From Erythrobacter sp. (lineage in GTDB: Bacteria; Pseudomonadota; Alphaproteobacteria; Sphingomonadales; Sphingomonadaceae): a DNA stretch of 64,000 bases. Where the stretch lies: positions 129,115-193,114 of the forward strand of contig JAPYPR010000002.1 of NCBI GenBank assembly GCA_029937545.1. The letters run 5' to 3'. The notes under the pieces are model-generated. The model saw only the letters and a program-made list of their open reading frames with translations. It had not been told where the DNA came from and made no database searches. Position numbers and translations under genes: made by a program. Shown here piece after piece: positions 1 to 64,000 of the stretch. How positions within the stretch are numbered: position 1 is the first letter of the stretch; each line of letters starts with the position of its first letter.

Positions 1-1181
1 AGCGGGCGCCTGCCGGCCTTGCCGATGGCTTTCAAATGGTCGGCCAGTACCGGATAGACATTGTCGCCGCGCGCGCGCTCGGGCGCGAAATCGCGGCCGG
101 AGCGAAATCCGAAGTCGATGACCTTATCGCTCTCCGGCTCGTCGAAGGTGGTCGCGCGGTGGGCGGGCGCATCGGCGAGGGCGGATTTGAACTCATCTCC
201 GGTGAGGTAGAGCGCGTCGGGTTTCAGCGGCCGATAATTGCCCTTCGCCTGCCCGCTGATAGCGGTGCGCTGGTCATGATAATCGCCGATATCCTTCAGC
301 CGCTCTTCCGCAGCGGCAAGCGAGGCATTGTCGATCACGACGACATCGTCCTTGCCGAGGTGGTCGAACAGCGTGACCAGCTTGTCCTCGAACAGCGGCA
401 GCCAATGCTCCATCCCGGCGAGCCTGCGCCCTTCGCTGACCGCTTCGTAGAGTGGGTCCTGCGTGGCATTGGCGCCGAACATCTCGCGATAGCGGCTGCG
501 GAAGCGTTTGATGCTGTCCTCGTCCAGCAGCGCTTCGCTGGCGGGCAGCAGCAAATGGTTGGCGAGCCGCCCGGTGCTCATTTGTGTAGTGGGATCGAAG
601 CTGCGCAGGCTCTCCAGTTCGTCGCCGAAGAAGTCGAGCCGCAACGCCTCGTCCAGCCCGCTGGGGAAGACATCGACGATCGATCCGCGGATGGCGTAAT
701 CGCCCTTGTCGATGACCGTATCGGTTCGGCTGTACCCCTGTTTCTGCAGGAGCAGCGACAGGCTTTCACGCCCGATCTCCGTGCCCGGCTTGAACTCGCG
801 CATACTCTCGCGGATGCGGAAAGGGGTAAGCACGCGCTGTAGCACGGCATTGGCGGTCGTGACGACCAGTTGCGCCTTCGCCTTACCGGTCTGCAGCCGG
901 TGAAGCGCAGCAAGGCGCCGCGCGCTGATCGACAGCGCGGGGCTGGCACGGTCGTAGGGAAGCGAGTCCCATGCCGGGAATTCGATCACTTCCAGTTCGG
1001 GCGCGAAGAAGGCTGCGGCATCGACGATCCCGCGCATCGCGGCATCGTCGGGCGCGATGAAGACCGCACGCCCGGTGCTGGCCCGCGCCAGATCGGCCAT
1101 CACCAGCGGCTGCGCGCCGCGCGCGACTTGCGCCAGTGTAAGCGGACTATCGGCTTTCAGGATGCGGGAAAGGTCGGGCAT
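1..1181 (-). CDS. mfd: Transcription-repair coupling factor, 5' part (runs off the left edge of the window)
   Basis: Hand translation from ATG 1181: MPDLSRILKADSPLTLAQVARGAQPLVMADLARA...FPAWDSLPYDRASP, the typical Mfd N-terminus. Absent from the ORF track because the stop lies outside the window. Confidence 0.93.
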   Translation of the reverse strand, partial: MPDLSRILKADSPLTLAQVARGAQPLVMADLARASTGRAVFIAPDDAAMRGIVDAAAFFAPELEVIEFPAWDSLPYDRASPALSISARRLAALHRLQTGKAKAQLVVTTANAVLQRVLTPFRIRESMREFKPGTEIGRESLSLLLQKQGYSRTDTVIDKGDYAIRGSIVDVFPSGLDEALRLDFFGDELESLRSFDPTTQMSTGRLANHLLLPASEALLDEDSIKRFRSRYREMFGANATQDPLYEAVSEGRRLAGMEHWLPLFEDKLVTLFDHLGKDDVVVIDNASLAAAEERLKDIGDYHDQRTAISGQAKGNYRPLKPDALYLTGDEFKSALADAPAHRATTFDEPESDKVIDFGFRSGRDFAPERARGDNVYPVLADHLKAIGKAGRRP

Positions 1182-1298
1182 CGGGGTCCTGTCGTCGGGG
1201 GTGCAGCCTCTCGCACACGCACGATTGCCCCCTGCCCGGCCGGGAAGGGGGTGATTCAGTAATACGTCAATGGGGAGATAGTGCCCGCGGGCCACCCG

Positions 1299-1577
1299 TC
1301 AACGCGGAATGTCGACGTAATCGAGTTCCTGCATCGCTTCCATCAACTCGCCCTGGAAACGCGGCGGGGTGGGCCGGGTCTTGAGCGCCCAGGCCATAAC
1401 GTCGACATCGTCTTCCTCGAGCAGCATTTCGAACCATGCTAGCTCTTCTTCGGACCAGTCCGCATGATAGCGGTCGAAAAAGCCGCCGATCATGTAGTCT
1501 GCCTCGCGGGTGCCGCGGTGCCAGGCACGAAACTTCGCGCGCTGCTTGCGGCCATCGAAGGTGAGCATTTCAGGCAT
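1299..1577 (-). CDS. sdhE: Succinate dehydrogenase assembly factor 2 / FAD assembly factor SdhE
   Basis: KFRAWHRGTREADYMIGGF motif; 92 aa; lies between recG and mfd as usual in alphaproteobacteria. Confidence 0.92.
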   Translation of the reverse strand: MPEMLTFDGRKQRAKFRAWHRGTREADYMIGGFFDRYHADWSEEELAWFEMLLEEDDVDVMAWALKTRPTPPRFQGELMEAMQELDYVDIPR

Positions 1578-1596
1578 GGGGAGCGCCTATCCTCCG

Positions 1597-1677
1597 CGTC
1601 ATCCCAGCGCAAGCGGGGATCGCTATCCACAAGCGTGAGAGAATTGGCGACCGATCCCAGCTTCCGCTGGGATGACG
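1597..1677. repeat. REP/CIR-like intergenic palindromic element (25-bp inverted arms, each arm itself a hairpin)
   Basis: CGTCATCCCAGCGCAAGCGGGGATC (1597-1621) and GATCCCAGCTTCCGCTGGGATGACG (1653-1677) are inverted copies with 2 mismatches. Confidence 0.75.
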
Positions 1678-1697
1678 ATGAGGGTTATGGGATTGTC

Positions 1698-3761
1698 ATG
1701 CGCCCCGAAGTCCTCAACCCGCTGTTCGCCGAAACGGAAACGCTCGACGGCATTGGCCCGAAGCTGAAGAAGCCGCTCGGACGCCTCGGTCTTACGCGGG
1801 TGCGCGATCTCGATTACCACCTGCCCGAACGCTTCGTGACCCGCCGTGCGGTCGGCAATATCGACGAGGCGGGCGAGGGCGAGCAGATTGTCGTCAAGCT
1901 GACCGTGACCGAGCATCGCGCCAGCCGCAGTCCGCGCGCGCCCTATCGGGTGCTGGCGCAGGATGCGATCGGCAATATCCTCGCGCTGACCTACTTCGGG
2001 CGCGCGTCCTACACCGCGAAAAAGCAGTTGCCGGTTGGCGAGACGCGCTGGGTGGCGGGCAGACTGGAACGCTTCGGCGACATGCTGCAGATCGTCCATC
2101 CGGACCATGTGCTGGAAGAAGGCGGCGAAAGCCTTCAGCGACTGTGCGAGCCGGTCTATCGTTTGTCGGAAGGGCTGACACAGTCGAAGGTCGCGGGGCT
2201 GGTCGAACAGGCGCTGGAACGCTCGCCCGAGCTACCCGAATGGGTCGATGGCTCGCAGCTCGACAAGGAAGGTTGGCCCGCGTGGCGGGATGCGCTGGTG
2301 CTGGCGCACAAGGGTGAGAACAAAGCTGCGCGCGACCGGCTGGCCTATGACGAATTGCTCGCCAACAGCCTCGCGCTGATGCTGGTGCGCGCGGACAATC
2401 GCAAGCGGCGCGGCCAGGCGCTGCAAGGCGACGGCAGCTATCGCGGACGGCTCGAACTGCCGTTCCCGCTGACGGACGCGCAAAAGCGTTCGATTGCCGA
2501 GATCGAGGGCGACGTGGCTCAAGAGGCGCCGATGCTGCGCCTGCTGCAAGGCGATGTCGGCGCGGGCAAGACGGTGGTCGCGCTGGAAGCAATGCTGATC
2601 GCGGTGGAAGCGGGCGCGCAGGCCGCGCTGCTGGCCCCGACCGAAATTCTCGCGAGACAGCATTACGAAAGCCTGCGCCGCATGGGCGAACCGACTGGCG
2701 CGCATGTCGCGCTGCTGACCGGACGCGACAAGGGCAGGGCGCGCGAGGCAACGCTGATGGGTTTGCTCGACGGAAGTGTGGACATCGTGGTCGGCACGCA
2801 TGCGATTTTCCAGGACAAGGTCGCCTATCGCAATCTCGCCATGGTCGTGATCGACGAGCAGCACCGCTTCGGGGTCGGCCAGCGGCTCATGCTTGCCAGC
2901 AAGGGCAAGCGCGCTCCGCATGTGCTGGCGATGACTGCCACGCCGATCCCGCGTACGCTGACGCTGGCGCAATATGGCGAGCTCGATGTGAGCAAGCTCG
3001 ACGAACTGCCACCGGGCCGACAGGCGATCGATACTGTCGTGATGGGGCAGGACAAGATCGGTCCGCTGGTCGATCGTCTCGCCGCGCAAATTGCGGAAGG
3101 GCGGCAGGCCTATTGGGTGTGCCCCATGGTCCGCGAACCGGACGGGACCGAGGAGATCGCGGCCGCCGAAGCGCGGTATGCCGCCTTGAACGAGCGCTTC
3201 GGCAAGGATGTCGTGATGGTCCACGGCCAGCTCGCGCCCGAGATCAAGGATGCGGCGATGGAGCGGTTCGCCAGCGGCGATGCGAAGCTGCTGGTGGCGA
3301 CGACCGTGATCGAAGTCGGCGTGGACGTGCCGGATGCGACGGTGATGGTGATCGAACAGGCCGAGCGTTTCGGCCTCGCGCAGCTTCACCAGCTCCGTGG
3401 TCGCGTAGGGCGGGGCAGCGAAAAGAGCTTCTGCGTATTGCTGCATGGCGAGAACCTGTCCGAGACCGCGCAGGAACGGCTGAAACTGATGCGGCAGACG
3501 CAGGACGGCTTCCTGCTTGCTGAGGAGGATCTGCGCCTGCGCGGCGGCGGGGAATTGCTCGGCACGCGGCAATCGGGCGATACGCCTTTCACCGTTGCCA
3601 GCCTCGACCAGATCACTCAGCTACTGCCGAAAGCCTATGACGATGCGCGGTTACTCATGGAGCGGGACGGCGGTCTCGAAGGCATGCGCAGTGAAGCGGC
3701 AAGAGTGCTGCTTTATCTCTTCGAACGGGATTACGGCGTGAAGACGCTTCGAGGCGGCTAG
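1698..3761 (+). CDS. recG: ATP-dependent DNA helicase RecG
   Basis: LLQGDVGAGKT (Walker A), DEQHRFG, MTATPIPRTL, QLHQLRGRVGRG; start placed at MRPEVLNPLF. Confidence 0.97.
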   Translation: MRPEVLNPLFAETETLDGIGPKLKKPLGRLGLTRVRDLDYHLPERFVTRRAVGNIDEAGEGEQIVVKLTVTEHRASRSPRAPYRVLAQDAIGNILALTYFGRASYTAKKQLPVGETRWVAGRLERFGDMLQIVHPDHVLEEGGESLQRLCEPVYRLSEGLTQSKVAGLVEQALERSPELPEWVDGSQLDKEGWPAWRDALVLAHKGENKAARDRLAYDELLANSLALMLVRADNRKRRGQALQGDGSYRGRLELPFPLTDAQKRSIAEIEGDVAQEAPMLRLLQGDVGAGKTVVALEAMLIAVEAGAQAALLAPTEILARQHYESLRRMGEPTGAHVALLTGRDKGRAREATLMGLLDGSVDIVVGTHAIFQDKVAYRNLAMVVIDEQHRFGVGQRLMLASKGKRAPHVLAMTATPIPRTLTLAQYGELDVSKLDELPPGRQAIDTVVMGQDKIGPLVDRLAAQIAEGRQAYWVCPMVREPDGTEEIAAAEARYAALNERFGKDVVMVHGQLAPEIKDAAMERFASGDAKLLVATTVIEVGVDVPDATVMVIEQAERFGLAQLHQLRGRVGRGSEKSFCVLLHGENLSETAQERLKLMRQTQDGFLLAEEDLRLRGGGELLGTRQSGDTPFTVASLDQITQLLPKAYDDARLLMERDGGLEGMRSEAARVLLYLFERDYGVKTLRGG

Positions 3762-4564
3762 AAGCCGAGCAAATCCAAATCGCGCGTGACGGCGCTGCGA
3801 TAGCTTGCACCGAATAGCCGGACATGGACCAGCCACATCCACAGGCGATAGATCGGCTGGCGCGCCTGCCAACCGTGCTCTAGTTGCAGAGCATCGAAGA
3901 ACGAGGGTGGCGGATTGTCGAAGACCGTGAGTGAGGCCACATCGACATCGCGGTGGCCGATATAAGCACAGGGATCGATCAGGACAGCGCGGCCATCGTT
4001 TGCGTGGACGATATTGCCGGCCCACAAATCGCCATGAACGAGAGCCATATCGGGCGCCGACGGAAGCAGGTCTTCCATGTGCTCAGCGAGCGCTTCTACG
4101 CGTCTGGCCAGCTCCGGATCGAGATGCGGCAGGTGGCAGAGCAACCGGTTCTTACGCCAGAAATGGGCCCAGTTGCCAGATCGTGTGTTCGACACATTGA
4201 CATCTTTCAGTGCGTAATCCTCGGACCAACCGAATGCGTCAGCGTTACTACCGGTCAGGCAAAGTAGGGTCTCGGCAAGCGCATGCCAGCGATCGTGAGT
4301 GTCGATTGCGCCGCTTTCGATGTGTTCCATGACGAGGCAATGCGATTGCCATCCGTACACCGCCGGGACCGGCGCGCCGGTTTCTGCCATTGCGCGGAGC
4401 ATGCGCCCTTCGGCCTCGACCATCGGACCGCGTTTGATCACGACCCTGCGGCCATCGGCGAGCGTCGCGAGACTCGCGCCGGAGATGTCGCCGCCGGGAA
4501 GGTACGTCTGCTCGGCGATTGCGCTGCCGGTGATGTACTCAACCGGCTCTCGATCGCTCGTCAC
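3758..4564 (-). CDS. Fructosamine kinase family protein
   Basis: APH-like kinase motifs LVHGDLWAGN, LIDPCAYIGHRDVD. Confidence 0.85.
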   Translation of the reverse strand: MTSDREPVEYITGSAIAEQTYLPGGDISGASLATLADGRRVVIKRGPMVEAEGRMLRAMAETGAPVPAVYGWQSHCLVMEHIESGAIDTHDRWHALAETLLCLTGSNADAFGWSEDYALKDVNVSNTRSGNWAHFWRKNRLLCHLPHLDPELARRVEALAEHMEDLLPSAPDMALVHGDLWAGNIVHANDGRAVLIDPCAYIGHRDVDVASLTVFDNPPPSFFDALQLEHGWQARQPIYRLWMWLVHVRLFGASYRSAVTRDLDLLGF

Positions 4565-5901
4565 GCTGTCCTCGCAAGCGTCGCTTCGACGATCCCGCGT
4601 ACATCGACACGCGCTTTGAGCCTTGCGCCAAGGAGAGCCGTGCCGCTGACCTTGCGCTGGACGAAAAGCGTTTCCGCCGGCGGCAGATGCCAGCTTTCAC
4701 GATCCTGCGCGATCGGCATTACCGTGTCGCGAATTTCGGGTACGAAGGCGCGGTCGCCAAAATCGAGTTTGTCCTGTCGTGCCATCTCGGTCACGATAAT
4801 GTCGATGGCCTTGTCGATCCGGTCCGGATGCCGCTCGACTGCTCGCGGATTAATGAAACCGGCTGTGATCGCCTGAGTGCGTACCTGCTCTCGATCCTCG
4901 GTCAGCCCGGCCATCAGCAGGCACCGGTAGGACAAGGCGATAGCCGGATCGATCTTGCGCGCTGCTCCGAAATCCAGAAGGACAATTTGCTCCGTATCCG
5001 CGCGATAGCGATAGTTGGCGAAATTCGGGTCGGTCTGCATCAGCCCGAATTCGAACAATTCGCTGGCTACCAGCTCGATCAGATTGGTGAAGACGCGGTC
5101 GACGGTTTCCTGCGACTCTTCCGCAAGGGCTTCTATCGGCCGCCCTTCCTCGAAACTCATCGCCAGTACCCGGTCGCGTGTCAGCTCCGTATCCAACTCC
5201 GGTACGATGAAGCGGTCGTCGTCGCTCAGATGTTTGGCAAAAGCCTGCATCATCTCGCCTTCGCGCCGGTAATCTGCCTCTTCGTGCAACTGCTGTTTGG
5301 CCGCCGCGAGGAGCGGGCCGATTTCCAGCTCCTTCGGAAGCAGCCCGGCGATCTTGAGCAGTGAGGCGACATTGTCGACGTCGGAATCGATGCTCTGTGC
5401 GATGCCGGGATATTGCACCTTTATGGCCAGTGACCGCCCGTCCGGTGTCAAAGCACGGTGGACCTGGCCGATGGAGGCCGCAGCAATCGGGCGCGGCTCG
5501 AAGCGGCGAAATTGCCGACGCCAATCCTTGCCCCATTCCGCACTCAGGACCTTGTCGAGCTGGCGCGGCGGCATGAAATCGGCGCGTTCGCGAAGGCGCG
5601 CGAGAATCTCCGCGAGCTCGGGCGGCAGGAAGTCGCCCGCGTCCATCGAGATCATCTGGCCCAGCTTCATGGCCGCACCGCGCAAATGCGACAGACGGTC
5701 GGCAAGCCGCATGGCATTGCCCGGTGTCAGGATCAGCTGGTCCATCCGGGGGCGTTCGCCGGCCGCGAGCCGCCGCGCGCCCTCGCTCAGCATGCCCCCG
5801 GCTACTCCTCCGGCGAGCCGCGTGAAGCCGGCGAGGCGGCCCGCTCGCGACGAGGGCACCGAGCGATGACGGTGGCGCGGATCATCTGTATCGTCAGCCA
5901 T
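4561..5901 (-). CDS. AarF/UbiB/ABC1 family atypical kinase
   Basis: MKLGQMIS, IAAASIGQVHRA, AIKVQYPGI, QTDPNFANY, LLDFG. Confidence 0.9.
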   Translation of the reverse strand: MADDTDDPRHRHRSVPSSRAGRLAGFTRLAGGVAGGMLSEGARRLAAGERPRMDQLILTPGNAMRLADRLSHLRGAAMKLGQMISMDAGDFLPPELAEILARLRERADFMPPRQLDKVLSAEWGKDWRRQFRRFEPRPIAAASIGQVHRALTPDGRSLAIKVQYPGIAQSIDSDVDNVASLLKIAGLLPKELEIGPLLAAAKQQLHEEADYRREGEMMQAFAKHLSDDDRFIVPELDTELTRDRVLAMSFEEGRPIEALAEESQETVDRVFTNLIELVASELFEFGLMQTDPNFANYRYRADTEQIVLLDFGAARKIDPAIALSYRCLLMAGLTEDREQVRTQAITAGFINPRAVERHPDRIDKAIDIIVTEMARQDKLDFGDRAFVPEIRDTVMPIAQDRESWHLPPAETLFVQRKVSGTALLGARLKARVDVRGIVEATLARTA

Positions 5902-6367
5902 TCCGGTCGATCAGCACAGCGACCAATGCATTGGCTCCAGCTTGCACCTCGGCCCATGTCTGCCGGAACCCGTCGACTCCACCGTAGTAAGGATCGGCGA
6001 CTTCCCTGCCGTTCTGGCCGGGCACGAGATCGAGCAGCATCGCCACCTTCGCCTTGCCATCGCCGGGATCGCGCTGTGCGATAGTCTGCATGTTCGACTT
6101 GTCCATGCCGAGGATGAAATCGAAGTCGTGGAAGTCTTCCGCTGCCAGCTGGCGTCCGCGATAGCCGCGAATGTCGATCCCTTGGCTCTGCGCCTCGTCG
6201 ACGCTGCGCGGATCGGGCGGCTGGCCGACATGGTAGTCGGCGGTACCGGCGCTATCGACTTCGACTTCCAGACCCGCCTCATCTGCAGCCTTGCGGAAGG
6301 CCGCTTCGGCGAGGGGGGATCGGCAGATATTTCCGAGACAGACGAAGAGGACTTTGGTTTTGGCCAT
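5894..6367 (-). CDS. Low-molecular-weight protein-tyrosine phosphatase
   Basis: FVCLGNICRSP P-loop, DSAGT, VADPYYG. Confidence 0.93.
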   Translation of the reverse strand: MAKTKVLFVCLGNICRSPLAEAAFRKAADEAGLEVEVDSAGTADYHVGQPPDPRSVDEAQSQGIDIRGYRGRQLAAEDFHDFDFILGMDKSNMQTIAQRDPGDGKAKVAMLLDLVPGQNGREVADPYYGGVDGFRQTWAEVQAGANALVAVLIDRNG

Positions 6368-6406
6368 GATGCAGACTTGGGCCCCCACACGGCCACCTGC
6401 AAGTGC

Positions 6407-7606
6407 TCAAGCGGCGACGCGGACCTGGTTGCGGCCGCCGGTCTTGGCTTCGTAGAGCGCTTCGTCGGCGCGGGCCATGATATGATCGATGTCGTCGCCG
6501 GACTGGAATTCGGTCACACCCACGCTGATGGTGAAAGGAATGATCGCGTCGCCATGGCGTACCGGTTTGCCGTCAATGGCAAGGCGCAGGCGCTCGCAGA
6601 CGGTCTTTGCCCCCTCGATATCCGCCTTGGGCAGGATGATTGCGAATTCCTCTCCGCCGATCCGGCCTACGAAGTCGCGCGTTCGCAGGGAGTCGTCGGC
6701 GCGAACTCCGACTTCCCGGATGACCTCGTCTCCGGCGGGATGACCGAAACGGTCGTTGATCCGCTTGAAATGATCGATATCGAAAATGGCGACGCATAGC
6801 TTTCGCGAAGGATCGTTCTTGGCGCGATCCAGCGCTCGAACGAGCGATTCCATGAAACTGCGCCGGTTGGGCAGTCCGGTCAGGGCATCGGTCGCGGCGA
6901 AGCGCTGGAGTTCGCGCCGCGCCTGCGCTTCGGCGTCGACGGCTCGGCGGATGTAGAACGTAGCAACCGCGGCGAGGATCAGCAAAAGGACGCCAATCCC
7001 GGTCAGCCCGTATTGATATATTTCATTCTCGCGTGCTCGGCGCTGGGCCAGGGAAGTCTGTTCACGCAACAGCTCGCGCTCGGCCCGTTCAATCTCCGAG
7101 AGGCCGCCAAGGATCGTCTCGATAGCACGTCGATCTGCCCCCTGACGGACATAGAAGATCGCTTCGGCGTTCCGACCGGTTTCCTGTTGCTCGATCATGG
7201 CAGAAAATACGGCGTCTAGGCGCTCGAACTGCTCATCCATGGTCGCAAGTCGCCTGGTCTGCGCAGGATTGTCCGCGATGAGTTTCGCCAATCGCGCCCG
7301 GGCCTCCTGCGCATCCCTCACGCCCGCACGATATGGCTGCAGGAATAGCGGATCGTCTGTCAACAGATAGCCGCGCTCGCCGCGTATCTGCTGAAGGGCG
7401 GCAGTGCGGAGCCGGTCGGTCTCGAGCAGCACTTGCAGCGTTTGGGTCTGGCGGGCTTCGTTGGCCGAACGCTCGCTGGCCGAACGCTGGGCGCTCCAGC
7501 TCGCCCCCGCCAGCAGCAGGGCGAGGATGGCAACGCATCCGATGAGGAAATAGGCGCGCCAGTCCGATCCGCGCGATCGCCGCGCGAAATGCCTGATCAG
7601 CCACAT
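6407..7606 (-). CDS. CHASE3-sensor GGDEF diguanylate cyclase
   Basis: N-terminal TM, ERGYLLT..FLQPY (CHASE3-like), second TM, DIDHFKRINDRFGHPAGD, GRIGGEEF. Confidence 0.9.
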   Translation of the reverse strand: MWLIRHFARRSRGSDWRAYFLIGCVAILALLLAGASWSAQRSASERSANEARQTQTLQVLLETDRLRTAALQQIRGERGYLLTDDPLFLQPYRAGVRDAQEARARLAKLIADNPAQTRRLATMDEQFERLDAVFSAMIEQQETGRNAEAIFYVRQGADRRAIETILGGLSEIERAERELLREQTSLAQRRARENEIYQYGLTGIGVLLLILAAVATFYIRRAVDAEAQARRELQRFAATDALTGLPNRRSFMESLVRALDRAKNDPSRKLCVAIFDIDHFKRINDRFGHPAGDEVIREVGVRADDSLRTRDFVGRIGGEEFAIILPKADIEGAKTVCERLRLAIDGKPVRHGDAIIPFTISVGVTEFQSGDDIDHIMARADEALYEAKTGGRNQVRVAA

Positions 7607-7700
7607 GATCGGAAAGCCCCACTCATCCGCGGAGCTGTAACGAGAAGAAGGTTAACGGGGCGATAAGCACACCATGCGAAATCGCCCGCCCGCCAGCCGT

Positions 7701-7829
7701 TCAGGTGACCCGGTCTCCGGCGTCTGCCACCGATTGAATATCCTGGCCAAGGCCACGCACGGTGTTGCAGGCCGATAGCGACATTGCACCTGCGGCAACG
7801 AGGGCGAGTATGGCGAATTTGCGAAGCAT
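7701..7829 (-). CDS. Entericidin A/B family small lipoprotein (42 aa; below ORF-track cutoff)
   Basis: Hand translation MLRKFAILALVAAGAMSLSACNTVRGLGQDIQSVADAGDRVT; lipobox LSAC and CNTVxGxGxD signature. Confidence 0.88.
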   Translation of the reverse strand: MLRKFAILALVAAGAMSLSACNTVRGLGQDIQSVADAGDRVT

Positions 7830-7915
7830 CACGAAGCTATCCCCTTGCTAAGACGCCGTAGTGCGCGGCCTGCCTCGTCTTTGCGCAGCGCGGCTTGATC
7901 GGCAATGAATGAAAT

Positions 7916-7972
7916 TGGTCGGGGAGAGAGGATTCGAACCTCCGGCCCCTGCCTCCCGAAGACAGTGCTCTA
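7916..7972 (-). repeat. Distal att repeat: 57-bp duplication of the tRNA-Pro 3' part
   Basis: Base-for-base identical to 28314-28370; lacks the tRNA 5' 20 nt. Confidence 0.96.
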
Positions 7973-8055
7973 AAGCGCAAATGGCAGACTATCGTGCCTT
8001 TTGACGCTTTCCAAAGTTCGAATTCGACGAATGTTCTTACTTCGTTTCCGTTCGA

Positions 8056-8082
8056 GGTTCACGCTGAACCCCCAACCCCTGT
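8056..8082 (+). repeat. Candidate integrase arm-type/accessory site, copy 1 (palindrome GGTTCA-N3-TGAACC plus AACCCCTGT)
   Basis: GGTTCACGCTGAACCCCCAACCCCTGT matches 28224-28250 at 23/27 positions; 83 bp inside the att core. Confidence 0.6.
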
Positions 8083-8617
8083 CCGTTCGAAACAGGTCCA
8101 CAATGCGTGCGAAACTCATTCGAGCAGCTCATGGCTCCGATCCTTCCATGCAAAGTTCCGATGTGTCGTAGCAGGTCGCCCAGATGGAAACCCTGGGTGT
8201 CCGGTTCGCAATGGTTCAACTCGAGGAGGTCAGGGAAAACAGTCGTTAGGCGAACTCGCAGCCGGAAGGTAGCGGTCGCGTAGTTTTCTACTCTTGTCGC
8301 CAAGGGTGATCCGTCAGTTCGATTTCCAACAATACGAACTGCAAAAATACTTGCGAAACCAGCTGGGCCGACCGGCAAGGCCGCCTAGACGAATTTGGAT
8401 AGCTAGCTCTTCGATTGCGGGATCGATACGTCCATTCCCCGGGCCGCAATAGTCGGGGTCTCGGGAGGGATGAGTTTCGGATCGCGGATGCACCGCGAAC
8501 GTCGCGAAAGGGGGAACCAATAAGGTAATTAGCACCTACTGCGGAGAGGCTTTGAACTTGAATGTTGGAGCGCTAAAGCGTGTTCGGCGATTGGAAGTGT
8601 GTCAATTCCCCGACCCC

Positions 8618-9676
8618 TCATAACCGACGCGCAAGCGACTTGATCCACGACATCGCGGTTTCGATGGCCCAATCAGTCTGCTCAGTAGCCAACTCAGGAA
8701 TCGTGTCGGTGCCTGGTCCATGTGCAAACGGGTTCCGAAGATCCGAGAACATCTGTTTGAGCATATCTGCTTCCCATTTAGCCAGAAACCGCGGATCTTT
8801 GGCTAATTCGTTGATCAGCCTATGCCCGAACAGCACTTTCTCTCCTGGATTAAGCCTGCTGAAGACGATCTTCATACAACTCTCTAGCGCGCACACTGCA
8901 TGGAAAGGGGCAGTGCGATCCCGCTTGTCGCGCCGATCAATCGCTTCCTGCATTTGCTCCTCGACGCTGTTCCACAAAGGCTGCGCGACGATTTGCCAGA
9001 ACGGCTTGGCCACATTGGCTTCCATTAACTCGTCACCGGCAAAGTGCAGAAGGCCATTGGAGTAGACGAGATTGAAACCTGCAATTCGAAGACGCTGGTT
9101 CAACTCTTCTACGAGATTAGCGTAGCCGTAGACGATCTTTTTATGAGCGGCAGTGGTAGAATTCACCAGTGAGCCTGGAACACGCAGAGCGCCGGGACGC
9201 GAATCCGCAGCTTCCTCGGAACTGCGGGCCTTGGCCAGTTTTAGCGGAAAGTCAGCCTGAGCCTTCCGGACTTGCTCGCCGCGAATTCGAAAAGCCAATT
9301 CGACGAATGAGAGCCTCAGCTTGACGTAGAAATCAGCATCATTCTTGGTCGCGTCGAACTGCTCCTTCATGAAGTTCGCTACGATCATGTTAGGCTTGTG
9401 TTTCAAGCTGTTCTGAGCGCCGTTGCGCTCCTTATAAAAGTAATATTTGGGCGAGAGGTAATCGACGCCGGTCTCAATCGCCAGCTTATCATGCACGATC
9501 TTAAGGTTGCGCACAGAGGGATCGGTCATGTCGTCACTTGGTTCGGATTTGCCAAGCCAGAGCATGTCACCCATGAGCTTATTAGCCTGGTGGAAGAAAA
9601 CCTGTTCGTCAGAGCCTACCGCTTCGGCAATCCGGACGTCCTTGTAGCGGCGAAAGAAAACGTCGGTAATTGCCAT
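8618..9676 (-). CDS. AbiJ-like protein: AbiJ_NTD4-like N-terminus plus C-terminal HEPN RNase domain (putative abortive infection effector)
   Basis: Starts MAITDVFFRRY (resembles AbiJ NTD4 starts, from recall); C-terminal LRNPFAHG fits the HEPN R-x4-H motif; sits in defence cargo. Confidence 0.7.
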   Translation of the reverse strand: MAITDVFFRRYKDVRIAEAVGSDEQVFFHQANKLMGDMLWLGKSEPSDDMTDPSVRNLKIVHDKLAIETGVDYLSPKYYFYKERNGAQNSLKHKPNMIVANFMKEQFDATKNDADFYVKLRLSFVELAFRIRGEQVRKAQADFPLKLAKARSSEEAADSRPGALRVPGSLVNSTTAAHKKIVYGYANLVEELNQRLRIAGFNLVYSNGLLHFAGDELMEANVAKPFWQIVAQPLWNSVEEQMQEAIDRRDKRDRTAPFHAVCALESCMKIVFSRLNPGEKVLFGHRLINELAKDPRFLAKWEADMLKQMFSDLRNPFAHGPGTDTIPELATEQTDWAIETAMSWIKSLARRL

Positions 9677-10036
9677 GCTGGAGTTTTCCCGTGGTGTGTA
9701 GTCGATTAATTGCATTAAGAAGCAACTGTCCGGAAAATGACTGACATCAGAATGCGTTGCTGTCACCTGTTCAATCCCACACGAATGGAAGGCATCAGGT
9801 CTTTCGCTAGTCTTTCGAACGATCGATATTCGGGTGGTTAGCCGATCGGAAGGAATTGGGCCGGGATCGGATAGGTGGTTTGCCAGCGATAAGGGGCAAG
9901 CGGGTCACTGGCCGCCGACGATCTTTGGATAAATTAGTCCGATTCCCCAACTGATCTTGGCCGTTCAGCAACTTTTCTCTCCGAGCTGGCTGGCAAATCT
10001 GAATGAGCTTGTCTCTCGCCAAAAGGCATCTCCAAT

Positions 10037-10051
10037 GTTCCAATTATGTTC
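10037..10051. promoter_or_regulatory. Alphaproteobacterial LexA (SOS) box GTTC-N7-GTTC
   Basis: GTTC-CAATTAT-GTTC is an exact consensus match, 100 bp upstream of the dGTPase ATG. Confidence 0.7.
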
Positions 10052-10151
10052 CAATCGGTTTAGGCACCGATCTTCGGTGAATGCGCGTTTGGAATTGCGA
10101 GGCTGTGGCCCTATTCGAGCCTCTGAAGAAAAACGATAATGGTGGATTCTT

Positions 10152-11570
10152 ATGGCGACGATTTGGTCTAATCGAAGAGCGAATGAACTGCATGATAGCC
10201 CGGACGGTGCCGAACCCGATCCGGTTCGGTCGCGTTTTCAGCAGGACTATGACCGGCTGCTCTTCTCGACGCCCGTTCGCCGATTGTCGGACAAAACCCA
10301 GGTTTGGCCGATGGATGACAACGACGGCGTGCGAACCCGGCTAACTCACTCGCACGAAGTGGCCAATCTCGCGCGCTCGATCGGCACCCGAATCTTTACA
10401 GCGAATGCGGGACTGTTTTCTGGGGCAGACCTTCATCAAGTAATCCAGCCGATGCTTTCCGCGATCGGTCTCGCCCATGATCTAGGCAATCCGCCGTTCG
10501 GACATCAGGGGGAGGCCGCGATAGGCCGCTGGTTCGAACGTCGTAAGGAATGGATCTTCACCAATCATGACAAAGGCGCGCGCGGTTTGCCGACCGCAAT
10601 TCCCGATAGTCTTCATGCAGAGTTCCTCAAGTTCGATGGCAACCCGCAGACGCTTCGGCTGATTACCAAGCTTCAGACGAACATCGCTCATCTGGGCCTC
10701 GATCTCACTTCGGCAACGCTGGTCGCGGCGATTAAGTATCCCGTTGGCGCTTCCAACCGCGACAAGAATAATCCGATCGCCAAGAAATATGGCTATTTTG
10801 AAGCGGAACGCGGGCTTGTGGACGGGCTTCGTAAAGAAACCGGATTGGGTGAAGGGCAGCGCCATCCGCTCACTTGGATCATGGAAGCTTGCGATGACAT
10901 TGCCTACTCGGTTCTCGACGTCGACGACGCGATGAAGAAGGGCGTCCTCTCACCAGACGATGTGCTCGCGAGCCTACGGGCTGACCCAACCACTTCCTCG
11001 CAAGCCGCAGTAACGAAGGCTCAATCCAAGTTCGAGGCGGTTGAGGCCGCAGGCAGGCGTCCGGAACTGTCGCGTGACATCAAGATCGGATTTCTGCGGG
11101 CATATCTAATTGAGGCCCTAATTGAACATGCAAGCGACGGCTTTGTTGCCGCAGGAGAGGCCATCACATCCTTCTCACATCGCACCCCGTTGATGGACGA
11201 CAGCACCCTGTGTGAAAAACTCAAGTCTCTCGCCCGGCAGCATGCATTCGGTAATTCAGGTGTGTTGCAGATGGAGGCGCGCGGAGCAGAAGCGATTGAC
11301 GGCCTTGCGACCGCCTTCTGGGAAGCGATCCACGACCGATCATCGGAGGACTTCAATGACATCTTGGCCCGCCGATCCGGAGCGAAAAACAAATATGTCT
11401 TCGCGCTGATTAGTCAAAATTACCTTGAGGACGCATCGCGCGCTGCGAACGCCGACGGCATCTCTGCGTCGGTTCGTTACCGTGAGCTCCGCCTGCTGAC
11501 AGACATGCTGTCGGGCATGACTGACACTTTCACGATCAAACTCTGGGACGAGTTGAAAGGCATGCGATAG
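10152..11570 (+). CDS. dgt: HD-domain dGTP triphosphohydrolase (dGTPase), putative anti-phage type
   Basis: RSRFQQDYDRLLFS, RTRLTHSHEV, LAHDLGNPPFGHQGE (HD), DGNPQ, RHPL..MEACDDIAY, D..SGMTD. Confidence 0.93.
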   Translation: MATIWSNRRANELHDSPDGAEPDPVRSRFQQDYDRLLFSTPVRRLSDKTQVWPMDDNDGVRTRLTHSHEVANLARSIGTRIFTANAGLFSGADLHQVIQPMLSAIGLAHDLGNPPFGHQGEAAIGRWFERRKEWIFTNHDKGARGLPTAIPDSLHAEFLKFDGNPQTLRLITKLQTNIAHLGLDLTSATLVAAIKYPVGASNRDKNNPIAKKYGYFEAERGLVDGLRKETGLGEGQRHPLTWIMEACDDIAYSVLDVDDAMKKGVLSPDDVLASLRADPTTSSQAAVTKAQSKFEAVEAAGRRPELSRDIKIGFLRAYLIEALIEHASDGFVAAGEAITSFSHRTPLMDDSTLCEKLKSLARQHAFGNSGVLQMEARGAEAIDGLATAFWEAIHDRSSEDFNDILARRSGAKNKYVFALISQNYLEDASRAANADGISASVRYRELRLLTDMLSGMTDTFTIKLWDELKGMR

Positions 11571-12347
11571 GTGACACCTGCGGAAACACTACCGAAGCTA
11601 AAGCGCCGCATCGACGATTATCTGTGGCGGGAGGATGGGCTGCCGATCCAGCGATTACGTGACATATTGGCGACGAGATTCACGCCCCTGGGGCCGGTCG
11701 CCATTATCGGCGGCTTGGTCCGCGATATTGCACGCAAAGGAAAGGTCGGCTTCAGGTCTGACATCGATCTGGTGATTGATGCCGAGCCAACGCGCGTCGC
11801 TGCGCTGGCCGCTGCACTGGATGCTACGCCAAATCGCTTTGGCGGCTTCGCTTCGGTCCATCCGCACTGGAAGGTAGACTTTTGGTCCCTGCCAAACACT
11901 TGGGCTTCAGCCGTAGGACTAGTGCGCACAGACTCGTTAGCAGATCTCGTCCATACCACTTTCTTCGACTGCGATGCGATCTGCTACGAGGTGCAAAAGC
12001 GCAAGATTCATGCCCTACCGGGATATCTCGAACGGCTGACTGAGCGCACCGTCGACATCAATCTGTTGCCCAATCCTTCAATCGACGGAAACCTTTTGCG
12101 GGCTGCTCGGCGCATCCTACTCTGGCACTTTCGTCCTGGCGCGGAGCTACGTGCGTTCATCGAGCGCGAACTAAACGAGGAGTCGTTTGAGCGCATTGTC
12201 GCAACTGAGCAGAACATTCATTCGAACGATATCCTCGGCGCATTTAATGGGCCGCAGCATCTCGCCGAAGTTTTGCTAGGGGATGAAATGCCGACCCAGT
12301 TTTCTGGTTTCGGCAAGCAGCTAGAGCTTCCCGGTTTAAATGAGTAG
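11571..12347 (+). CDS. Stand-alone class II (CCA-adding/poly(A) polymerase head-like) nucleotidyltransferase
   Basis: G47-G48-L-V-R51-D52...D64-I-D66 signature, WKVDFW (candidate third Asp), TTFFDCDAI where CCA enzymes have RDFTINA; 258 aa with no body/tail; GTG immediately follows the dgt stop. Confidence 0.75.
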   Translation: MTPAETLPKLKRRIDDYLWREDGLPIQRLRDILATRFTPLGPVAIIGGLVRDIARKGKVGFRSDIDLVIDAEPTRVAALAAALDATPNRFGGFASVHPHWKVDFWSLPNTWASAVGLVRTDSLADLVHTTFFDCDAICYEVQKRKIHALPGYLERLTERTVDINLLPNPSIDGNLLRAARRILLWHFRPGAELRAFIERELNEESFERIVATEQNIHSNDILGAFNGPQHLAEVLLGDEMPTQFSGFGKQLELPGLNE

Positions 12348-12639
12348 CGGTCAACGAACGGTTGTCTTTCGCAGATTGCCGCCTTGCCCGCTGAATAACT
12401 GAACACAGACGCCAAGCTGCCATTGTCGCGATCGTGAACGAACGGTAGGTGTGAGGCCATCTCTGGAGCCACCCGAATGACTACGAAGAGGGCGCAAGTC
12501 TGTCCTTGGAAAACAGAGACAAAAACAGTTTGAGCATGCTCGGCTAATTGCCTTGCGAAGAGCGGCTGCGACGGTTCCCACGCCGAAGTAGAAGGCGAAT
12601 CGTATGGTTCGGAGAGGGCCGTTCGGGAGGCGCAACAAC

Positions 12640-12680
12640 GCAAATCGGCGGTTCCGCCGATTTGCTATGCGCCGCCCGGA
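12640..12680 (+). promoter_or_regulatory. Candidate oriT (perfect 12-bp inverted repeat followed by TATGCGCC)
   Basis: GCAAATCGGCGG-TT-CCGCCGATTTGC then TATGCGCCGCCC; resembles the MOBQ layout (IR plus TAAGTGCGCCCT); ~110 bp upstream of the relaxase. Confidence 0.6.
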
Positions 12681-12791
12681 CCGTTCCCGACAACGATCCG
12701 GGCGGTGTCCTCCAGCCTAAATGCTTCCGGAAGGCGAAGAATCGACTGCGGCTATCTTGCGCATCCGAGAACAAAAGCGGATCATATACGC

Positions 12792-15722
12792 ATGGGCGCG
12801 ACGCGGCAAAACAACGAGGATCAACCTCTATACCAGCATCAGCTGGAGGCCATCCTGCGCGGCATCAAACTTGAGGAGCTCGAGGCCATCGGCGCTCTAT
12901 GGAAGGTCGGTTATCGCAAGCCCCAAAATTTGGAAACAAACGCTCGATCAGTCCGGGAACGATCTGCAGCAGGTGCGGGTCGAGTAGTGGATTTCAATAT
13001 CCCGAGCCCACTGACCGGCAGGGATCGACAAGGCGGTGATCGCCGCGTCCCTCATGTTTCGATCAAACCGATCCAAGCAACGGGCCCTCGTATCAAGGGT
13101 GAGAAGCTACTTAAGGGAAAGGGACGCGAGCGCCAAAGCGGATCGCAGCATATCGATTACTTGGCAACGGGCGCCAGGCTCACGATAGGTTTCCATCTGG
13201 ACTATCTCCGCCGACAGTTCGAGAGCCATGATCCGGGCGGGGACCTCCACATCGACATGCTCGATGAGCAGGTGATGCGGGCCGAGCAGAACCGGTTATC
13301 ATACCACAGCAATATCCCCGGCGGGATCGAGCGCCACAAATCCCTGTTCGATGCGGCCGAACGCTGCGAACCTAAACCAACGCGCTATCACCTGAAGGTA
13401 AACACAGCAGCGCTCGCTGCCCTGGAAGATCTTGTCGAGGCTACAGGCGCCTCGTTCCTAGTGCAGCGCGTGGTCGACCAATTACGAGCAGACCGCGCAA
13501 AGCGGAAAGCCTTGGCGACCGCGAAAAAACAGCGCTTCAAAGAATTCCGGGCCACGGTCGCATCGGGATCGTGGAAAGAAGTAACCGACTGGCTGAAGGA
13601 ACTGGACGATCACCCGCAATTGAAGGGTATGGTATCCTGCAAGGAGGGCCGCGCCGGCCGCGTGCAGTTTCGAGTGGTATTAGAGTTGCCCGACGGTCTG
13701 ACTGCCGCGGAGCGTTATACTGTCATGCGGGACTTTTGCGATGAGCTTGGTGCTGATGGGCACATGGTTGTCGCTGCCATCCATCAGCCCGACCAGACAA
13801 ACGACAAGCGCAACTACCACATCCACGTCGATTTCTACGATCGGCCGGCCAAGTGGCTGGACGAGCACGATTGCTGGGATTTCGAATACAAGGTCCGGAA
13901 GAACGGAAAGGACACCTATCCTCTCCGGCAAAACAAGGTGCGATATCCGAAACCTCCGGCACGCCTCTTCCGGGAACGTTACATCCGGATCGTCGAGCGC
14001 GTCCGCAATGGTCGTCCCGATATTGCCGAGTTTCTCTTGGGGACCTATCAGGACAACCACATCGACCTGACACCGCTCGATCACATGGGGCCGCGCGCCA
14101 TCGGATTGGAGAAGCGCGGGGTCGTCACCGCTGTCGGGACTGAGAACGCGCGACGCATCATTTCGGATGAAATGCGGCATGCCGAAAAACAGGCCCGGAC
14201 CGAATATTTAAACGAGATCGAGGCGGTGCTCCAAATGCTTCGATCCGCCACAAGCGATAAACATGCCTCCGATGCGCTATTGCGCTTCATCGATCTGCGC
14301 AAAAAGATCTCCGAGCGCCGGCTTCAGGCGGAGTTGGGCAGAATTACCGTCAGAATGACGCGGTCGCGCGCGGACGCCGTGATCAGGACGCTGACGCCGG
14401 AACCGGGCCGCCCAGTGACACCAAGAAAAGGCGATGCCGCCCTGCTCAAGAACGCCCGGGCTCATGTCGCCTGGCTCGAGAGCCATGCACCCGGCGAAGA
14501 CATGATCGCGGCGGAGCAGCGACTTTTGGATGATCTGGAGAAAGCCGCCGCGGAAGCAAAAGCGAAAGTCCTGGCAGTGTGTTCAGAGCCTACCGCAGGC
14601 CAATCCGTAGCGGTTCAGGACGTCAACGAGCCTGACGTTTCAACCTTCGAGAAGAAGCAGACGAAACCGTCACAGTTTGACGAGTTGAAACGCCAGCGCC
14701 TTCATTCCTGGTTGGATAAGCACATCGAGGACCCGGCTTGCCTTCGGATGGAGCCGTCCGCCTTTCTTCGCGGAGAACGGATGCCGAAGGCTATTCGCAC
14801 TCTCATGGCGCAATTCGCGCATGAGCCGGAGTTCGTGAACCGATTGAGAGCGGAACGCGCGCGAAGATCGCTTCCTTCGCCCACGGCCAGTGTCGTAGAA
14901 CAGCCGGTCTCAAGGTCCCTTCCAACGTCTCCGTCTTTGGGTTCCGAGCCAACGTCGCATCCTAAGCTGAATGGATCTCGCGGTGGCCTACTGATTAGCA
15001 CTTCAGCGAAACCGCAGTCAGACGTGCAATCAAGCCGTAATCCGTCCGGGACCATCAATCCAGCGAGCGTCCGAGGGGATCACGGCGGATCGCCAACGGA
15101 CCCCGAGAGGCACGAAAATAGCCGGCTGATGCAAACGACAGCATCGGTCAAACCGGAGCCACATAGCAGCAACCTCTTCCACGAGAGCAGAGCTACTGCG
15201 GCTCAGTTCATATTGATGCATCAGAAAATACAGGGGAGGAAGAAACGGAGACGATCGCCTGACCCAGTTGGCTTTAACCGATCGGAGCAATCTTATGAGC
15301 GGGACGATCACGAACTGAACAGTCCTGGCGAGCAGGAAGTGCAAGCAGACCGGCTTCGTCGTGCTGTCCGGAAGGAAGCGATCAATGGAACGCCCCTTGT
15401 CACGACGGGGCACTCTACTGGTCAGGGCATTCAACCACACACAGACGCAAACGTTTCGGATGATGCGAAGAATGACGATGGTCGTGCGAGGATCGAACCA
15501 CGTGATCCAAGTATGCGAAAACCATCGGGTCCGGATCGTGTTATCGGCTCACCCAGAGTAACCGATCCGCACTCCAAGCGAGAGACGAATGGTGTTCAAG
15601 CAGATCAGAAGCCAATCGCGGCGACCGGACCATCCAAGGGATCGCCACCGTTGCTTCGAGCGAAGGGGCGAGATGATGATAGCACACCAGTGCCAGAATC
15701 ATCGAGGGGACGTGGCCGCTAG
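12792..15722 (+). CDS. MobA/MobL (MOBQ-like) relaxase with a long low-complexity C-terminus
   Basis: HIDYL/HLDYL (candidate catalytic Tyr), VVLELPDGL, AAIHQPD...NYHIHVDFYDRP (3H motif); P/S/R-rich tail ending SRGRGR. Confidence 0.8.
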   Translation: MGATRQNNEDQPLYQHQLEAILRGIKLEELEAIGALWKVGYRKPQNLETNARSVRERSAAGAGRVVDFNIPSPLTGRDRQGGDRRVPHVSIKPIQATGPRIKGEKLLKGKGRERQSGSQHIDYLATGARLTIGFHLDYLRRQFESHDPGGDLHIDMLDEQVMRAEQNRLSYHSNIPGGIERHKSLFDAAERCEPKPTRYHLKVNTAALAALEDLVEATGASFLVQRVVDQLRADRAKRKALATAKKQRFKEFRATVASGSWKEVTDWLKELDDHPQLKGMVSCKEGRAGRVQFRVVLELPDGLTAAERYTVMRDFCDELGADGHMVVAAIHQPDQTNDKRNYHIHVDFYDRPAKWLDEHDCWDFEYKVRKNGKDTYPLRQNKVRYPKPPARLFRERYIRIVERVRNGRPDIAEFLLGTYQDNHIDLTPLDHMGPRAIGLEKRGVVTAVGTENARRIISDEMRHAEKQARTEYLNEIEAVLQMLRSATSDKHASDALLRFIDLRKKISERRLQAELGRITVRMTRSRADAVIRTLTPEPGRPVTPRKGDAALLKNARAHVAWLESHAPGEDMIAAEQRLLDDLEKAAAEAKAKVLAVCSEPTAGQSVAVQDVNEPDVSTFEKKQTKPSQFDELKRQRLHSWLDKHIEDPACLRMEPSAFLRGERMPKAIRTLMAQFAHEPEFVNRLRAERARRSLPSPTASVVEQPVSRSLPTSPSLGSEPTSHPKLNGSRGGLLISTSAKPQSDVQSSRNPSGTINPASVRGDHGGSPTDPERHENSRLMQTTASVKPEPHSSNLFHESRATAAQFILMHQKIQGRKKRRRSPDPVGFNRSEQSYERDDHELNSPGEQEVQADRLRRAVRKEAINGTPLVTTGHSTGQGIQPHTDANVSDDAKNDDGRARIEPRDPSMRKPSGPDRVIGSPRVTDPHSKRETNGVQADQKPIAATGPSKGSPPLLRAKGRDDDSTPVPESSRGRGR

Positions 15723-15731
15723 AGTGATGGT

Positions 15732-15762
15732 CGACCGAAAAACGGTCGGGTAAGCCGCCCGG
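15732..15762 (+). promoter_or_regulatory. Second oriT-like hairpin
   Basis: CGACCG-AAAAA-CGGTCG then GGTAAGCCGCCC; shares GCCGCCCGG with the 12640 site. Confidence 0.4.
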
Positions 15763-15876
15763 CGGCGGCGAAGTGAATTGTTTTGGAAAAGGGAAGCTGT
15801 CCTGCGGATGAAAATAAGCAGGGCGGCCTGATCCGGCCGAACGGCGGTCGGTGATCACCCTACCGAAAGCACCCAA

Positions 15877-16389
15877 ATGCCTGAAATTTTAAATACGCCC
15901 ATGTCGCCGTGGGAGCGTCTGCTGGCGCTCCCACTCATGGAGCTCGAAGCTTCCACCGTCGCTAGCTGGCACCTTCGAGGCCTGCCAAGCGGCTCTCTCG
16001 ATGTGCCGCAATGCAGTGTGATCTTGGCCAGTTCCGACGATGCCGAGCGGTTCGATCTCGCCATGTTGAAGACCGCTACCACACAAAATCGCGACGTGCT
16101 GCTGATGCGGTTGGCGACAGGAATGGGTGCCAACCAGACTACCGCTGTCACAATCGATGCGGTGCTGCGTTCGCCCCTCGAGCCGATCCTGCTGACGAAC
16201 CTTGTGCCCTGCAGGCTCGCCGACGGTGCGCTGTGGTTCGTGACCGAGAACCGTGGTCGGAGCCTGGTCGTCGAGCCCACCGGGCTATCCATCCGGTGGA
16301 GAGCGCCGGCGTCGCCATGCGAACTAGCGTTGGGCCGTGAGCGGGTGGCCGCCGAGATCGGCTTCATCTTGAAGGGAGCAGAGTTCTGA
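15877..16389 (+). CDS. Hypothetical protein (170 aa), coupled to the next gene
   Basis: Stop overlaps the ATG of 16389 (TGATG); no recognised motif. Confidence 0.6.
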   Translation: MPEILNTPMSPWERLLALPLMELEASTVASWHLRGLPSGSLDVPQCSVILASSDDAERFDLAMLKTATTQNRDVLLMRLATGMGANQTTAVTIDAVLRSPLEPILLTNLVPCRLADGALWFVTENRGRSLVVEPTGLSIRWRAPASPCELALGRERVAAEIGFILKGAEF

Positions 16390-17036
16390 TGGCCCGGACC
16401 AAAACAAAGCCCCGCACGAAAACGCCGTCGCGCAAGGCCGTCGACGAAAAGGATCCGAGAACCTGGCTCTTCGAGAATCCGGACGGATCAACCGGAGACG
16501 GGTTCGTCTTCGCCGTTCTGCGTAAGGTTTATAACAAGCGAGCCAACAGTGCCGCCGAGCTCGCTTGGCGGAAATGTCACGTCGGCCCGGATTACAAGGT
16601 ATGGGATCCGTCGGTCTGGCAGCCGAATATCGAGCGGCTCGAGGTGCTCCTGCCGGAGAAGGCTGACGACCTACTCGCCGATCCGGTCACGCTGATGCGA
16701 CAGGTGGACGAATTCGCGGCGCCCAACCAGGCGGGCCTGCTGACTTATTTGTCGTTACCGCTTGGAGATGCCGACCGCGTCCATATTGCCTGGGAGCGCT
16801 CTCGGGCTTTCGCGCGGCGATTGGCGTCCGAACGAAAGCTCGCCAGCCTCGTCATGTTGCACGCCCCCGGTCTGATTGGAGCGGATCTGCCTCTTCACGC
16901 GCATCTACTCATAATCCCGCGTCAGATATCCGGTCTTGGGATGAAACACGCCCCTTACGATCGGCTACTCGTGCATGATGACGGCCAAGACTTTTTGCAC
17001 GGCATGTGGGCTAAGCACCGCGAAGGAGGCGTGTGA
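16389..17036 (+). CDS. Small MobA/MobL-like relaxase-domain protein (possibly degenerate)
   Basis: LEVLLP, AWERSRAFARR, VMLHAPG...LHAHLLIIPR resemble MOBQ motifs II/III; SAAELAWRK has W where motif I normally has Y. Confidence 0.6.
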   Translation: MARTKTKPRTKTPSRKAVDEKDPRTWLFENPDGSTGDGFVFAVLRKVYNKRANSAAELAWRKCHVGPDYKVWDPSVWQPNIERLEVLLPEKADDLLADPVTLMRQVDEFAAPNQAGLLTYLSLPLGDADRVHIAWERSRAFARRLASERKLASLVMLHAPGLIGADLPLHAHLLIIPRQISGLGMKHAPYDRLLVHDDGQDFLHGMWAKHREGGV

Positions 17037-17058
17037 CATTGCTTTTGCGCGCAATGGA

Positions 17059-17319
17059 TCACTTTAAACTCGATACCACAGGTCGTCTCATTTCCGCCCG
17101 CCGCAGTATCGCCCGCGCCACCATGGCACCCGTCACCAAATGGTGGCTGGTGAGCTCCCGAGAACGCTGCATTCTTCGGTTGCCCAGTTCTGCAAGCACC
17201 AGTTGCAACTCGTCGTTATCTCGCTTGTTTGCCGTGACGTGTTTCTCAAGTTGGCTGATCGACCAATGGCTCATCGGTCTTCCCGCCTCTCCACCGCTGC
17301 GCTTCATCTTGTCGCTCAG
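17059..17319 (-). CDS. Small hypothetical protein (~86 aa, probable CTG start) or 5' remnant of a larger gene
   Basis: Perfect SD AGGAGGT (17325-17331) 5 nt before an in-frame CTG; amphipathic helical segment RPMSHWSISQLEKHV..DELQLVLAELGNRRMQRSREL. Confidence 0.45.
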   Translation of the reverse strand: MSDKMKRSGGEAGRPMSHWSISQLEKHVTANKRDNDELQLVLAELGNRRMQRSRELTSHHLVTGAMVARAILRRAEMRRPVVSSLK

Positions 17320-17359
17320 GAGCTACCTCCTATGCATAGTTGAAACCGGAAGAAGAACT

Positions 17360-18268
17360 TCATGCAGCCCAATGCTGCGTATGATAGATCGCCGAATAAT
17401 CAGCGACCTCGTAAGGCTCCACGCCAAGGCACTCTAGGAAGAACCGCTTTTCGCGGTGTCGCTCATCATCTTCGCACGTGGGATACACATACCAAGCTGG
17501 GGGACGCTCCCCACCACGCTTTTTGTAAAGGGCAGCCCGTTGAATTAGCAGCCAGCGCAACCAAACTTCCTGTCCATCTAGGGCGATGCCAAACACGACG
17601 AGGGGCATCTTGAACAAAATATCTAACCAAGTGTCTTCGCCAGCCCAGTGAGGAAACTCACGCGCGTCGAGAACCCAAGGACGGCATCGTGTCACGCAGC
17701 CCATGTAATCGCTAAGGCCCAAACGGATGCTTTGGATATGGGAAATGAAGCCGTTAATATGCCAGACGCCAAACCCATCGCATGGCCGATTAAGAGGCTC
17801 GCGTGCGAAATATTTTTCCCACGGGTAGTAGGCAGTCGATCGTTTCCTGCTCCCGCGTGGACGAAACAAGGATTGGCGTTCTGCTCGGACAGCATCAGAA
17901 AGCGCAAGATCGAAGTTCGTGGTAAGGATGGGTGAACCATGCCTGCGTGCCCATTCCGCAATTTCTCTGTGGTGTGGTGAAGGTTCCCAGTTTTCCATCC
18001 CATCACAAAATTGCCGCTTTAATGGATACGCCTCGCTGGCGGTCTTTGGCTCTCTCTCCGTAGACCGCCCCAAATCAATCAGGTCATAGAACTCCGGCAT
18101 CGCGAGGTTCTTTGCCCTCTCCGGCGAAGGGAACTCGTTGTCTCTTGCCAGGCGCTCAACGAGTGCGTTCCAGCTCTGCCCACCGTTCGGATAAAGGTGA
18201 ACGCCGTTGCCGATTAGCAAGGCAACTCGCCCACCGGCACGGCGCCGCAGTTTGTCGATCACGGACAA
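17360..18268 (-). CDS. SIR2-like (SIR2_2) domain protein, putative NADase defence effector
   Basis: ALLIGNG..SW..LV, ILTTNFD, VWHING, IRLGLSDY, LVVFG.ALD: the SIR2_2 motif order. Confidence 0.75.
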   Translation of the reverse strand: MSVIDKLRRRAGGRVALLIGNGVHLYPNGGQSWNALVERLARDNEFPSPERAKNLAMPEFYDLIDLGRSTEREPKTASEAYPLKRQFCDGMENWEPSPHHREIAEWARRHGSPILTTNFDLALSDAVRAERQSLFRPRGSRKRSTAYYPWEKYFAREPLNRPCDGFGVWHINGFISHIQSIRLGLSDYMGCVTRCRPWVLDAREFPHWAGEDTWLDILFKMPLVVFGIALDGQEVWLRWLLIQRAALYKKRGGERPPAWYVYPTCEDDERHREKRFFLECLGVEPYEVADYSAIYHTQHWAA

Positions 18269-18326
18269 GGGATGCCCCGGATCGGCTGTCTGCGCAAAAA
18301 CTTTAGCATATCCAGTGCTTATCCTC

Positions 18327-18965
18327 TTAGCTGGTCTTTGGAGGCGTGTCGGTAGGCTTCCAATGCATTGAAACAGCCTTGTGTCTCACATGGAAGGGAA
18401 GGCCGGATGAGCGGTGCTTGTGTTGTGAGAAAAAGTGCAGCGGGTTACCGTCGGTTGATTTCTCGGCTTTCACATCGGCATTTTTCTCGAGTAGTTTTGT
18501 CCGCCACTTCTCGAGCATGCTGGCCGCGTCCGCGACATAGCAATAAATGATCACGGCACCGTGATCCTGGCCTAGGACGCCAGTGGAATATCGCCTAGAT
18601 AGCTGCTTGAAGCCTTTGTTGAGCCACTCGTAGGCATCGTGTTCTTTTGCTTCGGCGAGCCAAAGGAAGAGATCTTTCCCTTTGATGACTATGTCACAAT
18701 GACCTCCGACATTGGCGTCATGGCTGGCATCAAACCCAGCCGTTGTCAGCATATTGCAAATGTCGACCGTGATTTGGTCCTCGCCCAAACCCTGCTTCTT
18801 ATTCTTCGATTGCTCTAGTAAGTTGCAGGCATAGTCGATCCCCTTGTTGACTGCTGTCACACGTTGCGGATGGGTTTCAGCGAGCCAGTAATCGATTGAT
18901 GCTGCTGCCGGGGTGCCGTCAAACTGCGCCCTTAACTGTTCGATCGTGGGGGACGGGGCGCTCAC
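18327..18965 (-). CDS. PD-(D/E)XK-like nuclease (212 aa)
   Basis: EDQIT...GGHCDIVI...WLAEAKE = E...D...ExK arrangement; GTG overlaps the upstream TGA (GTGA). Confidence 0.65.
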   Translation of the reverse strand: MSAPSPTIEQLRAQFDGTPAAASIDYWLAETHPQRVTAVNKGIDYACNLLEQSKNKKQGLGEDQITVDICNMLTTAGFDASHDANVGGHCDIVIKGKDLFLWLAEAKEHDAYEWLNKGFKQLSRRYSTGVLGQDHGAVIIYCYVADAASMLEKWRTKLLEKNADVKAEKSTDGNPLHFFSQHKHRSSGLPFHVRHKAVSMHWKPTDTPPKTS

Positions 18966-21900
18966 TTGTCATTCTCGCCGAAGAGTTCACCTAGTGGGTG
19001 GAAGACGGGATGAACGTGGGCTGCCGCCTGTTCCACCATCTCACCCGAGTTTGGGTGGGTCACGGTGTCGCTAGTCAGAAGACGTTCGATCTCTTCGCTA
19101 GAGAGTGGATGGCGCTGGCCCTCTTTGTCGACGAACTCAGCTCCGGTTTTTAGCGCCGTAAAGCGAGACTGGGTCAGGATCGTCAATGCGGCGACGATTT
19201 CCTCGGTGACCTCATCGGTGTTCAATAAGCCTAGAACGTCGTTGATACTCAGCACTCGGTTCGGTGCGCTGGAATTGGAAAGCTTTTCAAGAATTGATAT
19301 TGCAAGGTTTGCAGCCGTTCCGCTTTGCCAGTTATCCTCGATGCCCTCCCGTATTTGCCTAAGCGTCATTGATTGAGGCGATCCGTCAGCATTCGCTGTT
19401 TCAGCGATCTCCAGCCTCGGCAGGGCGCGGACGATCTTCATCGTTTCCAGGCTGACGGTGATGACGCGCTGGAACAACTTGAGGGGGTAGGCCGGGTCAC
19501 CCATCGTCTCGTTCGCGAAGTCGTTGGCGTCCCATGTGATACCGCTCTTCTTGTCGGTCTTCACGCCCTGGCGCTCGATCACCCATTCGAGGGCGGGCTT
19601 GCCGTTAACCACATAGTCGTAGGCTTCGATCGGAATGCCGGTAATGGTGATGTTGGAATTGTAGATCACAGTGGTCTTGTCGGCTTCCGGCTTGCCCTCA
19701 GCGTTGCGAACCTTGTGGAAGCGCATCTTTTCGACGCGGTAATACTTCACCGGATCGGGAATATGCGCAAGATCGAGCGATCCTTGCGCAATGGTAATCG
19801 GGGCAAGTGGCGCGCTATGGTAGTCGCAATGGAGGTCGGCCAATTGCCTGCCGGCTTTGACGAATTTCCAGAAATCAGCAACGCTTTTCAGCTTGGGAAT
19901 ACGCGGCAATTCCTGCCTGAGATTGTCCTCAAAATCGGAACAATAATCATCATGATGGAAAAGCGCATATAGGAAGTAGAACACATCTTCCTTGGCGATC
20001 TTTTCGTCAGCGTAATCGGCTTGGAAGCGCGAAAGCGCCACATCGGAAACGCCATCCAAGGTGACATCTCCACTGAGATCAAGTTCGCCCTCAGTCGATG
20101 AGGCCCCATCGTATAACTTCAACGGAAAGCACTGAGAGCCCGCCATGTCACCGAAGTGGATGCTGGGAAGAATGTCCGTCATCAATGCCGAGAAGCGTCC
20201 CCGGAAGCCCGGACCGGACAGGCAGATGACACGGTTGGGCGTGTCGGGTGTCGGAAAGTATCGATCCGTGAGGTATTTGCTCCAATTCAACCGGCTGTCC
20301 ATATAGAGGAACTGGGGGCTGAACGGTCGATAATTGGCGAGCCGAATCTTGTTCGCATCAAATTGGTATTCGCGACCGTTTGCTAGATCGCCGAGGGTCT
20401 TCTGGCACCACTTGAACTTGGTATCGTCGTCGTCGGGCGTGAAGTTGGAAGGTAGCGAATTGAAGTAGGCAATGGCCTTGGTGGTTATGTCCGCGAGTTT
20501 GGCCCTTGATGGATTGTATGTCCAAATGTCGCGATTGGTTTTCATGCCCGCCGAGTAGGTGGGGAAAATGCTGGGCTCACTCCCATCCTTGGCTGCGATC
20601 GCGAGAAAACCCGAGTATTTTTCAGAACCCTGGTTGATCCAAATGCCGTTCTCGTCGGGCTCAATGTCCTCCCATCCGTTCGAGCGCCCGATGCCGCCGA
20701 TGCTTCCAAAAGCTCTGATCCGTTCGAGTTTTTCCGCTTGGCTCAGATAATCACCAATATCGTGGAACCGAATTACTCGCTCGGTGGCGGCGGGATTTTT
20801 GACAAGGACTGAGATCGCGATTGGCGCTCGGCTCCCTTGACCGAATACATTGTCACGCTCCTTGCGGCGACGCTCTCCCGCAGTCCGCGCATTACCTCTC
20901 AGGTGGAAAATGTGGATCGACGAGAAATCTTCTTGGAAGCAATGCCGAAGGCCGTCTGTCACATTACCATCGACCCAGCCTCCGTTGCTGACAAAGGAAA
21001 CGATTCCCGCATCACCAATGCGATCACTCGCCCATCGAAAGGCGCGGATGTAGCTATCGTAAAGCGCGCGTTTGTTGGTCATTCGAGTTCGCGCCGCAAA
21101 GGTTTCGCGGATACGCTCGTCTAATTTGGGATAAACAACATTTGCCGCGTCATCGTTCGCGCTACTCTGGCCTACTGAATAGGGAGGGTTTCCGACGATA
21201 ACCTTGATGTCGAGTGCCTTTTGCCGCGTGCGCCTGTTTGAGTTGTCGGGCATCAGCGTGGCGAGCAAATCCTTGTCCTGCTCGTAAAGCTGGAAGGTGT
21301 CGGTCAGGCAGATGCCCTCGAACGGCTTGTAATCGCCCTCGGCCACGCTGTGGTAGGCGGCCTCAATGTTGATCGCCGCGATGTAGTAGGCGAGCAGCAC
21401 GAGTTCGTTGGCGTGGATTTCCTTCGCGTATTTCCGTTCAAGCTCCTCGGGCTTGATCAGGCCGGATTGCAGAAGGCGCGTGATGAATGTGCCAGTTCCG
21501 GTGAAGGGATCGAGGATGTGGACGCCCTCGCTGCCCAAGGTCTGGCCGAACTCGGATTGCAGTAGCTCGTCCACCGAGTGGAGGATGAAGTCCACCACCT
21601 CGACTGGTGTGTAGACGATGCCCAGGCGCTCGGTCATCTTCGGGAAGGCGTTGCGGAAGAACTTGTCGTAGAGTTCGACGATGATTTTCTGCTTGGCCTC
21701 GTCCTTGTCGATGCCCTCGGCGCGGCGACGAACGCTGGCGTAGAACCGCTTGAGGCTGTCGGCCTCCTTGTCGATGTTGTGGGCATCGAGTGTTTCAAGC
21801 ACCGTCTGCATCGCCTTGGAGACCGGGTTGTTCTTGGCGAAGCTGTAGTCTTCGAACAGCGCTTCGAAGACCGGGCGAGTGATAAGGTGCTGAGCAAGCA

Positions 21901-24247
21901 TTTCGATTGCCTCGCCTTCACCAATGCTCTCGTTCAGGTCATCCCGGATCTCGTCGAGGAAACCCTCGAAAGCCTCGCGCTCGGGAGTGCCGGGTTTTTC
22001 AACCAGGCCCTGGATGCGGTTGATGTGGGTCTGGGCGATCTTGGCGATGTCGGTCGCCCAATCCTCCCAGTAATCGCGCCGACCGCACTTCTTGACGATC
22101 TTGGCCATGATTGCCTTGGAGAACTCGTCGAACTCGAAGTTGTTCTGGAACGGGGTGTCGCCGCCCTTGGGCTTGCTGTCGCCGTCGCTACCGTCGTTCT
22201 CGTCTCCGCCTTCGCCGCCGCTGCCGATGTTGGAGCCGTTCTTGGCGGCATCCTTACGGGCGGGCAGCTTGTTGCTGACGGCGATCACCTCGATGTGGTC
22301 GCTAACATTGACACCCAAGCTGGCCTTGTTGATCATCGCATCGAAGCGTTCGTCGTGTGACCGCAGCGCGTTGAGGATTTGCCAGACGACGCGGTAACGC
22401 TCGTTGTCGTTGAGCGCGTCTTCGGGCGTCACACCGGCAGGAACGCCGATGGGCAGGATGACATAGCCCATGCGCTTACCCTCGGCGCGACGCATGACGC
22501 GACCCACCGACTGGACGACATCGATCTGGCTCTTGCGCGGGTGCATGAACAGGATCGCGTCGAGCGCCGGGACATCGACGCCTTCCGAGAGACAGCGAGC
22601 ATTGGACAGGATGCGGGCTATCTGGTCGCCATGGACTTCCTTGAGCCAGTCGAGGTGCGCGGTGCGCTCTTTCGCGCCCATGGTGCCATCGACGTGGTGG
22701 ACCTGCACTTCGAGCGGCTCGATGTCTCCCAGAGCTTCCTGGCCCTCCTCCGATGCGAGGTATTCGCTCACCACCGACTGGAACTCGGTGCGGATCAGTT
22801 TGGAGGCGGCGATGTCCTTGCAGAAGGCGAGCGCGCGCTGCATCGGCTGCCCGTCGCCCGCGAGTTCTTCCTTGAGCCCCGATTTGACCAGCGCCTTGTA
22901 GCACCCGATGATCTTGGTCGCGTCGTCGAGCTTGAGTTCGCTGGTGCCATCGGCAAGCCGGTTTTGAACACCACCGCTGACCATTGCTTCGTCCACGGCG
23001 AGCACGAGCACCTTATAGTCGGTGAGCAGGCCGTTCTCGACTGCCCAACCGAAGCCCTTGGTCAGGAAGGTTTTGCCGTATTTGGACTCATCATCCATGT
23101 CGGCAAGTTCAGCAGACAGATCGTTCGCCTTCGCGCGTGCTTTTTCGCCAAAGACTCGCGGCGTAGCCGTCATGTAGAGCCGCTTTTTCGCAGCGATGAA
23201 GCTTTGGTCATGGACCTTGACGAAGTTGCTTTCGTCTTCGTCTACAAAGGTAACGCCGGTGGTGCGGTGCGCTTCATCGCAGATGATCAGGTCGAACTCT
23301 GGAAAGCCGTGCAGCTTCTGCGCATCCGAGATCACTTGGATCGACTGATAGGTCGAGAAAACCACCGTCATCCGGTCTGGCGCGGCATGCGATGCCTTGC
23401 TTGCGAGCTTGGTGGCGTTGGTTGTGGCCGGATAGTCGAGGTCGTGAAGCTCGATCTCGGCTATATCGTCCTTATCCTTGCGGCGCTTGCCCACGGCTGC
23501 GTCCGAGCAAACCGCGTAGGACCGGAGCGGCGTCTGGCTGTCGATAGTCCACTCACGGATAGTCTGGCTCATCAGCGCTAGGGACGGCACCAGCACTAGC
23601 ACATTGCCGCCCTTGCTGACGAGTTCTTCGGCGATTTTTAGGCCGGTGAAGGTCTTGCCTGTGCCGCAAGCCATGATGAGCTTGCCGCGATCGGCTTCGC
23701 GGAATCCGTCGCGCACACAATCCAGCGCCTCGATCTGGTGAGGCCGCAGCTTCTTTGGTTCAGCGACCTTCACTTCTTCGCGCTGAAACCAGGCCGCCCA
23801 GTCTATCGGGCTGGCCTCAAGTCGTTCGAGACCGATCGTGGTGATGTTCAGGTCGTCGAGCAGCGCCTCTGCATTGGGGCTCCACGGCGCACCGGTGGTC
23901 TCGATGATGATTCCGCGCGAGAAGTGCTTTTGCTGGGACGAAGACAGGAAGCTGTCGATGTCCTTCTTCTGGATACGGTGGCCCTCTGCGAAGAACTTGC
24001 ACTGGATCGCGCAGAAGCCGTTTTTCTCCCTGATCTTGGCCACGGCATCGATGCCGATGTCTGCTGCGGACAGGTTGTGCTGTTTCGCCCAATCTGAAAA
24101 CAGCCATGCGTCTTCGTATTCTTGGGCCATGCCAGGGTCGGCCTTGATGAAGGCGACCGCAAGTCGCTCGAAATAGGTGCCTTTCTCGCGCTCAGTTTTC
24201 GATGATGTCCGGAACTGTTCGAGAAGCTGGCGAAGCGGCGTAGACAA
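18962..24247 (-). CDS. Type ISP (LlaBIII/LlaGI-like) restriction-modification enzyme with an extra ~135-aa C-terminal domain
   Basis: Mrr-like nuclease DIGID...AIQCK; SF2 helicase MACGTGKT, DEAHR, QSVGRVMR; N6-MTase LDPFTGTGTF and GNPPY; ISP C-terminal YDYVVNGKPALEWVIERQ...MKIVRALP; likely TTG start at 24247 with a GGGGG SD. Confidence 0.92.
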   Translation of the reverse strand: MSTPLRQLLEQFRTSSKTEREKGTYFERLAVAFIKADPGMAQEYEDAWLFSDWAKQHNLSAADIGIDAVAKIREKNGFCAIQCKFFAEGHRIQKKDIDSFLSSSQQKHFSRGIIIETTGAPWSPNAEALLDDLNITTIGLERLEASPIDWAAWFQREEVKVAEPKKLRPHQIEALDCVRDGFREADRGKLIMACGTGKTFTGLKIAEELVSKGGNVLVLVPSLALMSQTIREWTIDSQTPLRSYAVCSDAAVGKRRKDKDDIAEIELHDLDYPATTNATKLASKASHAAPDRMTVVFSTYQSIQVISDAQKLHGFPEFDLIICDEAHRTTGVTFVDEDESNFVKVHDQSFIAAKKRLYMTATPRVFGEKARAKANDLSAELADMDDESKYGKTFLTKGFGWAVENGLLTDYKVLVLAVDEAMVSGGVQNRLADGTSELKLDDATKIIGCYKALVKSGLKEELAGDGQPMQRALAFCKDIAASKLIRTEFQSVVSEYLASEEGQEALGDIEPLEVQVHHVDGTMGAKERTAHLDWLKEVHGDQIARILSNARCLSEGVDVPALDAILFMHPRKSQIDVVQSVGRVMRRAEGKRMGYVILPIGVPAGVTPEDALNDNERYRVVWQILNALRSHDERFDAMINKASLGVNVSDHIEVIAVSNKLPARKDAAKNGSNIGSGGEGGDENDGSDGDSKPKGGDTPFQNNFEFDEFSKAIMAKIVKKCGRRDYWEDWATDIAKIAQTHINRIQGLVEKPGTPEREAFEGFLDEIRDDLNESIGEGEAIEMLAQHLITRPVFEALFEDYSFAKNNPVSKAMQTVLETLDAHNIDKEADSLKRFYASVRRRAEGIDKDEAKQKIIVELYDKFFRNAFPKMTERLGIVYTPVEVVDFILHSVDELLQSEFGQTLGSEGVHILDPFTGTGTFITRLLQSGLIKPEELERKYAKEIHANELVLLAYYIAAINIEAAYHSVAEGDYKPFEGICLTDTFQLYEQDKDLLATLMPDNSNRRTRQKALDIKVIVGNPPYSVGQSSANDDAANVVYPKLDERIRETFAARTRMTNKRALYDSYIRAFRWASDRIGDAGIVSFVSNGGWVDGNVTDGLRHCFQEDFSSIHIFHLRGNARTAGERRRKERDNVFGQGSRAPIAISVLVKNPAATERVIRFHDIGDYLSQAEKLERIRAFGSIGGIGRSNGWEDIEPDENGIWINQGSEKYSGFLAIAAKDGSEPSIFPTYSAGMKTNRDIWTYNPSRAKLADITTKAIAYFNSLPSNFTPDDDDTKFKWCQKTLGDLANGREYQFDANKIRLANYRPFSPQFLYMDSRLNWSKYLTDRYFPTPDTPNRVICLSGPGFRGRFSALMTDILPSIHFGDMAGSQCFPLKLYDGASSTEGELDLSGDVTLDGVSDVALSRFQADYADEKIAKEDVFYFLYALFHHDDYCSDFEDNLRQELPRIPKLKSVADFWKFVKAGRQLADLHCDYHSAPLAPITIAQGSLDLAHIPDPVKYYRVEKMRFHKVRNAEGKPEADKTTVIYNSNITITGIPIEAYDYVVNGKPALEWVIERQGVKTDKKSGITWDANDFANETMGDPAYPLKLFQRVITVSLETMKIVRALPRLEIAETANADGSPQSMTLRQIREGIEDNWQSGTAANLAISILEKLSNSSAPNRVLSINDVLGLLNTDEVTEEIVAALTILTQSRFTALKTGAEFVDKEGQRHPLSSEEIERLLTSDTVTHPNSGEMVEQAAAHVHPVFHPLGELFGENDK

Positions 24248-24525
24248 TTGGACCCCCATAAACGATATTTGGCGACGGTAGTGAGAAGACTCCTTGTCGC
24301 CAAGCATCACGCATGCATTCACACCGATTTTTGAGAGTTTTCCGAAGGTTATTAATAACGCAATGCGGCCACACGTTCCGGATGCGTCCCAACGATCACT
24401 AAGCGGACTGCAATTATCGGATCGTGCGTTCCCGTAAGTCGATCGTCCTGACGCACGGGAGTTGCACCAATTGAAAAAGACCGTTGTGTTACGCTCGATT
24501 TGTCGGCGTGAATATCTGCAAGATC

Positions 24526-24580
24526 TGGTGGATGCACTAGGGCTCGAACCTAGGACCCGCTTATTAAGAGTCAGCTGTTC
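24526..24580 (-). pseudogene. tRNA-Lys(CTT) 3' fragment / pseudo-tRNA (foreign att remnant)
   Basis: Minus strand GAACAGCTGACTCTTAATAAGCGGGTCCTAGGTTCGAGCCCTAGTGCATCCACCA: anticodon loop CTCTTAA, T-arm and CCA present; 5' acceptor/D-arm cannot pair. Confidence 0.8.
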
Positions 24581-24699
24581 GACGACAGCTATTACCGATT
24601 TGTCACCTGTAGAGGACGGTCAACAATCGGCCCAGGTAGAACCATGAATCGACGTGTGAATGATCGGCAGCTAGCAGGGAGTAGAAGTAAGTCGGCGAA

Positions 24700-25151
24700 T
24701 GACCGCTATGTTCGCGTCTGGTGATACAAGAACCCGTTAAACCGGTGCCGCTAGGATTAGTGGAGGCTGGTCCCTATCACTATGTCACAGTTCCTGAAGG
24801 CCAGACCTACGGCGATGTTGGCGCACCGGATGAGGGGGGCGCCGTAACCCGCGCTGGCGCGGTTTACGCAGACCGTGCGCATCTCGCGACGATAAGGCGC
24901 TCGCTCTCAAGCTCATTGTGCACATTGTGGGCGACGCCCATCAGCCGCTTCGCGCTGGCAATGGCGAGGGCCGCGGCGGCTCCGATATAAAGGTGCGCTG
25001 GTTCGACGACGCGACCAATCTTCACTCCGTCTGGGATAGCGCGTTGATCGACAGTCGAAGCCTGTCATTTACCGAATATGCCGGTTGGCCTGGGCGCGAC
25101 ATCAACCCGACTGAGGCGATCGCATGGTGGACCGCTAATCTGTCGGCCTAG
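24700..25151 (+). pseudogene. S1/P1 nuclease remnant (frameshifted and truncated)
   Basis: GPYHYVTVPEGQTY and, in another frame, HIVGDAHQPL...GG.DIKVRWFD..TNLHSVWDSALID. Confidence 0.75.
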
Positions 25152-25518
25152 ATCGCAAAAACCACCAGAATTGAAGATCGAATCTATCCGACGTCTGATC
25201 GATCCGGACGAAAGCGTTGTCGGCGCTTTAGCGCTCTAGAAAAAAGATCACGAGTTGCGGCCTGCCACCTAAAAGATTGTTGCATGGCAACATGTTACCG
25301 ATACTGTCGTTTGGTCCCCAATAACGCCACTATCGCTAACATCTTGCCCCAACAAGCCGACTTCAATTCTTATCGAAAAGTGGGCTGGCTGCAGAAAGAG
25401 AAATTTTGACCGGCGCAAATTTTTTGCGATAAGATGCTCTGAAAATGGGACTAATGGAAGAAAGTGACCGATTTGAGTGCCGCGTTGGCAATGCCGGCAA
25501 GGCGGTGGAGAGGTGAAA

Positions 25519-26823
25519 ATGACCGACGCGAAGCAAAATTTTGATTCTTGGTTGTTCAATGCTCGAGAAGGGAAATATCGGGCTGGCAGTGCGGTGAATG
25601 TCAGCGATACCGCTGATTTCGCCGTAGAGGGTCTTGTGCCTGCTACAGGCGTCTCAATGTGGTTTGGTCCAGGCTCAACCGGTAAAACGCAGATGCTTCT
25701 ATGGATGGCCGCTCACATTGCAGCGCCTGCGAATACAGGACCCCGCGATTGGCTTGGGGCTCGTATTCAGAAGAGGGGGCACGTATTATTTCTTTCAGCT
25801 GAAGATACCCGCGAGCACATCTTTATTCGTATCGGCGGCATGGCGAAAGCTATGAAGGTCCAATTTCCGGAGATCGACGAGCATGGTCTCTGTGACCGCA
25901 TTCACGTCATCCCTTTCCTTAGTCTCGATGAAGCCGAGTTCGCGGCAAAAAGCCCGAGCCTATTCCAAGGCCATCGAAACGATTGGAACCCTTCACCTAC
26001 ATTGCTGGGTGTGGAGCAACTTATCGACACGTGGAACGCAGATCACGATCCTGACGACCAAATTGTCGCAGTCATCATGGACTCCGCGGTTTCGATGAGT
26101 GGTTTTGATCTTACAGATTCCGAAGCAACCACCGAATTCCTCTTCAGGATCAATAGAGTTTCCAATCGTCAGGGGGTCTTTTGGGCTATCGTCGGACACA
26201 CACCGAAAGGTGCCGGGATCAAAAATGATCCACTGGAAGGCGCTGCTGATCGCCTGAGGGGATCGGCGATGTGGTCGACAACGCCGCGCACTGTTGTCGA
26301 ACTGAGGATAGCAAGCGACACTGAGAATCTTACTGATATCTACCGCGCCTTTCCAACCCTCGGCAAGCGGGACATCGTCGTCGCGAATGTGGTAAAATCT
26401 AATTCCAAAGGTGCCGACTTCAAGCCACGCGTCCTCCGACGACTTTCAGAAGGCGCATTCGAAGACCTTACTGCCGACTACCCTGATATTTGCAGGTCTT
26501 GGAGCCCAATCGCCCCGGAGCCTCTGACGAGCTTCCAAGGTCGCAAGGCAGCGGTATGCGAAATGATTCGAACGGTCACAGATGGAGCCAGTGAAGGAGC
26601 AACCTTCAAGCGGGATCAATTGGAAGCTGAGTTTCAAAGGAACTCATCGAATTATCCGGCACTAGCAGATGTGATTGGACTATCCAGCCGTAAGCATGAG
26701 AAAAACGGAGACTCACTCGCTTATATTCTGCGCCTTCTGAAGGACGACGGTCTTATACAAGTCCAGAGGAACGGGCCTATTAAGGTTTTGGCCCTCAATG
26801 ACACGGCAAATTCAGCCGGATAG
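25519..26823 (+). CDS. AAA_25 / RepA-like RecA-fold helicase
   Basis: GLVP..GVSMWFGPGSTGKT, VLFLSAED, VIMDS, IVGHTPKG, LRGSAM. Confidence 0.8.
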   Translation: MTDAKQNFDSWLFNAREGKYRAGSAVNVSDTADFAVEGLVPATGVSMWFGPGSTGKTQMLLWMAAHIAAPANTGPRDWLGARIQKRGHVLFLSAEDTREHIFIRIGGMAKAMKVQFPEIDEHGLCDRIHVIPFLSLDEAEFAAKSPSLFQGHRNDWNPSPTLLGVEQLIDTWNADHDPDDQIVAVIMDSAVSMSGFDLTDSEATTEFLFRINRVSNRQGVFWAIVGHTPKGAGIKNDPLEGAADRLRGSAMWSTTPRTVVELRIASDTENLTDIYRAFPTLGKRDIVVANVVKSNSKGADFKPRVLRRLSEGAFEDLTADYPDICRSWSPIAPEPLTSFQGRKAAVCEMIRTVTDGASEGATFKRDQLEAEFQRNSSNYPALADVIGLSSRKHEKNGDSLAYILRLLKDDGLIQVQRNGPIKVLALNDTANSAG

Positions 26824-26876
26824 TAGATCTAAAAGTATCTTTCTGGGTGTGTGATAGCACACCTAGAGAGGAAAAT

Positions 26877-27239
26877 ATGAGTTTTCACGATAGATTATTG
26901 GATCGAAAAGGTAGGGGGAAGGTAGACCGACCACTCAGGCAAGAAAGGCCGGCACTCCTCGTCCAACGAAGTTCTGAAGTAGCTGGGGGATGGATTGGAA
27001 AGTCTGCTTCACACAGAAAAAATTCCGAGGCGGTCACATTCCCGAAGACTCGTTACGAGAAGCAGGTTGATCCTCTGTCGGATCCTCCATTTTCAGTTCG
27101 TAGCCTTGCCGAACGCTGGTGCTGTTCAGAGAGCACGGTGCGGAATGAAATTAGTGCCAATCGGCTCAGTCACTTCCGTATTGGAGACCTTATTCGGGTG
27201 TCGGCCGCCGAGGTGGCGAGGTTCGAATGTCAGGAGTAA
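26877..27239 (+). CDS. Excisionase-like HTH_17 DNA-binding protein
   Basis: C-terminal SVRSLAERWCCSESTVRNEISANRLSHFRIGDLIRV; overlaps the integrase start. Confidence 0.75.
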   Translation: MSFHDRLLDRKGRGKVDRPLRQERPALLVQRSSEVAGGWIGKSASHRKNSEAVTFPKTRYEKQVDPLSDPPFSVRSLAERWCCSESTVRNEISANRLSHFRIGDLIRVSAAEVARFECQE

Positions 27240-28222
27240 GACCATACACCGTTCAGCGACTTAGGGGTGGTTTCGCAATCGTATGGTATGAGGGTGATAA
27301 ACGCCATCGGCGTCAGCTTGACTCAAACGAGCGTGTAAACGCTGAAGCGGAAGCACGCCGTTTGTGGGAAGCAGCGGATGATACCCCTTGGACAATTGGA
27401 AGGATTGTAGAAGGATACATATCCCATCTAGCCAAGAGCGATCCTCCTTCGCTCCAGCGGAGGAAAGATGCTTGGAAAGCGATGCGATCGTTTTGGGGAA
27501 ACGTCGAACCAGCGATGATCGACGATGAAATGTGTATTGATTACCGAGCTCGTCGGCCAGTGGCGGATTCGACGGTGCGGTATGAGCTTCTGCTACTGTC
27601 TACGGCATTGAATTGGGCGAAAAAGAAAGAACACATTCTCGACCGCCCATCGATCTGGCTGCCCGAGAAAGATGCTTATCGGATACGCTATCTCGAACGA
27701 AATGATTTCGAAGAATTCTACGGAGCCGTCAAATCGCCTCATGCTCGCCTATACGTCCTTTTAGGCGTATACACGATAGCGCGCCCCTCTGCGATCCTTG
27801 AGCTCGAATGGTCTCGAGTCGATTTTGAGCGCCGACAGATCGATCTCAATCCAGTTGGGCGACGTCAGACAGCAAAAAGGCGCCCAATCGTTCCTATCAA
27901 TAGCGAACTGCACGAAGCTCTGGCGGAAGCATTCGAGGCAAGGCAAAGTGACTTTGTCATCGAGCGTGGCGGCGAGCCAATTCGGAGCATTAAGAAAGCC
28001 TTTCAAGCCGCCAGCAAACGTAGCGGCATAAAGGCTACGCCTTACACCTTGAGACATACTGGGGCGGTGTGGGCTGCCGAAGCAGGAGTATCAATGGCTG
28101 CGCTGGCGCAACTCATGGGACATGACGACGATCGCACAACCCAAAAGCACTACGCGCGCTTCTCTCCAGGCTACTTGAAAGACGTAGGCGATAAGATCGC
28201 AAAAGGTAGAAGAAGGCGGTGA
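27227..28222 (+). CDS. int: Tyrosine recombinase / phage-type integrase
   Basis: ARPSAILEL (R), PYTLRHT, QLMGH, QKHYA (catalytic Y); points at the tRNA-Pro att. Confidence 0.93.
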   Translation: MSGVRPYTVQRLRGGFAIVWYEGDKRHRRQLDSNERVNAEAEARRLWEAADDTPWTIGRIVEGYISHLAKSDPPSLQRRKDAWKAMRSFWGNVEPAMIDDEMCIDYRARRPVADSTVRYELLLLSTALNWAKKKEHILDRPSIWLPEKDAYRIRYLERNDFEEFYGAVKSPHARLYVLLGVYTIARPSAILELEWSRVDFERRQIDLNPVGRRQTAKRRPIVPINSELHEALAEAFEARQSDFVIERGGEPIRSIKKAFQAASKRSGIKATPYTLRHTGAVWAAEAGVSMAALAQLMGHDDDRTTQKHYARFSPGYLKDVGDKIAKGRRRR

Positions 28223-28223
28223 A

Positions 28224-28250
28224 GGTTCACTGTGAACCCATAACCCCTGT
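28224..28250 (+). repeat. Candidate integrase arm-type/accessory site, copy 2
   Basis: GGTTCACTGTGAACCCATAACCCCTGT; 63 bp from the tRNA 3' end; matches 8056-8082. Confidence 0.6.
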
Positions 28251-28313
28251 TTAACTTGCGAACTCATCATCGAGTAAGGGTTTGGTTTTAAACGCTTATT
28301 CCAAGATCCAATA

Positions 28314-28390
28314 TGGTCGGGGAGAGAGGATTCGAACCTCCGGCCCCTGCCTCCCGAAGACAGTGCTCTACCAGGCTGAGCTACTCCCCG
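28314..28390 (-). tRNA. tRNA-Pro(CGG), integration site
   Basis: CGGGGAGTAGCTCAGCCTGGTAGAGCACTGTCTTCGGGAGGCAGGGGCCGGAGGTTCGAATCCTCTCTCCCCGACCA; 77-nt cloverleaf. Confidence 0.97.
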
Positions 28391-28441
28391 ACCGGATGCG
28401 TTGCGAAGGCGGACCCCCGCGAGGCAGAGGCGGCCCTATAG

Positions 28442-29428
28442 GTGTGGATTGCCGCACGCGCAAGCGGGCATTTGGCCGATTTTCGGGATAGAGCCGACGG
28501 CGTGGAAAACGCGCATTACGAACAGCAATATCTCGACCTGATGCAGCGCATCTGGCGCGAAGGCGACGAGCGGCGCGATCGCACCGGTGTCGGCACGCGA
28601 TCAATCTTCGGCGCTCGCCTACGGTTCAACTTGGCGAACGGAGCGATGCCGCTGCTGACCACCAAGCGGGTCTATTGGAAAACAGCCACGCGCGAGATGC
28701 TGTGGTTCTTGACCGGGGACACCAATATCCGCCCGCTGGTGCTGCAAGGCGTCAAAATCTGGAACGAGTGGCCGCACGCCCGCTATGTGAAGGAGACGGG
28801 CGACGCCATCGCGCTCGACGACTTCGTGCAGCGAATCGCCGACGACGAGGCTTTTGCGAAGCGCTGGGGCGATCTCGGTCCGGTCTATGGCAAGCAATGG
28901 GTCGACTGGCCGACCTATCGCTATCGCAAGGACGGACTGTTCGAGCGGGGTGAGGGCATCAACCAGGTGGCCGAAGTGGTCGAATCGCTCCGGAGCAACC
29001 CCGGTAGCAGGCGTCACATCATCGAGGGTTGGAACGTCGCGGAGCTCGACCGGATGGCCTTGCCGCCGTGCCACAAGACCTACCAGTTCCACGTCGCGGG
29101 CGAGCGGCTGAACTGCCTGCTCTACCAACGCAGTTGCGACGTCGCGCTGGGCCTGCCGTTCAACCTGTGGTCGGCAGCGCTGCTGGCGCGGATGGTCGCC
29201 CAGCAGGTCGATCTCGAGCCAGGCGAACTGGTGTGGATGGGCGGCGATACGCACCTTTATCTCAACCATGAGCACCTGATCGAAGAGCAGCTCTCGCGGG
29301 AACCTCGCTTGGCTCCGACGCTAGCCATATTACGGCGGCCGCCGACGATCTTCGACTATCGCATTGAGGATTTCGAGGTTCGCGACTACACGCCGCACGG
29401 GCCCATCAAGGCCCCCGTCGCCGTGTGA
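28442..29428 (+). CDS. thyA: Thymidylate synthase
   Basis: DRTGVGT, PLLTTKRV, GPVYGKQW, MALPPCH, YQRSCD, GLPFN. Confidence 0.97.
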   Translation: MWIAARASGHLADFRDRADGVENAHYEQQYLDLMQRIWREGDERRDRTGVGTRSIFGARLRFNLANGAMPLLTTKRVYWKTATREMLWFLTGDTNIRPLVLQGVKIWNEWPHARYVKETGDAIALDDFVQRIADDEAFAKRWGDLGPVYGKQWVDWPTYRYRKDGLFERGEGINQVAEVVESLRSNPGSRRHIIEGWNVAELDRMALPPCHKTYQFHVAGERLNCLLYQRSCDVALGLPFNLWSAALLARMVAQQVDLEPGELVWMGGDTHLYLNHEHLIEEQLSREPRLAPTLAILRRPPTIFDYRIEDFEVRDYTPHGPIKAPVAV

Positions 29429-29519
29429 TCCGGACCGAGCGGTCTCCATCCCTTGACCGTTTCGCGCGCGTGAAATAATATAACGCCTGCGCGTAAGATT
29501 GCGTCTGGGAGAGTTTTCT

Positions 29520-30833
29520 ATGGCCGACAGGCCCTCAGGAGCGGGACAGGGCGATAATCGTCCCAAGCTGTCGCTCCACGTACCCGAACCCAAGTTCCGG
29601 CCCGGCGATGCGGTCGATTTCTCGCATTTGCAGGTGCCCGAGGCGGGCACCGCGATGCGTCCCGACGAAACGTGCGATCCGAAGGATATGCACGAGCTCG
29701 CGTATGGCCTAGTCCGAGTGCTGGGGGAGGATAACAAGGCGCACGGCGCCTGGGATCCGAAACTCGATCCTGAAACTCTTCGCAAGATGCTCGGCCACAT
29801 GGCCATGACCCGCGCCTTCGACGAGCGCATGTTCCGCGGACAACGGCAGGGTAAGACCAGCTTTTACATGAAGTGCACCGGCGAAGAGGCGACCAGCGTG
29901 TCCGCCTCGATGGCGCTTGCCGCGGATGATATGGTCTTCCCCAGCTATCGCCAGCAGGGCATCCTGATCCAGCGCGGTTACCCGATGATCGAGATGATCA
30001 ACCAGATCTACTCGAACAAGGGCGACAAGCTTAAGGGCCGCCAGCTTCCGATCATGTATTCCAGCCGCGAGCACAGCTTCTTCACCATCAGCGGCAATCT
30101 CGCCACGCAGACCCCGCAGGCCGTAGGCTGGGCGATGGCTAGCGCGATCAAAGGCGACAGCCGGATTGCCGCAACCTGGGTGGGCGAGGGCAGCACGGCG
30201 GAAGGCGATTTCCATTCGGCTTGCACCTTTGCGACCGTTTACAACGCGCCGGTCATTCTCAACGTCATCAACAACCAGTGGGCGATCAGCAGCTTCAGCG
30301 GCTTTGCCGGAGCCGAGCGTACCACATTCGCCGCTCGCGCGCTGGGCTATGGCTTGGCCGGACTGCGCGTCGATGGCAACGATGCGTTGGCTTGCTATGC
30401 CGCCGAGCAGTGGGCCGCCAATCGCGCCCGCGCCAATGCCGGACCGACGCTGATCGAGTTCTTCACCTATCGTGCGGAAGGGCATTCCACCTCCGACGAT
30501 CCGACCGGCTACCGCAGCGCGCAGGAGCGGACCGACTGGCCGCTCGGCGATCCGGTGACGCGCCTCAAGGACCACCTCATCGCGCTCGGCGAGTGGGACG
30601 AGGAGCGGCAGGAGAAGATGGACCTCGAAGCGGCCGAGCACGTCAAGAAGACCACCAAGGAGGCCGAAGCCAACGGCATTCTCGGCCATGGCCTCCACCA
30701 CCCGTTCCGGACCATGTTCGAGGATGTGTTCGAAGAGCTGCCCTGGCATCTCAAGGAACAGGCCGAGCAGGCGATCCACGAACGCGAGACCAAATTCCCC
30801 GAAGGACTCCCGAACGGAGGGAAGGGCGCATGA
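29520..30833 (+). CDS. bkdA1: Branched-chain 2-oxoacid dehydrogenase E1 alpha
   Basis: RQGKTSFYM, FPSYRQQG, GEGSTAEGDF, YRAEGHSTSDDP. Confidence 0.93.
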   Translation: MADRPSGAGQGDNRPKLSLHVPEPKFRPGDAVDFSHLQVPEAGTAMRPDETCDPKDMHELAYGLVRVLGEDNKAHGAWDPKLDPETLRKMLGHMAMTRAFDERMFRGQRQGKTSFYMKCTGEEATSVSASMALAADDMVFPSYRQQGILIQRGYPMIEMINQIYSNKGDKLKGRQLPIMYSSREHSFFTISGNLATQTPQAVGWAMASAIKGDSRIAATWVGEGSTAEGDFHSACTFATVYNAPVILNVINNQWAISSFSGFAGAERTTFAARALGYGLAGLRVDGNDALACYAAEQWAANRARANAGPTLIEFFTYRAEGHSTSDDPTGYRSAQERTDWPLGDPVTRLKDHLIALGEWDEERQEKMDLEAAEHVKKTTKEAEANGILGHGLHHPFRTMFEDVFEELPWHLKEQAEQAIHERETKFPEGLPNGGKGA

Positions 30834-31891
30834 GCGAGACGCAGACCAAGGACGCGCCCGTCGGCGAGCAGGACGCAGAACGCCGGCTCAACATGATCGA
30901 GGCGATCAACGACGCCCTCGATGTGTCGATGGCAAAGGATCCCGACGTCGTCGTGATGGGCGAAGACGTCGGCTACTTCGGCGGGGTCTTCCGCTGCACC
31001 GCGGGTTTGCAGGATAAATACGGCAAGACCCGCGTATTCGACACCCCGATCTCCGAATGCGGCATCATCGCAGTGGCGGTTGGCATGGGTGCCTATGGTC
31101 TGCGACCGGTGCCGGAAATCCAGTTTGCCGACTACATCTACCCCGGCCTCGACCAGCTGATCTCCGAGGCGGCGCGGCTGCGCTATCGCTCGGCAGGCGA
31201 ATATATTGCACCGATGACCGTGCGCTCGCCCTTCGGTGGCGGCATCTTCGGCGGGCAAACGCATAGCCAAAGCCCCGAAGCGATCTTCACCCATGTTTCG
31301 GGTCTCAAGACGGTGATCCCGTCCACGCCTTATGACGCCAAGGGCCTGCTGATCAGCGCGATCGAAGACAACGACCCGGTCATCTTCTTCGAACCCAAGC
31401 GCATCTACAACGGGCCGTTTTCCGGCTATTACGACAAGCCCGCGCAGCCGTGGAAGCGGTTCGACGAAAGCGTCGTGCCGGAAGGGCACTACAGCATCCC
31501 GCTCGGCAAGGCGCGGCGCGTGACAGAGGGGGACCGCGTGACGATCCTCGCCTATGGCACCATGGTCCATGTGGTCGAAGAGGTGTGCAAACAGAAGGGG
31601 GTCGAAGCCGACATCCTCGACCTGCGCACACTCGTCCCGCTCGACATTGAGGCGATCGAGGCATCGGTCGAGCGCACCGGGCGCTGCCTGATCGTTCACG
31701 AGGCAACCCGCACGAGCGGGTTCGGTGCGGAACTTTCGGCGCTGGTTACCGAACGGTGTTTCTATCACCTCGAAGCGCCGGTCGAACGCGTGACCGGGTT
31801 CGACACACCCTATCCCCACAGCCTCGAATGGGCATATTTCCCGGGCCCGATCCGCATTGGCGAGGCCCTCGACAAGATTCTGGCGGAGTAA
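30830..31891 (+). CDS. bkdA2: Branched-chain 2-oxoacid dehydrogenase E1 beta
   Basis: GEDVGYFGGVFR, FDTPISE, EIQFADY, HSQSPEA. Confidence 0.93.
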   Translation: MSETQTKDAPVGEQDAERRLNMIEAINDALDVSMAKDPDVVVMGEDVGYFGGVFRCTAGLQDKYGKTRVFDTPISECGIIAVAVGMGAYGLRPVPEIQFADYIYPGLDQLISEAARLRYRSAGEYIAPMTVRSPFGGGIFGGQTHSQSPEAIFTHVSGLKTVIPSTPYDAKGLLISAIEDNDPVIFFEPKRIYNGPFSGYYDKPAQPWKRFDESVVPEGHYSIPLGKARRVTEGDRVTILAYGTMVHVVEEVCKQKGVEADILDLRTLVPLDIEAIEASVERTGRCLIVHEATRTSGFGAELSALVTERCFYHLEAPVERVTGFDTPYPHSLEWAYFPGPIRIGEALDKILAE

Positions 31892-31896
31892 CCGCA

Positions 31897-33210
31897 ATGG
31901 CGAAGTTCACGTTCAATATGCCCGACATCGGCGAAGGCATCGCCGAAGCGGAAATCGTGCAATGGCACAAGCAGGTCGGCGACACGGTCCAGGAAGACGA
32001 GGAATTCGTCGACATGATGACCGACAAGGCGACCGTGCCGATGGAAAGCCCGGTCAACGGCAAGATCCTGGAGATTGCGGGCGGCGAAGGCGACATGGTC
32101 TCGATCGGTTCCATGCTGGTCGTGATCGAGGTCGAGGGCGAAGTGCCCGACGAGGTGGTCGAGGAAAACGAGATAGCGGCGGAGGCAACGCCCGCACCTG
32201 CACCGAAGGATGATGACGTCGAAGAGCGGATCGAGGTCGAGAATCCCGACCCGTCCGATGCGGACGATGCGATGGCGGCCGATCCCAGCCCGCCACCCGC
32301 ACCTTCACCGACGCCCGCTCCGAAGCCGGAGGCCAAAGCGGATACGAAGGTCCTCGCCACGCCAGCCGTGCGCAAGCGCGCGAAGGATCTCGGTGTCGAT
32401 CTGGCGCAGGTGAAGCCTGCCGAGGACGGACGGGTTCGCCACGGCGATCTCGACCAGTTCCTGTCTTACAATTCAGGCTATGGTTCGGCTGCGCCCACGC
32501 GCGAGGACGAGGAAAAGAAGGTCATCGGCATGCGTCGCCGCATTGCCGAGAACATGGCCGCATCGAAGCGCAACATTCCGCACTTCTCCTATGTCGAAGA
32601 GGTGGATGTTACCGACCTCGAGGAATTGCGCGCCCAGCTCAATGCCAATCGCGGCGACAAGCCGAAGCTGACGATCCTGCCTATGCTGATCACCGCGATC
32701 TGCAAGACGTTGCCGGATTTCCCCATGATCAACGCGCGCTACGACGACGAGGCCGGCGTGGTCACGCGTTATGGCGCCGTACATATGGGCATGGCGGCCC
32801 AAACCGACGCGGGTCTGATGGTGCCGGTCATCAAGAACGCGCAGGCGAAGAACCTGTGGCAACTTGCAAACGATATTTCGCGCCTCGCCGACGCAGCGCG
32901 GAACGGAATCGCCAAGAGCGAGGAAATGCAGGGCGGAACGCTGACCGTTACCTCCCTCGGCCCGCTCGGCGGTGTCGCGACGACGCCAGTCATCAACCGC
33001 CCCGAAGTGGCGATCATCGGACCGAACCGAATTATCGAGCGACCGATGTACGTCACCGGCAGCGATGGTGCGGAGCGGATCGAGAAGCGCAAGCTGATGA
33101 ATATTTCGATCAGCTGCGACCATCGCGTCGTCGACGGCTGGGATGCAGCGAGCTTCGTGCAGGCGCTGAAGAAGTTGCTGGAAGCGCCGGCGCTGATCCT
33201 CGTCAGCTAA
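31897..33210 (+). CDS. bkdB: Dihydrolipoamide acyltransferase E2
   Basis: Lipoyl domain MTDKAT, ATPAVRKRA, DHRVVDG. Confidence 0.93.
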   Translation: MAKFTFNMPDIGEGIAEAEIVQWHKQVGDTVQEDEEFVDMMTDKATVPMESPVNGKILEIAGGEGDMVSIGSMLVVIEVEGEVPDEVVEENEIAAEATPAPAPKDDDVEERIEVENPDPSDADDAMAADPSPPPAPSPTPAPKPEAKADTKVLATPAVRKRAKDLGVDLAQVKPAEDGRVRHGDLDQFLSYNSGYGSAAPTREDEEKKVIGMRRRIAENMAASKRNIPHFSYVEEVDVTDLEELRAQLNANRGDKPKLTILPMLITAICKTLPDFPMINARYDDEAGVVTRYGAVHMGMAAQTDAGLMVPVIKNAQAKNLWQLANDISRLADAARNGIAKSEEMQGGTLTVTSLGPLGGVATTPVINRPEVAIIGPNRIIERPMYVTGSDGAERIEKRKLMNISISCDHRVVDGWDAASFVQALKKLLEAPALILVS

Positions 33211-33222
33211 ACGCGCTGTGCC

Positions 33223-33339
33223 TTACGGCGCCGCAACGGGTGGATAGGCCTGCGTCTGGATATTGAGCGCGGATTGCGCTGCCAGCGCCCCACCTGCGAG
33301 CATGGTGAGCGACACCACCAGAAAAGCTGTTCTCAGCAT
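33223..33339 (-). CDS. Putative small secreted peptide (38 aa)
   Basis: MLRTAFLVVSLTMLAGGALAAQSALNIQTQAYPPVAAP; signal-peptide-like, GGGG SD. Confidence 0.4.
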   Translation of the reverse strand: MLRTAFLVVSLTMLAGGALAAQSALNIQTQAYPPVAAP

Positions 33340-33514
33340 TGCGAACCCCCATTCCCCACGCGGATTACGATGGGGCAGATGCTCGCTGCGCTGGGTTAAT
33401 TTCGGCTAAAAACCGGTCGCTTCCGGGATGCGCGAAAAAAGGAGAAAAAAGCGTGGCGATCTGCATTGACAGGAATCGGAGCCTGCCCTAACTGCGCGGC
33501 TCCCAAGTGGCTAC

Positions 33515-33591
33515 GCGGGTGTAGCTCAGTTGGTTAGAGTGTCGGCCTGTCACGCCGAAGGTCGCGGGTTCGAGTCCCGTCACTCGCGCCA
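33515..33591 (+). tRNA. tRNA-Asp(GTC)
   Basis: GCGGGTGTAGCTCAGTTGGTTAGAGTGTCGGCCTGTCACGCCGAAGGTCGCGGGTTCGAGTCCCGTCACTCGCGCCA. Confidence 0.97.
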
Positions 33592-33604
33592 CTTGGGGAT
33601 TTCC

Positions 33605-34387
33605 TTACGATTGATGGCTCTTGCAGTAGTAGGCGGTTCGTCCGCCTACCTTGGCCGTCACGATCTCGCCCCCGCAGCGCCGACACTCCGCCCCCTTGTT
33701 GCGGTGGCGGATCAGCCATTTGCGCGGCAGCTGCGAATAATGTGCTTCGGTATCGACGACACCTTGCAGGATACGGCGCATGGCCGTGTGCATCGAGCCT
33801 AGTGTTGCATCGTCGAGCGTATTGGCGCTGGTCTCTGGATTGATCTCGGTCTGGAACAGGATTTCGTCGGACCAGAGATTTCCGATCCCGGCTATTCGCT
33901 CCTGCTTCATCAGGGCCGACTTGATCGCGCTGCGCGTGCTGCCGAGTGCTTCAACGAAATCGGCCTTGTCGATATCGAGCGCATCGGGGCCGAGCGTCTC
34001 GCTCTCGATATAGCTGTCCACGTCATCGATGATCCGGACATGACCGAGCTTGCGGGGACAGCGAAAGGCCAGGCGGCGGTCTCCTTCGAAGGATATCAGC
34101 AGCTTGGTGTAATCCGGTGCCTGATCGGGCGTATCGAATGGCACGAGCTTGCCGGTCATGCCCAGATGCACCGCGATCCAGGGACCGGTCTTCGATCCGG
34201 CAAAGATGTTCTTCCCGTGCCGCTGGGTTCGGGTGAACTGATGGCCGACCAGTCGCTGGCGCGCATTGTCGCCCGGAAGTTCGATGTAGTCGGTATCGGT
34301 CCCCAGTTCGACGGTTTCTATCGTGCGGTTGAGACACTCGCGCTCGAGGATAAGGCGTTGCGCTTCATTCTCTGGTAGTTCCGGCAT
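33605..34387 (-). CDS. Fpg/Nei family DNA glycosylase (paralogue type)
   Basis: MPELPE N-terminus, RHGK, HLGMTG, H2TH IAGIGNLWSDEILF, zinc finger CRRC...YCKSH. Confidence 0.88.
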   Translation of the reverse strand: MPELPENEAQRLILERECLNRTIETVELGTDTDYIELPGDNARQRLVGHQFTRTQRHGKNIFAGSKTGPWIAVHLGMTGKLVPFDTPDQAPDYTKLLISFEGDRRLAFRCPRKLGHVRIIDDVDSYIESETLGPDALDIDKADFVEALGSTRSAIKSALMKQERIAGIGNLWSDEILFQTEINPETSANTLDDATLGSMHTAMRRILQGVVDTEAHYSQLPRKWLIRHRNKGAECRRCGGEIVTAKVGGRTAYYCKSHQS

Positions 34388-34420
34388 GGCAATCGAACGG
34401 GACCCCGTCCGGACCGTTCC

Positions 34421-35856
34421 TCAGCCCCGCTCCGCCAGTTGGCGCAAGTTGGCCTCGTGCTCGGCGCGGTCGATCTTGTAGCGTGATATGCAATAGAGCC
34501 CTGCTAGCCACAGGACGAGCAGCGACGGCGCATATCCTGCGCCCAGCGCCTACAGTGTATCCTCGGAAACGCTGCTCGGCTTTGCGCCTTCCGGGAAGGC
34601 TATAACGGACAGGATAACGCCGGCAGCCAGCGCGCCAAGCCCCTGTGTGGTCTTGCGGGTGAAAGTGACCGCCGCATAATAGACGCCCTCGCTGCGCCGG
34701 CCGGTCTTCGACTGGTTCGCCTCCACCAGATCGGCGATCATCGAATAGGCGACCGCCGAAACCGCGATGATCAGCGCGAGGTCGATTACGTTGATCGCCA
34801 ACACGAGCGGGAAGAGTAGAGGATCGCCATTCTCCGGCATCGCACCGATCGGCCTCAGCAGCAACAGGCGCAGACTGGATCGTAAAGGCCAGCAGGCCCG
34901 GAACGATCGTAGCATTCTTCTTGCCCAGCCGTCGGGTTCACAACGGGGCGAGAAGGAAGCCGAACAGCGCGGAGAAAAATACCGAACAGGTCCAGATCAA
35001 GATCTGGAACTCGCTGAAGCCTCAGAAATAATTGAGGATCAGGAACGATAGCGAGGCGGCCAGGCCGGTCGCTACCGAGAAGAATACCATCGCCAGGAAA
35101 AGTGCGATGAAGCTGCGTTCGCTCAGTGTCTCGATCATTTCGCGGAAGATGCGGCGCACACTGAAATCCTCGCCGGTAGGGACCGGGCGATGCAAGTGGA
35201 GAATGCGGTGGTATGTACCGAGAGCGGACACCATGATGGCGAGGAAGATCGTGACGCTGCCGATGATGCCACAGGTCGCGAAGGCCTCGGGATCGCGCAT
35301 CCCCAGCGGACCGGCGAGCAGCACGGCAAACATGATCACGATCATGATATTGCCGCCCGCCCAGCCGAAGAACAGGCGGTAGGACTGCAGGCTGGTGCGC
35401 GTCGTAATCGGCTGCGAGGTCGGGGATGAGCGAAGTACTGGGCGTCCCGTAGAATGTGACAAGAGTGCGGATCAGGATCGCGATGACAGTGAGGTGGAGG
35501 AAGAGCCCGGTCTGTCCCCAGTCGGGCGGATTCGAGAGGAGGAAATAGCTGAGCCCCCCCCGGAACGGCTGCGGCGTACATAAGTGGGTGGCGACAACCC
35601 CAGCGGTTGCGGAAATTGTCCGACCAGTAGCCAACCAAGGGATCGGGCAAGGCATCGAAAACCAGTGCGATGAGGATAGCCAGGCCGACCGGCCCCGGCT
35701 CCAGACCGATTACCGTTCCGTAGAACAGCAGCAGGAAATAATCGAAACCGTTGTTCTTGATGCCGAAAGCCGCCGCCCCGAACCCATGGCGAGCTTAAGC
35801 GCGACGGACGGTTTCTCGCTCACGGGCGGGCTTGCGCCGCCGCCTTGTATTGCCAT
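34421..35856 (-). pseudogene. MFS/GPH-family sugar transporter pseudogene (several frameshifts)
   Basis: Fragments in different frames: FDALPDPLVGYWSDNFR.RWG, YGTPSTSL, SYRLFFGWAGG, MIADLVE; first frameshift near 35788. Confidence 0.85.
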
Positions 35857-35903
35857 GTCTCTCTCCCGCAGGAGAAGCTAGGGCAGCAAGTGATGCTTGG
35901 CAA

Positions 35904-36119
35904 TCAACCCCAGCGCCCGGTCTCCATCCAGACCAGGAAGCGTCGAAGTGGCAGCAGCCAGACGAGGCCGAGGAAGAGATACACTACCGTCTGCGCCAGC
36001 GCGTGCCATCCGCCGATCAGCTCGGGCACATAGCGCGCAACGACGATGCCGTAGACCAGCAGCGCGGCGAGCAGGCCCAGCAGGCCGACAGGGATCCGCC
36101 AGGTCGGTTCGTATCTCAT
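35904..36119 (-). CDS. DUF2842-like small membrane protein
   Basis: MRYEPTWRIPVG...WLLPLRRFLVWMETGRWG. Confidence 0.75.
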   Translation of the reverse strand: MRYEPTWRIPVGLLGLLAALLVYGIVVARYVPELIGGWHALAQTVVYLFLGLVWLLPLRRFLVWMETGRWG

Positions 36120-36126
36120 CGATCTC

Positions 36127-36720
36127 TCATGCGAATGGTCCGTAAAAACGGGTGGGAGTGACCACGGCTTGCAGACGCTTGTCGTGTGCTTCCACCGGCA
36201 ACCGGTCGCACTTCTGGCAATCCCAAGCCAGGCCGATCGCGATCGTTTCCGGATGGGCTTCCAGCCAGCGATCATAATGCCCGCCACCCTGTCCGAGCCG
36301 TTCGCCGCTATCGGTAAAACCGATGAGGGGAACAAGCAATACGGCGGGCTGCATCGACGGTGCCTCTGATGGGGGCTGCATGAGCCCGAATGGCCCTTCT
36401 TGCAGGTCCTCGACCTCGAAAGGATCGGCGAAGCGCGCGAACTCCATCACTGCGCCGCCACCGGCAAAGCGGGGAAGGGCGAGCTCGTGGCCGTGCTCAA
36501 GGAAGAATTTCGCGTAAGACGAAGCAGGCGCCTCATACGCATTCTCGCGGTACAGGCCGATCACCGCACCGTCGGGCACCAGTTCCAACAGTGGAGCCGG
36601 CGGGCGGTGGAATACGAGTGCGCGCATACTGTCGGGCAGTGCATCAACATGCGCTTTGCGCGCGGCGCGGAGATCTTGGCGCAGGTCGTCCTTGCTCTGG
36701 AGTGTCACGCTTGGAGGCAT
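36127..36720 (-). CDS. ygfA: 5-formyltetrahydrofolate cyclo-ligase
   Basis: LLVPLIGF...RLGQGGGHYDR; downstream of zapA/6S. Confidence 0.92.
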   Translation of the reverse strand: MPPSVTLQSKDDLRQDLRAARKAHVDALPDSMRALVFHRPPAPLLELVPDGAVIGLYRENAYEAPASSYAKFFLEHGHELALPRFAGGGAVMEFARFADPFEVEDLQEGPFGLMQPPSEAPSMQPAVLLVPLIGFTDSGERLGQGGGHYDRWLEAHPETIAIGLAWDCQKCDRLPVEAHDKRLQAVVTPTRFYGPFA

Positions 36721-36749
36721 CCTGTCTGCGATGGTGTGGCGGGACCACC

Positions 36750-36915
36750 ATGGGTCGTTACCTTGAAATCCTCTGGCGCCTAAAACGTCAGGTGGGCGCC
36801 GTATACCCCGGTCCCCGGGTTCCGTTCCGAAGAACGCAGTGGCCCGTGTTCCAGGGCAGGGACAGCTCCCTAGGATTGCTTATAGCCTCAGGGATATTCA
36901 TGCGGCTCGTGCCGG
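36750..36915 (-). ncRNA. ssrS: 6S RNA (ends approximate)
   Basis: Conserved zapA-ssrS-ygfA synteny; alpha-type segments CCTAGGGAGCTGTCCCTG and GGCGCCCACCTGACG. Confidence 0.75.
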
Positions 36916-36951
36916 GCAGCCCCGCCACCACGCTATTTAGGGCGCGCGCCG

Positions 36952-37272
36952 TCAGCTCTCAAGGGTGGTTGCCGCATTCTCCAGTGCGCTGGCGATGCGT
37001 TCGAGCTGGGTAGCGAGCCGGGCGCTGTCGAACTCCGGAGCTGCGGGCGAGGGAGGCGGCGGCGGAGGAGCGCTCTGCGCCTCGTCCAGCTCGTCGGCCA
37101 GCAGCAATGCAGCGAAGAGTAAATTCTTGGCCTCCTGGCTGGAGAGATTTGCCCCCATCGTGCTCAGCTTGTTGTCGATCATCCCGGCAAGACGCTCGAT
37201 ATGTGCTTCCTGACCGTCCTGGCAGGCGACGGTATATTTCCGCCCGCCGACTTTCAGCGTCACATCGCTCAT
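36952..37272 (-). CDS. zapA: Cell division protein ZapA
   Basis: VGGRKYTVACQDGQEAHIERLA...LLFAALLLADEL. Confidence 0.9.
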   Translation of the reverse strand: MSDVTLKVGGRKYTVACQDGQEAHIERLAGMIDNKLSTMGANLSSQEAKNLLFAALLLADELDEAQSAPPPPPPSPAAPEFDSARLATQLERIASALENAATTLES

Positions 37273-37487
37273 CTTTCGAGGCTCTCGATCAGCGTATCGA
37301 GCTCGGCAAGGCTGCTTTCGACCTGTTCGCGCAATGCTTCGTGTCGCTGCGCAAGCACGCTATCGCCAGCATCGTCATTGTCGGATGAGGCGTTGCTGGA
37401 ATGGCGCGAAAGGGCCGCCTGTGTTTCGATCCGGCTCAGCGCACGGTCTATGCGATCCATCGCCTGGGTTATGCGTTCTGCCGACAT
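37269..37487 (-). CDS. Small coiled-coil protein upstream of zapA
   Basis: Heptad-rich 72 aa overlapping the zapA start. Confidence 0.7.
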   Translation of the reverse strand: MSAERITQAMDRIDRALSRIETQAALSRHSSNASSDNDDAGDSVLAQRHEALREQVESSLAELDTLIESLER

Positions 37488-37661
37488 GATGTCCCGAATT
37501 ACCAAGATTGCCGATTATAGGCAAAGCCTTGCACCGTCCTGTTGATAAGTTGGGTCAGCCCGAAGCCGCCTGTGTATGGCCCGGTAGCCGCCTTGACCTG
37601 CCGCCTCCCCTCCGCGATGGCTTCCGCGCGTCGAATCGGCCCTTTTCCGGAGAGCATCAGC

Positions 37662-39653
37662 ATGAGCCTTGAAACGTCCCGCATGGTCCAGATGGCCTCC
37701 GCCATCCGGGCACTTTCGATGGATGCGGTACAGGCGGCGAATTCGGGCCATCCCGGCATGCCGATGGGCATGGCCGACGTCGCCACGGTGCTGTGGAGCG
37801 AATATCTCAAGCACGACCCGAAGACGCCCGATTGGGCCGATCGCGACCGCTTCGTGCTCTCCGCAGGTCACGGGTCCATGTTGATCTACGCGCTGCTCCA
37901 CCTCTCGGGCTACGACGCGCCGACGATGGAGGACATTCGCAATTTCCGCCAGCTCGGCAGCCCCTGTGCAGGCCATCCGGAAAACTTTCTTCTTGCCGGA
38001 GTGGAATGTACCACCGGTCCCCTGGGGCAGGGCCTCGCGATGGCAGTCGGCATGGCGATCGCCGAGCGCAAGCTGAACGCCGATTTCGGCGACGATCTGG
38101 TCGATCACCGAACCTGGGTGGTTGCGGGCGACGGTTGTCTGATGGAAGGCATCAACCACGAGGCGATCGGGCTGGCGGGCCATCTCAAGCTCGGCCGGAT
38201 GAACGTGTTGTGGGACGACAACAATATTACCATCGATGGGTCGACCGACCTTTCGACCAGCGAAAACATCAAGGCTCGCTACGAGGCGACCGGCTGGCAT
38301 GTGGTGAGCTGCAACGGGCATGATTTCGACGATATCCGCCGCGCGCTGGACGAAGCGGTCGCGGACGAACGCCCCTCGCTGATCGCTTGCAGCACCGTGA
38401 TCGGCAAGGGCGCTCCGAACAAGCAGGGCACCAGCGAAACCCACGGCGCGCCGCTGGGCGACGATGAAATCGCCGCTGCGCGCGACCTGCTGGGCTGGGA
38501 TGCGAAACCATTCGAAATTCCCGAACAGGTGCTGGCCGACTGGCGCGGCACTGCCGAAAACGGGCAGAACGCCTATCGTAGCTGGCTCGACCGGCTCTCC
38601 AATGACGGTCGGCGCGCTGACTTCGAGCGACGCATGGCGGGCGATCTGCCCGAAAGCTTCAGCCTTGACGATTATATCGGCAAGCTCATCGCCGAACCGC
38701 AGAAGGTCGCGACGCGCAAGGCCAGCGAGATGGCGCTGGCGCAGATCAACGGCCAGCTGGCCGAGACCATGGGCGGCAGTGCCGACCTGACCGGCTCGAA
38801 CAATACCAAGGCCGGCGGCATCGGCCCCTTCACGGCGGACGACTATTCCGGACGCTACATCTATTACGGCATTCGCGAATTCGGCATGGCCGCGGCGATG
38901 AACGGCATGGCGCTGCATGGTGGCATCATCCCTTACGGCGGTACATTCCTGGTGTTCACCGATTATTGTCGCGGGGCGGTCCGGCTGTCGGCGCTGCAGG
39001 AAGCGCGCGTAATCTATGTGATGACGCATGACAGCATCGGCCTTGGCGAAGACGGCCCGACGCACCAGCCGATCGAGCATGTCCAATCGCTGCGGATGAT
39101 CCCAAATCTACTGGTTATGCGGCCCGCCGATGCGGTTGAGACAGCCGAGTGCTGGGACATCGCCTTGCGCGAAAAGGATCGCCCGACTGTGCTCGCACTC
39201 AGCCGCCAGAACCTGCCGCAGGTTCGCAACGCGCCGGACGAGACCGGTATGTGCTCGAAGGGTGCCTACCGCCTCAAGCAGGCAAGCGCAGAGCGGCGCG
39301 TCATTCTGATCGCAACCGGATCCGAAGTGCATGTCGCACTGGAATGCGCAGAGCAGCTTGAACAACAGGGCATTGGCGCAGACGTCGTTTCGATGGTCTG
39401 CACCGAATTGTTCGACGAGCAGGACGAAAGCTACAAGACCGACCTTCTGCCGAGTGTCGATCCCGGCGAGATCCTGCGGGTCAGCATCGAGGCCGGCACG
39501 ACCTTCGGGTGGGAGCGCTATACCATGGTGAATGGCCTGAACATCGGCATCGACCGCTTCGGCGCGAGTGCGCCAGCGCCCGACCTGTTCGAGAAATTCG
39601 GCATCACCGCGGACGCGATCGTCCCGCAAATCATGAACAAATTGAACGGCTAA
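37662..39653 (+). CDS. tkt: Transketolase
   Basis: AANSGHPG, DRFVLSAGHGS, GDGCLMEG, THDSIGLGEDGPTHQP. Confidence 0.98.
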   Translation: MSLETSRMVQMASAIRALSMDAVQAANSGHPGMPMGMADVATVLWSEYLKHDPKTPDWADRDRFVLSAGHGSMLIYALLHLSGYDAPTMEDIRNFRQLGSPCAGHPENFLLAGVECTTGPLGQGLAMAVGMAIAERKLNADFGDDLVDHRTWVVAGDGCLMEGINHEAIGLAGHLKLGRMNVLWDDNNITIDGSTDLSTSENIKARYEATGWHVVSCNGHDFDDIRRALDEAVADERPSLIACSTVIGKGAPNKQGTSETHGAPLGDDEIAAARDLLGWDAKPFEIPEQVLADWRGTAENGQNAYRSWLDRLSNDGRRADFERRMAGDLPESFSLDDYIGKLIAEPQKVATRKASEMALAQINGQLAETMGGSADLTGSNNTKAGGIGPFTADDYSGRYIYYGIREFGMAAAMNGMALHGGIIPYGGTFLVFTDYCRGAVRLSALQEARVIYVMTHDSIGLGEDGPTHQPIEHVQSLRMIPNLLVMRPADAVETAECWDIALREKDRPTVLALSRQNLPQVRNAPDETGMCSKGAYRLKQASAERRVILIATGSEVHVALECAEQLEQQGIGADVVSMVCTELFDEQDESYKTDLLPSVDPGEILRVSIEAGTTFGWERYTMVNGLNIGIDRFGASAPAPDLFEKFGITADAIVPQIMNKLNG

Positions 39654-39668
39654 GCAGGAGTTTATTCC

Positions 39669-40676
39669 ATGGCGACGAAGGTTGCAATCAACGGTTTCGG
39701 ACGTATCGGCCGCCTCGTGGCGCGCGCCATTCTGGAGCGTGACGATCACGATCTCGACCTGGTCAGCATCAACGACCTGGCCGACACCAATGCGAATGCG
39801 CTGCTGTTCCAGTACGACAGCACGCACGGCCGCTTTCCCGGCACGGTCGAGACCGGCGACAACGCCATCATAGTCAACGGCAAAAGCATCACGGTCACGA
39901 GCGAGCGTGAGCCCGGCAAGCTGCCGCATGGCGAGCAGGGCATCGACATCGTCCTCGAATGCACCGGCTTCTTCCAGTCGGACGAAGCCTGCCGCCCGCA
40001 TCTCGACGCCGGTGCCAAGCGCGTGCTGATCTCGGCCCCGGCCAAGAATGTGTCCGCCACCATCGTCTATGGCGTGAACCACGATGTGCTGACCGCCGAA
40101 GACGTGATCGTTTCGAATGCCAGCTGCACCACCAACTGCCTCTCGCCCATGGCCAAGGTGCTCCACGACACGGTCGGGATCGAGCGCGGCTTCATGACCA
40201 CGATCCACAGCTACACCAACGACCAGCGCATGCTCGACCAGATGCATTCCGACATGCGCCGGGCCCGCGGCGGTGCGCAGAACATGATCCCGACCACCAC
40301 CGGCGCCGCTCGTGCGGTCGGCCTCGTTCTGCCTGAATTGGCCGGCAAGCTGGACGGCAGCTCGGTCCGCGTGCCGACCCCGAATGTCAGCCTCGTCGAT
40401 CTCGTCTTCACCCCCGGTCGCGACACCAGTGCCGAGGAACTGAACGCGGCGCTGAAGGAAGCCGCCGAAGGCAAGATGAAGGGCGTGCTCGACTATACCG
40501 ACCAGCCGCTCGTCAGCTCGGACTTCAACCACTATCCGGCCAGCTCGACCATCGACAGCCTCGAGACCAGCGTGATGGAAGGCAAGCTCGCCCGTGTCGT
40601 CAGCTGGTACGACAATGAGTGGGGCTTCTCGAACCGCATGCTCGACACCGCCGGCGTAATGGCGAAGTTCCTGTAA
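39669..40676 (+). CDS. gap: Glyceraldehyde-3-phosphate dehydrogenase
   Basis: INGFGRIGR, SNASCTTNCL, WYDNEWG. Confidence 0.98.
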   Translation: MATKVAINGFGRIGRLVARAILERDDHDLDLVSINDLADTNANALLFQYDSTHGRFPGTVETGDNAIIVNGKSITVTSEREPGKLPHGEQGIDIVLECTGFFQSDEACRPHLDAGAKRVLISAPAKNVSATIVYGVNHDVLTAEDVIVSNASCTTNCLSPMAKVLHDTVGIERGFMTTIHSYTNDQRMLDQMHSDMRRARGGAQNMIPTTTGAARAVGLVLPELAGKLDGSSVRVPTPNVSLVDLVFTPGRDTSAEELNAALKEAAEGKMKGVLDYTDQPLVSSDFNHYPASSTIDSLETSVMEGKLARVVSWYDNEWGFSNRMLDTAGVMAKFL

Positions 40677-40686
40677 GGACTATTCG

Positions 40687-41886
40687 ATGAGCAATTTCAG
40701 GACCCTGGACGACCTTGGCGATATCACCGGCAAGGTCGCACTGGTGCGCGTCGATCTCAACCTTCCGATGAAGGACGGGTCGGCCACCGATGTCACGCGG
40801 GTAGAGGCGGTGAAACCCACGATCCTCGAACTCGCCGACAAAGGTGCCAAGGTCTTGTTGCTCGCCCATTACGGCCGTCCAAAGGGTCAGCGCCATTCGA
40901 CCATGTCGACCAGCTTCGTGCAGGGCGATGTCGAGAAGGTGCTCGGCAAGGAGATCATGTTCATTCCCGAGGTCATGGGCCCGGTGGTCGAACAGTCGAT
41001 CGGCATTCTCGGCAATGGCGACATCGGCCTGCTCGACAACGTGCGCTTCTGGCCCGGCGAGGAAGCCAACGATCCGGACTTCGCCAAGGGCATCGCCGCT
41101 CATGGCGATTTCTACGTCAACGATGCCTTCTCCGCCGCGCACCGCGCCCATGCCTCGACCGAGGGGCTGGCGCACCACCTCCCGGCCTATGCCGGCCGGG
41201 CGATGGAAGCGGAGCTGAAGGCGCTCGACGCTGCGCTCGGCAGCCCGGAGCAGCCAGTGGCGGCAGTGGTCGGCGGGGCGAAGGTCTCGACCAAGCTGGA
41301 CGTACTCGAAAACCTCGTCGGCAAGGTCCAGCACCTGATCATCGGCGGCGGTATGGCTAACACTTTCCTCGCCGCGAAGGGTGTCGACGTCGGCAAATCG
41401 CTGTGCGAGCACGACCTCACCGACACCGCCAATCGCATCATGGACGAGGCGGACCACGCCGGTTGCACGGTGCATCTGCCTTATGACGTCGTGGTCGCGA
41501 AGGAATTCGCCGCCAATCCGTCGTCGCTGCGGACCTGCAACGTCCATGAAGTCGCCGAAGACGAGATGATTCTCGACGTCGGCCCGCTCGCGACCGAGGC
41601 GCTGGGCGACGTACTGAAGACATGCCGCACGCTGGTGTGGAACGGTCCGATGGGCGCCTTCGAGACCGAGCCTTTCGACGCCGCCACCCTGGCGCTGGCC
41701 AAGACGACGGCGGCGCTGACGCAGGATGGTTCGCTCACCTCGGTGGCAGGCGGGGGCGATACCGTCGCAGCACTCGCGCATGCCGGGGTGAAGGACGACT
41801 TCACTTTCGTCTCGACCGCCGGGGGCGCCTTCCTCGAATGGATGGAAGGCAAGGACCTTCCAGGCGTCGCCGCGCTGACCGCATGA
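40687..41886 (+). CDS. pgk: Phosphoglycerate kinase
   Basis: RVDLNLP, NDAFSAAHRAH, GGAKVSTK, STAGGAFLEW. Confidence 0.98.
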   Translation: MSNFRTLDDLGDITGKVALVRVDLNLPMKDGSATDVTRVEAVKPTILELADKGAKVLLLAHYGRPKGQRHSTMSTSFVQGDVEKVLGKEIMFIPEVMGPVVEQSIGILGNGDIGLLDNVRFWPGEEANDPDFAKGIAAHGDFYVNDAFSAAHRAHASTEGLAHHLPAYAGRAMEAELKALDAALGSPEQPVAAVVGGAKVSTKLDVLENLVGKVQHLIIGGGMANTFLAAKGVDVGKSLCEHDLTDTANRIMDEADHAGCTVHLPYDVVVAKEFAANPSSLRTCNVHEVAEDEMILDVGPLATEALGDVLKTCRTLVWNGPMGAFETEPFDAATLALAKTTAALTQDGSLTSVAGGGDTVAALAHAGVKDDFTFVSTAGGAFLEWMEGKDLPGVAALTA

Positions 41887-42341
41887 GCGAGAACGAAGCT
41901 GTCGGTTCGGGCGGCGGGCTGATCCCGGTTACCGAAGGCGAATTCGCAGGTTGGTCCACCTGGAACAGCGACGCTTTCGAGCAGCGCGCCGGTCCGTTTT
42001 ACGAGCGCCGCGATGAGAATGGCGGTTACGTATCCGCTTTCCGTGCGGAAGAACGACACATGAATGGTGCAGGCTTCATGCATGGCGGCTGCCTGATGAC
42101 TTTTGCCGACAGCGCATTGTTCACCATCGCCACCGATGAATTGGTAAATTCGCACGGCGTGACCATGCATCTTGCGGGCGACTTTCTCGATCCTGCCCGT
42201 GTCGGCCAGCTGATCGAGGCACGCGGCGAAGTTGTGCGGGCTGGCGGCAAGACGATCTACGTCGTCGGCAAGATCTCCGCCGATGGCGCTCCGGTGCTCA
42301 GCTTCAACGGAATCATCCGAAAGATCACCCGTAGGGACTGA
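41883..42341 (+). CDS. PaaI family thioesterase
   Basis: HMNGAGFMHGGCLMTFAD hot-dog motif. Confidence 0.85.
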   Translation: MSENEAVGSGGGLIPVTEGEFAGWSTWNSDAFEQRAGPFYERRDENGGYVSAFRAEERHMNGAGFMHGGCLMTFADSALFTIATDELVNSHGVTMHLAGDFLDPARVGQLIEARGEVVRAGGKTIYVVGKISADGAPVLSFNGIIRKITRRD

Positions 42342-43100
42342 TCAACGATAGTCCGGATTGGGCGCGTCGAAGCGGTAGCCTTCTTTCCACAGATCCACGG
42401 TGTTGCCCCACGCCGGAATGCCGCCAGCATCCTTGAGCATGCGCGCGAAATGCATCAGGTTCCAGGTCATGAAAGTGGTGTTGCGGCGGGTAAAGTCGTT
42501 GTCGAAGCCGACATGGCCGCTCCCGTCTTCCTTGGCGTCGCCATAGCTGGGGCCGGGGCCCGCTTCGCCGATCCATCCGGCGTCCGCCTGCGGGGGGATG
42601 GTGTAGCCGACGTGCTGGAGCGAATAGAGGACGCCCATGCCGACATGCTTGATGCCGTCTTCGTTACCGGTAACGACGCAGCCGCCGACCTTGCCGTAGA
42701 AGGCATATTGCCCCTTGTCGTTCGTCTGGCCGGAATGCGCGTAGAGCCGCTCGATCAGGCGCTGGCACACGGAAGATTTCTCGCCCAACCAGATCGGAGT
42801 GCCGACCAGCAGAATGTCGGCGGCCTGGACCTTCTCCCAGATGGTCGGCCAATCGTCGTGTCTCGCGCCATGCTCGGTCATATCCGGGTAGACACCTGGT
42901 GCAATTGCATGATCGACCAGCCGGACTGTTTCCAGGCCGACGTTGTTCTTGACCAGGATGGCTTCGGCAACCCCTAACAGTTTGTCGGTATGCGACCCCT
43001 GCGGCGAGGGCTTCAGGGTGCAGTTGATCGTCAGTGCCCGCAAATCGGAAAAGTCGGTCGTATTGTCTTTGCAAAGCTGCTCTTGCGTATCGTCCAGCAT
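42342..43100 (-). CDS. Flavodoxin-family / NADPH-dependent FMN reductase
   Basis: NCTLKPSP..SHT, GTPIWLG, VTGNEDG. Confidence 0.85.
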   Translation of the reverse strand: MLDDTQEQLCKDNTTDFSDLRALTINCTLKPSPQGSHTDKLLGVAEAILVKNNVGLETVRLVDHAIAPGVYPDMTEHGARHDDWPTIWEKVQAADILLVGTPIWLGEKSSVCQRLIERLYAHSGQTNDKGQYAFYGKVGGCVVTGNEDGIKHVGMGVLYSLQHVGYTIPPQADAGWIGEAGPGPSYGDAKEDGSGHVGFDNDFTRRNTTFMTWNLMHFARMLKDAGGIPAWGNTVDLWKEGYRFDAPNPDYR

Positions 43101-43226
43101 CCATTTCTCCGCTTCTCTCGAACCAATACGTCCCGGCACGGTATAAGTTACCCGCGCGCTGTTGCAGGTGCAAAACCGCTTGGCTAAGGGGCGCGCATAC
43201 GAATGCACAGGTACGAGGACTTCCCG

Positions 43227-44114
43227 ATGACTTTCGATGAAATGAAGGCGCGCGTCGCCACCGGCCAGGGCTTTATCGCGGCGCTCGACCAGTCGGGTGG
43301 CTCCACGCCCAAGGCGCTGAAGGGCTATGGCGTCGAGGACAGCGCCTGGACCACCGAGGACGAAATGTTCGGCCTGATCCACGAAATGCGTCAGCGCATT
43401 ATCGAGGCACCTAGCTTCGGCAACGGCAAGGTCATCGGCGCCATCCTGTTCGAAAAGACGATGGACGGCGAAAGCGGAGGCAAGAGCGTGCCTGCGCGCC
43501 TGAAAGAACGCGGCATCGTCCCCTTCCTCAAAGTCGACAAGGGCTTGGAAGACGAACGCGACGGGGCCCAGCTGATGAAGCCCAATCCGGGCCTCGAAGA
43601 CATGTGCCGCCGCGCTAAGGATCTCGGTGTTTTCGGCACCAAGATGCGTTCGGTCGTAAAGTCGGCCAATCCGGTCGGCATCAAGGAAGCCGTGCGCCAG
43701 CAATTCGCGGAAGGCGCGCGCATCCTCTCGACCGGTCTGGTGCCCATGCTTGAGCCGGAATACGACATCACCGCCGCCGACCGCGCGGAAGGCGAAGCGA
43801 TCATGCTAGAAGCGATCGAAGAAGGTCTCGATGCGTTGCCCGAGGGTCAGCAGGTCATGCTGAAGCTCTCCATCCCGAAAACGGCAGGCCTTTATTCCGG
43901 TCTGACCGACCATCCCAAGGTGCTCCGCGTCGTCGCGCTATCGGGCGGCTACTCGACTGACGAAGCCTGCGCCGAACTCACAAAGAATCCCGGCATGATC
44001 GCAAGCTTCAGCCGCGGTCTGCTTCAGGATTTGCGGCACAACCAGAGCGACGAGGATTTCGACGGCACGCTTTCGGGCGCGATCGACCAGATCCACGCTG
44101 CGAGTGTTACCTGA
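43227..44114 (+). CDS. fda: Fructose-bisphosphate aldolase class I
   Basis: GFIAALDQSGGSTPKAL, PFLKVDKG, GTKMRSV, VALSGGY. Confidence 0.93.
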   Translation: MTFDEMKARVATGQGFIAALDQSGGSTPKALKGYGVEDSAWTTEDEMFGLIHEMRQRIIEAPSFGNGKVIGAILFEKTMDGESGGKSVPARLKERGIVPFLKVDKGLEDERDGAQLMKPNPGLEDMCRRAKDLGVFGTKMRSVVKSANPVGIKEAVRQQFAEGARILSTGLVPMLEPEYDITAADRAEGEAIMLEAIEEGLDALPEGQQVMLKLSIPKTAGLYSGLTDHPKVLRVVALSGGYSTDEACAELTKNPGMIASFSRGLLQDLRHNQSDEDFDGTLSGAIDQIHAASVT

Positions 44115-44117
44115 CGC

Positions 44118-44507
44118 TCAGCGCCGTTCGAAGGTGAAGCGATACTCGGTGGCCGGGATTTCGCCGGCCGCAGTCTTCTCCGGCGTTGCATTCGTGAGGA
44201 CGTAGGACCGCCCAAGAACCTCGTAGGGTTCGCCCAGCGTCAGAGGGGCAGTCTGCGCCCAGCTTGTCGCGGTGATTCGGGTTGAGACCGTCAGTCTGCC
44301 CGCCCAGGCGCATCGGACGTGGGCCGGGCAGCGGCTGTCTTCGGTTACCGCCAGCGGCTTGAGGATGGTGTCGCCCGTCCAGACCGCCTCGCCGAGCGCA
44401 ACCGGCGTGCCTTGCGTCGCGGCATCGCCGTTCACGCGCGGCGTGTCGGGGATAATCGCGCAAGCGGTCAGCGGAAGGGTGAGCGCGGCGGCAAAAGCAG
44501 TCTTCAT
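44118..44507 (-). CDS. Hypothetical lipoprotein
   Basis: Lipobox LTAC; EDSRCP..V.CAWAG. Confidence 0.75.
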   Translation of the reverse strand: MKTAFAAALTLPLTACAIIPDTPRVNGDAATQGTPVALGEAVWTGDTILKPLAVTEDSRCPAHVRCAWAGRLTVSTRITATSWAQTAPLTLGEPYEVLGRSYVLTNATPEKTAAGEIPATEYRFTFERR

Positions 44508-44587
44508 CCGGGCATTAGCGGCCAGCGACGCTGTCGCTCATCTGAACGGGTGACGAATTGCGACGAGCGCATTAGAGAACGCGACCG

Positions 44588-45211
44588 ATGACCGATTGCC
44601 AGCTCTATCTGATCTCGCCGCTCGATGTGTCGGGCACTTTTCCCGAGCGCCTCGAACGCGCTCTCGACGCGGGGAAGGGAGTTGTTACCGCGTTCCAGTT
44701 TCGGGTGAAGGGGCTGGACCAGCACGAGGCAGCGCGGCTTGCGGAGCCGCTGCAGGCGATCTGCGCGGCGCGCGAGGTGGCCTTTATCGTCAATGACGAC
44801 GTCGCGCTCGCCAAGCGCCTCGGAGCCGATGGCGTGCATCTGGGCCAGGGCGACGGTGATCCGCGCGAGGCGCGCGAAGAGCTCGGCCGCGAGGCACAGA
44901 TCGGCGTAACCTGTCACGATTCGCGCCACCTCGCGCTGGAAGCGGGCGAGGCCGGGGCGGATTATGTGGCGTTCGGCGCATTCTTTCCTAGCGAAACAAA
45001 GGAAACCTCGCACCGAGCAGATATCGAGCTGCTCGAATGGTGGAGCGAAATGGTCGAGCTGCCCTCAGTGGCCATCGGCGGCATTACGCCAGCAAATTGC
45101 GCACCTCTTATCAAGGCCGGAGCCGACTTTCTCGCCGTGTCGGGCGCAATCTGGTCCGGCGACGAAGTGGCTGCCGTAAAAGCCTTTGTGGAGCAAATCG
45201 GCAAGGCGTGA
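44588..45211 (+). CDS. thiE: Thiamine-phosphate synthase
   Basis: FQFRVK, FIVNDD, DGVHLGQGD, VAIGGI. Confidence 0.95.
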   Translation: MTDCQLYLISPLDVSGTFPERLERALDAGKGVVTAFQFRVKGLDQHEAARLAEPLQAICAAREVAFIVNDDVALAKRLGADGVHLGQGDGDPREAREELGREAQIGVTCHDSRHLALEAGEAGADYVAFGAFFPSETKETSHRADIELLEWWSEMVELPSVAIGGITPANCAPLIKAGADFLAVSGAIWSGDEVAAVKAFVEQIGKA

Positions 45212-45261
45212 GTTTGACATCCTGAAGGGACCGGATGCGTCCCGATTTCAGGAGATCGCAC

Positions 45262-46569
45262 ATGTCGTTCAAGGCCCATACCCTCGCCATCGCCACATCG
45301 CTTCTGGCGCTTTCCGCCTGCGGATCGGGCGGGGCCGACAATGCCGATCAGCCAGAGACCAGCGCCACCAGCACCGCGCAGAACAATTATGGTTATGAGA
45401 CCTATGGCGACGACAATCTCGCCGACACCATGGCCTCGAACGACGAACGCTACATGAATGCGTCCGAAAGTGACTCGGCCGATGGCGCCCAGTCCGCCGA
45501 CATCCCCGACCCCGAAGACCGCCCGATCATGCAGGCGCAGGTCGTGCTGGATCGCATCGGTTTCGGGCCGGGCGTGATCGACGGCAAAATGGGCATGAGC
45601 ACCGAGAACGCGCTCAATGGCTTTCAGGAAGCGAATGACCTCGATGTTACGGGCGAACTCGATGACGCCACAAGGCAAGCGCTGTCCGAATGGGAGCGGA
45701 TCCCGGCGACGCGCGTCGTAACGATCCCTGTCAGCTGGAGTGACGCCGAATACACGGACATTCCCGAGGAAACGGAGGCCCAGGCCGAGCTCGAACGCAT
45801 GGGCTACAAATCGCTGGATGAGCGACTTGCAGAGCGTTTCCACACGACTGTCGATGTTCTCAAGCAGCTCAATCCGAACGGTCGACCTGCCGGTGCAAGG
45901 AGCCCAAGCGGTTCGGCAAGCGGTACGCCGACGGCGTCGCCTACGGCTACCGGCAGTTCGACGCCGCCACCGACCCCCAGCGCGAGTTCTACGCGCACGG
46001 CGTCCAATGACAGTGCGTCCAGCGCGAGTTACTTCACACCCGGCCAGCAGATCCGCGTGCCGAATATCGGCGCCGACCGCATCGCACCCGGCTCCGTCGA
46101 AGATACGGGCTGGCAGCAGACTCTCGCCTCGCTCGGTGTCGGCAGCGACCAACCCGAGGTCGACCGCATCGTCGTCAGCAAGGCCGGCAAGACGCTGAAA
46201 GCGTACCAGGGTGAAAAGCTCGTCGCGCTATTCACGGTCAGCTCCGGTTCCAGCGAATTCCCGCTGCCGATTGGCGAATGGGACATCGTCGGCGAAGCAT
46301 ACAACCCGCCGTTCGATTACGATCCAAAGGTCCTGCAGGGAGACGAAGACGCAGAGGGCGAGGAGTTCACTCTTCCGCCGGGGCCGAATGGCCCGGTCGG
46401 CGTGGTCTGGATCGATTTGTCGAAAGAGCATTACGGTATTCACGGTACCCCCGACCCCGAAACCATCGGCAGGGCGCAAAGCCATGGCTGCGTGCGCCTG
46501 ACCAACTGGGACGCTGCACGGCTCGCCGGGATGGTCTCGCAATCGACAGAGGTGATTTTCGAGGCGTGA
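45262..46569 (+). CDS. L,D-transpeptidase (YkuD family) lipoprotein with a peptidoglycan-binding domain
   Basis: LSAC lipobox, GPGVIDG, YGIHGT...SHGCVRL. Confidence 0.9.
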   Translation: MSFKAHTLAIATSLLALSACGSGGADNADQPETSATSTAQNNYGYETYGDDNLADTMASNDERYMNASESDSADGAQSADIPDPEDRPIMQAQVVLDRIGFGPGVIDGKMGMSTENALNGFQEANDLDVTGELDDATRQALSEWERIPATRVVTIPVSWSDAEYTDIPEETEAQAELERMGYKSLDERLAERFHTTVDVLKQLNPNGRPAGARSPSGSASGTPTASPTATGSSTPPPTPSASSTRTASNDSASSASYFTPGQQIRVPNIGADRIAPGSVEDTGWQQTLASLGVGSDQPEVDRIVVSKAGKTLKAYQGEKLVALFTVSSGSSEFPLPIGEWDIVGEAYNPPFDYDPKVLQGDEDAEGEEFTLPPGPNGPVGVVWIDLSKEHYGIHGTPDPETIGRAQSHGCVRLTNWDAARLAGMVSQSTEVIFEA

Positions 46570-46586
46570 GGCGCTAGGGAGCTATC

Positions 46587-47282
46587 ATGAAGCTCGCCGA
46601 CCGCATCCTCACCATCGTCATCACCGCCACGCTGACCAGCGCGGTATGGATCATCGTGGGTGGCAGCCTGATCGAAAACGCGACGAGTGAGGGCCAGCGC
46701 GACAGCACGCGGCCGGCAGAAGCCGCGCCGAGCCCCGCGGCCGACGACAGCTTACCCGCCGGCGCGACGCCGGCTCCGGAGACGCCGGGCCCCGGCGCCG
46801 ATCCACTCGACACGAAGGTGGTTCGCGCACCGGCATCCTCGGCACCCGGAACCTTGCAGGTTCCAGTGCTGAATATCCGACCCGGCGATTTGACCGACAC
46901 CTTCAGCGACTCGCGTGGTGGCGGGGACCGGCTGCACGAGGCAATCGACATCATGGCGCCGACAGGCACCAGCGTCGTCGCTGCCGCACCCGGCCAGATC
47001 GAGCGCCTGTTCAAGTCCGAAGCGGGCGGTAATACGGTTTACGTCCGCTCGACCGACGGCGAGACGATCTACTACTACGCTCATCTCGATGAATATGCGG
47101 AGGGGCTCAGGGAGGGGCAGCGCGTCCGCCGCGGGCAGCGCCTCGGCACGGTCGGCAGCAGCGGCAATGCGAGCGAGGATGCGCCACACCTCCACTTTGC
47201 GATTATGCAGACCACGAAGGATGCGGAATGGTGGGAGCCGGCGAATGCGCTCAACCCGTACACCATGCTGACACAGCGCTGA
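46587..47282 (+). CDS. M23 family metallopeptidase
   Basis: HEAID, YYYAHL, PHLHF. Confidence 0.9.
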   Translation: MKLADRILTIVITATLTSAVWIIVGGSLIENATSEGQRDSTRPAEAAPSPAADDSLPAGATPAPETPGPGADPLDTKVVRAPASSAPGTLQVPVLNIRPGDLTDTFSDSRGGGDRLHEAIDIMAPTGTSVVAAAPGQIERLFKSEAGGNTVYVRSTDGETIYYYAHLDEYAEGLREGQRVRRGQRLGTVGSSGNASEDAPHLHFAIMQTTKDAEWWEPANALNPYTMLTQR

Positions 47283-47285
47283 TAG

Positions 47286-47651
47286 CTAGTCGCGGGCTCC
47301 GGTCCGGTGGCAGCGCAGGCGACCGAGCTTTCCGTCGCGCCCGATCTCTTGGAGCAGGCCCGAGCTCAACACCATCAGCTTCATGCCGCGCATGGGGCCG
47401 CGGGTGAAGATGACCTGCCGGCCTTCCATAAGGTAGGTGCCGCCACCGCGCGGCGTGTCGTAACTCGAGCCGCCCTCGATCGTAAACTCGCGGCCCACCT
47501 GTTCGACCCAGGCACTGCCGGTCGCGTCGCCGGGCAGGGCGCAGATATAGGTTCCGCGGTCCAGCAGTTTCAGCCGACCCTGCGCATCGAGGGGTGAAGT
47601 GAGCAGGCCCGCAATACATGCGAGCGCGATGCAAAATGCAGTAAGTCTCAT
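47286..47651 (-). CDS. Hypothetical exported protein
   Basis: Signal peptide, GTYICALPGDA, GGTY. Confidence 0.65.
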   Translation of the reverse strand: MRLTAFCIALACIAGLLTSPLDAQGRLKLLDRGTYICALPGDATGSAWVEQVGREFTIEGGSSYDTPRGGGTYLMEGRQVIFTRGPMRGMKLMVLSSGLLQEIGRDGKLGRLRCHRTGARD

Positions 47652-47797
47652 AAGATCCGTCCACACCCTACATAGCATATCTCGCACGAATTTCCACTCG
47701 CCTTGCCGGCATGCCTCCACTCGGCTAAGGCGCGCGGCGCACGAGGTCATCGCAGCAATGGTGGCCAGCTCTTTTAAAAGTCGAAGGTAGCTTCCCC

Positions 47798-48361
47798 ATG
47801 AAGATCAGCGGCGTGGACATCCGTCCGGGCAACATCATCGAATACGAAGGCGGCATCTGGAAGGTCGCCAAGATCCAGCATACCCAGCCCGGCAAGGGCG
47901 GCGCCTACATGCAGGTCGAAATGAAGAACCTGCAGGATGGCCGCAAGACCAACGTGCGCTTCCGCAGCGCCGACACGGTCGAAAAGGTGCGGCTCGACAC
48001 GCAGGACTATCAGTTCCTTTACGAAGACGGCGACATGCTCGTGTTCATGGACCAGAACACGTACGAGCAGATCAACCTGCCGAGCGACCTGTTGGGCGAT
48101 GCCCGCCCGTTCTTGCAGGACGGCATGCAGGTAAAGCTTGAACTGTGGGAAGAAAAGCCGATTTCGGTAGAACTGCCGCAGCAGGTCGAAGCCGAGATCG
48201 TCGAGGCCGACGCCGTGGTGAAGGGGCAAACCGCTTCGTCCAGCTACAAGCCCGCCGTGCTCGACAACGGCGTTCGCATCATGGTGCCGCCGCATATCGA
48301 GAGCGGCACGCGCATTGTCGTCGACGTCTACGAACAGAGCTACGTCGGCAAGGCCAATTAG
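47798..48361 (+). CDS. efp: Translation elongation factor P
   Basis: [27 protein letters not shown]. Confidence 0.98.
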
Positions 48362-48373
48362 AGGACGCGCATC

Positions 48374-48724
48374 ATGGGCAAATCCATCGCCAGCCGATTC
48401 GAGAATATCGACATCGAGAAGAGCGTCCTTTTGGGCGTGATCATCAATGACGACGAACTGGTGCTGGAGATGGATTTCTGCCTTGATCCCGCTCACGCCG
48501 ACTACGAGGAGCCCGGTGAGGGCGAAGACTGCTGCTTCCATCCCGGAATGCTGAAATTCGCAGGAATTTCGAAGCTGTCGCTCGACCGGCCTGAGGGCGG
48601 AGTCGACGGCAAGAAACGCTTCGATATCTCCGAGTTCAGCATCGAAGGCTCGCGCTTCGACATGCGCTCCGAATGGGGCAACATCCATCTCCAGGCGCGT
48701 TCGATCCGCGTCCTTACCGAATAA
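48374..48724 (+). CDS. Hypothetical protein
   Basis: Co-oriented ORF with host-like codon use between efp and suhB. Confidence 0.7.
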   Translation: MGKSIASRFENIDIEKSVLLGVIINDDELVLEMDFCLDPAHADYEEPGEGEDCCFHPGMLKFAGISKLSLDRPEGGVDGKKRFDISEFSIEGSRFDMRSEWGNIHLQARSIRVLTE

Positions 48725-48734
48725 GAGAGTTGCC

Positions 48735-49553
48735 ATGGCCGCATTGTCGGGACTGATTCGCGTGATGGAAAAGGCCGCGCGCAAGGCGGGCGGGCGCCTC
48801 CGCCGCGATTTCGGCGAAATCGAACATTTGCAGGTCAGCCGCAAGGGCCCTGCCGACTTCGTTTCGAAAGCCGACATCCGCGCCGAACGCACGCTGTACG
48901 ACGAGCTCAAGCTGGCGCGGCCGGAATGGGGCTTCGTGCTGGAAGAGGCGGGCACGATCGAAGGCGCACCCGACCAGCCGCGCTGGATCATCGATCCGCT
49001 CGACGGCACCAGCAACTTCCTCCACGGCATCCCGCATTTCGCCATCTCGATCGCGGCGCAGGAGCCCAAGCTCGGTGGTGGCGGCTGGGGCGATGTCACC
49101 GCAGCCGTCGTCTACCAGCCGATCACGGACGAGACCTTCTGGGCGGAAAAATCGCGTGGTGCGTGGTTGCACGATGGCCGCCTGCGGGTATCTTCCCGCC
49201 GCAATCTGTCCGACGCGCTGATCGCGACCGGCATCCCCTTCCAGGGTGTCGGCAATTTCGACGAATGGTCGCGAATTTATGGCGCGATTGGCCCGAACGT
49301 AGCAGGTATCCGCCGCTTTGGTGCCGCATCCCTTGATCTCGCCTGGGTCGCCGCTGGCCGCTTCGACGGCTTTTGGGAAAGCAGCCTCAGCCCGTGGGAC
49401 ACCGCTGCCGGCGGTTTGCTAGTACGTGAGGCTGGCGGTTTCATCACCGACTATCGCGGTCGCTCCAAACCGGTGCATGACGAGCAGATCCTCGCAGCCA
49501 ACGATGCGCTGCATTCGAAGCTGCACAAGTTGCTCGTCTCTGCGCTCAAATAG
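48735..49553 (+). CDS. suhB: Inositol monophosphatase family protein
   Basis: DFVSKAD, WIIDPLDGTSNF, GAASLDLA, WDTAAG. Confidence 0.93.
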   Translation: MAALSGLIRVMEKAARKAGGRLRRDFGEIEHLQVSRKGPADFVSKADIRAERTLYDELKLARPEWGFVLEEAGTIEGAPDQPRWIIDPLDGTSNFLHGIPHFAISIAAQEPKLGGGGWGDVTAAVVYQPITDETFWAEKSRGAWLHDGRLRVSSRRNLSDALIATGIPFQGVGNFDEWSRIYGAIGPNVAGIRRFGAASLDLAWVAAGRFDGFWESSLSPWDTAAGGLLVREAGGFITDYRGRSKPVHDEQILAANDALHSKLHKLLVSALK

Positions 49554-49664
49554 CGGCGTGACCGCGTCCCTCTTCGGGTCAACGAGGGATGCATTTCATT
49601 TGTAAATCGGGAACTCGCCAAGCCTGACGAGCGTCCTTTCTTCAGAAGGAAAGGTTGGTCGCAG

Positions 49665-50003
49665 GTGAAGCTGGCTATCGGAATTGCATTCTCGTGCGCG
49701 GTATGTGCGCTTCCGGTCGCCGCCGATCTAGATCAGCCCGCGCAGAGTAAGAGTAAGGCCGAAAATCTTCCGCTTGATTCGACGTTCGATCTCGCCGCAC
49801 CCGACCGCATCGACGCCAGACGCGTTATGCAAGGCGAACCCCTACTGCCCCGCGGTACCGACATTCGCGTCGTCGCTTGGGATCCGCCGGTTGTGATCGT
49901 CGCTCTCGTCAAAGACGGCCCGGTCCTGACTGCAGGCGCCCTCGGAAAACCCCGCAAGGGACTGCCGGGGTTGGCACATGTCGCGATCGGATGGGATTTC
50001 TGA
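49665..50003 (+). CDS. Hypothetical exported protein
   Basis: Signal-peptide-like N-terminus; ends in an aromatic residue (IGWDF). Confidence 0.5.
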   Translation: MKLAIGIAFSCAVCALPVAADLDQPAQSKSKAENLPLDSTFDLAAPDRIDARRVMQGEPLLPRGTDIRVVAWDPPVVIVALVKDGPVLTAGALGKPRKGLPGLAHVAIGWDF

Positions 50004-50071
50004 AGCAAGCGATTTCGGCGCTTGTATCGCCCGCGCCCTCAAGCTATCCGCCGCGCTCTTGCCCGCACAGT

Positions 50072-50155
50072 GCCCCTGTGGCGGAATTGGTAGACGCGCT
50101 CGACTCAAAATCGAGTTTCTTTGAAGTGCCGGTTCGAGTCCGGCCAGGGGTACCA
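50072..50155 (+). tRNA. tRNA-Leu(CAA)
   Basis: GCCCCTGTGGCGGAATTGGTAGACGCGCTCGACTCAAAATCGAG...GGTTCGAGTCCGGCCAGGGGTACCA; 84 nt with variable arm. Confidence 0.96.
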
Positions 50156-50249
50156 GGCTTTCCGCTCAAAGCGGTGTAACCTTTCACATCCTTTCGGCGA
50201 ACAGCGGGTGAAGCGGTATTGAGCCGCGAAATCCGAAAGGGCTCCCATC

Positions 50250-50899
50250 ATGACCGATACTGATCGCGCGCCAGTCCGTCTGCTAAGCATCGCCCTGCTT
50301 GTTACCGTTGCCAACCAGCTTTTCTACATCACCGTCGTGCGCGGTGCCGGGCCCGAGACTGTGCTGAGGCCAGCTATCTGGTTTGCCGAGCTGTTTGCGT
50401 TTCTCTCGATCGCGCTCGCAGCCTTCACCCTCGCAATCCGCAGGCCCGACCAGCCGTGCTTTGGGTTACTCTTGCCATCGCCGGAATCCTCAATGTGCTG
50501 CAGGTTGCTGTCGGGCTCTCCATGTTCGGTCCGGCGAGCGAAGGCGAACCGCAACTCATCGCGACGGTCCTGGCCGGCGCATTCTTCCTGTATTTTCTGG
50601 CCAAGCTTTTGCTGGCAGGTACCGGCATCGCATTCGGGCTGATCGCCCTCCGCGACAACACGGCGCTGACCAAGGCGCTTGGAGGGCTCACTATGATCGC
50701 AGGGCCGGCCGCCGCCGCACTGAACCTACTGGCGATGATCGATTCGAAGGCATGGATGTTTGCCGCCGGGGCATCCGGCACGGCAGCGACCGGCCTTCTC
50801 GCCATCCTCCTGCTTGTCGCCGACAACCTGTTGGGCGCGACCGTCGCGGGTTCTCGACAAGCGCCTGACTTCGCGAAAATCCTTGTCATCCGGGCTTAG
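50250..50899 (+). pseudogene. Multi-TM membrane protein split by one frameshift near 50456
   Basis: Hydrophobic ORF 50250 continues in another frame as LWVTLAIAGILNVLQV (ORF 50456-50899). Confidence 0.65.
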
Positions 50900-50920
50900 G
50901 GATGGAATTGCCTCGCCCGG

Positions 50921-52720
50921 ATGATCGGGATGCCTTCATACCATGCGATCGCGGCTATGGTGGTCACGATCTGGATGTTCGTCGCGTTCGCCCGCGGGCG
51001 GATGTCGGTCGAAATCATCTCGCTTCTCACCATCGCGGTAATCGCAGTCGGCCTGTACTTCTTCCCGCTCCCCGAGACCCAGCCGACCGACGGTTTGGCG
51101 CTCGCGTTTTCGGGCTTCGGCCACTACGCACTGATAACGATCTGTGCCCTCATGATCATGGGCAGGGGGTTGGTGGTAACCGGCGCTCTGGAACCGGCGG
51201 CCCGCTTTCTCGAGCGGTTGTTCAAGGTCAATCTCCAGCTCGGCCTGCTGTTCTCGCTGGTCGTCACTTTCCTGCTATCGATGGGCGTCAACAACACGCC
51301 CGTACTCGTGCTACTGATGCCGATCTTCGTGCAGCTGGCCATGCGCGGCGCGATGGCGGCGTCGAAGACCTTGATCCCGCTCAACGCCGCCTCGCTGATG
51401 GGCGGCATGGCGACGACCATCGGGACCTCGACCAATATACTGGTGGTGTCCATCGCAGTCGATCTCGGCATGCCGGAGATGGGTGTTTTTCACTTCACGC
51501 CGATTGTGCTCATCGCTTCGCTTGTGGCGCTGCCCTTTGTCTGGATCGTGATGCCTCGCTTGCTCGGGGACAACCGCGTGGAGTCGGTTCATTCGCATCG
51601 CTTGTTCGAGACCCGGTTGCGGGTGACCGAGGACTCCGTCCTGAATGGTCGCGAACTGTCCGAAGTGTCCTCCCGCCTTCCAGCAGGCATCGAGTTTCAC
51701 GACGTTCCCGTCGGATTGCTGCGCCCACAGCACCGCTTGCGGATGACCGGGACGCATGAGGCGATCGAAGAAGCGATGGCAACCTTGCGCGGCGATGCCG
51801 CCCCCAGCTGGGTGATCGACCGGATCCGGCGTCGCTCGAACGAAACCGGGATCGACATCGCCGTCGTCGAAATGATCGTCACGGCGGACTCACGCCTGAT
51901 CGGACGTACCTTGCCGAGTTCTGGCATTGCCGATCTTTACGGAGTCGCGGTCATCGGTACCCACCGGCCGGATCGCATCGTCGGCGAGAAGGAGCAATTT
52001 TCCGAGGGCGGGGATCATCGTTTCGCTGAAGGCGACGTGCTGCTGGTCATGGGCCTGCCCGACGATATGGAGCACTTCGCGCGGTCCGACAGCTTGCTGC
52101 AACTCGAGGGCATGCGCGAATTGCCGCGGCGTTCCAAGGCGACCCTGGCAGCGACTATCATGGGCGGCTCGCTGTCGCTGGCGTCGGTCGGCCTCATTCC
52201 GATTGCGATCGCTGCGCTGGCCGGGGCAATCCTGATGTTCGTCACCGGCTGCGTAAAGTTCGATCGCGTCGGGCGCGGCCTTTCGGGCAGCGTCATCGTG
52301 CTGATTGCCGCCAGTATCGCATTGGGCCGTATCATCCTGGACAGCGGAGCCGCCGACTGGATCGGCACGGTCATGGCAGTGGGGCTCGACTACCTCTCGC
52401 CCGCCGCGGCGCTGGCAGCGATCATGCTGGCGATGACCTTCCTCACGAATTTCGCTTCGAATGCCACGGCCGCCACGGTGGGCACGCCTATCGCATTCGC
52501 CATCGCGGCCAAGCTGGGTCTGCCCGCAGAGCCGCTGGTCCTCGCCGTGCTGTTCGGCTGCAATCTGTGTTACGCGACGCCGATCGCCTACCAGACCAAC
52601 ATGCTCATCATGGCCGAGGGATCCTACGAGTTTAAGGACTACGTCCGCACAGGCGTTCCGCTGGTCCTGATCATGGTTGCCGCCTTGTCGATACTATTGG
52701 TCATGACATACGGTCTGTAG
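50921..52720 (+). CDS. SLC13/DASS permease with TrkA-C domains
   Basis: VNNTP, TTIGTSTN, central TrkA-C repeats, SNATAA, TPIAYQTN. Confidence 0.9.
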   Translation: MIGMPSYHAIAAMVVTIWMFVAFARGRMSVEIISLLTIAVIAVGLYFFPLPETQPTDGLALAFSGFGHYALITICALMIMGRGLVVTGALEPAARFLERLFKVNLQLGLLFSLVVTFLLSMGVNNTPVLVLLMPIFVQLAMRGAMAASKTLIPLNAASLMGGMATTIGTSTNILVVSIAVDLGMPEMGVFHFTPIVLIASLVALPFVWIVMPRLLGDNRVESVHSHRLFETRLRVTEDSVLNGRELSEVSSRLPAGIEFHDVPVGLLRPQHRLRMTGTHEAIEEAMATLRGDAAPSWVIDRIRRRSNETGIDIAVVEMIVTADSRLIGRTLPSSGIADLYGVAVIGTHRPDRIVGEKEQFSEGGDHRFAEGDVLLVMGLPDDMEHFARSDSLLQLEGMRELPRRSKATLAATIMGGSLSLASVGLIPIAIAALAGAILMFVTGCVKFDRVGRGLSGSVIVLIAASIALGRIILDSGAADWIGTVMAVGLDYLSPAAALAAIMLAMTFLTNFASNATAATVGTPIAFAIAAKLGLPAEPLVLAVLFGCNLCYATPIAYQTNMLIMAEGSYEFKDYVRTGVPLVLIMVAALSILLVMTYGL

Positions 52721-52759
52721 GCCGATTGCGGTTGCTCCGGCCGGCTGCCGACATTTGAA

Positions 52760-54106
52760 ATGAGGGAGAAAACCGTGCTCAAATTCACTCCAGTATCGAT
52801 GGCGGCGTTGGCTATCGCTGTCGCAAGCCCGGCGCAGGCCGACGATCTTCGTACCGATTTGCAGGCCGATATGCCGGATTTGATGGAGCTTTACCGCCAC
52901 TTGCACGCCAATCCCGAACTCAGCTTCGAGGAACACGAGACGGCTGCGAAACTGGCGAAGCGGATGAAGGCGCTCGGCTTCGAAGTCACCGAAGGCGTCG
53001 GCCGGACCGGCGTGGTTTCGGTCATGCGGAATGGCGAGGGCCCGACCGTGATGTTGAGGGCCGACATGGACGGGCTGCCCGTAGTCGAACAGACCGGATT
53101 GCCTTACGCGAGCACCGTCACCGCCACTCCTGCTAGCGGTGTTACGACCGGCGTGATGCACGCCTGCGGTCACGACACGCATATGGCCGGTTTCATCGGC
53201 GCGGCGCAGCTGCTGGCCGAGCGCAAGGACGACTGGCAGGGCACGCTGGTCATGATCCTGCAACCGGCGGAAGAGCTGGGGCTGGGCGCGCTGGCGATGA
53301 TCGAGGACGGACTCTACACCCGCTTTCCCAAACCGGACTATGCATTGGCTTTCCACGATGCCGCAGCGCCCGCGCCTGCCGGGACGATCGGCTATACGCT
53401 AGGGTTCGCCCTTGCCAATGTCGACAGTGTCGATATCACGGTAAAGGGCATCGGTGGGCATGGTGCCTATCCGCACACGACGGTCGACCCGGTGGTGCTC
53501 GCCAGCTCGATCGTGATGAAGCTGCAGACGGTGGTGAGCCGCAATTCCTCCCCGCTCGATCCAGCCGTCATCACCGTGGGCAGCTTCCACGCAGGCGCAA
53601 AGCACAACATCATTTCCGACGAGGCCAAGCTGCAGCTCACCGTGCGCAGCTACTCGGACGAGAGCCGCAAGCTTTTGCTCGATGGCATCCGCCGCGTGGC
53701 CCGGGGCGAGGCGATCACCGCCGGGCTGCCGGAAAATCTGATGCCGGAGATCGCGGTCGAGGATACCTATACGCCTTCGACTTTCAACGATGTCGACTTC
53801 AGCAACGAGATGGCGGCTGCTTTCAAGGCGCGTTTTGGCGAGGAGCGGGTGATGGAATGGCCGCCGGTCATGGGCGGCGAAGATTTCAGCCAGTTCCGCC
53901 GCGCCGATCCGGAGAATATCGACAGCATGATCTTCTGGATCAGCGGCACCCCGCAACCGATGCTCGAGGCGCTCGAAAAGGACGGCACGCCGCTGCCTTC
54001 ACTGCATTCGCCATTCTGGGCACCCGATGCGGAAAAGGTAATTGCCACCGGTGCCGAAGCGCTGGCAAGTGCGGCCCTTGACCTGATGCCGCGCGAGGGC
54101 GGCTAA
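52760..54106 (+). CDS. M20 family amidohydrolase
   Basis: HANPELSFEE, LRADMDGLP, HACGHD, QPAEE, GGEDF. Confidence 0.92.
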   Translation: MREKTVLKFTPVSMAALAIAVASPAQADDLRTDLQADMPDLMELYRHLHANPELSFEEHETAAKLAKRMKALGFEVTEGVGRTGVVSVMRNGEGPTVMLRADMDGLPVVEQTGLPYASTVTATPASGVTTGVMHACGHDTHMAGFIGAAQLLAERKDDWQGTLVMILQPAEELGLGALAMIEDGLYTRFPKPDYALAFHDAAAPAPAGTIGYTLGFALANVDSVDITVKGIGGHGAYPHTTVDPVVLASSIVMKLQTVVSRNSSPLDPAVITVGSFHAGAKHNIISDEAKLQLTVRSYSDESRKLLLDGIRRVARGEAITAGLPENLMPEIAVEDTYTPSTFNDVDFSNEMAAAFKARFGEERVMEWPPVMGGEDFSQFRRADPENIDSMIFWISGTPQPMLEALEKDGTPLPSLHSPFWAPDAEKVIATGAEALASAALDLMPREGG

Positions 54107-54129
54107 ACCGACAACTGCGGAAAAAGTGT

Positions 54130-54163
54130 GGCCGCCGGAGCGCTTGGGGTCGCTCCGACGGCC
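54130..54163. terminator. Hairpin between convergent genes (probable terminator)
   Basis: GGCCGCCGGAGCG / CGCTCCGACGGCC 13-bp stem with 1 mismatch. Confidence 0.5.
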
Positions 54164-54206
54164 GTATTCTCCTCCCCAGGAGAATCGATTGTCAGGTTAG
54201 GGCCTG

Positions 54207-54413
54207 TCAGCCGTCCGACGGCACATAGGTGCCGAGCCGATGGTGCAGCGCGTTGATCTTCGCCAGTTCCTCGCGATCCTCGATCTGCCGGGCGTAGGCC
54301 GTAAGCGCGGTGCGCAGCAGGCGGAAGTCGGCGGTCGAGAACAGGGCGCGGGCGCGGCCGGGTTCGGTTTTCCCAGGTTGAGTCTGGGGGGGGTCTTCGG
54401 TCATCGTCGTCAT
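54207..54413 (-). CDS. Small hypothetical protein downstream of aceA
   Basis: SD GAGGAG/GAGAGG; RARALFSTADFRLLR...LHHRLG. Confidence 0.65.
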   Translation of the reverse strand: MTTMTEDPPQTQPGKTEPGRARALFSTADFRLLRTALTAYARQIEDREELAKINALHHRLGTYVPSDG

Positions 54414-54424
54414 CCTCTCACTCC

Positions 54425-56023
54425 TCAGGCAGCGGCAAACTGGTTCATTGTGTTGTCCTTGCCGCCGGCCTTCAGGGCTGCCTCGCCGGCAAAGTATTCC
54501 TTGTGGTCGTCCCCGATGTCGGATCCGGCCATGTTTTGGTGCTTCACGCAGGCGATACCCTGGCGGATTTCCTCGCGCTGCACGTTCTTGACGTATCCGA
54601 GCATCGCCTGTTCCCCGAAGTATTCCTTCGCAAGGTTGTCGGTGCTCAATGCTGCAGTGTGGTAGGTCGGCAGGGTGATGAGGTGGTGGAAGATGCCCGC
54701 GCGCTTCGCAGCATCGGCCTGGAAAGTGCGGATCTTCTCGTCGGCTTCGGCGGCCAGTTCGGTGCCGTCGTAATCGACGCTCATCAGCTTGTCGCGATCG
54801 AACGCGCTCACATCCTTGCCGGCTTCTGCCCAAGCATCATAAACTTGTTGGCGGAAGTTCAGCGTCCAGTTGAAGCTGGGCGAGTTGTTGTAGACCAGCT
54901 TGGCATTCGGGATCACTTCGCGCACCCGATCGACCATGCCGGCGATCTGCTCGACATGCGGCTTTTCGGTTTCGATCCACAGCAGGTCGGCGCCCGCTTC
55001 CAGGGCGGTGATACAGTCGAGTACACAGCGGTCTTCACCGGTTCCGGCGCGGAACTGGTAAAGGTTGCTGGGCAGACGCTTGGGCGCGAGCAGCTTGCCG
55101 TCGCGGCTGATGAAAACCTGTCCATTCGTAATCTCGGCCGAATCGACTTCGGCGCAATCGAGGAAACTGTTGTACTTGTCGCCGAGGTCGCCTGGTTCCT
55201 GCGAGTAGGCAATGGACTTAGTCAGCCCGGCGCCGAGGCTGTCGGTGCGGGCAACGATGATCCCCTCGGGGATGCCGAGCTCGAGAAAAGCGTAACGGAT
55301 CGCACGGATCTTCTGGTGGAATTCCTCGTGCGGCACGGTGACCTTGCCGTCCTGGTGACCGCACTGCTTCTCGTCCGACACCTGGTTTTCGATCTGCAGC
55401 GCGCAGGCACCGGCTTCGATCATCTTCTTGGCGAGCAGGTAAGTCGCCTCGGCGTTGCCGAACCCGGCGTCGATATCGGCGATGATCGGCACAACATGCG
55501 TTTCATGGTCGTCGATCGCCTTTTGCAGGCGCTGGGCTTCGACCTCATCGCCGTTCTCGCGAGCCGTATCCAGTTCGCGGAACATATCACCGAGTTCGCG
55601 GGAGTCGGCCTGCTTCAGGAAAGTGTAGAGCTCTTCGATCAGCGACGGTACGCTGGTCTTTTCGTGCATCGACTGGTCGGGCAGGGGACCGAAATCGCTG
55701 CGCAATGCGGCGACCATCCAGCCCGAGAGGTAGAGATAACGGCGCTTGGTGCTGCCGAAATGCTTCTTGATCGAGATCATCTTCTGCTGGGCGATGAAAC
55801 CGTGCCAGGTGCCGAGCGACTGCGTATAGTTCGCCGGATCGCGGTCATAGGCTTCCATGTCCTCGCGCATGATCTTCGCGGTGTATTTCGCGATGTCGAG
55901 CCCGGTGCGGAAGCGGTTCTGCACGACCATGCGCGCAGCGCTTTCGGCGTCGATCGCGCCCCAGGGTGCGCCATTGGCAGCGATGGTTTCGTTCAGTTCC
56001 TTGATCCGGGCCTGGTAGGTCAC
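54425..56023 (-). CDS. aceA: Isocitrate lyase (long form)
   Basis: YLSGWMVA, IADIDAGFG, EKQCGHQDGK, LWIETEKP, YNNSPSFNW. Confidence 0.96.
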   Translation of the reverse strand: MTYQARIKELNETIAANGAPWGAIDAESAARMVVQNRFRTGLDIAKYTAKIMREDMEAYDRDPANYTQSLGTWHGFIAQQKMISIKKHFGSTKRRYLYLSGWMVAALRSDFGPLPDQSMHEKTSVPSLIEELYTFLKQADSRELGDMFRELDTARENGDEVEAQRLQKAIDDHETHVVPIIADIDAGFGNAEATYLLAKKMIEAGACALQIENQVSDEKQCGHQDGKVTVPHEEFHQKIRAIRYAFLELGIPEGIIVARTDSLGAGLTKSIAYSQEPGDLGDKYNSFLDCAEVDSAEITNGQVFISRDGKLLAPKRLPSNLYQFRAGTGEDRCVLDCITALEAGADLLWIETEKPHVEQIAGMVDRVREVIPNAKLVYNNSPSFNWTLNFRQQVYDAWAEAGKDVSAFDRDKLMSVDYDGTELAAEADEKIRTFQADAAKRAGIFHHLITLPTYHTAALSTDNLAKEYFGEQAMLGYVKNVQREEIRQGIACVKHQNMAGSDIGDDHKEYFAGEAALKAGGKDNTMNQFAAA

Positions 56024-56176
56024 GGGTATTCTCCTAAAAATGTGTCTGGCGGGATCGCCTTGAGCGCAAGGTGGGGGAGAGACGCCGCTCGCGATAGGAA
56101 AATTTACAAACTTTCTTGTCTAAATGGCTGATCTAGGGCATTTTGGCATGTAAAGATGTAAAGAAAGTGACTCCAC

Positions 56177-57559
56177 ATGGCCGATGAAGCGTTGTTCGCT
56201 GGACCCGCCATTCGCCGCTTGCGCAAGCGCGAAGGCCTGACGCAAGCCGCCACGGCGGCCCGGCTCGACATTTCGCCCAGCTATTTGAACCTCATCGAAC
56301 GCAATCGAAGACCTCTCAGTGCGCGCGTGGTTATGCAGCTGGTGGATCAGTTCGATTTCGATCCGCGCAATTTGCGCGAGGATGAGGCGATCGGTGGTCT
56401 CGATGGCCTCTCACGCCGCTTTGCCGACGAGCGTTTCGCCGATCTCGGGATCGACCGCGATGAGTTGCAGGAGTTCCTCTCTGTCGCCCCACAGGCGGCG
56501 GCAGCGTTCGCGCGCCTTTACGACAATGCTGGATCGGCCATCGCCATTGACGATGGCCCTCTGGTGGCTTCGCGTCGCGAGATCGAGAAATGGCGTAATC
56601 ATTTCGCCGATCTCGATCTCGCAGCCGAAGAGCTTGCCGACGAGATGCGCCTCTCGCGCGGCGACATTGGTCTTGCCCTGACCGAGCGACTGCGGGAGCG
56701 GCACCAGCTTTCGGTGCGCATCCTGCCGCGCGAGGTCATGCCGGACAGCCTCCGGCGGCTAGATCTCCATGCCCGCCAGGTGCAGCTGTCGGAAATGCTC
56801 AGCCATGCATCGCGCAATTTCCAGCTCGCCCTGCAACTCGCCCAGCTCGAATATCGCGAAGTGATCGATTCCATCGCCAAAGGCGCGAGGTTCAATGATG
56901 ACGCGGCCCGAGCGCTCTTTTCGCGGCACCTGACCGGCTATTTCGCGGCAGCGCTGTTGATGCCTTACAGCCGCTTCCTGCGTGCGTGTGAGGCAACAGG
57001 GTACGACTTGCCCGTCCTCGAACGGCGGTTCGGCGTGAGTTTCGAGCAGCTCGCGCATCGCCTGACGACCCTACAGCGCGTTGGCCAGCGCGGCCTGCCC
57101 TTCTTCATGGTGCGGCTCGATCGTGCTGGGCAATTCTCGAAGACCTTCACCGGCGCAAGCACCGCGCGGTTCATCAATTCCGATACGAGTTGCCCCCTGT
57201 GGCACGCCCATCGCGCCTTCGAGCGCTCCGGAGAATTGCAGGTTCAGTTCGTCGCCCTCGATGTGGCGGGTGAGCGGGAAGGCGGGTGGCTCACACTGGC
57301 GCGGACCGTAGAGGGCAGCGGTGCACCGGGCGAAGCGCAATTTGTCGTCGCTCTGGGTGTCGAGGCCGTCCTTGCAGAGGAACTCGCACAGGCCAGGGGT
57401 ATTTCTCTTCGCTCCCAGGATGCCCAGCGGATCGGGCCGGGGTGCGCCAACTGTCACAGGAAGCAATGCTCACAGCGATCCTTGCCTCCCCGGGGGCGGG
57501 CGCTGTCCTTCGATACCGTCCGACGCGGCGTCACCCCATTCGAGTTCGCGAGCGATTAA
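56177..57559 (+). CDS. XRE-family short-chain fatty acyl-CoA regulator (RamB/ScfR-like)
   Basis: N-terminal HTH (ISPSYLNLIERNRRPL), FAAALLMPY, SFEQLAHRLTTLQR, CPLW; divergent from aceA. Confidence 0.9.
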   Translation: MADEALFAGPAIRRLRKREGLTQAATAARLDISPSYLNLIERNRRPLSARVVMQLVDQFDFDPRNLREDEAIGGLDGLSRRFADERFADLGIDRDELQEFLSVAPQAAAAFARLYDNAGSAIAIDDGPLVASRREIEKWRNHFADLDLAAEELADEMRLSRGDIGLALTERLRERHQLSVRILPREVMPDSLRRLDLHARQVQLSEMLSHASRNFQLALQLAQLEYREVIDSIAKGARFNDDAARALFSRHLTGYFAAALLMPYSRFLRACEATGYDLPVLERRFGVSFEQLAHRLTTLQRVGQRGLPFFMVRLDRAGQFSKTFTGASTARFINSDTSCPLWHAHRAFERSGELQVQFVALDVAGEREGGWLTLARTVEGSGAPGEAQFVVALGVEAVLAEELAQARGISLRSQDAQRIGPGCANCHRKQCSQRSLPPRGRALSFDTVRRGVTPFEFASD

Positions 57560-57643
57560 CCAACAAACTGTGCCCCGCGCGGAACCGGATTTCGCGATGG
57601 AGCGTTCGCTCGCCAATAAAAGTCTATCAGGGAGCGCACGCTC

Positions 57644-57940
57644 ATGACCGAAGAACGTATCACCGAGACGACCACCCCTTCGGGCAACACGCATACGACC
57701 CACACTGTCGTCACCGATAACGAGCCCCGGAAGAGCGGCGGTGCGAGCTGGGGCCTGCTGATCCTGCTGGCCGTCGTGGCGATCGTGGGTGTCATCATCT
57801 TCACGCAGATGAGCGGCGCCGAAGTCGCCAAGGACAATGCGGTTGCCGATGCGGCCGGCGATGTCGGTGAGGCTGCTGGCCAGGTCGGCGATGCGGCCCA
57901 GAACGCAGGCGACGCCGTTTCGGACGCCGTCCAGCGATAA
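57644..57940 (+). CDS. Small single-TM hypothetical protein
   Basis: One TM segment followed by Ala/Asp-rich repeats. Confidence 0.7.
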   Translation: MTEERITETTTPSGNTHTTHTVVTDNEPRKSGGASWGLLILLAVVAIVGVIIFTQMSGAEVAKDNAVADAAGDVGEAAGQVGDAAQNAGDAVSDAVQR

Positions 57941-58056
57941 TCGCTACACTCGCTCGCCTTCTCGCAAGCGCTGGTTATTGTGTAAAGTTTACCGACGGTT
58001 CATCCCTCGCTGCTAGTCAAGAATTCCGACACCACCAATTTCGCGAGCGCGACCGG

Positions 58057-59442
58057 ATGATCCGCGTCTTCAAGCATTATTTTCCCTATAACGTGGTGCT
58101 GCTGTGCCTCGTCGACCTGCTGCTGCTTGCAGCGGCAGGGGAAGCTGGCTGGCGCGTGCGCGTAAGCCAGATCGGCTCGAGCAACGGTCCGCTGTGGGAC
58201 AGGCTGCCGGAACTGGGCGGTTTCGCCCTCGTCGTCTGGCTCGCGATCATCGCCGTGGGCGGCTACAGCCCCGAAGCGCTGCGCTCCATCCGCTTCGGCA
58301 CCGCCCGACTGCTGGTGGCCGTAAGCCTCGGCGTTCTCGGCATCTCGCTCATCAATTTCTTCGTCCCTGGCGCTGCTTTCTGGCGCTCGGTCCTGCTTTA
58401 CGCAATGGCCATCGCGATGGTCGCGCTTGTCGCCAATCGGCTGCTTGCGACGAACATGCTCGGCTCCGAAACCTTCCGCCGTCGGATATTGGTACTCGGA
58501 GCGGGCGAGCGGGCCGCACGCCTTCAGCGGCTTTCGCAGGCGGACGGCTCCGGTTTCACCCCCCTCAACTTCGTCGACATGGGTGATTGCTCACCCGTCG
58601 TACACGGAGCGGTAGAACGGTCGGCGATCGGCGATCTTGGCCATTTCGTCGAGCGGATCGGAGCACGGGAAGTGGTTCTCGCCTTGCAAGAGCGGCGCAA
58701 CGCACTCCCGCTCAAGGACCTGCTGCGCGTAAAGACCAAGGGCGTGCCGATCAACGACTTCTCCAGCTTCCTGGAGCGCGAGACCGGCCGGGTCGATCTC
58801 GATACGCTCAATCCGAGCTGGCTTATCTTCTCCGACGGCTTTTCGGCCGGGCGGCGTATCTCTGCCGCCGGAAAACGCGTCTTCGATATCGTAAGCAGCC
58901 TCCTGATCCTCATCGTCGGGCTGCCGCTGATTGTGATTTTCGGTCTGGCGGTGAAGCTGGACAGTAAGGGTCCGGTCTTCTTCCGCCAGCGCCGTGTGGG
59001 CCTTTACGGTCAGGAATTCCAGATCGTGAAGCTCCGTTCGATGCGGACTGACGCAGAAGCGGGCGGCGCGAAATGGGCGGAAGAGGACGATCCCCGGATC
59101 ACCCGTGTAGGCCGCATCATCCGCAAGCTCAGGATCGACGAGCTGCCCCAGCTATGGTCGGTCCTCAAGGGGCACATGAGCTTCGTCGGGCCGCGTCCCG
59201 AAGTGCCGACGTTCGTCGAGGAGCTTGAACGCGAACTGCCCTATTATGCGGAACGGCATGAGGTGAAGCCTGGCATCACGGGGTGGGCGCAGATCAACTT
59301 CCCCTATGGCGCAAGCATCGAGGATGCCCGGCAAAAGCTGGAGTACGATCTCTATTACGCCAAGAACTACACGCCTTTCCTCGACCTGCTGATCCTGTTG
59401 CAAACGGCGCGGGTGATCATCTGGCCGCATGGCGCGCGCTGA
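58057..59442 (+). CDS. XrtA/PEP-CTERM system sugar transferase (TIGR03013-like)
   Basis: [37 protein letters not shown]; upstream of prsK. Confidence 0.92.
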
Positions 59443-61550
59443 TGGATTGGGCGAACACCGCTTCTTACGTCACCTATACGATCGGCGCGATTGTGTGCGC
59501 GATCTGCGCCGTCTGGGTGGCAACCAAAGGCGACACGAGCCGTAACGACCGGACGCCGGCCATCGTGGCTTTGGCGCTGACGGCGAACTGGTGTTTCGCG
59601 GCAGCGAGCTTCGAGCCTGGGCGCGCGATCGTCGAACTGACCGAGATCGCGCGCAATTTCGCGTGGCTGTTCGTCCTGTTTCGCCATTTTGCGAACGACG
59701 GCCGCGACGAAACGCTCCGCATCGTTCGGCCGGCACTCATCGCTCTATGCTTCGTCGAGGCGCTACATTTCGTTTTGTTGCTCGTGGCACATCGTTACGC
59801 CGTCACGCCGCAGCTCGTCTCGCTTACATTCGAAACGGCAGCGATGTTCCGCGTGCTCGTTGCGGTGGGCGCGCTGGTGCTTGTGCACAATCTCTACGTT
59901 GGGGCGGCCGCTGCGTCTCGCCAATTGCTGCGGTGGAACGCGGCCGCGCTGGCCGGCCTGTGGGCCTTCGATCTCAACTACTACACCGTCGCCTATATTC
60001 TCGGATCGGTGCCGCTCGAGCTTTCCGCCCTGCGGGGCCTTGCGGCCGGGATTGTCGCCATTCCATTTGCTCTCGGCTTCGCTCGCGCCGCTGCGGGCCT
60101 CGAATTCCGCCCTTCGCGGGCCGTGGCGTTCCGCTTCCTCTCCCTGCTGGTCATAGGAGGCTATCTGGCGCTAATGCTCGGCCTTGCTCGCTGGCTCGAC
60201 ATGCTCACCGGCGACCTTGCCCGGCTCGTGCAGGTAGGCGTTGTGATTGCGGCCGGGGCGCTGGCGCTGATCTGGCTGCCTTCGGCACAGCTCAGAGGCT
60301 GGCTGCGGGTGACGGCAGTCAAGCACCTCTTCAAGCATCGTTACGACTACCGCAACGAGTGGATCCGGTTCACGAACACAATCGGCCGCACTGGGTTCGA
60401 CGAGACCAGCCTGCCGGAGCGCACAATCAAGGCGCTGGCCGATATTACCGATAGCCCTTCCGGCATGCTGTTCCTGACCGACGACGATGGCGCGCTGGAA
60501 CTGGCGGCAGACTGGCGCTGGCGCGAGGACGAAATGCCGCCTCCGATGCTCCCGTCCGCGCTCGGAGGATTGCTGGAGCAGAAGGAACTCATCGTCGATT
60601 TCGACGAAGTGCGCGCGGGAATCAATCATTACGGAGAGCGGGATTTGATCCCGGATTGGCTGCGCGACGACCAGACGGCCTGGGCCGCCGTTCCGCTCCT
60701 GCACTTCGATCGCCTTGTCGGGCTCGCAATCCTTGCGCGGCCCATGGTCACACGCAAGCTCGATTGGGAGGACTTCGATCTCCTGACAGTGGTGAGCAGG
60801 CAGCTTGCGAGCTATCTGGCGGAGCAAGCCGGGCAAGCCGCACTAATCGAGGCGGGGCGGTTCGACGAATTCAACCGCCGCATGGCCTTCGTGATGCATG
60901 ACATCAAGAACCTGTCGAGCCAGATGTCACTGTTGCTCCGCAATGCCGAAAAGCACGCGGACAAACCGGAATTCCGCGCCGACATGCTGGTTACGCTGCG
61001 CAACAGCGCCGACAAGCTGAACACGCTGCTCGCTCGGCTCGGGCGTTACGGGACGAAGGACAAGAGCACGCTTGCTCCATTCGATCTCGTTTGCACCGCG
61101 CGGCGCGTCGTCGATCGGTTTTCGACCATCCACTCCGTCTCCCTCCTTCGGTCCGAAAGCGCTCTCGTGCTGGGCGACGAGGAAGGGCTTGAGCAGGCGC
61201 TGGTCCATCTCGTGCAAAACGCGATCGACGCCAGCGGCATCGAGAGCTCGGTCGTGATGGAAGTATACACCGACGGGGTCAGCGGCAAACTGCATGTGAT
61301 AGACCATGGCCGCGGCATGTCTGCGACGTTCTTGCGCAACGGGCTGTTCAAGCCTTTCGTGTCGTCCAAGGAGGGTGGCTTCGGCATCGGCGCCTTCGAG
61401 GCGCGCGAGACGATCCGGGGGATGGGCGGGCGGCTCGATGCGGAATCGCGCGAAGGCATCGGCTCGCGTTTCACGGTTACCCTGCCGTTGCAGGCGACCA
61501 AGCATCTGATTGGGCAAGCGCCCGACAAACCGAAATACGAGGACGCATGA
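59442..61550 (+). CDS. prsK: PEP-CTERM system histidine kinase
   Basis: HRYDYRNEW, GAF domain, AFVMHDIKNL, DHGRGM, GFGIGAFE. Confidence 0.92.
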   Translation: MDWANTASYVTYTIGAIVCAICAVWVATKGDTSRNDRTPAIVALALTANWCFAAASFEPGRAIVELTEIARNFAWLFVLFRHFANDGRDETLRIVRPALIALCFVEALHFVLLLVAHRYAVTPQLVSLTFETAAMFRVLVAVGALVLVHNLYVGAAAASRQLLRWNAAALAGLWAFDLNYYTVAYILGSVPLELSALRGLAAGIVAIPFALGFARAAAGLEFRPSRAVAFRFLSLLVIGGYLALMLGLARWLDMLTGDLARLVQVGVVIAAGALALIWLPSAQLRGWLRVTAVKHLFKHRYDYRNEWIRFTNTIGRTGFDETSLPERTIKALADITDSPSGMLFLTDDDGALELAADWRWREDEMPPPMLPSALGGLLEQKELIVDFDEVRAGINHYGERDLIPDWLRDDQTAWAAVPLLHFDRLVGLAILARPMVTRKLDWEDFDLLTVVSRQLASYLAEQAGQAALIEAGRFDEFNRRMAFVMHDIKNLSSQMSLLLRNAEKHADKPEFRADMLVTLRNSADKLNTLLARLGRYGTKDKSTLAPFDLVCTARRVVDRFSTIHSVSLLRSESALVLGDEEGLEQALVHLVQNAIDASGIESSVVMEVYTDGVSGKLHVIDHGRGMSATFLRNGLFKPFVSSKEGGFGIGAFEARETIRGMGGRLDAESREGIGSRFTVTLPLQATKHLIGQAPDKPKYEDA

Positions 61551-62917
61551 TGGCAGGCGACAAGCCCAAACTGCTGATTGTCGAAGACGACGAGGGGCTG
61601 CAGGCCCAGCTCAAATGGGCCTATGACGATTACGAGGTCGTGATCGCGGGGACGCGCGAAGCCGCGCTGGCTGCCATGCGCGCCGAGGAGCCGGAAGTCG
61701 TCACGCTGGACCTCGGACTGCCGCCGGACCCGGACGGTACCACCGAGGGCTTCGCCGTGCTCGATGCAATCATGGCGATGAAGCCCGATACCAAAGTGAT
61801 CGTCGCATCCGGTCACGGTGCGCGGGAAAGCGCACTTCAGGCGGTCGAACGCGGGGCTTATGATTTTTACCAGAAGCCGGTCGATATCGACACGCTCGGC
61901 CTGATCGTAGATCGGGCGCTGCGGCTGCACCGTATCGAGCAGGAGAACCGCCGCCTTTCGGAGAAGGTCGGCGAAGACCAGACCGTGCTCGGCTCGCTGG
62001 TGACCGCGGCACCGGAAATGGCCAAGGTCGCGCGCACGATCGAGCGCGTCGCACCGACGAATGTCTCGGTCATGCTGCTTGGTGCGAGTGGAACCGGCAA
62101 GGAATTGCTGGCAAAGGGCGTGCACGAGACGAGCGATCGCAAATCGCGCGCCTTCATCGCCATCAATTGCGCGGCGATCCCGGAAAACCTGCTCGAGAGT
62201 GAGCTCTTCGGTCACGAGAAGGGCGCTTTCACCGGGGCGGTCAAGACGACCGAGGGCAAGATCGAACTCGCCCACGGCGGCACGCTGTTCCTCGACGAGG
62301 TGGGCGATATTCCTCTGGCCCTGCAGGTAAAGCTGCTGCGCTTCGTGCAGGAACGAACGATCGAGCGCATCGGCGGTCGCAAGCCGATTGCGGTCGATAC
62401 GCGGATCGTTTGTGCGACCCATCAGGATCTCGAAGCAATGATCGAAGAGGGGACCTTCCGCGAGGATCTGTTCTACCGCCTTGCCGAAATCGTCGTAAAA
62501 GTGCCGACACTGGCGCAGCGGCCCGGGGACGCAGTGTTGCTGGCAAAGACCTTCCTCGCGCGCTTCGCTGCAGAGATGAATCCGCAGGTCAAGGGGTTCG
62601 CGCCCGATGCGCTTGCGGCGATCGACAGCTGGAACTGGCCCGGGAATGTCCGCGAACTGGAAAACCGCGTGAAACGCGCCGTGATCATGGCCGATGGCAA
62701 GCTGGTCGGCGCAGAAGATCTCGATCTGGGCAATGGAGAGGACGACGAGAGCGATCTTGCGCTGAACCTCAAATCGGCGCGCGAACAGGCCGATCGCCGG
62801 ATGATCCGACAGGCTCTGGCGCGCAGCGAGGGCAACATCTCGAATACGGCGAAACTGCTCGGTATCAGCCGGCCGACCTTATACGACCTCCTGAAGCAGT
62901 ATGATCTTCAGGGGTGA
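61547..62917 (+). CDS. prsR: PEP-CTERM-box sigma54-dependent response regulator
   Basis: REC (LDLGLPPDPD), GASGTGKE, GAFTGA, C-terminal HTH. Confidence 0.93.
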   Translation: MMAGDKPKLLIVEDDEGLQAQLKWAYDDYEVVIAGTREAALAAMRAEEPEVVTLDLGLPPDPDGTTEGFAVLDAIMAMKPDTKVIVASGHGARESALQAVERGAYDFYQKPVDIDTLGLIVDRALRLHRIEQENRRLSEKVGEDQTVLGSLVTAAPEMAKVARTIERVAPTNVSVMLLGASGTGKELLAKGVHETSDRKSRAFIAINCAAIPENLLESELFGHEKGAFTGAVKTTEGKIELAHGGTLFLDEVGDIPLALQVKLLRFVQERTIERIGGRKPIAVDTRIVCATHQDLEAMIEEGTFREDLFYRLAEIVVKVPTLAQRPGDAVLLAKTFLARFAAEMNPQVKGFAPDALAAIDSWNWPGNVRELENRVKRAVIMADGKLVGAEDLDLGNGEDDESDLALNLKSAREQADRRMIRQALARSEGNISNTAKLLGISRPTLYDLLKQYDLQG

Positions 62918-64000
62918 CCTCGTCCGGCTTTTGGCAGCCGTATTGGTCTGTTTTCTCGGCCTCGCAGGATGCGAGGGTGGTCCGGATCGTCTCGAACCCG
63001 TCGAGCAGGCTAGATATGAGATATCGCGGGGCTATCCGGAAGATGCGCGGATTATCCTCGAACGCCAGCTCTCGGAAGGAACCGACCGGGCGGACCTCGC
63101 CGCATTGCTCGGCGAGGCGGCGCTCCAGTCGGGAGACCTGGAGAGCGCCACGCGGTGGCTGGAACCCGGCTCGTTCTCCGACGAAACGGCAGCGTTGGGT
63201 TGGCGCATGCTCGGCAGGCTGGAGATGGTGCGCGGGGATCTGCCGGCTGCTGGCAAGGCTTTCGATCGGTCGCATGCCATCGCACCTGAAGACCCCGAGC
63301 TCTGGGTGGATATCGGCCGCCTCCGCTTTCTTGGCGGCGAACAGGTCGAAGCGGTGGAAGCTGCCGACAGGGCCTTGGCGCTCGCGCCTGACAACAAGGC
63401 GGCGCTGCGGTTCCGAGGCCAGCTGATCCGCGAAGCATCGGGCATGGTGCCCGCGATCGAATGGTTCGATCGCGCTCTCGAATTGCACCCGGACGACCTC
63501 GACCTGCGGTTCGACTATGTAGCGACGCTCGGCGATGCGGGCCGCGCGAACGATGCGCTGGCCGTGCTGCGCGAGGGCGGCGAGGAGGCTGTCCTGTCCG
63601 AAAACGGACTCTACCTCCAAGCGGTGATCGCCGCGCGTGGCGGCAGATTCCTGCTCGCGCGCGAATTGCTGCTGCGTTCCGGTCTGGAAAGCGAGGGTGT
63701 GCCTGCTGCACTCATGCTGTCGGCAATCGTCGATTTGCAGAATGGCAATCCGGCAAGCGCGGCGCAGACTCTCGATCGCCTGCTGCTCGAGCAGCCGGAT
63801 AATGTCCGCGCGGTGGAATTGCTGGCCTCGGCCCTCTTGCGGAGCGGGAGCGAGCGGGAACTGGTTTATCGGTTCGCCGAACGCGCGCTCGGTCCGGCAG
63901 GCTCTCCGCATTTGCGCGTCTTGGTTGGGAGGGCTTACGAGGCTCTCGAACAGCGGGCAAAGGCGGCGCAGTTCATCGACCTCGCGGCGCTCGGTCCGGA
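62901..64000 (+). CDS. TPR-repeat lipoprotein (PrsT-like position), runs off the right edge of the window
   Basis: Hand translation from ATG 62901: MIFRGDLVRLLAAVLVCFLGLAGC (lipobox) then TPR-like helices; open to the window end. Confidence 0.8.
   Translation, partial: MIFRGDLVRLLAAVLVCFLGLAGCEGGPDRLEPVEQARYEISRGYPEDARIILERQLSEGTDRADLAALLGEAALQSGDLESATRWLEPGSFSDETAALGWRMLGRLEMVRGDLPAAGKAFDRSHAIAPEDPELWVDIGRLRFLGGEQVEAVEAADRALALAPDNKAALRFRGQLIREASGMVPAIEWFDRALELHPDDLDLRFDYVATLGDAGRANDALAVLREGGEEAVLSENGLYLQAVIAARGGRFLLARELLLRSGLESEGVPAALMLSAIVDLQNGNPASAAQTLDRLLLEQPDNVRAVELLASALLRSGSERELVYRFAERALGPAGSPHLRVLVGRAYEALEQRAKAAQFIDLAALGP

Follow-up and report, generated by a model that had tools for sequence, protein, structure and literature searches.

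A predicted, divergent Clover system on a tRNA-Pro island of Erythrobacter sp.

A dGTPase gene and a nucleotidyltransferase gene abut on a mobile island

The window analysed here is a 64,000-nt stretch of an Erythrobacter sp. contig, in which a gene for an HD-domain dGTPase is followed directly by one for a small nucleotidyltransferase. We refer to these genes as cloA and cloB, after the Clover anti-phage system to which the evidence below assigns them. The features of the locus are (window positions):

10037–10051, + strand: candidate alphaproteobacterial LexA operator, GTTC-N7-GTTC, ~38 nt upstream of the −35 element
10089–10116, + strand: candidate operon promoter, TTGGAA (10089–10094), a spacer of ~15–16 nt and CCTATT/CTATTC (10110–10116), 36 nt before the ATG
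10152–11570, + strand: cloA, ATG start, 472 aa, predicted HD-domain dGTPase effector of a Clover system, TAG stop at 11568–11570
11571–12347, + strand: cloB, GTG start, 258 aa, predicted minimal class II nucleotidyltransferase (CCA/PAP head and neck type)
7916–7972, no strand: distal att repeat of the island, identical over at least 57 bp to the 3′ part of tRNA-Pro (28314–28370)
25477–26823: AAA_25 protein, adjoining tRNA-Pro
26847–27239: HTH_17 protein, adjoining tRNA-Pro
27227–28222: tyrosine integrase, adjoining tRNA-Pro
28314–28390, − strand: tRNA-Pro(CGG), the integration site (ARAGORN), its 3′ 57 nt forming the proximal att repeat

The operon spans 2196 bp. At the junction, the end of cloA (...ATGCGATAG) runs without a gap into the start of cloB (GTGACACCT), so that the GTG abuts the TAG. 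The two genes are in the same frame, (11571 − 10152) being a multiple of three, which suggested a CloA–CloB fusion made by read-through of the TAG. In most relatives the two genes overlap in different frames, and we dropped the idea for that reason.

Between the att repeats, GC content is 52–58%, down from ~63%. The operon is cargo of a ~20.4-kb integrative mobilizable island at tRNA-Pro, in agreement with the initial annotation, which had placed the pair in defence cargo on a mobile element; the att repeats, the low GC content and the integrase beside tRNA-Pro all bear this out.

A scan for E. coli-type consensus promoters and terminators returned nothing above shuffled sequences at the operon, and the candidate promoter was therefore taken from conservation across loci. 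When five related loci were aligned, the only strongly conserved upstream blocks were CTTGGAA and GCCTAT, the remainder being ~60% identical. We infer from this pattern that 10089–10116 may serve as the operon promoter. The putative LexA operator further upstream occurs at the matching position in the two closest loci (L001 and L002), with different spacers; most of the remaining 28 loci lack it, and one (L027) has a possible match. The background rate of the motif is 0.013 per 330 nt, and the genome's own lexA and recA each have a GTTC-N7-GTTC just upstream, in gene orientation.

CloA is a homologue of the Clover effector

Clover pairs a CloA dGTPase with a CloB nucleotidyltransferase and was described in Salmonella enterica SA20044414 and E. 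coli H5 (Yamaguchi et al., bioRxiv 2025.07.09.663793, PMC12265719); CloA structures are available as PDB 9P8S–9P8V (PMC12265719), and the system is also covered in a review (PMC13434031). The first protein of the window pair had been called an HD dGTPase from its sequence, and profile searches agreed: it matched Pfam HD and HD_assoc, the PADLOC dGTPase model (4e-68) and TIGR01353 (283 bits, cut-off 152). All six catalytic residues are present (H66, H109, D110, D248, H118 and E121) and invariant in 31/31 clade members, matching the HD motif (H69, H117, D118 and D242) and HE dyad (H126 and E129) of Salmonella CloA.

Among PDB sequences, the best matches were the Salmonella CloA entries 9P8S–V (titled 'DNTP triphosphohydrolase', eight chains each), with 289 bits and E 7.5e-85 over residues 6–471. 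Weaker matches were PA1124 (168 bits), E. coli Dgt (161) and the stand-alone SpdGTPase 9P8W (95). By BLASTP, the protein is 37% identical to Salmonella CloA over its full length (E 2e-100). The six top Foldseek hits of its structural model, which is a monomer only, were all titled 'Structure of CloA ...' (TM 0.80–0.84), but the fold comparison is weakly discriminating, as E. coli Dgt also reached TM ~0.8. For Clover membership we therefore relied on the sequence, its residues and the linkage of the two genes rather than on fold alone.

The dGTP contacts (Q50, V51, R63, Q119, Y196, K212, D249 and Y252) and the dTTP-pocket residues (R44, D58, Q175, K262, S421, N423, T457 and F460) are kept in nearly all 31 clade members. 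Seven residues of the published dTTP activator pocket (R47, D61, Q172, K256, S418, N420 and T449) are identical here; Y452 is replaced by F460, keeping the aromatic ring, and A444, a main-chain contact, by M452. At the subunit interfaces, the dimer residue R46 is kept as R43, and H263, the pi-stacking residue of the Salmonella octamer, is D269.

The genome encodes a second, housekeeping-type dGTPase on a different contig. At six positions where this paralogue differs from CloA (F41, N75, R314, Q172, K256 and N420), the window protein sides with CloA, and in the tree it falls inside the CloA clade, far from the housekeeping enzyme.

CloB is a minimal class II nucleotidyltransferase

The 258-aa product of cloB carries the motifs G47-G48-L-V-R51-D52, D64-I-D66 and T129-T-F-F-D-C-D135-A, all invariant or nearly so in the family. 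For comparison, we took Salmonella CloB from the operon at L031:5001-7203, whose 2203 bp and D71/D73 both agree with the published description (PMC12265719). The two proteins matched by BLASTP (E 2e-19), with D64/D66 aligned to D71/D73, the validated catalytic residues of Salmonella CloB (PMC12265719), and by hhalign (99.7%, E 6.7e-27, 233 columns), although identity to the tested proteins is only 24–27%. Fifteen positions are invariant in 34 CloB proteins of four lineages (G47, G48, R51, D52, D64, D66, N88, F90, G92, D103, W105, W111, T130, D135 and R177). They include the Pol-beta active site pattern [D/E]h[D/E]...h[D/E]h, represented by D64-I-D66 and V-D103-F.

A search of PDB sequences with phmmer gave a chance match only (E 0.27) and no CloB structure appears to have been deposited, so the fold was taken from an AF2 model (pLDDT 89.6). 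Each of the top 41 Foldseek matches in the PDB was a class II CCA-adding, A-adding or PAP enzyme (E 2e-8 to 1e-4). The matched part is confined to head and neck, about a third of the targets (TMq ~0.5, TMt ~0.3), which indicates that body and tail are missing. Like class II CCA-adding enzymes and poly(A) polymerase I, CloB thus has the head and neck fold and the GGxVRD...DxD motif; in contrast to them, it lacks the tRNA-binding body and tail, and the ribose-sensing RRD and base-templating EDxxR motifs are replaced by TTFFDCDA and NPSxxGNxxR (NPSIDGNLLR). Its expected product, by analogy with Clover, would also differ, being a free dinucleotide and not an RNA 3′ extension. The initial annotation had read the protein as a class II CCA/poly(A)-polymerase-type enzyme without the tRNA-binding part, with the signature at G47–D52 and D64/D66 and with TTFFDCDA in place of the base-specifying motif. 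The motifs stand at those residues and the structural matches uphold both the class and the truncation; the class holds at the level of fold, the Pfam PolyA_pol (PF01743) score being 17.7 bits, under the 23-bit threshold.

The two genes are linked across Proteobacteria

The initial annotation had called for a survey of nucleotidyltransferase homologues for recurring dgt linkage, and such linkage was found. In 30/30 related loci from Alpha-, Beta- and Gammaproteobacteria, a dGTPase gene lies directly upstream of the nucleotidyltransferase gene, with gaps of +1 to −56 nt; the Salmonella cloA/cloB overlap is 47 nt. This linkage is far beyond chance. Plasmids of Phaeobacter and B. thuringiensis carry the pairing as well. 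A search for a conserved third gene found none of the 11 genes of the window's island again at the 30 loci, and a three-component system was rejected on that ground. A phage-borne origin of CloB was likewise rejected, since a phage collection held no CloB homologue.

The pair is best explained as a divergent Clover system

The initial annotation had proposed a candidate new defence system, knowing of no named combination of a dGTPase with a class II nucleotidyltransferase. That claim does not hold: the annotation had itself listed a match to an already named system as refuting it, and clear homology links the two proteins to CloA and CloB of Salmonella. From these sequence comparisons, the pair is assigned as a divergent copy of Clover, not a new kind of defence. 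Very probably, it is an intact Clover anti-phage system, with its function predicted by homology with the Salmonella and E. coli systems. The basis is the homology of both proteins, the conserved residues, the strict linkage, the accessory status and the island context.

The similarities to Clover extend over the whole operon. In each case cloA comes first and cloB abuts or overlaps it, and the operon length of 2196 bp compares with 2203 and 2200 bp for the tested operons (PMC12265719). The CloA proteins have 472 aa here and 471 aa in the published system, the CloB proteins 258 and 277 aa. CloA retains its HD motif and HE dyad, the residues that contact dGTP and the activator pocket for dTTP; CloB retains the DxD (D64/D66 for D71/D73) and the third carboxylate D103. 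The operons are sited in defence islands or mobile elements. The differences are the identity of 37% (CloA) and 24–27% (CloB), the octamer-interface H263, which is D here, and part of the contacts to the CloB-made ligand.

In the published system, phage-raised dTTP switches CloA on, while p3diT, a dinucleotide made by CloB, holds it off (PMC12265719). Salmonella CloA forms an octameric 'four-leaf clover' assembly (PMC12265719). In its genetics, mutation of CloB is toxic and mutation of CloA costs the system its defence (PMC12265719); the toxicity of CloB inactivation in these homologues indicates that CloB restrains rather than triggers. For the window pair, dGTPase activity, activation by dTTP, the nature of the CloB product and phage defence are all inferred from this literature. 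By this analogy, CloA (10152–11570) would be a dGTP triphosphohydrolase that is inactive alone. During infection, phage enzymes would raise cellular dTTP and switch CloA on allosterically, and active CloA would then deplete dGTP and so block phage DNA replication. CloB, with the predicted catalytic residues D64, D66 and D103, would constitutively make a thymidine dinucleotide 5′-triphosphate (p3diT or a close analogue). This would bind a pocket at the CloA dimer interface beside the dTTP site and raise the dTTP threshold, sparing uninfected cells from self-inflicted dGTP depletion. The abutting stop and start would keep the inhibitor-maker co-expressed with the toxic effector. Of the two roles earlier proposed for a nucleotidyltransferase signal, holding off the dGTPase is the published Clover mechanism, with p3diT inhibiting CloA, and triggering it conflicts with the toxicity of CloB mutants in homologues.

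Two groups of known systems invite comparison. A stand-alone anti-phage dGTPase was reportedly described by Tal et al. 2022. Stand-alone enzymes such as SpdGTPase (Shewanella putrefaciens, 9P8W; NF041026) share with CloA the HD-domain dGTP triphosphohydrolase and defence by dGTP depletion. SpdGTPase is constitutively active and hexameric, without a partner (PMC12265719), whereas the window protein and its counterparts in the 30 related loci are always paired with CloB; the window protein scores 95 bits to 9P8W against 289 to CloA, and its 186 bits on NF041026 lie below the curated cut-off of 400. The second group, Hailong (HalB oligo-dA) and Panoptes/MISS (2′3′-c-di-AMP), follows the same logic, in that a nucleotidyltransferase constitutively makes a nucleotide restraining a toxic effector until infection relieves or overrides it (PMC12265719). 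However, their effector is an ion channel or membrane protein and not a dGTPase, their nucleotidyltransferase subfamilies and signals differ, and what activates Clover is a rise in a metabolite, dTTP, and not the disappearance of its inhibitor.

The predicted inhibitor pocket is remodelled in the window subclade

In the published p3diT pocket, R34 and N181 contact the triphosphate at the 5′ end, whereas base T1 is recognised by Q311 (PMC12265719). Of its ten contacts (T25, R29, R34, D37, R38, F41, N75, N181, Q311 and R314), six are kept here (as R26, D34, R35, F38, N72 and R316) and four are changed (T25P, R34Q, N181D and Q311G). All 119 Salmonella-type CloA proteins have R34, N181 and Q311; within the window clade these residues are replaced in 26/28, 28/30 and 18/30 members, respectively. 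Further changes accompany these replacements: N306R (27/30), S309K (30/30; both substitutions are also found in the window protein), E33Q and M312Y. In the CloA tree, the window clade and the Salmonella-type CloA are sister clades, the former consisting mainly of proteins from Sphingomonadales and other Alphaproteobacteria and including some from Beta- and Gammaproteobacteria.

The systematic replacement of R34, N181 and Q311 raises the possibility that the inhibitory ligand or its binding mode differs. The strongest competitor to a standard Clover mechanism is a Clover-type system with changed signal chemistry (Q/H34, D181, R306, K309 and a variable 311). Either the inhibitor made by CloB would not be p3diT, differing from it for instance in 5′ phosphate state or first base, or p3diT would bind to a rearranged CloA pocket with another affinity. 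The loss of two triphosphate contacts and the T1 reader, otherwise fixed, together with the co-occurring changes between sister clades, speaks for it. However, the readers of the T2 base and sugar (D34, N72, F38 and R316) are conserved, as are two of the three pocket arginines (R26 and R35), every CloB active-site invariant is common to Salmonella CloB, and p3diT was also found from a 'distantly related' Xanthomonas CloB (PMC12265719). We regard altered chemistry as rather unlikely. With similar reserve, we suggest that the rewired-pocket subclade (R34 to Q/H, N181 to D, N306 to R, S309 to K, Q311 variable) may conceivably use a non-p3diT inhibitor or another dTTP threshold, and that in the window's lineage the operon is perhaps SOS (LexA)-controlled. 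If so, immunity by dGTP depletion would be coupled to DNA damage or to the induction of prophages. The rewiring offers a concrete, inexpensive test of whether Clover signal chemistry varies by lineage.

Other readings and consequences for annotation

The remaining explanations depart from Clover altogether. It is very improbable that the locus is a new system unrelated to named ones, with a nucleotidyltransferase product that triggers the dGTPase. This reading draws on database results: PADLOC-DB 2.0 (2023) and NCBIfam gave no match for CloB, neither having a CloB model, and the effector was called only a generic dGTPase, so that to standard annotation the locus resembles a stand-alone dGTPase beside a hypothetical protein. 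The homology of both proteins to the characterised CloA and CloB refutes it; in addition, gene order and operon length match, and CloB inactivation is toxic in homologues (PMC12265719).

We give equally little credence to a tRNA/RNA-tailing toxin (MenT/AbiEii-like or CCA-like) with the dGTPase as antidote or shaper of its substrate pool; the tailing toxin and the shaped substrate pool had been raised as alternatives by the initial annotation. The fold is indeed of the class II CCA-adding type, but only head and neck are present (258 aa, TMt ~0.3), RRD and EDxxR are replaced, and the homologue genetics run the other way: toxicity follows from mutating CloB, and loss of defence from mutating CloA, making the dGTPase the toxic partner and the nucleotidyltransferase the protective one (PMC12265719). 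Least probable of all is a housekeeping dgt beside an unrelated small nucleotidyltransferase gene by chance: Dgt-family enzymes are common core genes, but this reading is refuted, since the other, housekeeping-type dGTPase lies on a different contig, the window copy sits in a low-GC island with att repeats, and the pairing is kept in 30/30 loci whose remaining neighbours all differ.

No long-standing question hinges on the cloA–cloB locus, and its identification as a predicted Clover system matters mainly for annotation, since PADLOC-DB 2.0 and NCBIfam 20 call a generic dGTPase only and leave CloB 'hypothetical'. With CloB unmodelled in defence-finders, Clover systems like the window pair are scored as single-gene dGTPase defence or missed. 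The CloB family is large, with ~1,500 clusters at 50% identity, 1,082 of them at E ≤ 1e-10.

Assignment of the gene pair to the Clover system

The window carries a dGTPase gene and a nucleotidyltransferase (NTase) gene, referred to here as cloA and cloB:

10152..11570, + strand, cloA: Dgt-family HD dGTPase, 472 aa, ORF ending in TAG
11571..12347, + strand, cloB: NTase, 258 aa, GTG start, ORF at zero gap after the cloA TAG

The ORF listing and sequence confirmed in every detail the initial annotation's observation that the dGTPase TAG is followed with zero gap by the GTG of a 258-aa NTase. The dGTPase matched Pfam HD and HD_assoc, TIGR01353 (283 bits; cut-off 152) and the PADLOC dGTPase model (4e-68). 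The claimed NTase motifs GGxVRD, DxD and TTFFDCDA were present as stated (GGLVRD at residues 47-52, D64-I-D66 and TTFFDCDA at 129-136). This protein scored only 17.7 bits with Pfam PolyA_pol (cut-off 23) and matched no PADLOC or NCBIfam model.

Clover is a two-gene dNTPase–NTase defence system described in a 2025 bioRxiv preprint (Yamaguchi et al., PMC12265719), to which a review (PMC13434031) gives the publication year 2026. More than 650 copies are reported in proteobacteria, Bacillus, Clostridia and Myxococcia, including one Methylobacterium example. The CloA dGTPase has no activity by itself and is switched on by dTTP, whose level T5-like phages raise. CloB makes p3diT, an inhibitory dinucleotide that holds CloA in check by binding a neighbouring allosteric pocket. 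Mutating the HD motif of CloA abolishes defence, and the D71A/D73A changes in CloB cause toxicity (PMC12265719).

The best PDB sequence matches of the window dGTPase were CloA 9P8S-V (four entries, eight chains each; 289 bits over residues 6-471), compared with 161 bits for E. coli Dgt and 95 bits for the stand-alone anti-phage SpdGTPase (9P8W). The CloA codes are printed as 8P9S etc. in the paper's data statement; Foldseek titles show that 9P8S-V are CloA. The Salmonella CloA sequence was rebuilt from the PDB alignment, and the exact protein (P0121) and its contig (L031) were found. The operon (L031:5001-7203) spans 2203 bp, the length given in the paper, and the protein downstream of CloA has 277 aa, with D71 and D73 matching the paper's CloB. 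The window and Salmonella CloA proteins share 37% identity over their full length. The window NTase aligned with Salmonella CloB by BLASTP (E 2e-19), pairing D64/D66 with D71/D73, and by profile-versus-sequence hhalign (99.7%, E 6.7e-27) over 233 columns, i.e. the full length. CloA structures were also the top six Foldseek matches (TM 0.80-0.84) of an AF2 model of window CloA (pLDDT 85.4), although fold alone cannot set CloA apart, since E. coli Dgt is nearly equal in fold. In a tree, all CloA proteins lay far from the housekeeping paralogue and formed two clades, the Salmonella type (including a Phaeobacter plasmid copy) and that of the window.

Judged from sequence, the window pair belongs to the published Clover system, as a divergent copy. 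The proposal of a new defence system is refuted for this reason, both proteins being homologous to Salmonella CloA and CloB. The mechanism proposed with it, an NTase signal holding off the dGTPase, was essentially correct, as in the published suppression of CloA by p3diT. What is still of interest is how the inhibitor pocket has been remodelled in this subclade, along with possible LexA control.

CloB fold and active site

With an AF2 model of the window NTase (pLDDT 89.6, pTM 0.85), the first 41 Foldseek chains were class II CCA-adding enzymes, A-adding enzymes or poly(A) polymerases (E 2e-8 to 1e-4), followed by TENT5/FAM46, with CD-NTases only at E > 4e-3. The matches covered the query well but only about one third of the targets, and the NTase therefore corresponds to a head and neck without body or tail, as the initial annotation had read it. 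Fifteen residues were invariant in 34 CloB proteins from four lineages (G47, G48, R51, D52, D64, D66, N88, F90, G92, D103, W105, W111, T130, D135 and R177). D64, D66 and D103 fit the active-site triad cited for CloB, [D/E]h[D/E]...h[D/E]h (PMC12265719). Whereas class II CCA-adding enzymes have a ribose-sensing RRD motif, window CloB has TT-F-F-D-x-D instead, which would be consistent with a deoxynucleotide substrate.

Spread and linkage of the pair

Close homologues of the window NTase number at least 249, every one annotated 'hypothetical'. In an exhaustive profile search, 1,522 clusters (50% identity level) passed E <= 1e-3, and 1,082 of these, nearly all of 230-300 aa, reached E <= 1e-10. 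Scanning species-representative genomes identified 30 loci in Alpha-, Beta- and Gammaproteobacteria (NTase identity 88% down to 37%), all 30 with a dGTPase homologue directly upstream on the same strand. An annotated dgt also precedes distant plasmid NTase homologues in Phaeobacter (31%) and Bacillus thuringiensis (25%).

Across the related loci the two ORFs abut or overlap (gaps +1 to -56 nt). In the window, and in two of these loci (L003 and L023), cloA and cloB share a reading frame with the TAG alone between them (11568-11573). Since most relatives overlap out of frame, a functional read-through cloA–cloB fusion is unlikely.

No other island gene of the window recurred in the 30 loci, even where the NTase is 88% identical, indicating that the Clover pair travels as a self-contained module. 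Its neighbours there were varied and rich in integrases and MmeI/Eco57I/ResIII restriction-modification genes, with AbiEii-type AAA_21, a conflict-system NTase and a T4SS coupling protein also found.

Beside Salmonella Clover lies a five-gene cluster (L031:489-4105; small ORF, PfkB–nucleoside 2-deoxyribosyltransferase fusion, QueC-like gene, ORF224 and Ogg-HhH glycosylase), which is absent from the window. The same cluster adjoins the pair in three window-clade loci (L014:9221-12810, L018:2393-5982 and L022:9355-13002) from three genera; amino-acid identity is 31-62% and the orientation varies. Possibly this cluster is a guanine/7-deazaguanine-related module that moves together with the dGTP-depleting system.

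Predicted remodelling of the CloA inhibitor pocket

The paper's functional residues were mapped onto window CloA and 30 relatives. The metal/HD residues and HE dyad (H66, H109, D110, D248, H118 and E121) and the dGTP contacts were invariant. The dTTP activator pocket is preserved (R44, D58, Q175, K262, S421, N423, T457 and F460 for Y452). At six sites (F41, N75, R314, Q172, K256 and N420) the window protein follows CloA where the genome's separate housekeeping dGTPase, encoded on another contig, departs.

The p3diT pocket is partly preserved in window CloA (R26, D34, R35, F38, N72 and R316) and carries the changes T25P, R34Q, N181D and Q311G (Salmonella numbering). All 119 Salmonella-type CloA proteins have R34, N181 and Q311; the window's group systematically replaces R34 (Q/H), N181 (D) and Q311 (G/Q/S/E), with E33Q, N306R, S309K and M312Y co-varying. 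Together with the tree split, these clade-wide changes point to a Clover of a sister subclade with a predicted rewired inhibitor pocket, whose ligand may differ. The low-confidence segments of the window CloA model (residues 41-65 and 176-181; remainder confident) coincide with the alpha3–alpha4 and alpha8–alpha9 switching loops, which are reordered by dTTP and p3diT (PMC12265719), a correspondence that is suggestive only.

Upstream region

SOS control is not a trait of the Clover family; from motif content, it is plausible in the window's lineage. A LexA-box-like GTTC-N7-GTTC lies at 10037-10051, ~100 nt ahead of the cloA ATG, and is common only to the two closest loci (L001 and L002), with differing spacers (background 0.013 per 330 nt). 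The same motif occurs just upstream of the genome's own lexA (L036, ~2232) and recA (L038, ~2584). An upstream alignment of five related loci also revealed conserved CTTGGAA and GCCTAT blocks with promoter-like spacing (10089-10116).

Island and genomic context

From roughly 8 to 28 kb of the window, GC content is 52-58%, down from ~63%. This region has the following features:

8618-9766, - strand: AbiJ-N-terminal-like gene, 382 aa, divergent from cloA (sub-threshold AbiJ_NTD4, 25.7 versus 34 bits)
12705-15722: MobA/MobL relaxase
17360-18268, - strand: stand-alone SIR2-like gene (SIR2_2 22.9 bits, just below the Pfam cut-off)
18962-24322, - strand: Type ISP restriction-modification enzyme, 1785 aa (Mrr_cat_2, ResIII/helicase, ISP coupler, N6_Mtase, Type_ISP_C)
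25477-26823: AAA_25 protein
26847-27239: HTH_17 protein
27227-28222: tyrosine integrase
28314-28390, - strand: tRNA-Pro(CGG) (ARAGORN)

The 3' 57 nt of tRNA-Pro(CGG) are repeated exactly at 7916-7972, and the tRNA and its repeat thus bound an island of ~20.4 kb, which also holds the Clover pair. ARAGORN found tRNA-Pro and tRNA-Asp and no other tRNA in window positions 1-35000. The description of the pair as defence cargo on a mobile element was borne out by the GC dip, tRNA-Pro repeat, integrase, relaxase and restriction-modification gene. The SIR2-like and AbiJ-N-terminal-like genes may add to this defence cargo. Just beyond the tRNA-Pro att site, outside the island, is thymidylate synthase (thyA, 28442-29428, + strand); as thyA is a core gene, it probably lies beside a dTTP-sensing system by coincidence.

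Follow-up and report, generated by a model that had tools for sequence, protein, structure and literature searches.

A Type ISP restriction-modification enzyme recurrently fused in frame to a small domain and coupled to a predicted PD-(D/E)xK nuclease

The window analyzed here, a stretch of 64,000 nucleotides from an Erythrobacter sp. contig (JAPYPR010000002.1, positions 129,115 to 193,114), contains a gene for a large restriction-modification (R-M) enzyme whose reading frame runs on past the usual end of such enzymes. This raises the question of whether the additional sequence is an error, an ordinary part of the enzyme, or a foreign domain that ties it to the nuclease-like gene directly downstream. 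The open reading frames and their translation confirmed the arrangement described in an earlier sequence-only reading, namely, an ISP terminus without a stop codon, a linker, a domain of 135 amino acids, and a TGA overlapping the GTG of a 212-amino-acid open reading frame (Table 1). The fused protein reads ...MKIVRALPRLEI-AETANADGSPQS-MTLRQIREG... and is stop-free throughout, and its tail terminates in ...HPLGELFGENDK. We refer to the tail and its homologues as c2 and to the downstream 212-amino-acid protein and its homologues as c0. Besides the GTG at 24322, in-frame ATG codons at 24307 (M6) and 24259 (M22) are candidate starts of the fused gene; the orthologue in locus L001 (1,783 amino acids, 66% identity) begins near M22 of the window enzyme.

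Table 1. Features of the window locus, and loci in which c2 is joined to partners other than Type ISP enzymes
Feature	Position or locus	Strand	Evidence or remark
Whole fused gene, Type ISP R-M enzyme with C-terminal c2	18962..24322	minus	1786 codons from GTG 24322 (ORF list, translation)
Type ISP core, residues 1-1639, ending ...RALPRLEI	19406..24322	minus	Pfam and PADLOC profiles
Linker, 12 residues, AETANADGSPQS, from ISP terminus to c2	19370..19405	minus	Sequence unconserved among fusions
c2 domain, 135 aa, residues 1652-1786	18965..19369	minus	Profile search, phrog_11490, AlphaFold2
GTGA overlap, fusion-gene TGA 18964-18962 and c0 GTG 18965-18963	18962..18965	minus	Typical of translational coupling
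c0, 212-aa predicted PD-(D/E)xK nuclease	18327..18965	minus	107 homologue clusters, alignment, phrog_9664, AlphaFold2
SIR2-like neighbour gene, 302 aa	17360..18268	minus	Pfam SIR2_2 E 1e-4, under gathering score
Promoter-like site TCGACT-18-GATAAT, upstream of fusion gene	24413..24442	minus	Consensus match only
c2 partner Type I HsdR	L028		HsdM upstream; HSDR_N detected (Pfam)
c2 partner Type III Res	L090		ResIII and RE_endonuc (Pfam)
c2 partner SF2 helicase	L006, L091, L101		
c2 partner full-length EF-Tu	L029, L036, L114		
c2 partner FeeM	L020, L111, L112		
c2 partner TIR-TM	P0155		TIR_2 and predicted membrane segment

The identity of the enzyme is solid. In the fused protein, Pfam detects Mrr_cat_2, ResIII, Helicase_C, ISP_coupler, and N6_Mtase, together with Type_ISP_C, which stops at residue 1615. 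These domains make up one polypeptide chain that carries, from its N-terminus onward, an Mrr-type PD-(D/E)xK nuclease (Mrr_cat_2, E 2e-35, residues 60 to 182, GID...IQCK present), an SF2 motor and coupler (ResIII and Helicase_C, with ISP_coupler at E 4.8e-52 and GTGKT and DEAH motifs), a gamma-type N6-adenine methyltransferase (N6_Mtase, with DPFTGTGTF and NPPY motifs), and a target-recognition domain (Type_ISP_C, E 8.6e-94, profile positions 1 to 341 of 342). Residues 30 to 1644 also matched positions 5 to 1645 of the 1,646-position PADLOC profile REase_MTase_IIG. Domain order, the full set of catalytic motifs, and the end-to-end profile match are shared with LlaGI and LlaBIII, members of the Type ISP class (Pfam Type_ISP_C and ISP_coupler), and on its sequence the window enzyme belongs firmly among them. 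For the biochemical properties of the class, namely, ATP-dependent translocation, cleavage on collision, and hemimethylation of an asymmetric site, the analysis covered motif integrity: all catalytic motifs are intact in 10 of 10 ISP fusions, the window included.

The extension, in contrast, sets it apart from ordinary members of the class, which have LPRLEI-like termini: the window enzyme has 146 to 147 residues beyond the usual ISP end, in addition to a coupled nuclease gene. Sixteen other Type_ISP_C-bearing enzymes from the same class of bacteria ended between 2 residues before and 10 residues after the equivalent of residue 1640, and a tail of this kind, which would be expected in many of them were it a common extension of ISP enzymes, was found in none of the 16. 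Nor was c0 found in 400 sampled genomes of the class, 47 of which carry Type_ISP_C proteins. The view that the tail is foreign to ISP enzymes is thus borne out.

We then asked whether the tail exists on its own. A word-index search with the 135-amino-acid piece gave no match, which reflects the sensitivity limit of that method, since an exhaustive profile search recovered 116 c2 representatives, mostly of 117 to 160 amino acids. About 107 of these are stand-alone genes encoding some 135 amino acids, as the earlier reading had anticipated. The window tail matches phrog_11490 (E 1.9e-8), a PHROG of unknown function. In its AlphaFold2 model (pLDDT 92), one half is predicted to be helical and to resemble a winged helix, a small beta subdomain comes after it, and an HP.TG loop is conserved. 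Comparison of this model with PDB and BFVD folds gave no match at E <= 0.001, only winged-helix-like (MarR-like) and WWE-like hints.

The fusion itself recurs. In addition to the window, nine genome or assembly loci carry an in-frame ISP fusion in which the ISP part is 53 to 68% identical and the tail 31 to 64% identical, and the frame is also open in about 12 to 17 metagenomic loci, so that the fusion is no one-off. Because the open frame is conserved across such diverged relatives, a lost stop codon is very unlikely. These sequence comparisons show that the c2 fusion is not an artefact, and that it does not belong to the ordinary make-up of ISP enzymes. Two points of the earlier reading found no support. 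The internal ATG at 19369-19367, in an ATGA context, had been put forward as a start for a separate tail product, but no clear Shine-Dalgarno sequence was seen upstream of it, and the methionine is confined to the window and L001; since it is missing in the other 8 of the 10 ISP fusions, a product started there, though conceivable, would not be conserved among them. The +1 frame at this place (...SLKQRMLTDRLNQ, then a stop) had been taken as the relic of a former upstream gene; past the ISP-homologous part it runs for no more than about 11 codons, too short a stretch to carry weight, and we dropped it as evidence.

The downstream protein, c0, has homologues in 107 clusters. In an alignment of 25 sequences, H89, D91, and E105 show no variation and K107 hardly any (conserved in at least 90%), all within GGHCD...FLWLAEAK. 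The AlphaFold2 model (pLDDT 93) has three strands at residues 79 to 108, and an N-terminal helical extension lies ahead of the core. The top PDB folds found with Foldseek were NucS/EndoMS (probability 0.90 to 0.95), CinB (0.97), Can2, and Cas4-like proteins, all of them PD-(D/E)xK nucleases, with weak E-values of 5e-3 to 7e-2. The superfamily is marked by a core D ... (D/E)-x-K motif carried on the beta-strands of an alpha-beta-beta-beta-alpha-beta fold. By its motif and, with these weak E-values, by its fold, c0 is predicted to be a nuclease of the PD-(D/E)xK superfamily, in agreement with the earlier designation of the 212-amino-acid protein as PD-(D/E)xK-like. It matches phrog_9664 (E 6.5e-49), likewise a PHROG of unknown function. 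Matches to c0 occur also in Stx1a-converting phages; for the phage setting, the analysis used the locus of Klebsiella phage KP12.

In related loci, the tail homologue is the second gene and c0 the third of a three-gene operon, as had been supposed. The order is c1 (about 360 amino acids), c2 (about 135), and c0 (about 210, PD-(D/E)xK). The cassette is rare and is found in prophages and defence islands; a complete copy lies in the P2-like Klebsiella phage KP12, in a variable locus between the replication gene and the portal. We identified c2 as a separate gene preceded by c1 in about 20 genomic loci and 22 metagenomic ones; the metagenome scan was seeded with the c0 alignment because that of c2 is too divergent. 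Directly upstream of c0, on the same strand, c2 is present in nearly every locus, about 90 in all, whatever lies upstream of it, and the -4 overlap into c0 is also found in many of the related loci. No match to c1, c2, or c0 was obtained in Pfam, NCBIfam, or PADLOC (2023 version, cut-off E <= 0.01), or in sequence searches of the PDB with profiles of the three families, and c1 showed no domain in Pfam, PADLOC, or NCBIfam even when all 20 of its members were scanned at E <= 1. Like the other two families, c1 has a match of unknown function among the PHROGs (phrog_12777).

The name Rst_3HP, tentatively suggested for this cassette in the earlier reading, proved not to apply. Rst_3HP (hp+hp+hp) comes from the P2 hotspot of E. 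coli E1114, encodes proteins of 333, 359, and 227 amino acids, and protects against P1 (Rousset et al. 2022, PMC9122126, Table S2). Like c1-c2-c0, it consists of three genes whose products have no predicted domains, and P2-like phages carry both in one and the same variable locus (PMC9122126), but besides the different protein lengths, hmmsearch and hhalign comparisons of the c0, c2, and c1 profiles with Hp1 to Hp3 of pFR109 gave a best probability of 4.8% and scores below 2 bits, so that the proteins are unrelated in every pairing (hhalign <5%), and PADLOC gave no significant match.

Wherever c2 is fused, c1 is absent, and in the case of the window no c1 was found anywhere in the 99.99%-complete genome. 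Because the ISP enzyme occupies the place of c1, we regard the window locus as a derived two-gene form and not as a canonical member of the cassette. No domain common to c1 and the fusion partners was detected with hhalign. ISP enzymes are the partner in 10 genomic loci, counting the window, and in about 12 to 17 metagenomic ones; the partners in other loci are listed in Table 1, among them an EF-Tu encoded by a third tuf copy that shares 88 to 91% identity with the two housekeeping ones. The c0 tree unites the ISP-linked copies in a single group of weak support (81/86), in which the helicase-linked copy of L006 is nested and which lies inside the clade of c1-type cassettes. This is compatible with a single ISP capture inside the cassette clade. 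The proposal that recombination replaced gene 1 of the cassette by an ISP enzyme is to that extent compatible with the tree, the group on which it depends being weakly supported. Copies of c0 that go with EF-Tu, HsdR, and FeeM fusions fall elsewhere in the tree, which points to separate captures for the non-ISP partners. Since the same pair is joined to Type I and Type III subunits and to a spare EF-Tu, c2 plus c0 looks like a portable, previously undescribed, second-layer effector module.

How might such a module work? In the reading we prefer, and whose chances of being right we put at about even, c2 docks and controls c0, and the ISP enzyme replaces c1 as the source of the input to a second defence layer. 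Specifically, c2 would serve as an adaptor between proteins, docking the predicted nuclease c0 and holding it in check, while the input signal would come from whatever joins c2, that is, from c1 non-covalently or from a fused partner covalently. We infer the contact between c2 and c0 from gene order, coupling, and co-inheritance. The ISP enzyme of the window would have two roles, that of an ordinary first-line R-M enzyme and that of a sensor or bait; a change of its state during infection would switch on c0, which would then cut nucleic acid, most likely DNA. Engagement on unmodified DNA could be the trigger or, as we think likelier, blockage by a phage anti-restriction protein. Defence would thereby gain a second layer, probably an abortive one, that follows the logic of PrrC with EcoprrI. 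Given its winged-helix-like half, c2 could also bind nucleic acid, instead of or besides protein.

A more general form of this reading is possible, although we hold it only tentatively. Here, c2 plus c0 would be a portable guard cartridge in which the partner serves as an integrated decoy whose perturbation unleashes the putative nuclease, and any protein attacked or hijacked by phages could have c2 fused to it; in the window, the ISP enzyme would be the bait and would still do its normal job. In restriction enzymes of Types I, ISP, and III, the motor subunits are targets of DNA-mimic anti-restriction proteins, and EF-Tu is bound by phage capsid and other phage proteins. With a single small adaptor as its basis, such a cartridge would correspond in bacteria to the integrated-decoy domains in plant NLR receptors. 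FeeM and TIR-TM, however, are not obvious phage targets, and a pure bait model thus misses some of the fusions.

We weighed these readings against four others. According to the strongest of them, c2 merely tethers a second nuclease to translocating motors, and c0 adds cuts or degradation without inhibitor sensing or suicide. Four of the seven kinds of partner are DNA-translocating restriction subunits (ISP, HsdR, Type III Res, and SF2 helicase), which such recruitment explains equally well, and the best folds of c0 include DNA nucleases, for example, NucS/EndoMS. However, ISP enzymes, HsdR, and Res have nuclease domains of their own, so that an added nuclease is not obviously needed, and EF-Tu, FeeM, TIR-TM, and c1 are no DNA motors; we consider recruitment alone unlikely, if still a serious contender. 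A toxin-antitoxin or addiction pair, with c0 as the toxin, c2 as the antitoxin, and a fusion that ties retention of the gene or island to survival without any phage sensing, appears improbable to us. Its gene order would be that of a type II system, with a small winged-helix-like protein upstream, a nuclease downstream, and a 4-base overlap, and the loci lie on mobile elements. Against this, unfused c2 has c1 in nearly every locus with enough upstream sequence, a component that a two-part pair does not need; a labile antitoxin is hard to square with a fusion whose partner is a stable protein of some 1,700 residues; and the partners are strongly enriched for defence enzymes.

Slightly less probable again is that c2 is an accessory domain that binds nucleic acid or a ligand and alters ISP recognition, with c0 as an independent neighbour. 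The MarR-like winged-helix and WWE-like resemblances would suit such a role, but they are weak and none reaches significance, the ISP enzyme already has a complete target-recognition domain, and c2 and c0 are inseparable whatever lies upstream. Finally, that the fusion is an artefact or dead, whether through loss of a stop codon, through misassembly, or through a neutral event confined to one lineage, is scarcely credible, given that the frame is open in 10 of 10 genomic or assembly ISP fusions and that the conserved positions of the c2 family are retained.

The preferred reading, in which c2 would hold c0 in check until the ISP enzyme is perturbed, has precedents among R-M enzymes coupled to a suicide effector, namely, PrrC, Ronin, and EcoR22I (bioRxiv 10.1101/2023.04.06.535777). 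PrrC is a latent anticodon nuclease that is thought to be silenced by the Type Ic enzyme EcoprrI and freed when a phage peptide blocks restriction (bioRxiv 10.1101/2023.04.06.535777). As in the window locus, where the association is one of genetic linkage, a nuclease gene is linked to an ATP-dependent R-M enzyme. Unlike PrrC with EcoprrI, the window has a Type ISP enzyme of one chain to which the proposed adaptor domain is covalently fused, and c0, a 212-amino-acid PD-(D/E)xK protein without PADLOC or Pfam match, has no sequence relation to PrrC; no PrrC homology was found. Ronin consists of an HsdMS-like decoy and the 61-amino-acid RonA, and EcoR22I, a Type III R-M system, causes cell death as well (Silas et al., bioRxiv 10.1101/2023.04.06.535777). 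In both, R-M or R-M-like sensors of anti-restriction proteins control a death effector, and Type I and Type III enzymes are also partners of c2. Ronin, however, has a small membrane effector and an R-M part without HsdR, whereas the partners of c2 are complete, motif-intact subunits to which a soluble nuclease-like effector would be attached through c2. For the EF-Tu-c2 relatives, the relevant comparison is Avs7, in which host EF-Tu is part of the apparatus that senses the phage capsid protein (PMC13581612); the Lit protease likewise uses EF-Tu in capsid sensing. Avs7 is a STAND NTPase that works non-covalently with the cell's own EF-Tu, in contrast to the EF-Tu-c2 form, which is absent from the window and in which a duplicated EF-Tu is fused to c2.

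Should the preferred reading be true, the widespread Type ISP class would have a natural variant with a built-in second effector, and the window locus would offer a simple two-gene system for studying bacterial answers to phage anti-restriction. The c1-c2-c0 cassette would be an undescribed defence candidate of P2-like and other prophages, and the series of fusions, from ISP, HsdR, Type III Res, and helicase to EF-Tu, FeeM, and TIR, would mark c2 as the coupling element and name candidate inputs. The guard or integrated-decoy idea would become directly testable in bacteria, by means of operons cloned into laboratory E. coli, and the 135-amino-acid adaptor could be used for tethering a controllable nuclease to a chosen protein.

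The surroundings of the module vary. A gene for a SIR2-like protein begins 58 bases downstream of c0; the protein reached 22.9 bits with SIR2_2, under the 24.5-bit cut-off and over residues 114 to 192 only, and gave no PADLOC match. We considered it as a third component and rejected it, since it accompanies the module only in the window and L001: it is missing from 8 of 10 genomic ISP-c2 loci and from 52 of 52 metagenomic loci, and stands alone on Sphingomonas and Agrobacterium plasmids. A promoter and terminator scan yielded six promoter-like sites against 3.4 expected, counts near those of shuffled sequence, and the site upstream of the fusion gene is weak evidence for that reason. The island in the window also carries an AbiJ-like gene, an HD-type dGTPase-like gene with a partner, a MobA/MobL relaxase, and an integrase. 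Among the relatives, the EF-Tu locus L036 adjoins an AAA_21 ATPase, and the helicase locus L006 adjoins a DUF4011 helicase with a REase_MTES_1575 domain.

The window enzyme and the domain at its C terminus (c2) form a single open reading frame immediately upstream of the gene for c0, a predicted PD-(D/E)xK protein. In-frame ATG codons at 24307 and 24259 offer alternative starts, and the relative on contig L001 begins near the latter. Pfam found all the domains of a Type ISP enzyme (Mrr_cat_2, ResIII, Helicase_C, ISP_coupler, N6_Mtase, and Type_ISP_C); the Type_ISP_C match ends at residue 1615, and residues 30 to 1644 covered positions 5 to 1645 of the 1646-position PADLOC profile REase_MTase_IIG. 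The sequence-only reading had described an ATGA context at the internal start and a +1 frame reading SLKQRMLTDRLNQ followed by a stop, and inspection of the sequence bore out both.

Features of the window and of other loci bearing c0 relatives (L numbers; P0155 is a protein)
Feature	Location	Strand	Details
Fused ISP-c2 ORF	window, 24322 -> 18962	-	1786 codons from GTG
ISP terminus-c2 linker	window, 19405-19370	-	AETANADGSPQS, 12 residues after ...RALPRLEI
c2 tail	window, from ATG 19369	-	135 residues, begins MTLRQIREG
c0 gene	window, 18965 -> 18327	-	212 codons; its GTG (18965) is overlapped by the fusion-gene TGA (18964-18962)
Mobile island	window, 8618-9766, 10152-12347, 12705-15722, 25477-28222	-, +, +, +	AbiJ_NTD4-like gene, HD-type dGTPase-like gene and 258-aa partner, 1005-aa MobA/MobL relaxase, AAA_25 protein, tyrosine integrase
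Two adjoining ORFs, 170 and 215 aa	window, 15877-17036	+	between relaxase and SIR2-like gene
SIR2-like gene, 302 aa	window, 17360-18268	-	58 bases downstream of c0
Type I HsdR-c2	L028:6441-9944		HsdM upstream
Type III Res-c2	L090		upstream ORF of 1171 aa; ResIII and RE_endonuc
SF2 helicase-type protein-c2	L006:6915-9995, L091, L101		similar to a Type IIG profile
Full-length EF-Tu-c2	L029:8245-9963, L036:8263-9963, L114		716-739 bits on EF-Tu models; c0 next
FeeM-type N-acyl amino acid synthase (acyltransferase)-c2	L020:8442-9992, L111, L112		
TIR_2 protein-c2	P0155		apparent membrane segment also present

Among 400 other genomes sampled from the same class, 47 encoded Type_ISP_C proteins and none encoded the 212-aa c0 protein. 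The 16 enzymes that could be aligned up to where the ISP core ends all stop within -2 to +10 residues of the equivalent of window residue 1640, a terminus that the window enzyme exceeds by 146 residues. Judged by these alignments, the c2 tail is not an ordinary ISP feature, as had been proposed when it was first described as foreign. When a word-index search was limited to the tail, one other long protein came up (P0005, on L001), and the gene order there is that of the window: a tailed ISP enzyme of 1783 aa, then a 212-aa gene overlapping it by 4 bases, then a 304/306-aa gene, with identities to the window of 66% for the ISP part, 63 to 64% for the tail, and 86% for the 212-aa protein. Scanning a single genome for each species turned up 36 loci with the 212-aa family; at 8 further loci among these, an ISP enzyme of 1763 to 1795 aa ends in a c2 domain, with tails 31 to 41% identical, and metagenomes contributed about 17 more loci of this type, of which roughly 12 are distinct. 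Recurrence of the fusion, which the sequence-only reading had posed as a question, is thus plain, with 10 genomic or assembly loci including the window besides the metagenomic ones. In all 10 (the window and L001 counted), the catalytic motifs are kept (nuclease GxD...IQCK, motor GTGKT and DEAH, methyltransferase DPFxGTGTF and NPPY), and by their motifs these fusions are working-looking restriction-modification (R-M) enzymes, not wrecks. Since the open frame persists across such diverged relatives, a lost stop codon is strongly argued against. In genome G146, of the same genus, contig 4 (5736-6779) encodes a different Type_ISP_C enzyme with a normal end position, about 29% identical to that of the window over the terminal 100 residues; c0 is missing from this genome, and the fused module is thus strain-variable cargo.

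An exhaustive c2 profile search of 1.84 billion representatives retrieved 116 proteins (E <= 0.001), and roughly 107 of these are stand-alone, at 68 to 169 aa. In the loci retrieved, c2 always lies directly upstream of c0. It has a gene of its own (130 to 149 aa) in about 20 genomic loci and 22 metagenomic ones, where a conserved gene, c1 (347 to 400 aa), precedes it, frequently with the stop codon of one gene overlapping the start of the other. Because the separate c2 stands between a conserved c1 and c0, the ancestral unit is the cassette c1-c2-c0, from which the tail and the nuclease-like gene of the window come; stand-alone homologs in three-gene operons were just what the sequence-only reading had suggested looking for. 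c1 gave no match in Pfam, PADLOC, or NCBIfam, and the PHROG families of c1, c2, and c0 (phrog_12777, phrog_11490, and phrog_9664, respectively) are all of unknown function. A complete cassette is found in Klebsiella phage KP12 (OM835953.1; L038:3370-5564), at the variable locus of P2-like phages, flanked by the replication gene on one side and the portal-terminase-capsid block on the other; the c1, c2, and c0 of this copy (368, 142, and 215 aa) are all annotated as hypothetical. In a tblastn search, c0 also matched seven Stx1a-converting phage records as well as Acinetobacter and Moraxella phages. The cassette is rare, occurring in 0 of the 400 same-class genomes sampled and at 36 genome and 52 metagenome loci in pattern-limited scans.

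Rst_3HP consists of three P2-hotspot genes without predicted domains, which protect against P1 (Rousset et al., PMC9122126) and encode proteins of 333, 359, and 227 aa (Table S2, PMC9122126). The c2-c0 pair had tentatively been likened to genes 2 and 3 of this system. The idea of a second and third gene from a trio of hypotheticals at a prophage hotspot was correct, but the name was not, and we rejected it because the c0, c2, and c1 profiles match no Rst_3HP protein (top hhalign probability, 4.8%).

At every locus with a fused c2, c1 is missing, its place being taken by the partner, and c1 was not found in the window's own near-complete genome. c2 occupies the C terminus in all non-ISP fusions, as it does in the ISP enzymes. 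Since HsdR, Res, and helicase-type fusions carry c2 together with c0, the tail is borne by three more enzyme classes, all of them ATP-dependent restriction or helicase types. In the EF-Tu fusions the G motifs are intact, and the genomes of L029 and L036 have two normal tuf genes each, to which the fused third copy is 88 to 91% identical; this copy looks like a captured host protein serving as bait or delivery vehicle. The FeeM-type and TIR_2 partners misfit a simple picture of restriction motors or phage targets. When c0 sequences were placed on a maximum-likelihood tree, those linked to ISP enzymes grouped together with weak support (81/86); the group encloses the L006 helicase form and falls within a clade of c1-type cassettes. 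The ISP label changes twice on this tree, a single origin being compatible with the well-supported branches, and the EF-Tu, HsdR, and FeeM forms lie on other branches. The tree topology thus points toward a single ISP capture followed by a partner swap, with three or more other captures having occurred independently.

Neither the window tail nor c0 had a significant match in Pfam, NCBIfam, or PADLOC. Within the c0 family, H89, D91, and E105 are invariant and K107 is nearly so, all inside GGHCD...FLWLAEAK. The c0 model (pLDDT 93) had as its top PDB fold matches PD-(D/E)xK nucleases, namely, NucS/EndoMS, CinB, Can2, Cdn1, and a Cas4-family protein, with probabilities of up to 0.97 and weak E values, 5e-3 at best. 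The c2 model (pLDDT 92) has a helical, winged-helix-like first half followed by a small beta subdomain with a conserved HP.TG loop, and neither PDB nor BFVD offered a significant match to it.

We infer that c2 holds and controls c0 as a coupling element, the input being supplied by c1 or by the fused partner. We give this adaptor mechanism an even chance; our confidence in the anatomy and evolutionary history is far higher. The partners are mostly motor-nuclease subunits of ATP-dependent R-M enzymes, classes whose inhibitors include the phage DNA mimics Ocr and ArdA. EF-Tu, for its part, is bound by phage capsid and other phage proteins (PMC13581612). With partners that are mostly R-M motors targeted by antirestriction, plus a near-native spare EF-Tu of a kind bound by phages, a guard-type mechanism is favored, for which PrrC with EcoprrI, Ronin, and EcoR22I offer precedents (bioRxiv 10.1101/2023.04.06.535777). 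The ISP enzyme would keep restricting normally until infection altered its state, most attractively through the binding of an antirestriction protein, whereupon c0 would be released or activated to provide a second and probably abortive layer of defense. The boldest form of this proposal, in which the module is an integrated-decoy guard cartridge, is tentative and rather doubtful. The main rival, in which a translocating motor simply recruits an extra nuclease, accounts for the R-M partners but leaves EF-Tu, FeeM, TIR, and c1 unexplained, and all the restriction partners already have a nuclease domain of their own. Readings of the module as a toxin-antitoxin pair or in terms of a DNA-binding domain are less likely, and an artefact is very unlikely, the conservation evidence speaking against it. 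Coupling of an R-M system to a back-up effector is of a known kind; what is new is a covalently fused adaptor that comes from an uncharacterized cassette and is reused with R-M enzymes of several classes as well as with EF-Tu. Neither the cassette nor c2, nor any ISP, HsdR, or Res enzyme extended in this way, was found described in Pfam (2025 copy), NCBIfam release 20.0 (June 2026), PADLOC-DB 2.0.0, the PHROG annotations, or the literature searched, although very recent naming is possible.

In the window, the mobile island is bordered by a CHASE3-GGDEF (diguanylate cyclase) gene and thymidylate synthase. The 170- and 215-aa ORFs, which overlap by start and stop at 16389, had no Pfam match. Related loci also lie among defense-type or mobile genes: L001 contains an integrase, AlpA, and a resolvase, L036 is adjoined by an AAA_21 ATPase, and L006 is adjoined by a DUF4011 helicase with a REase_MTES_1575 domain. 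The SIR2-like protein scored just below the Pfam threshold for SIR2_2. The window and L001 are the only loci where its gene lies with the module, which lacks it at the other ISP-c2 loci and at all 52 metagenomic ones; we treat the gene as a neighbor. It is rare, with 1 occurrence in a sample of 300 other genomes, and lies without the module on two plasmids, alone in Sphingomonas and beside a giant DUF3883 protein in Agrobacterium; its product is possibly a separate single-gene defense candidate.
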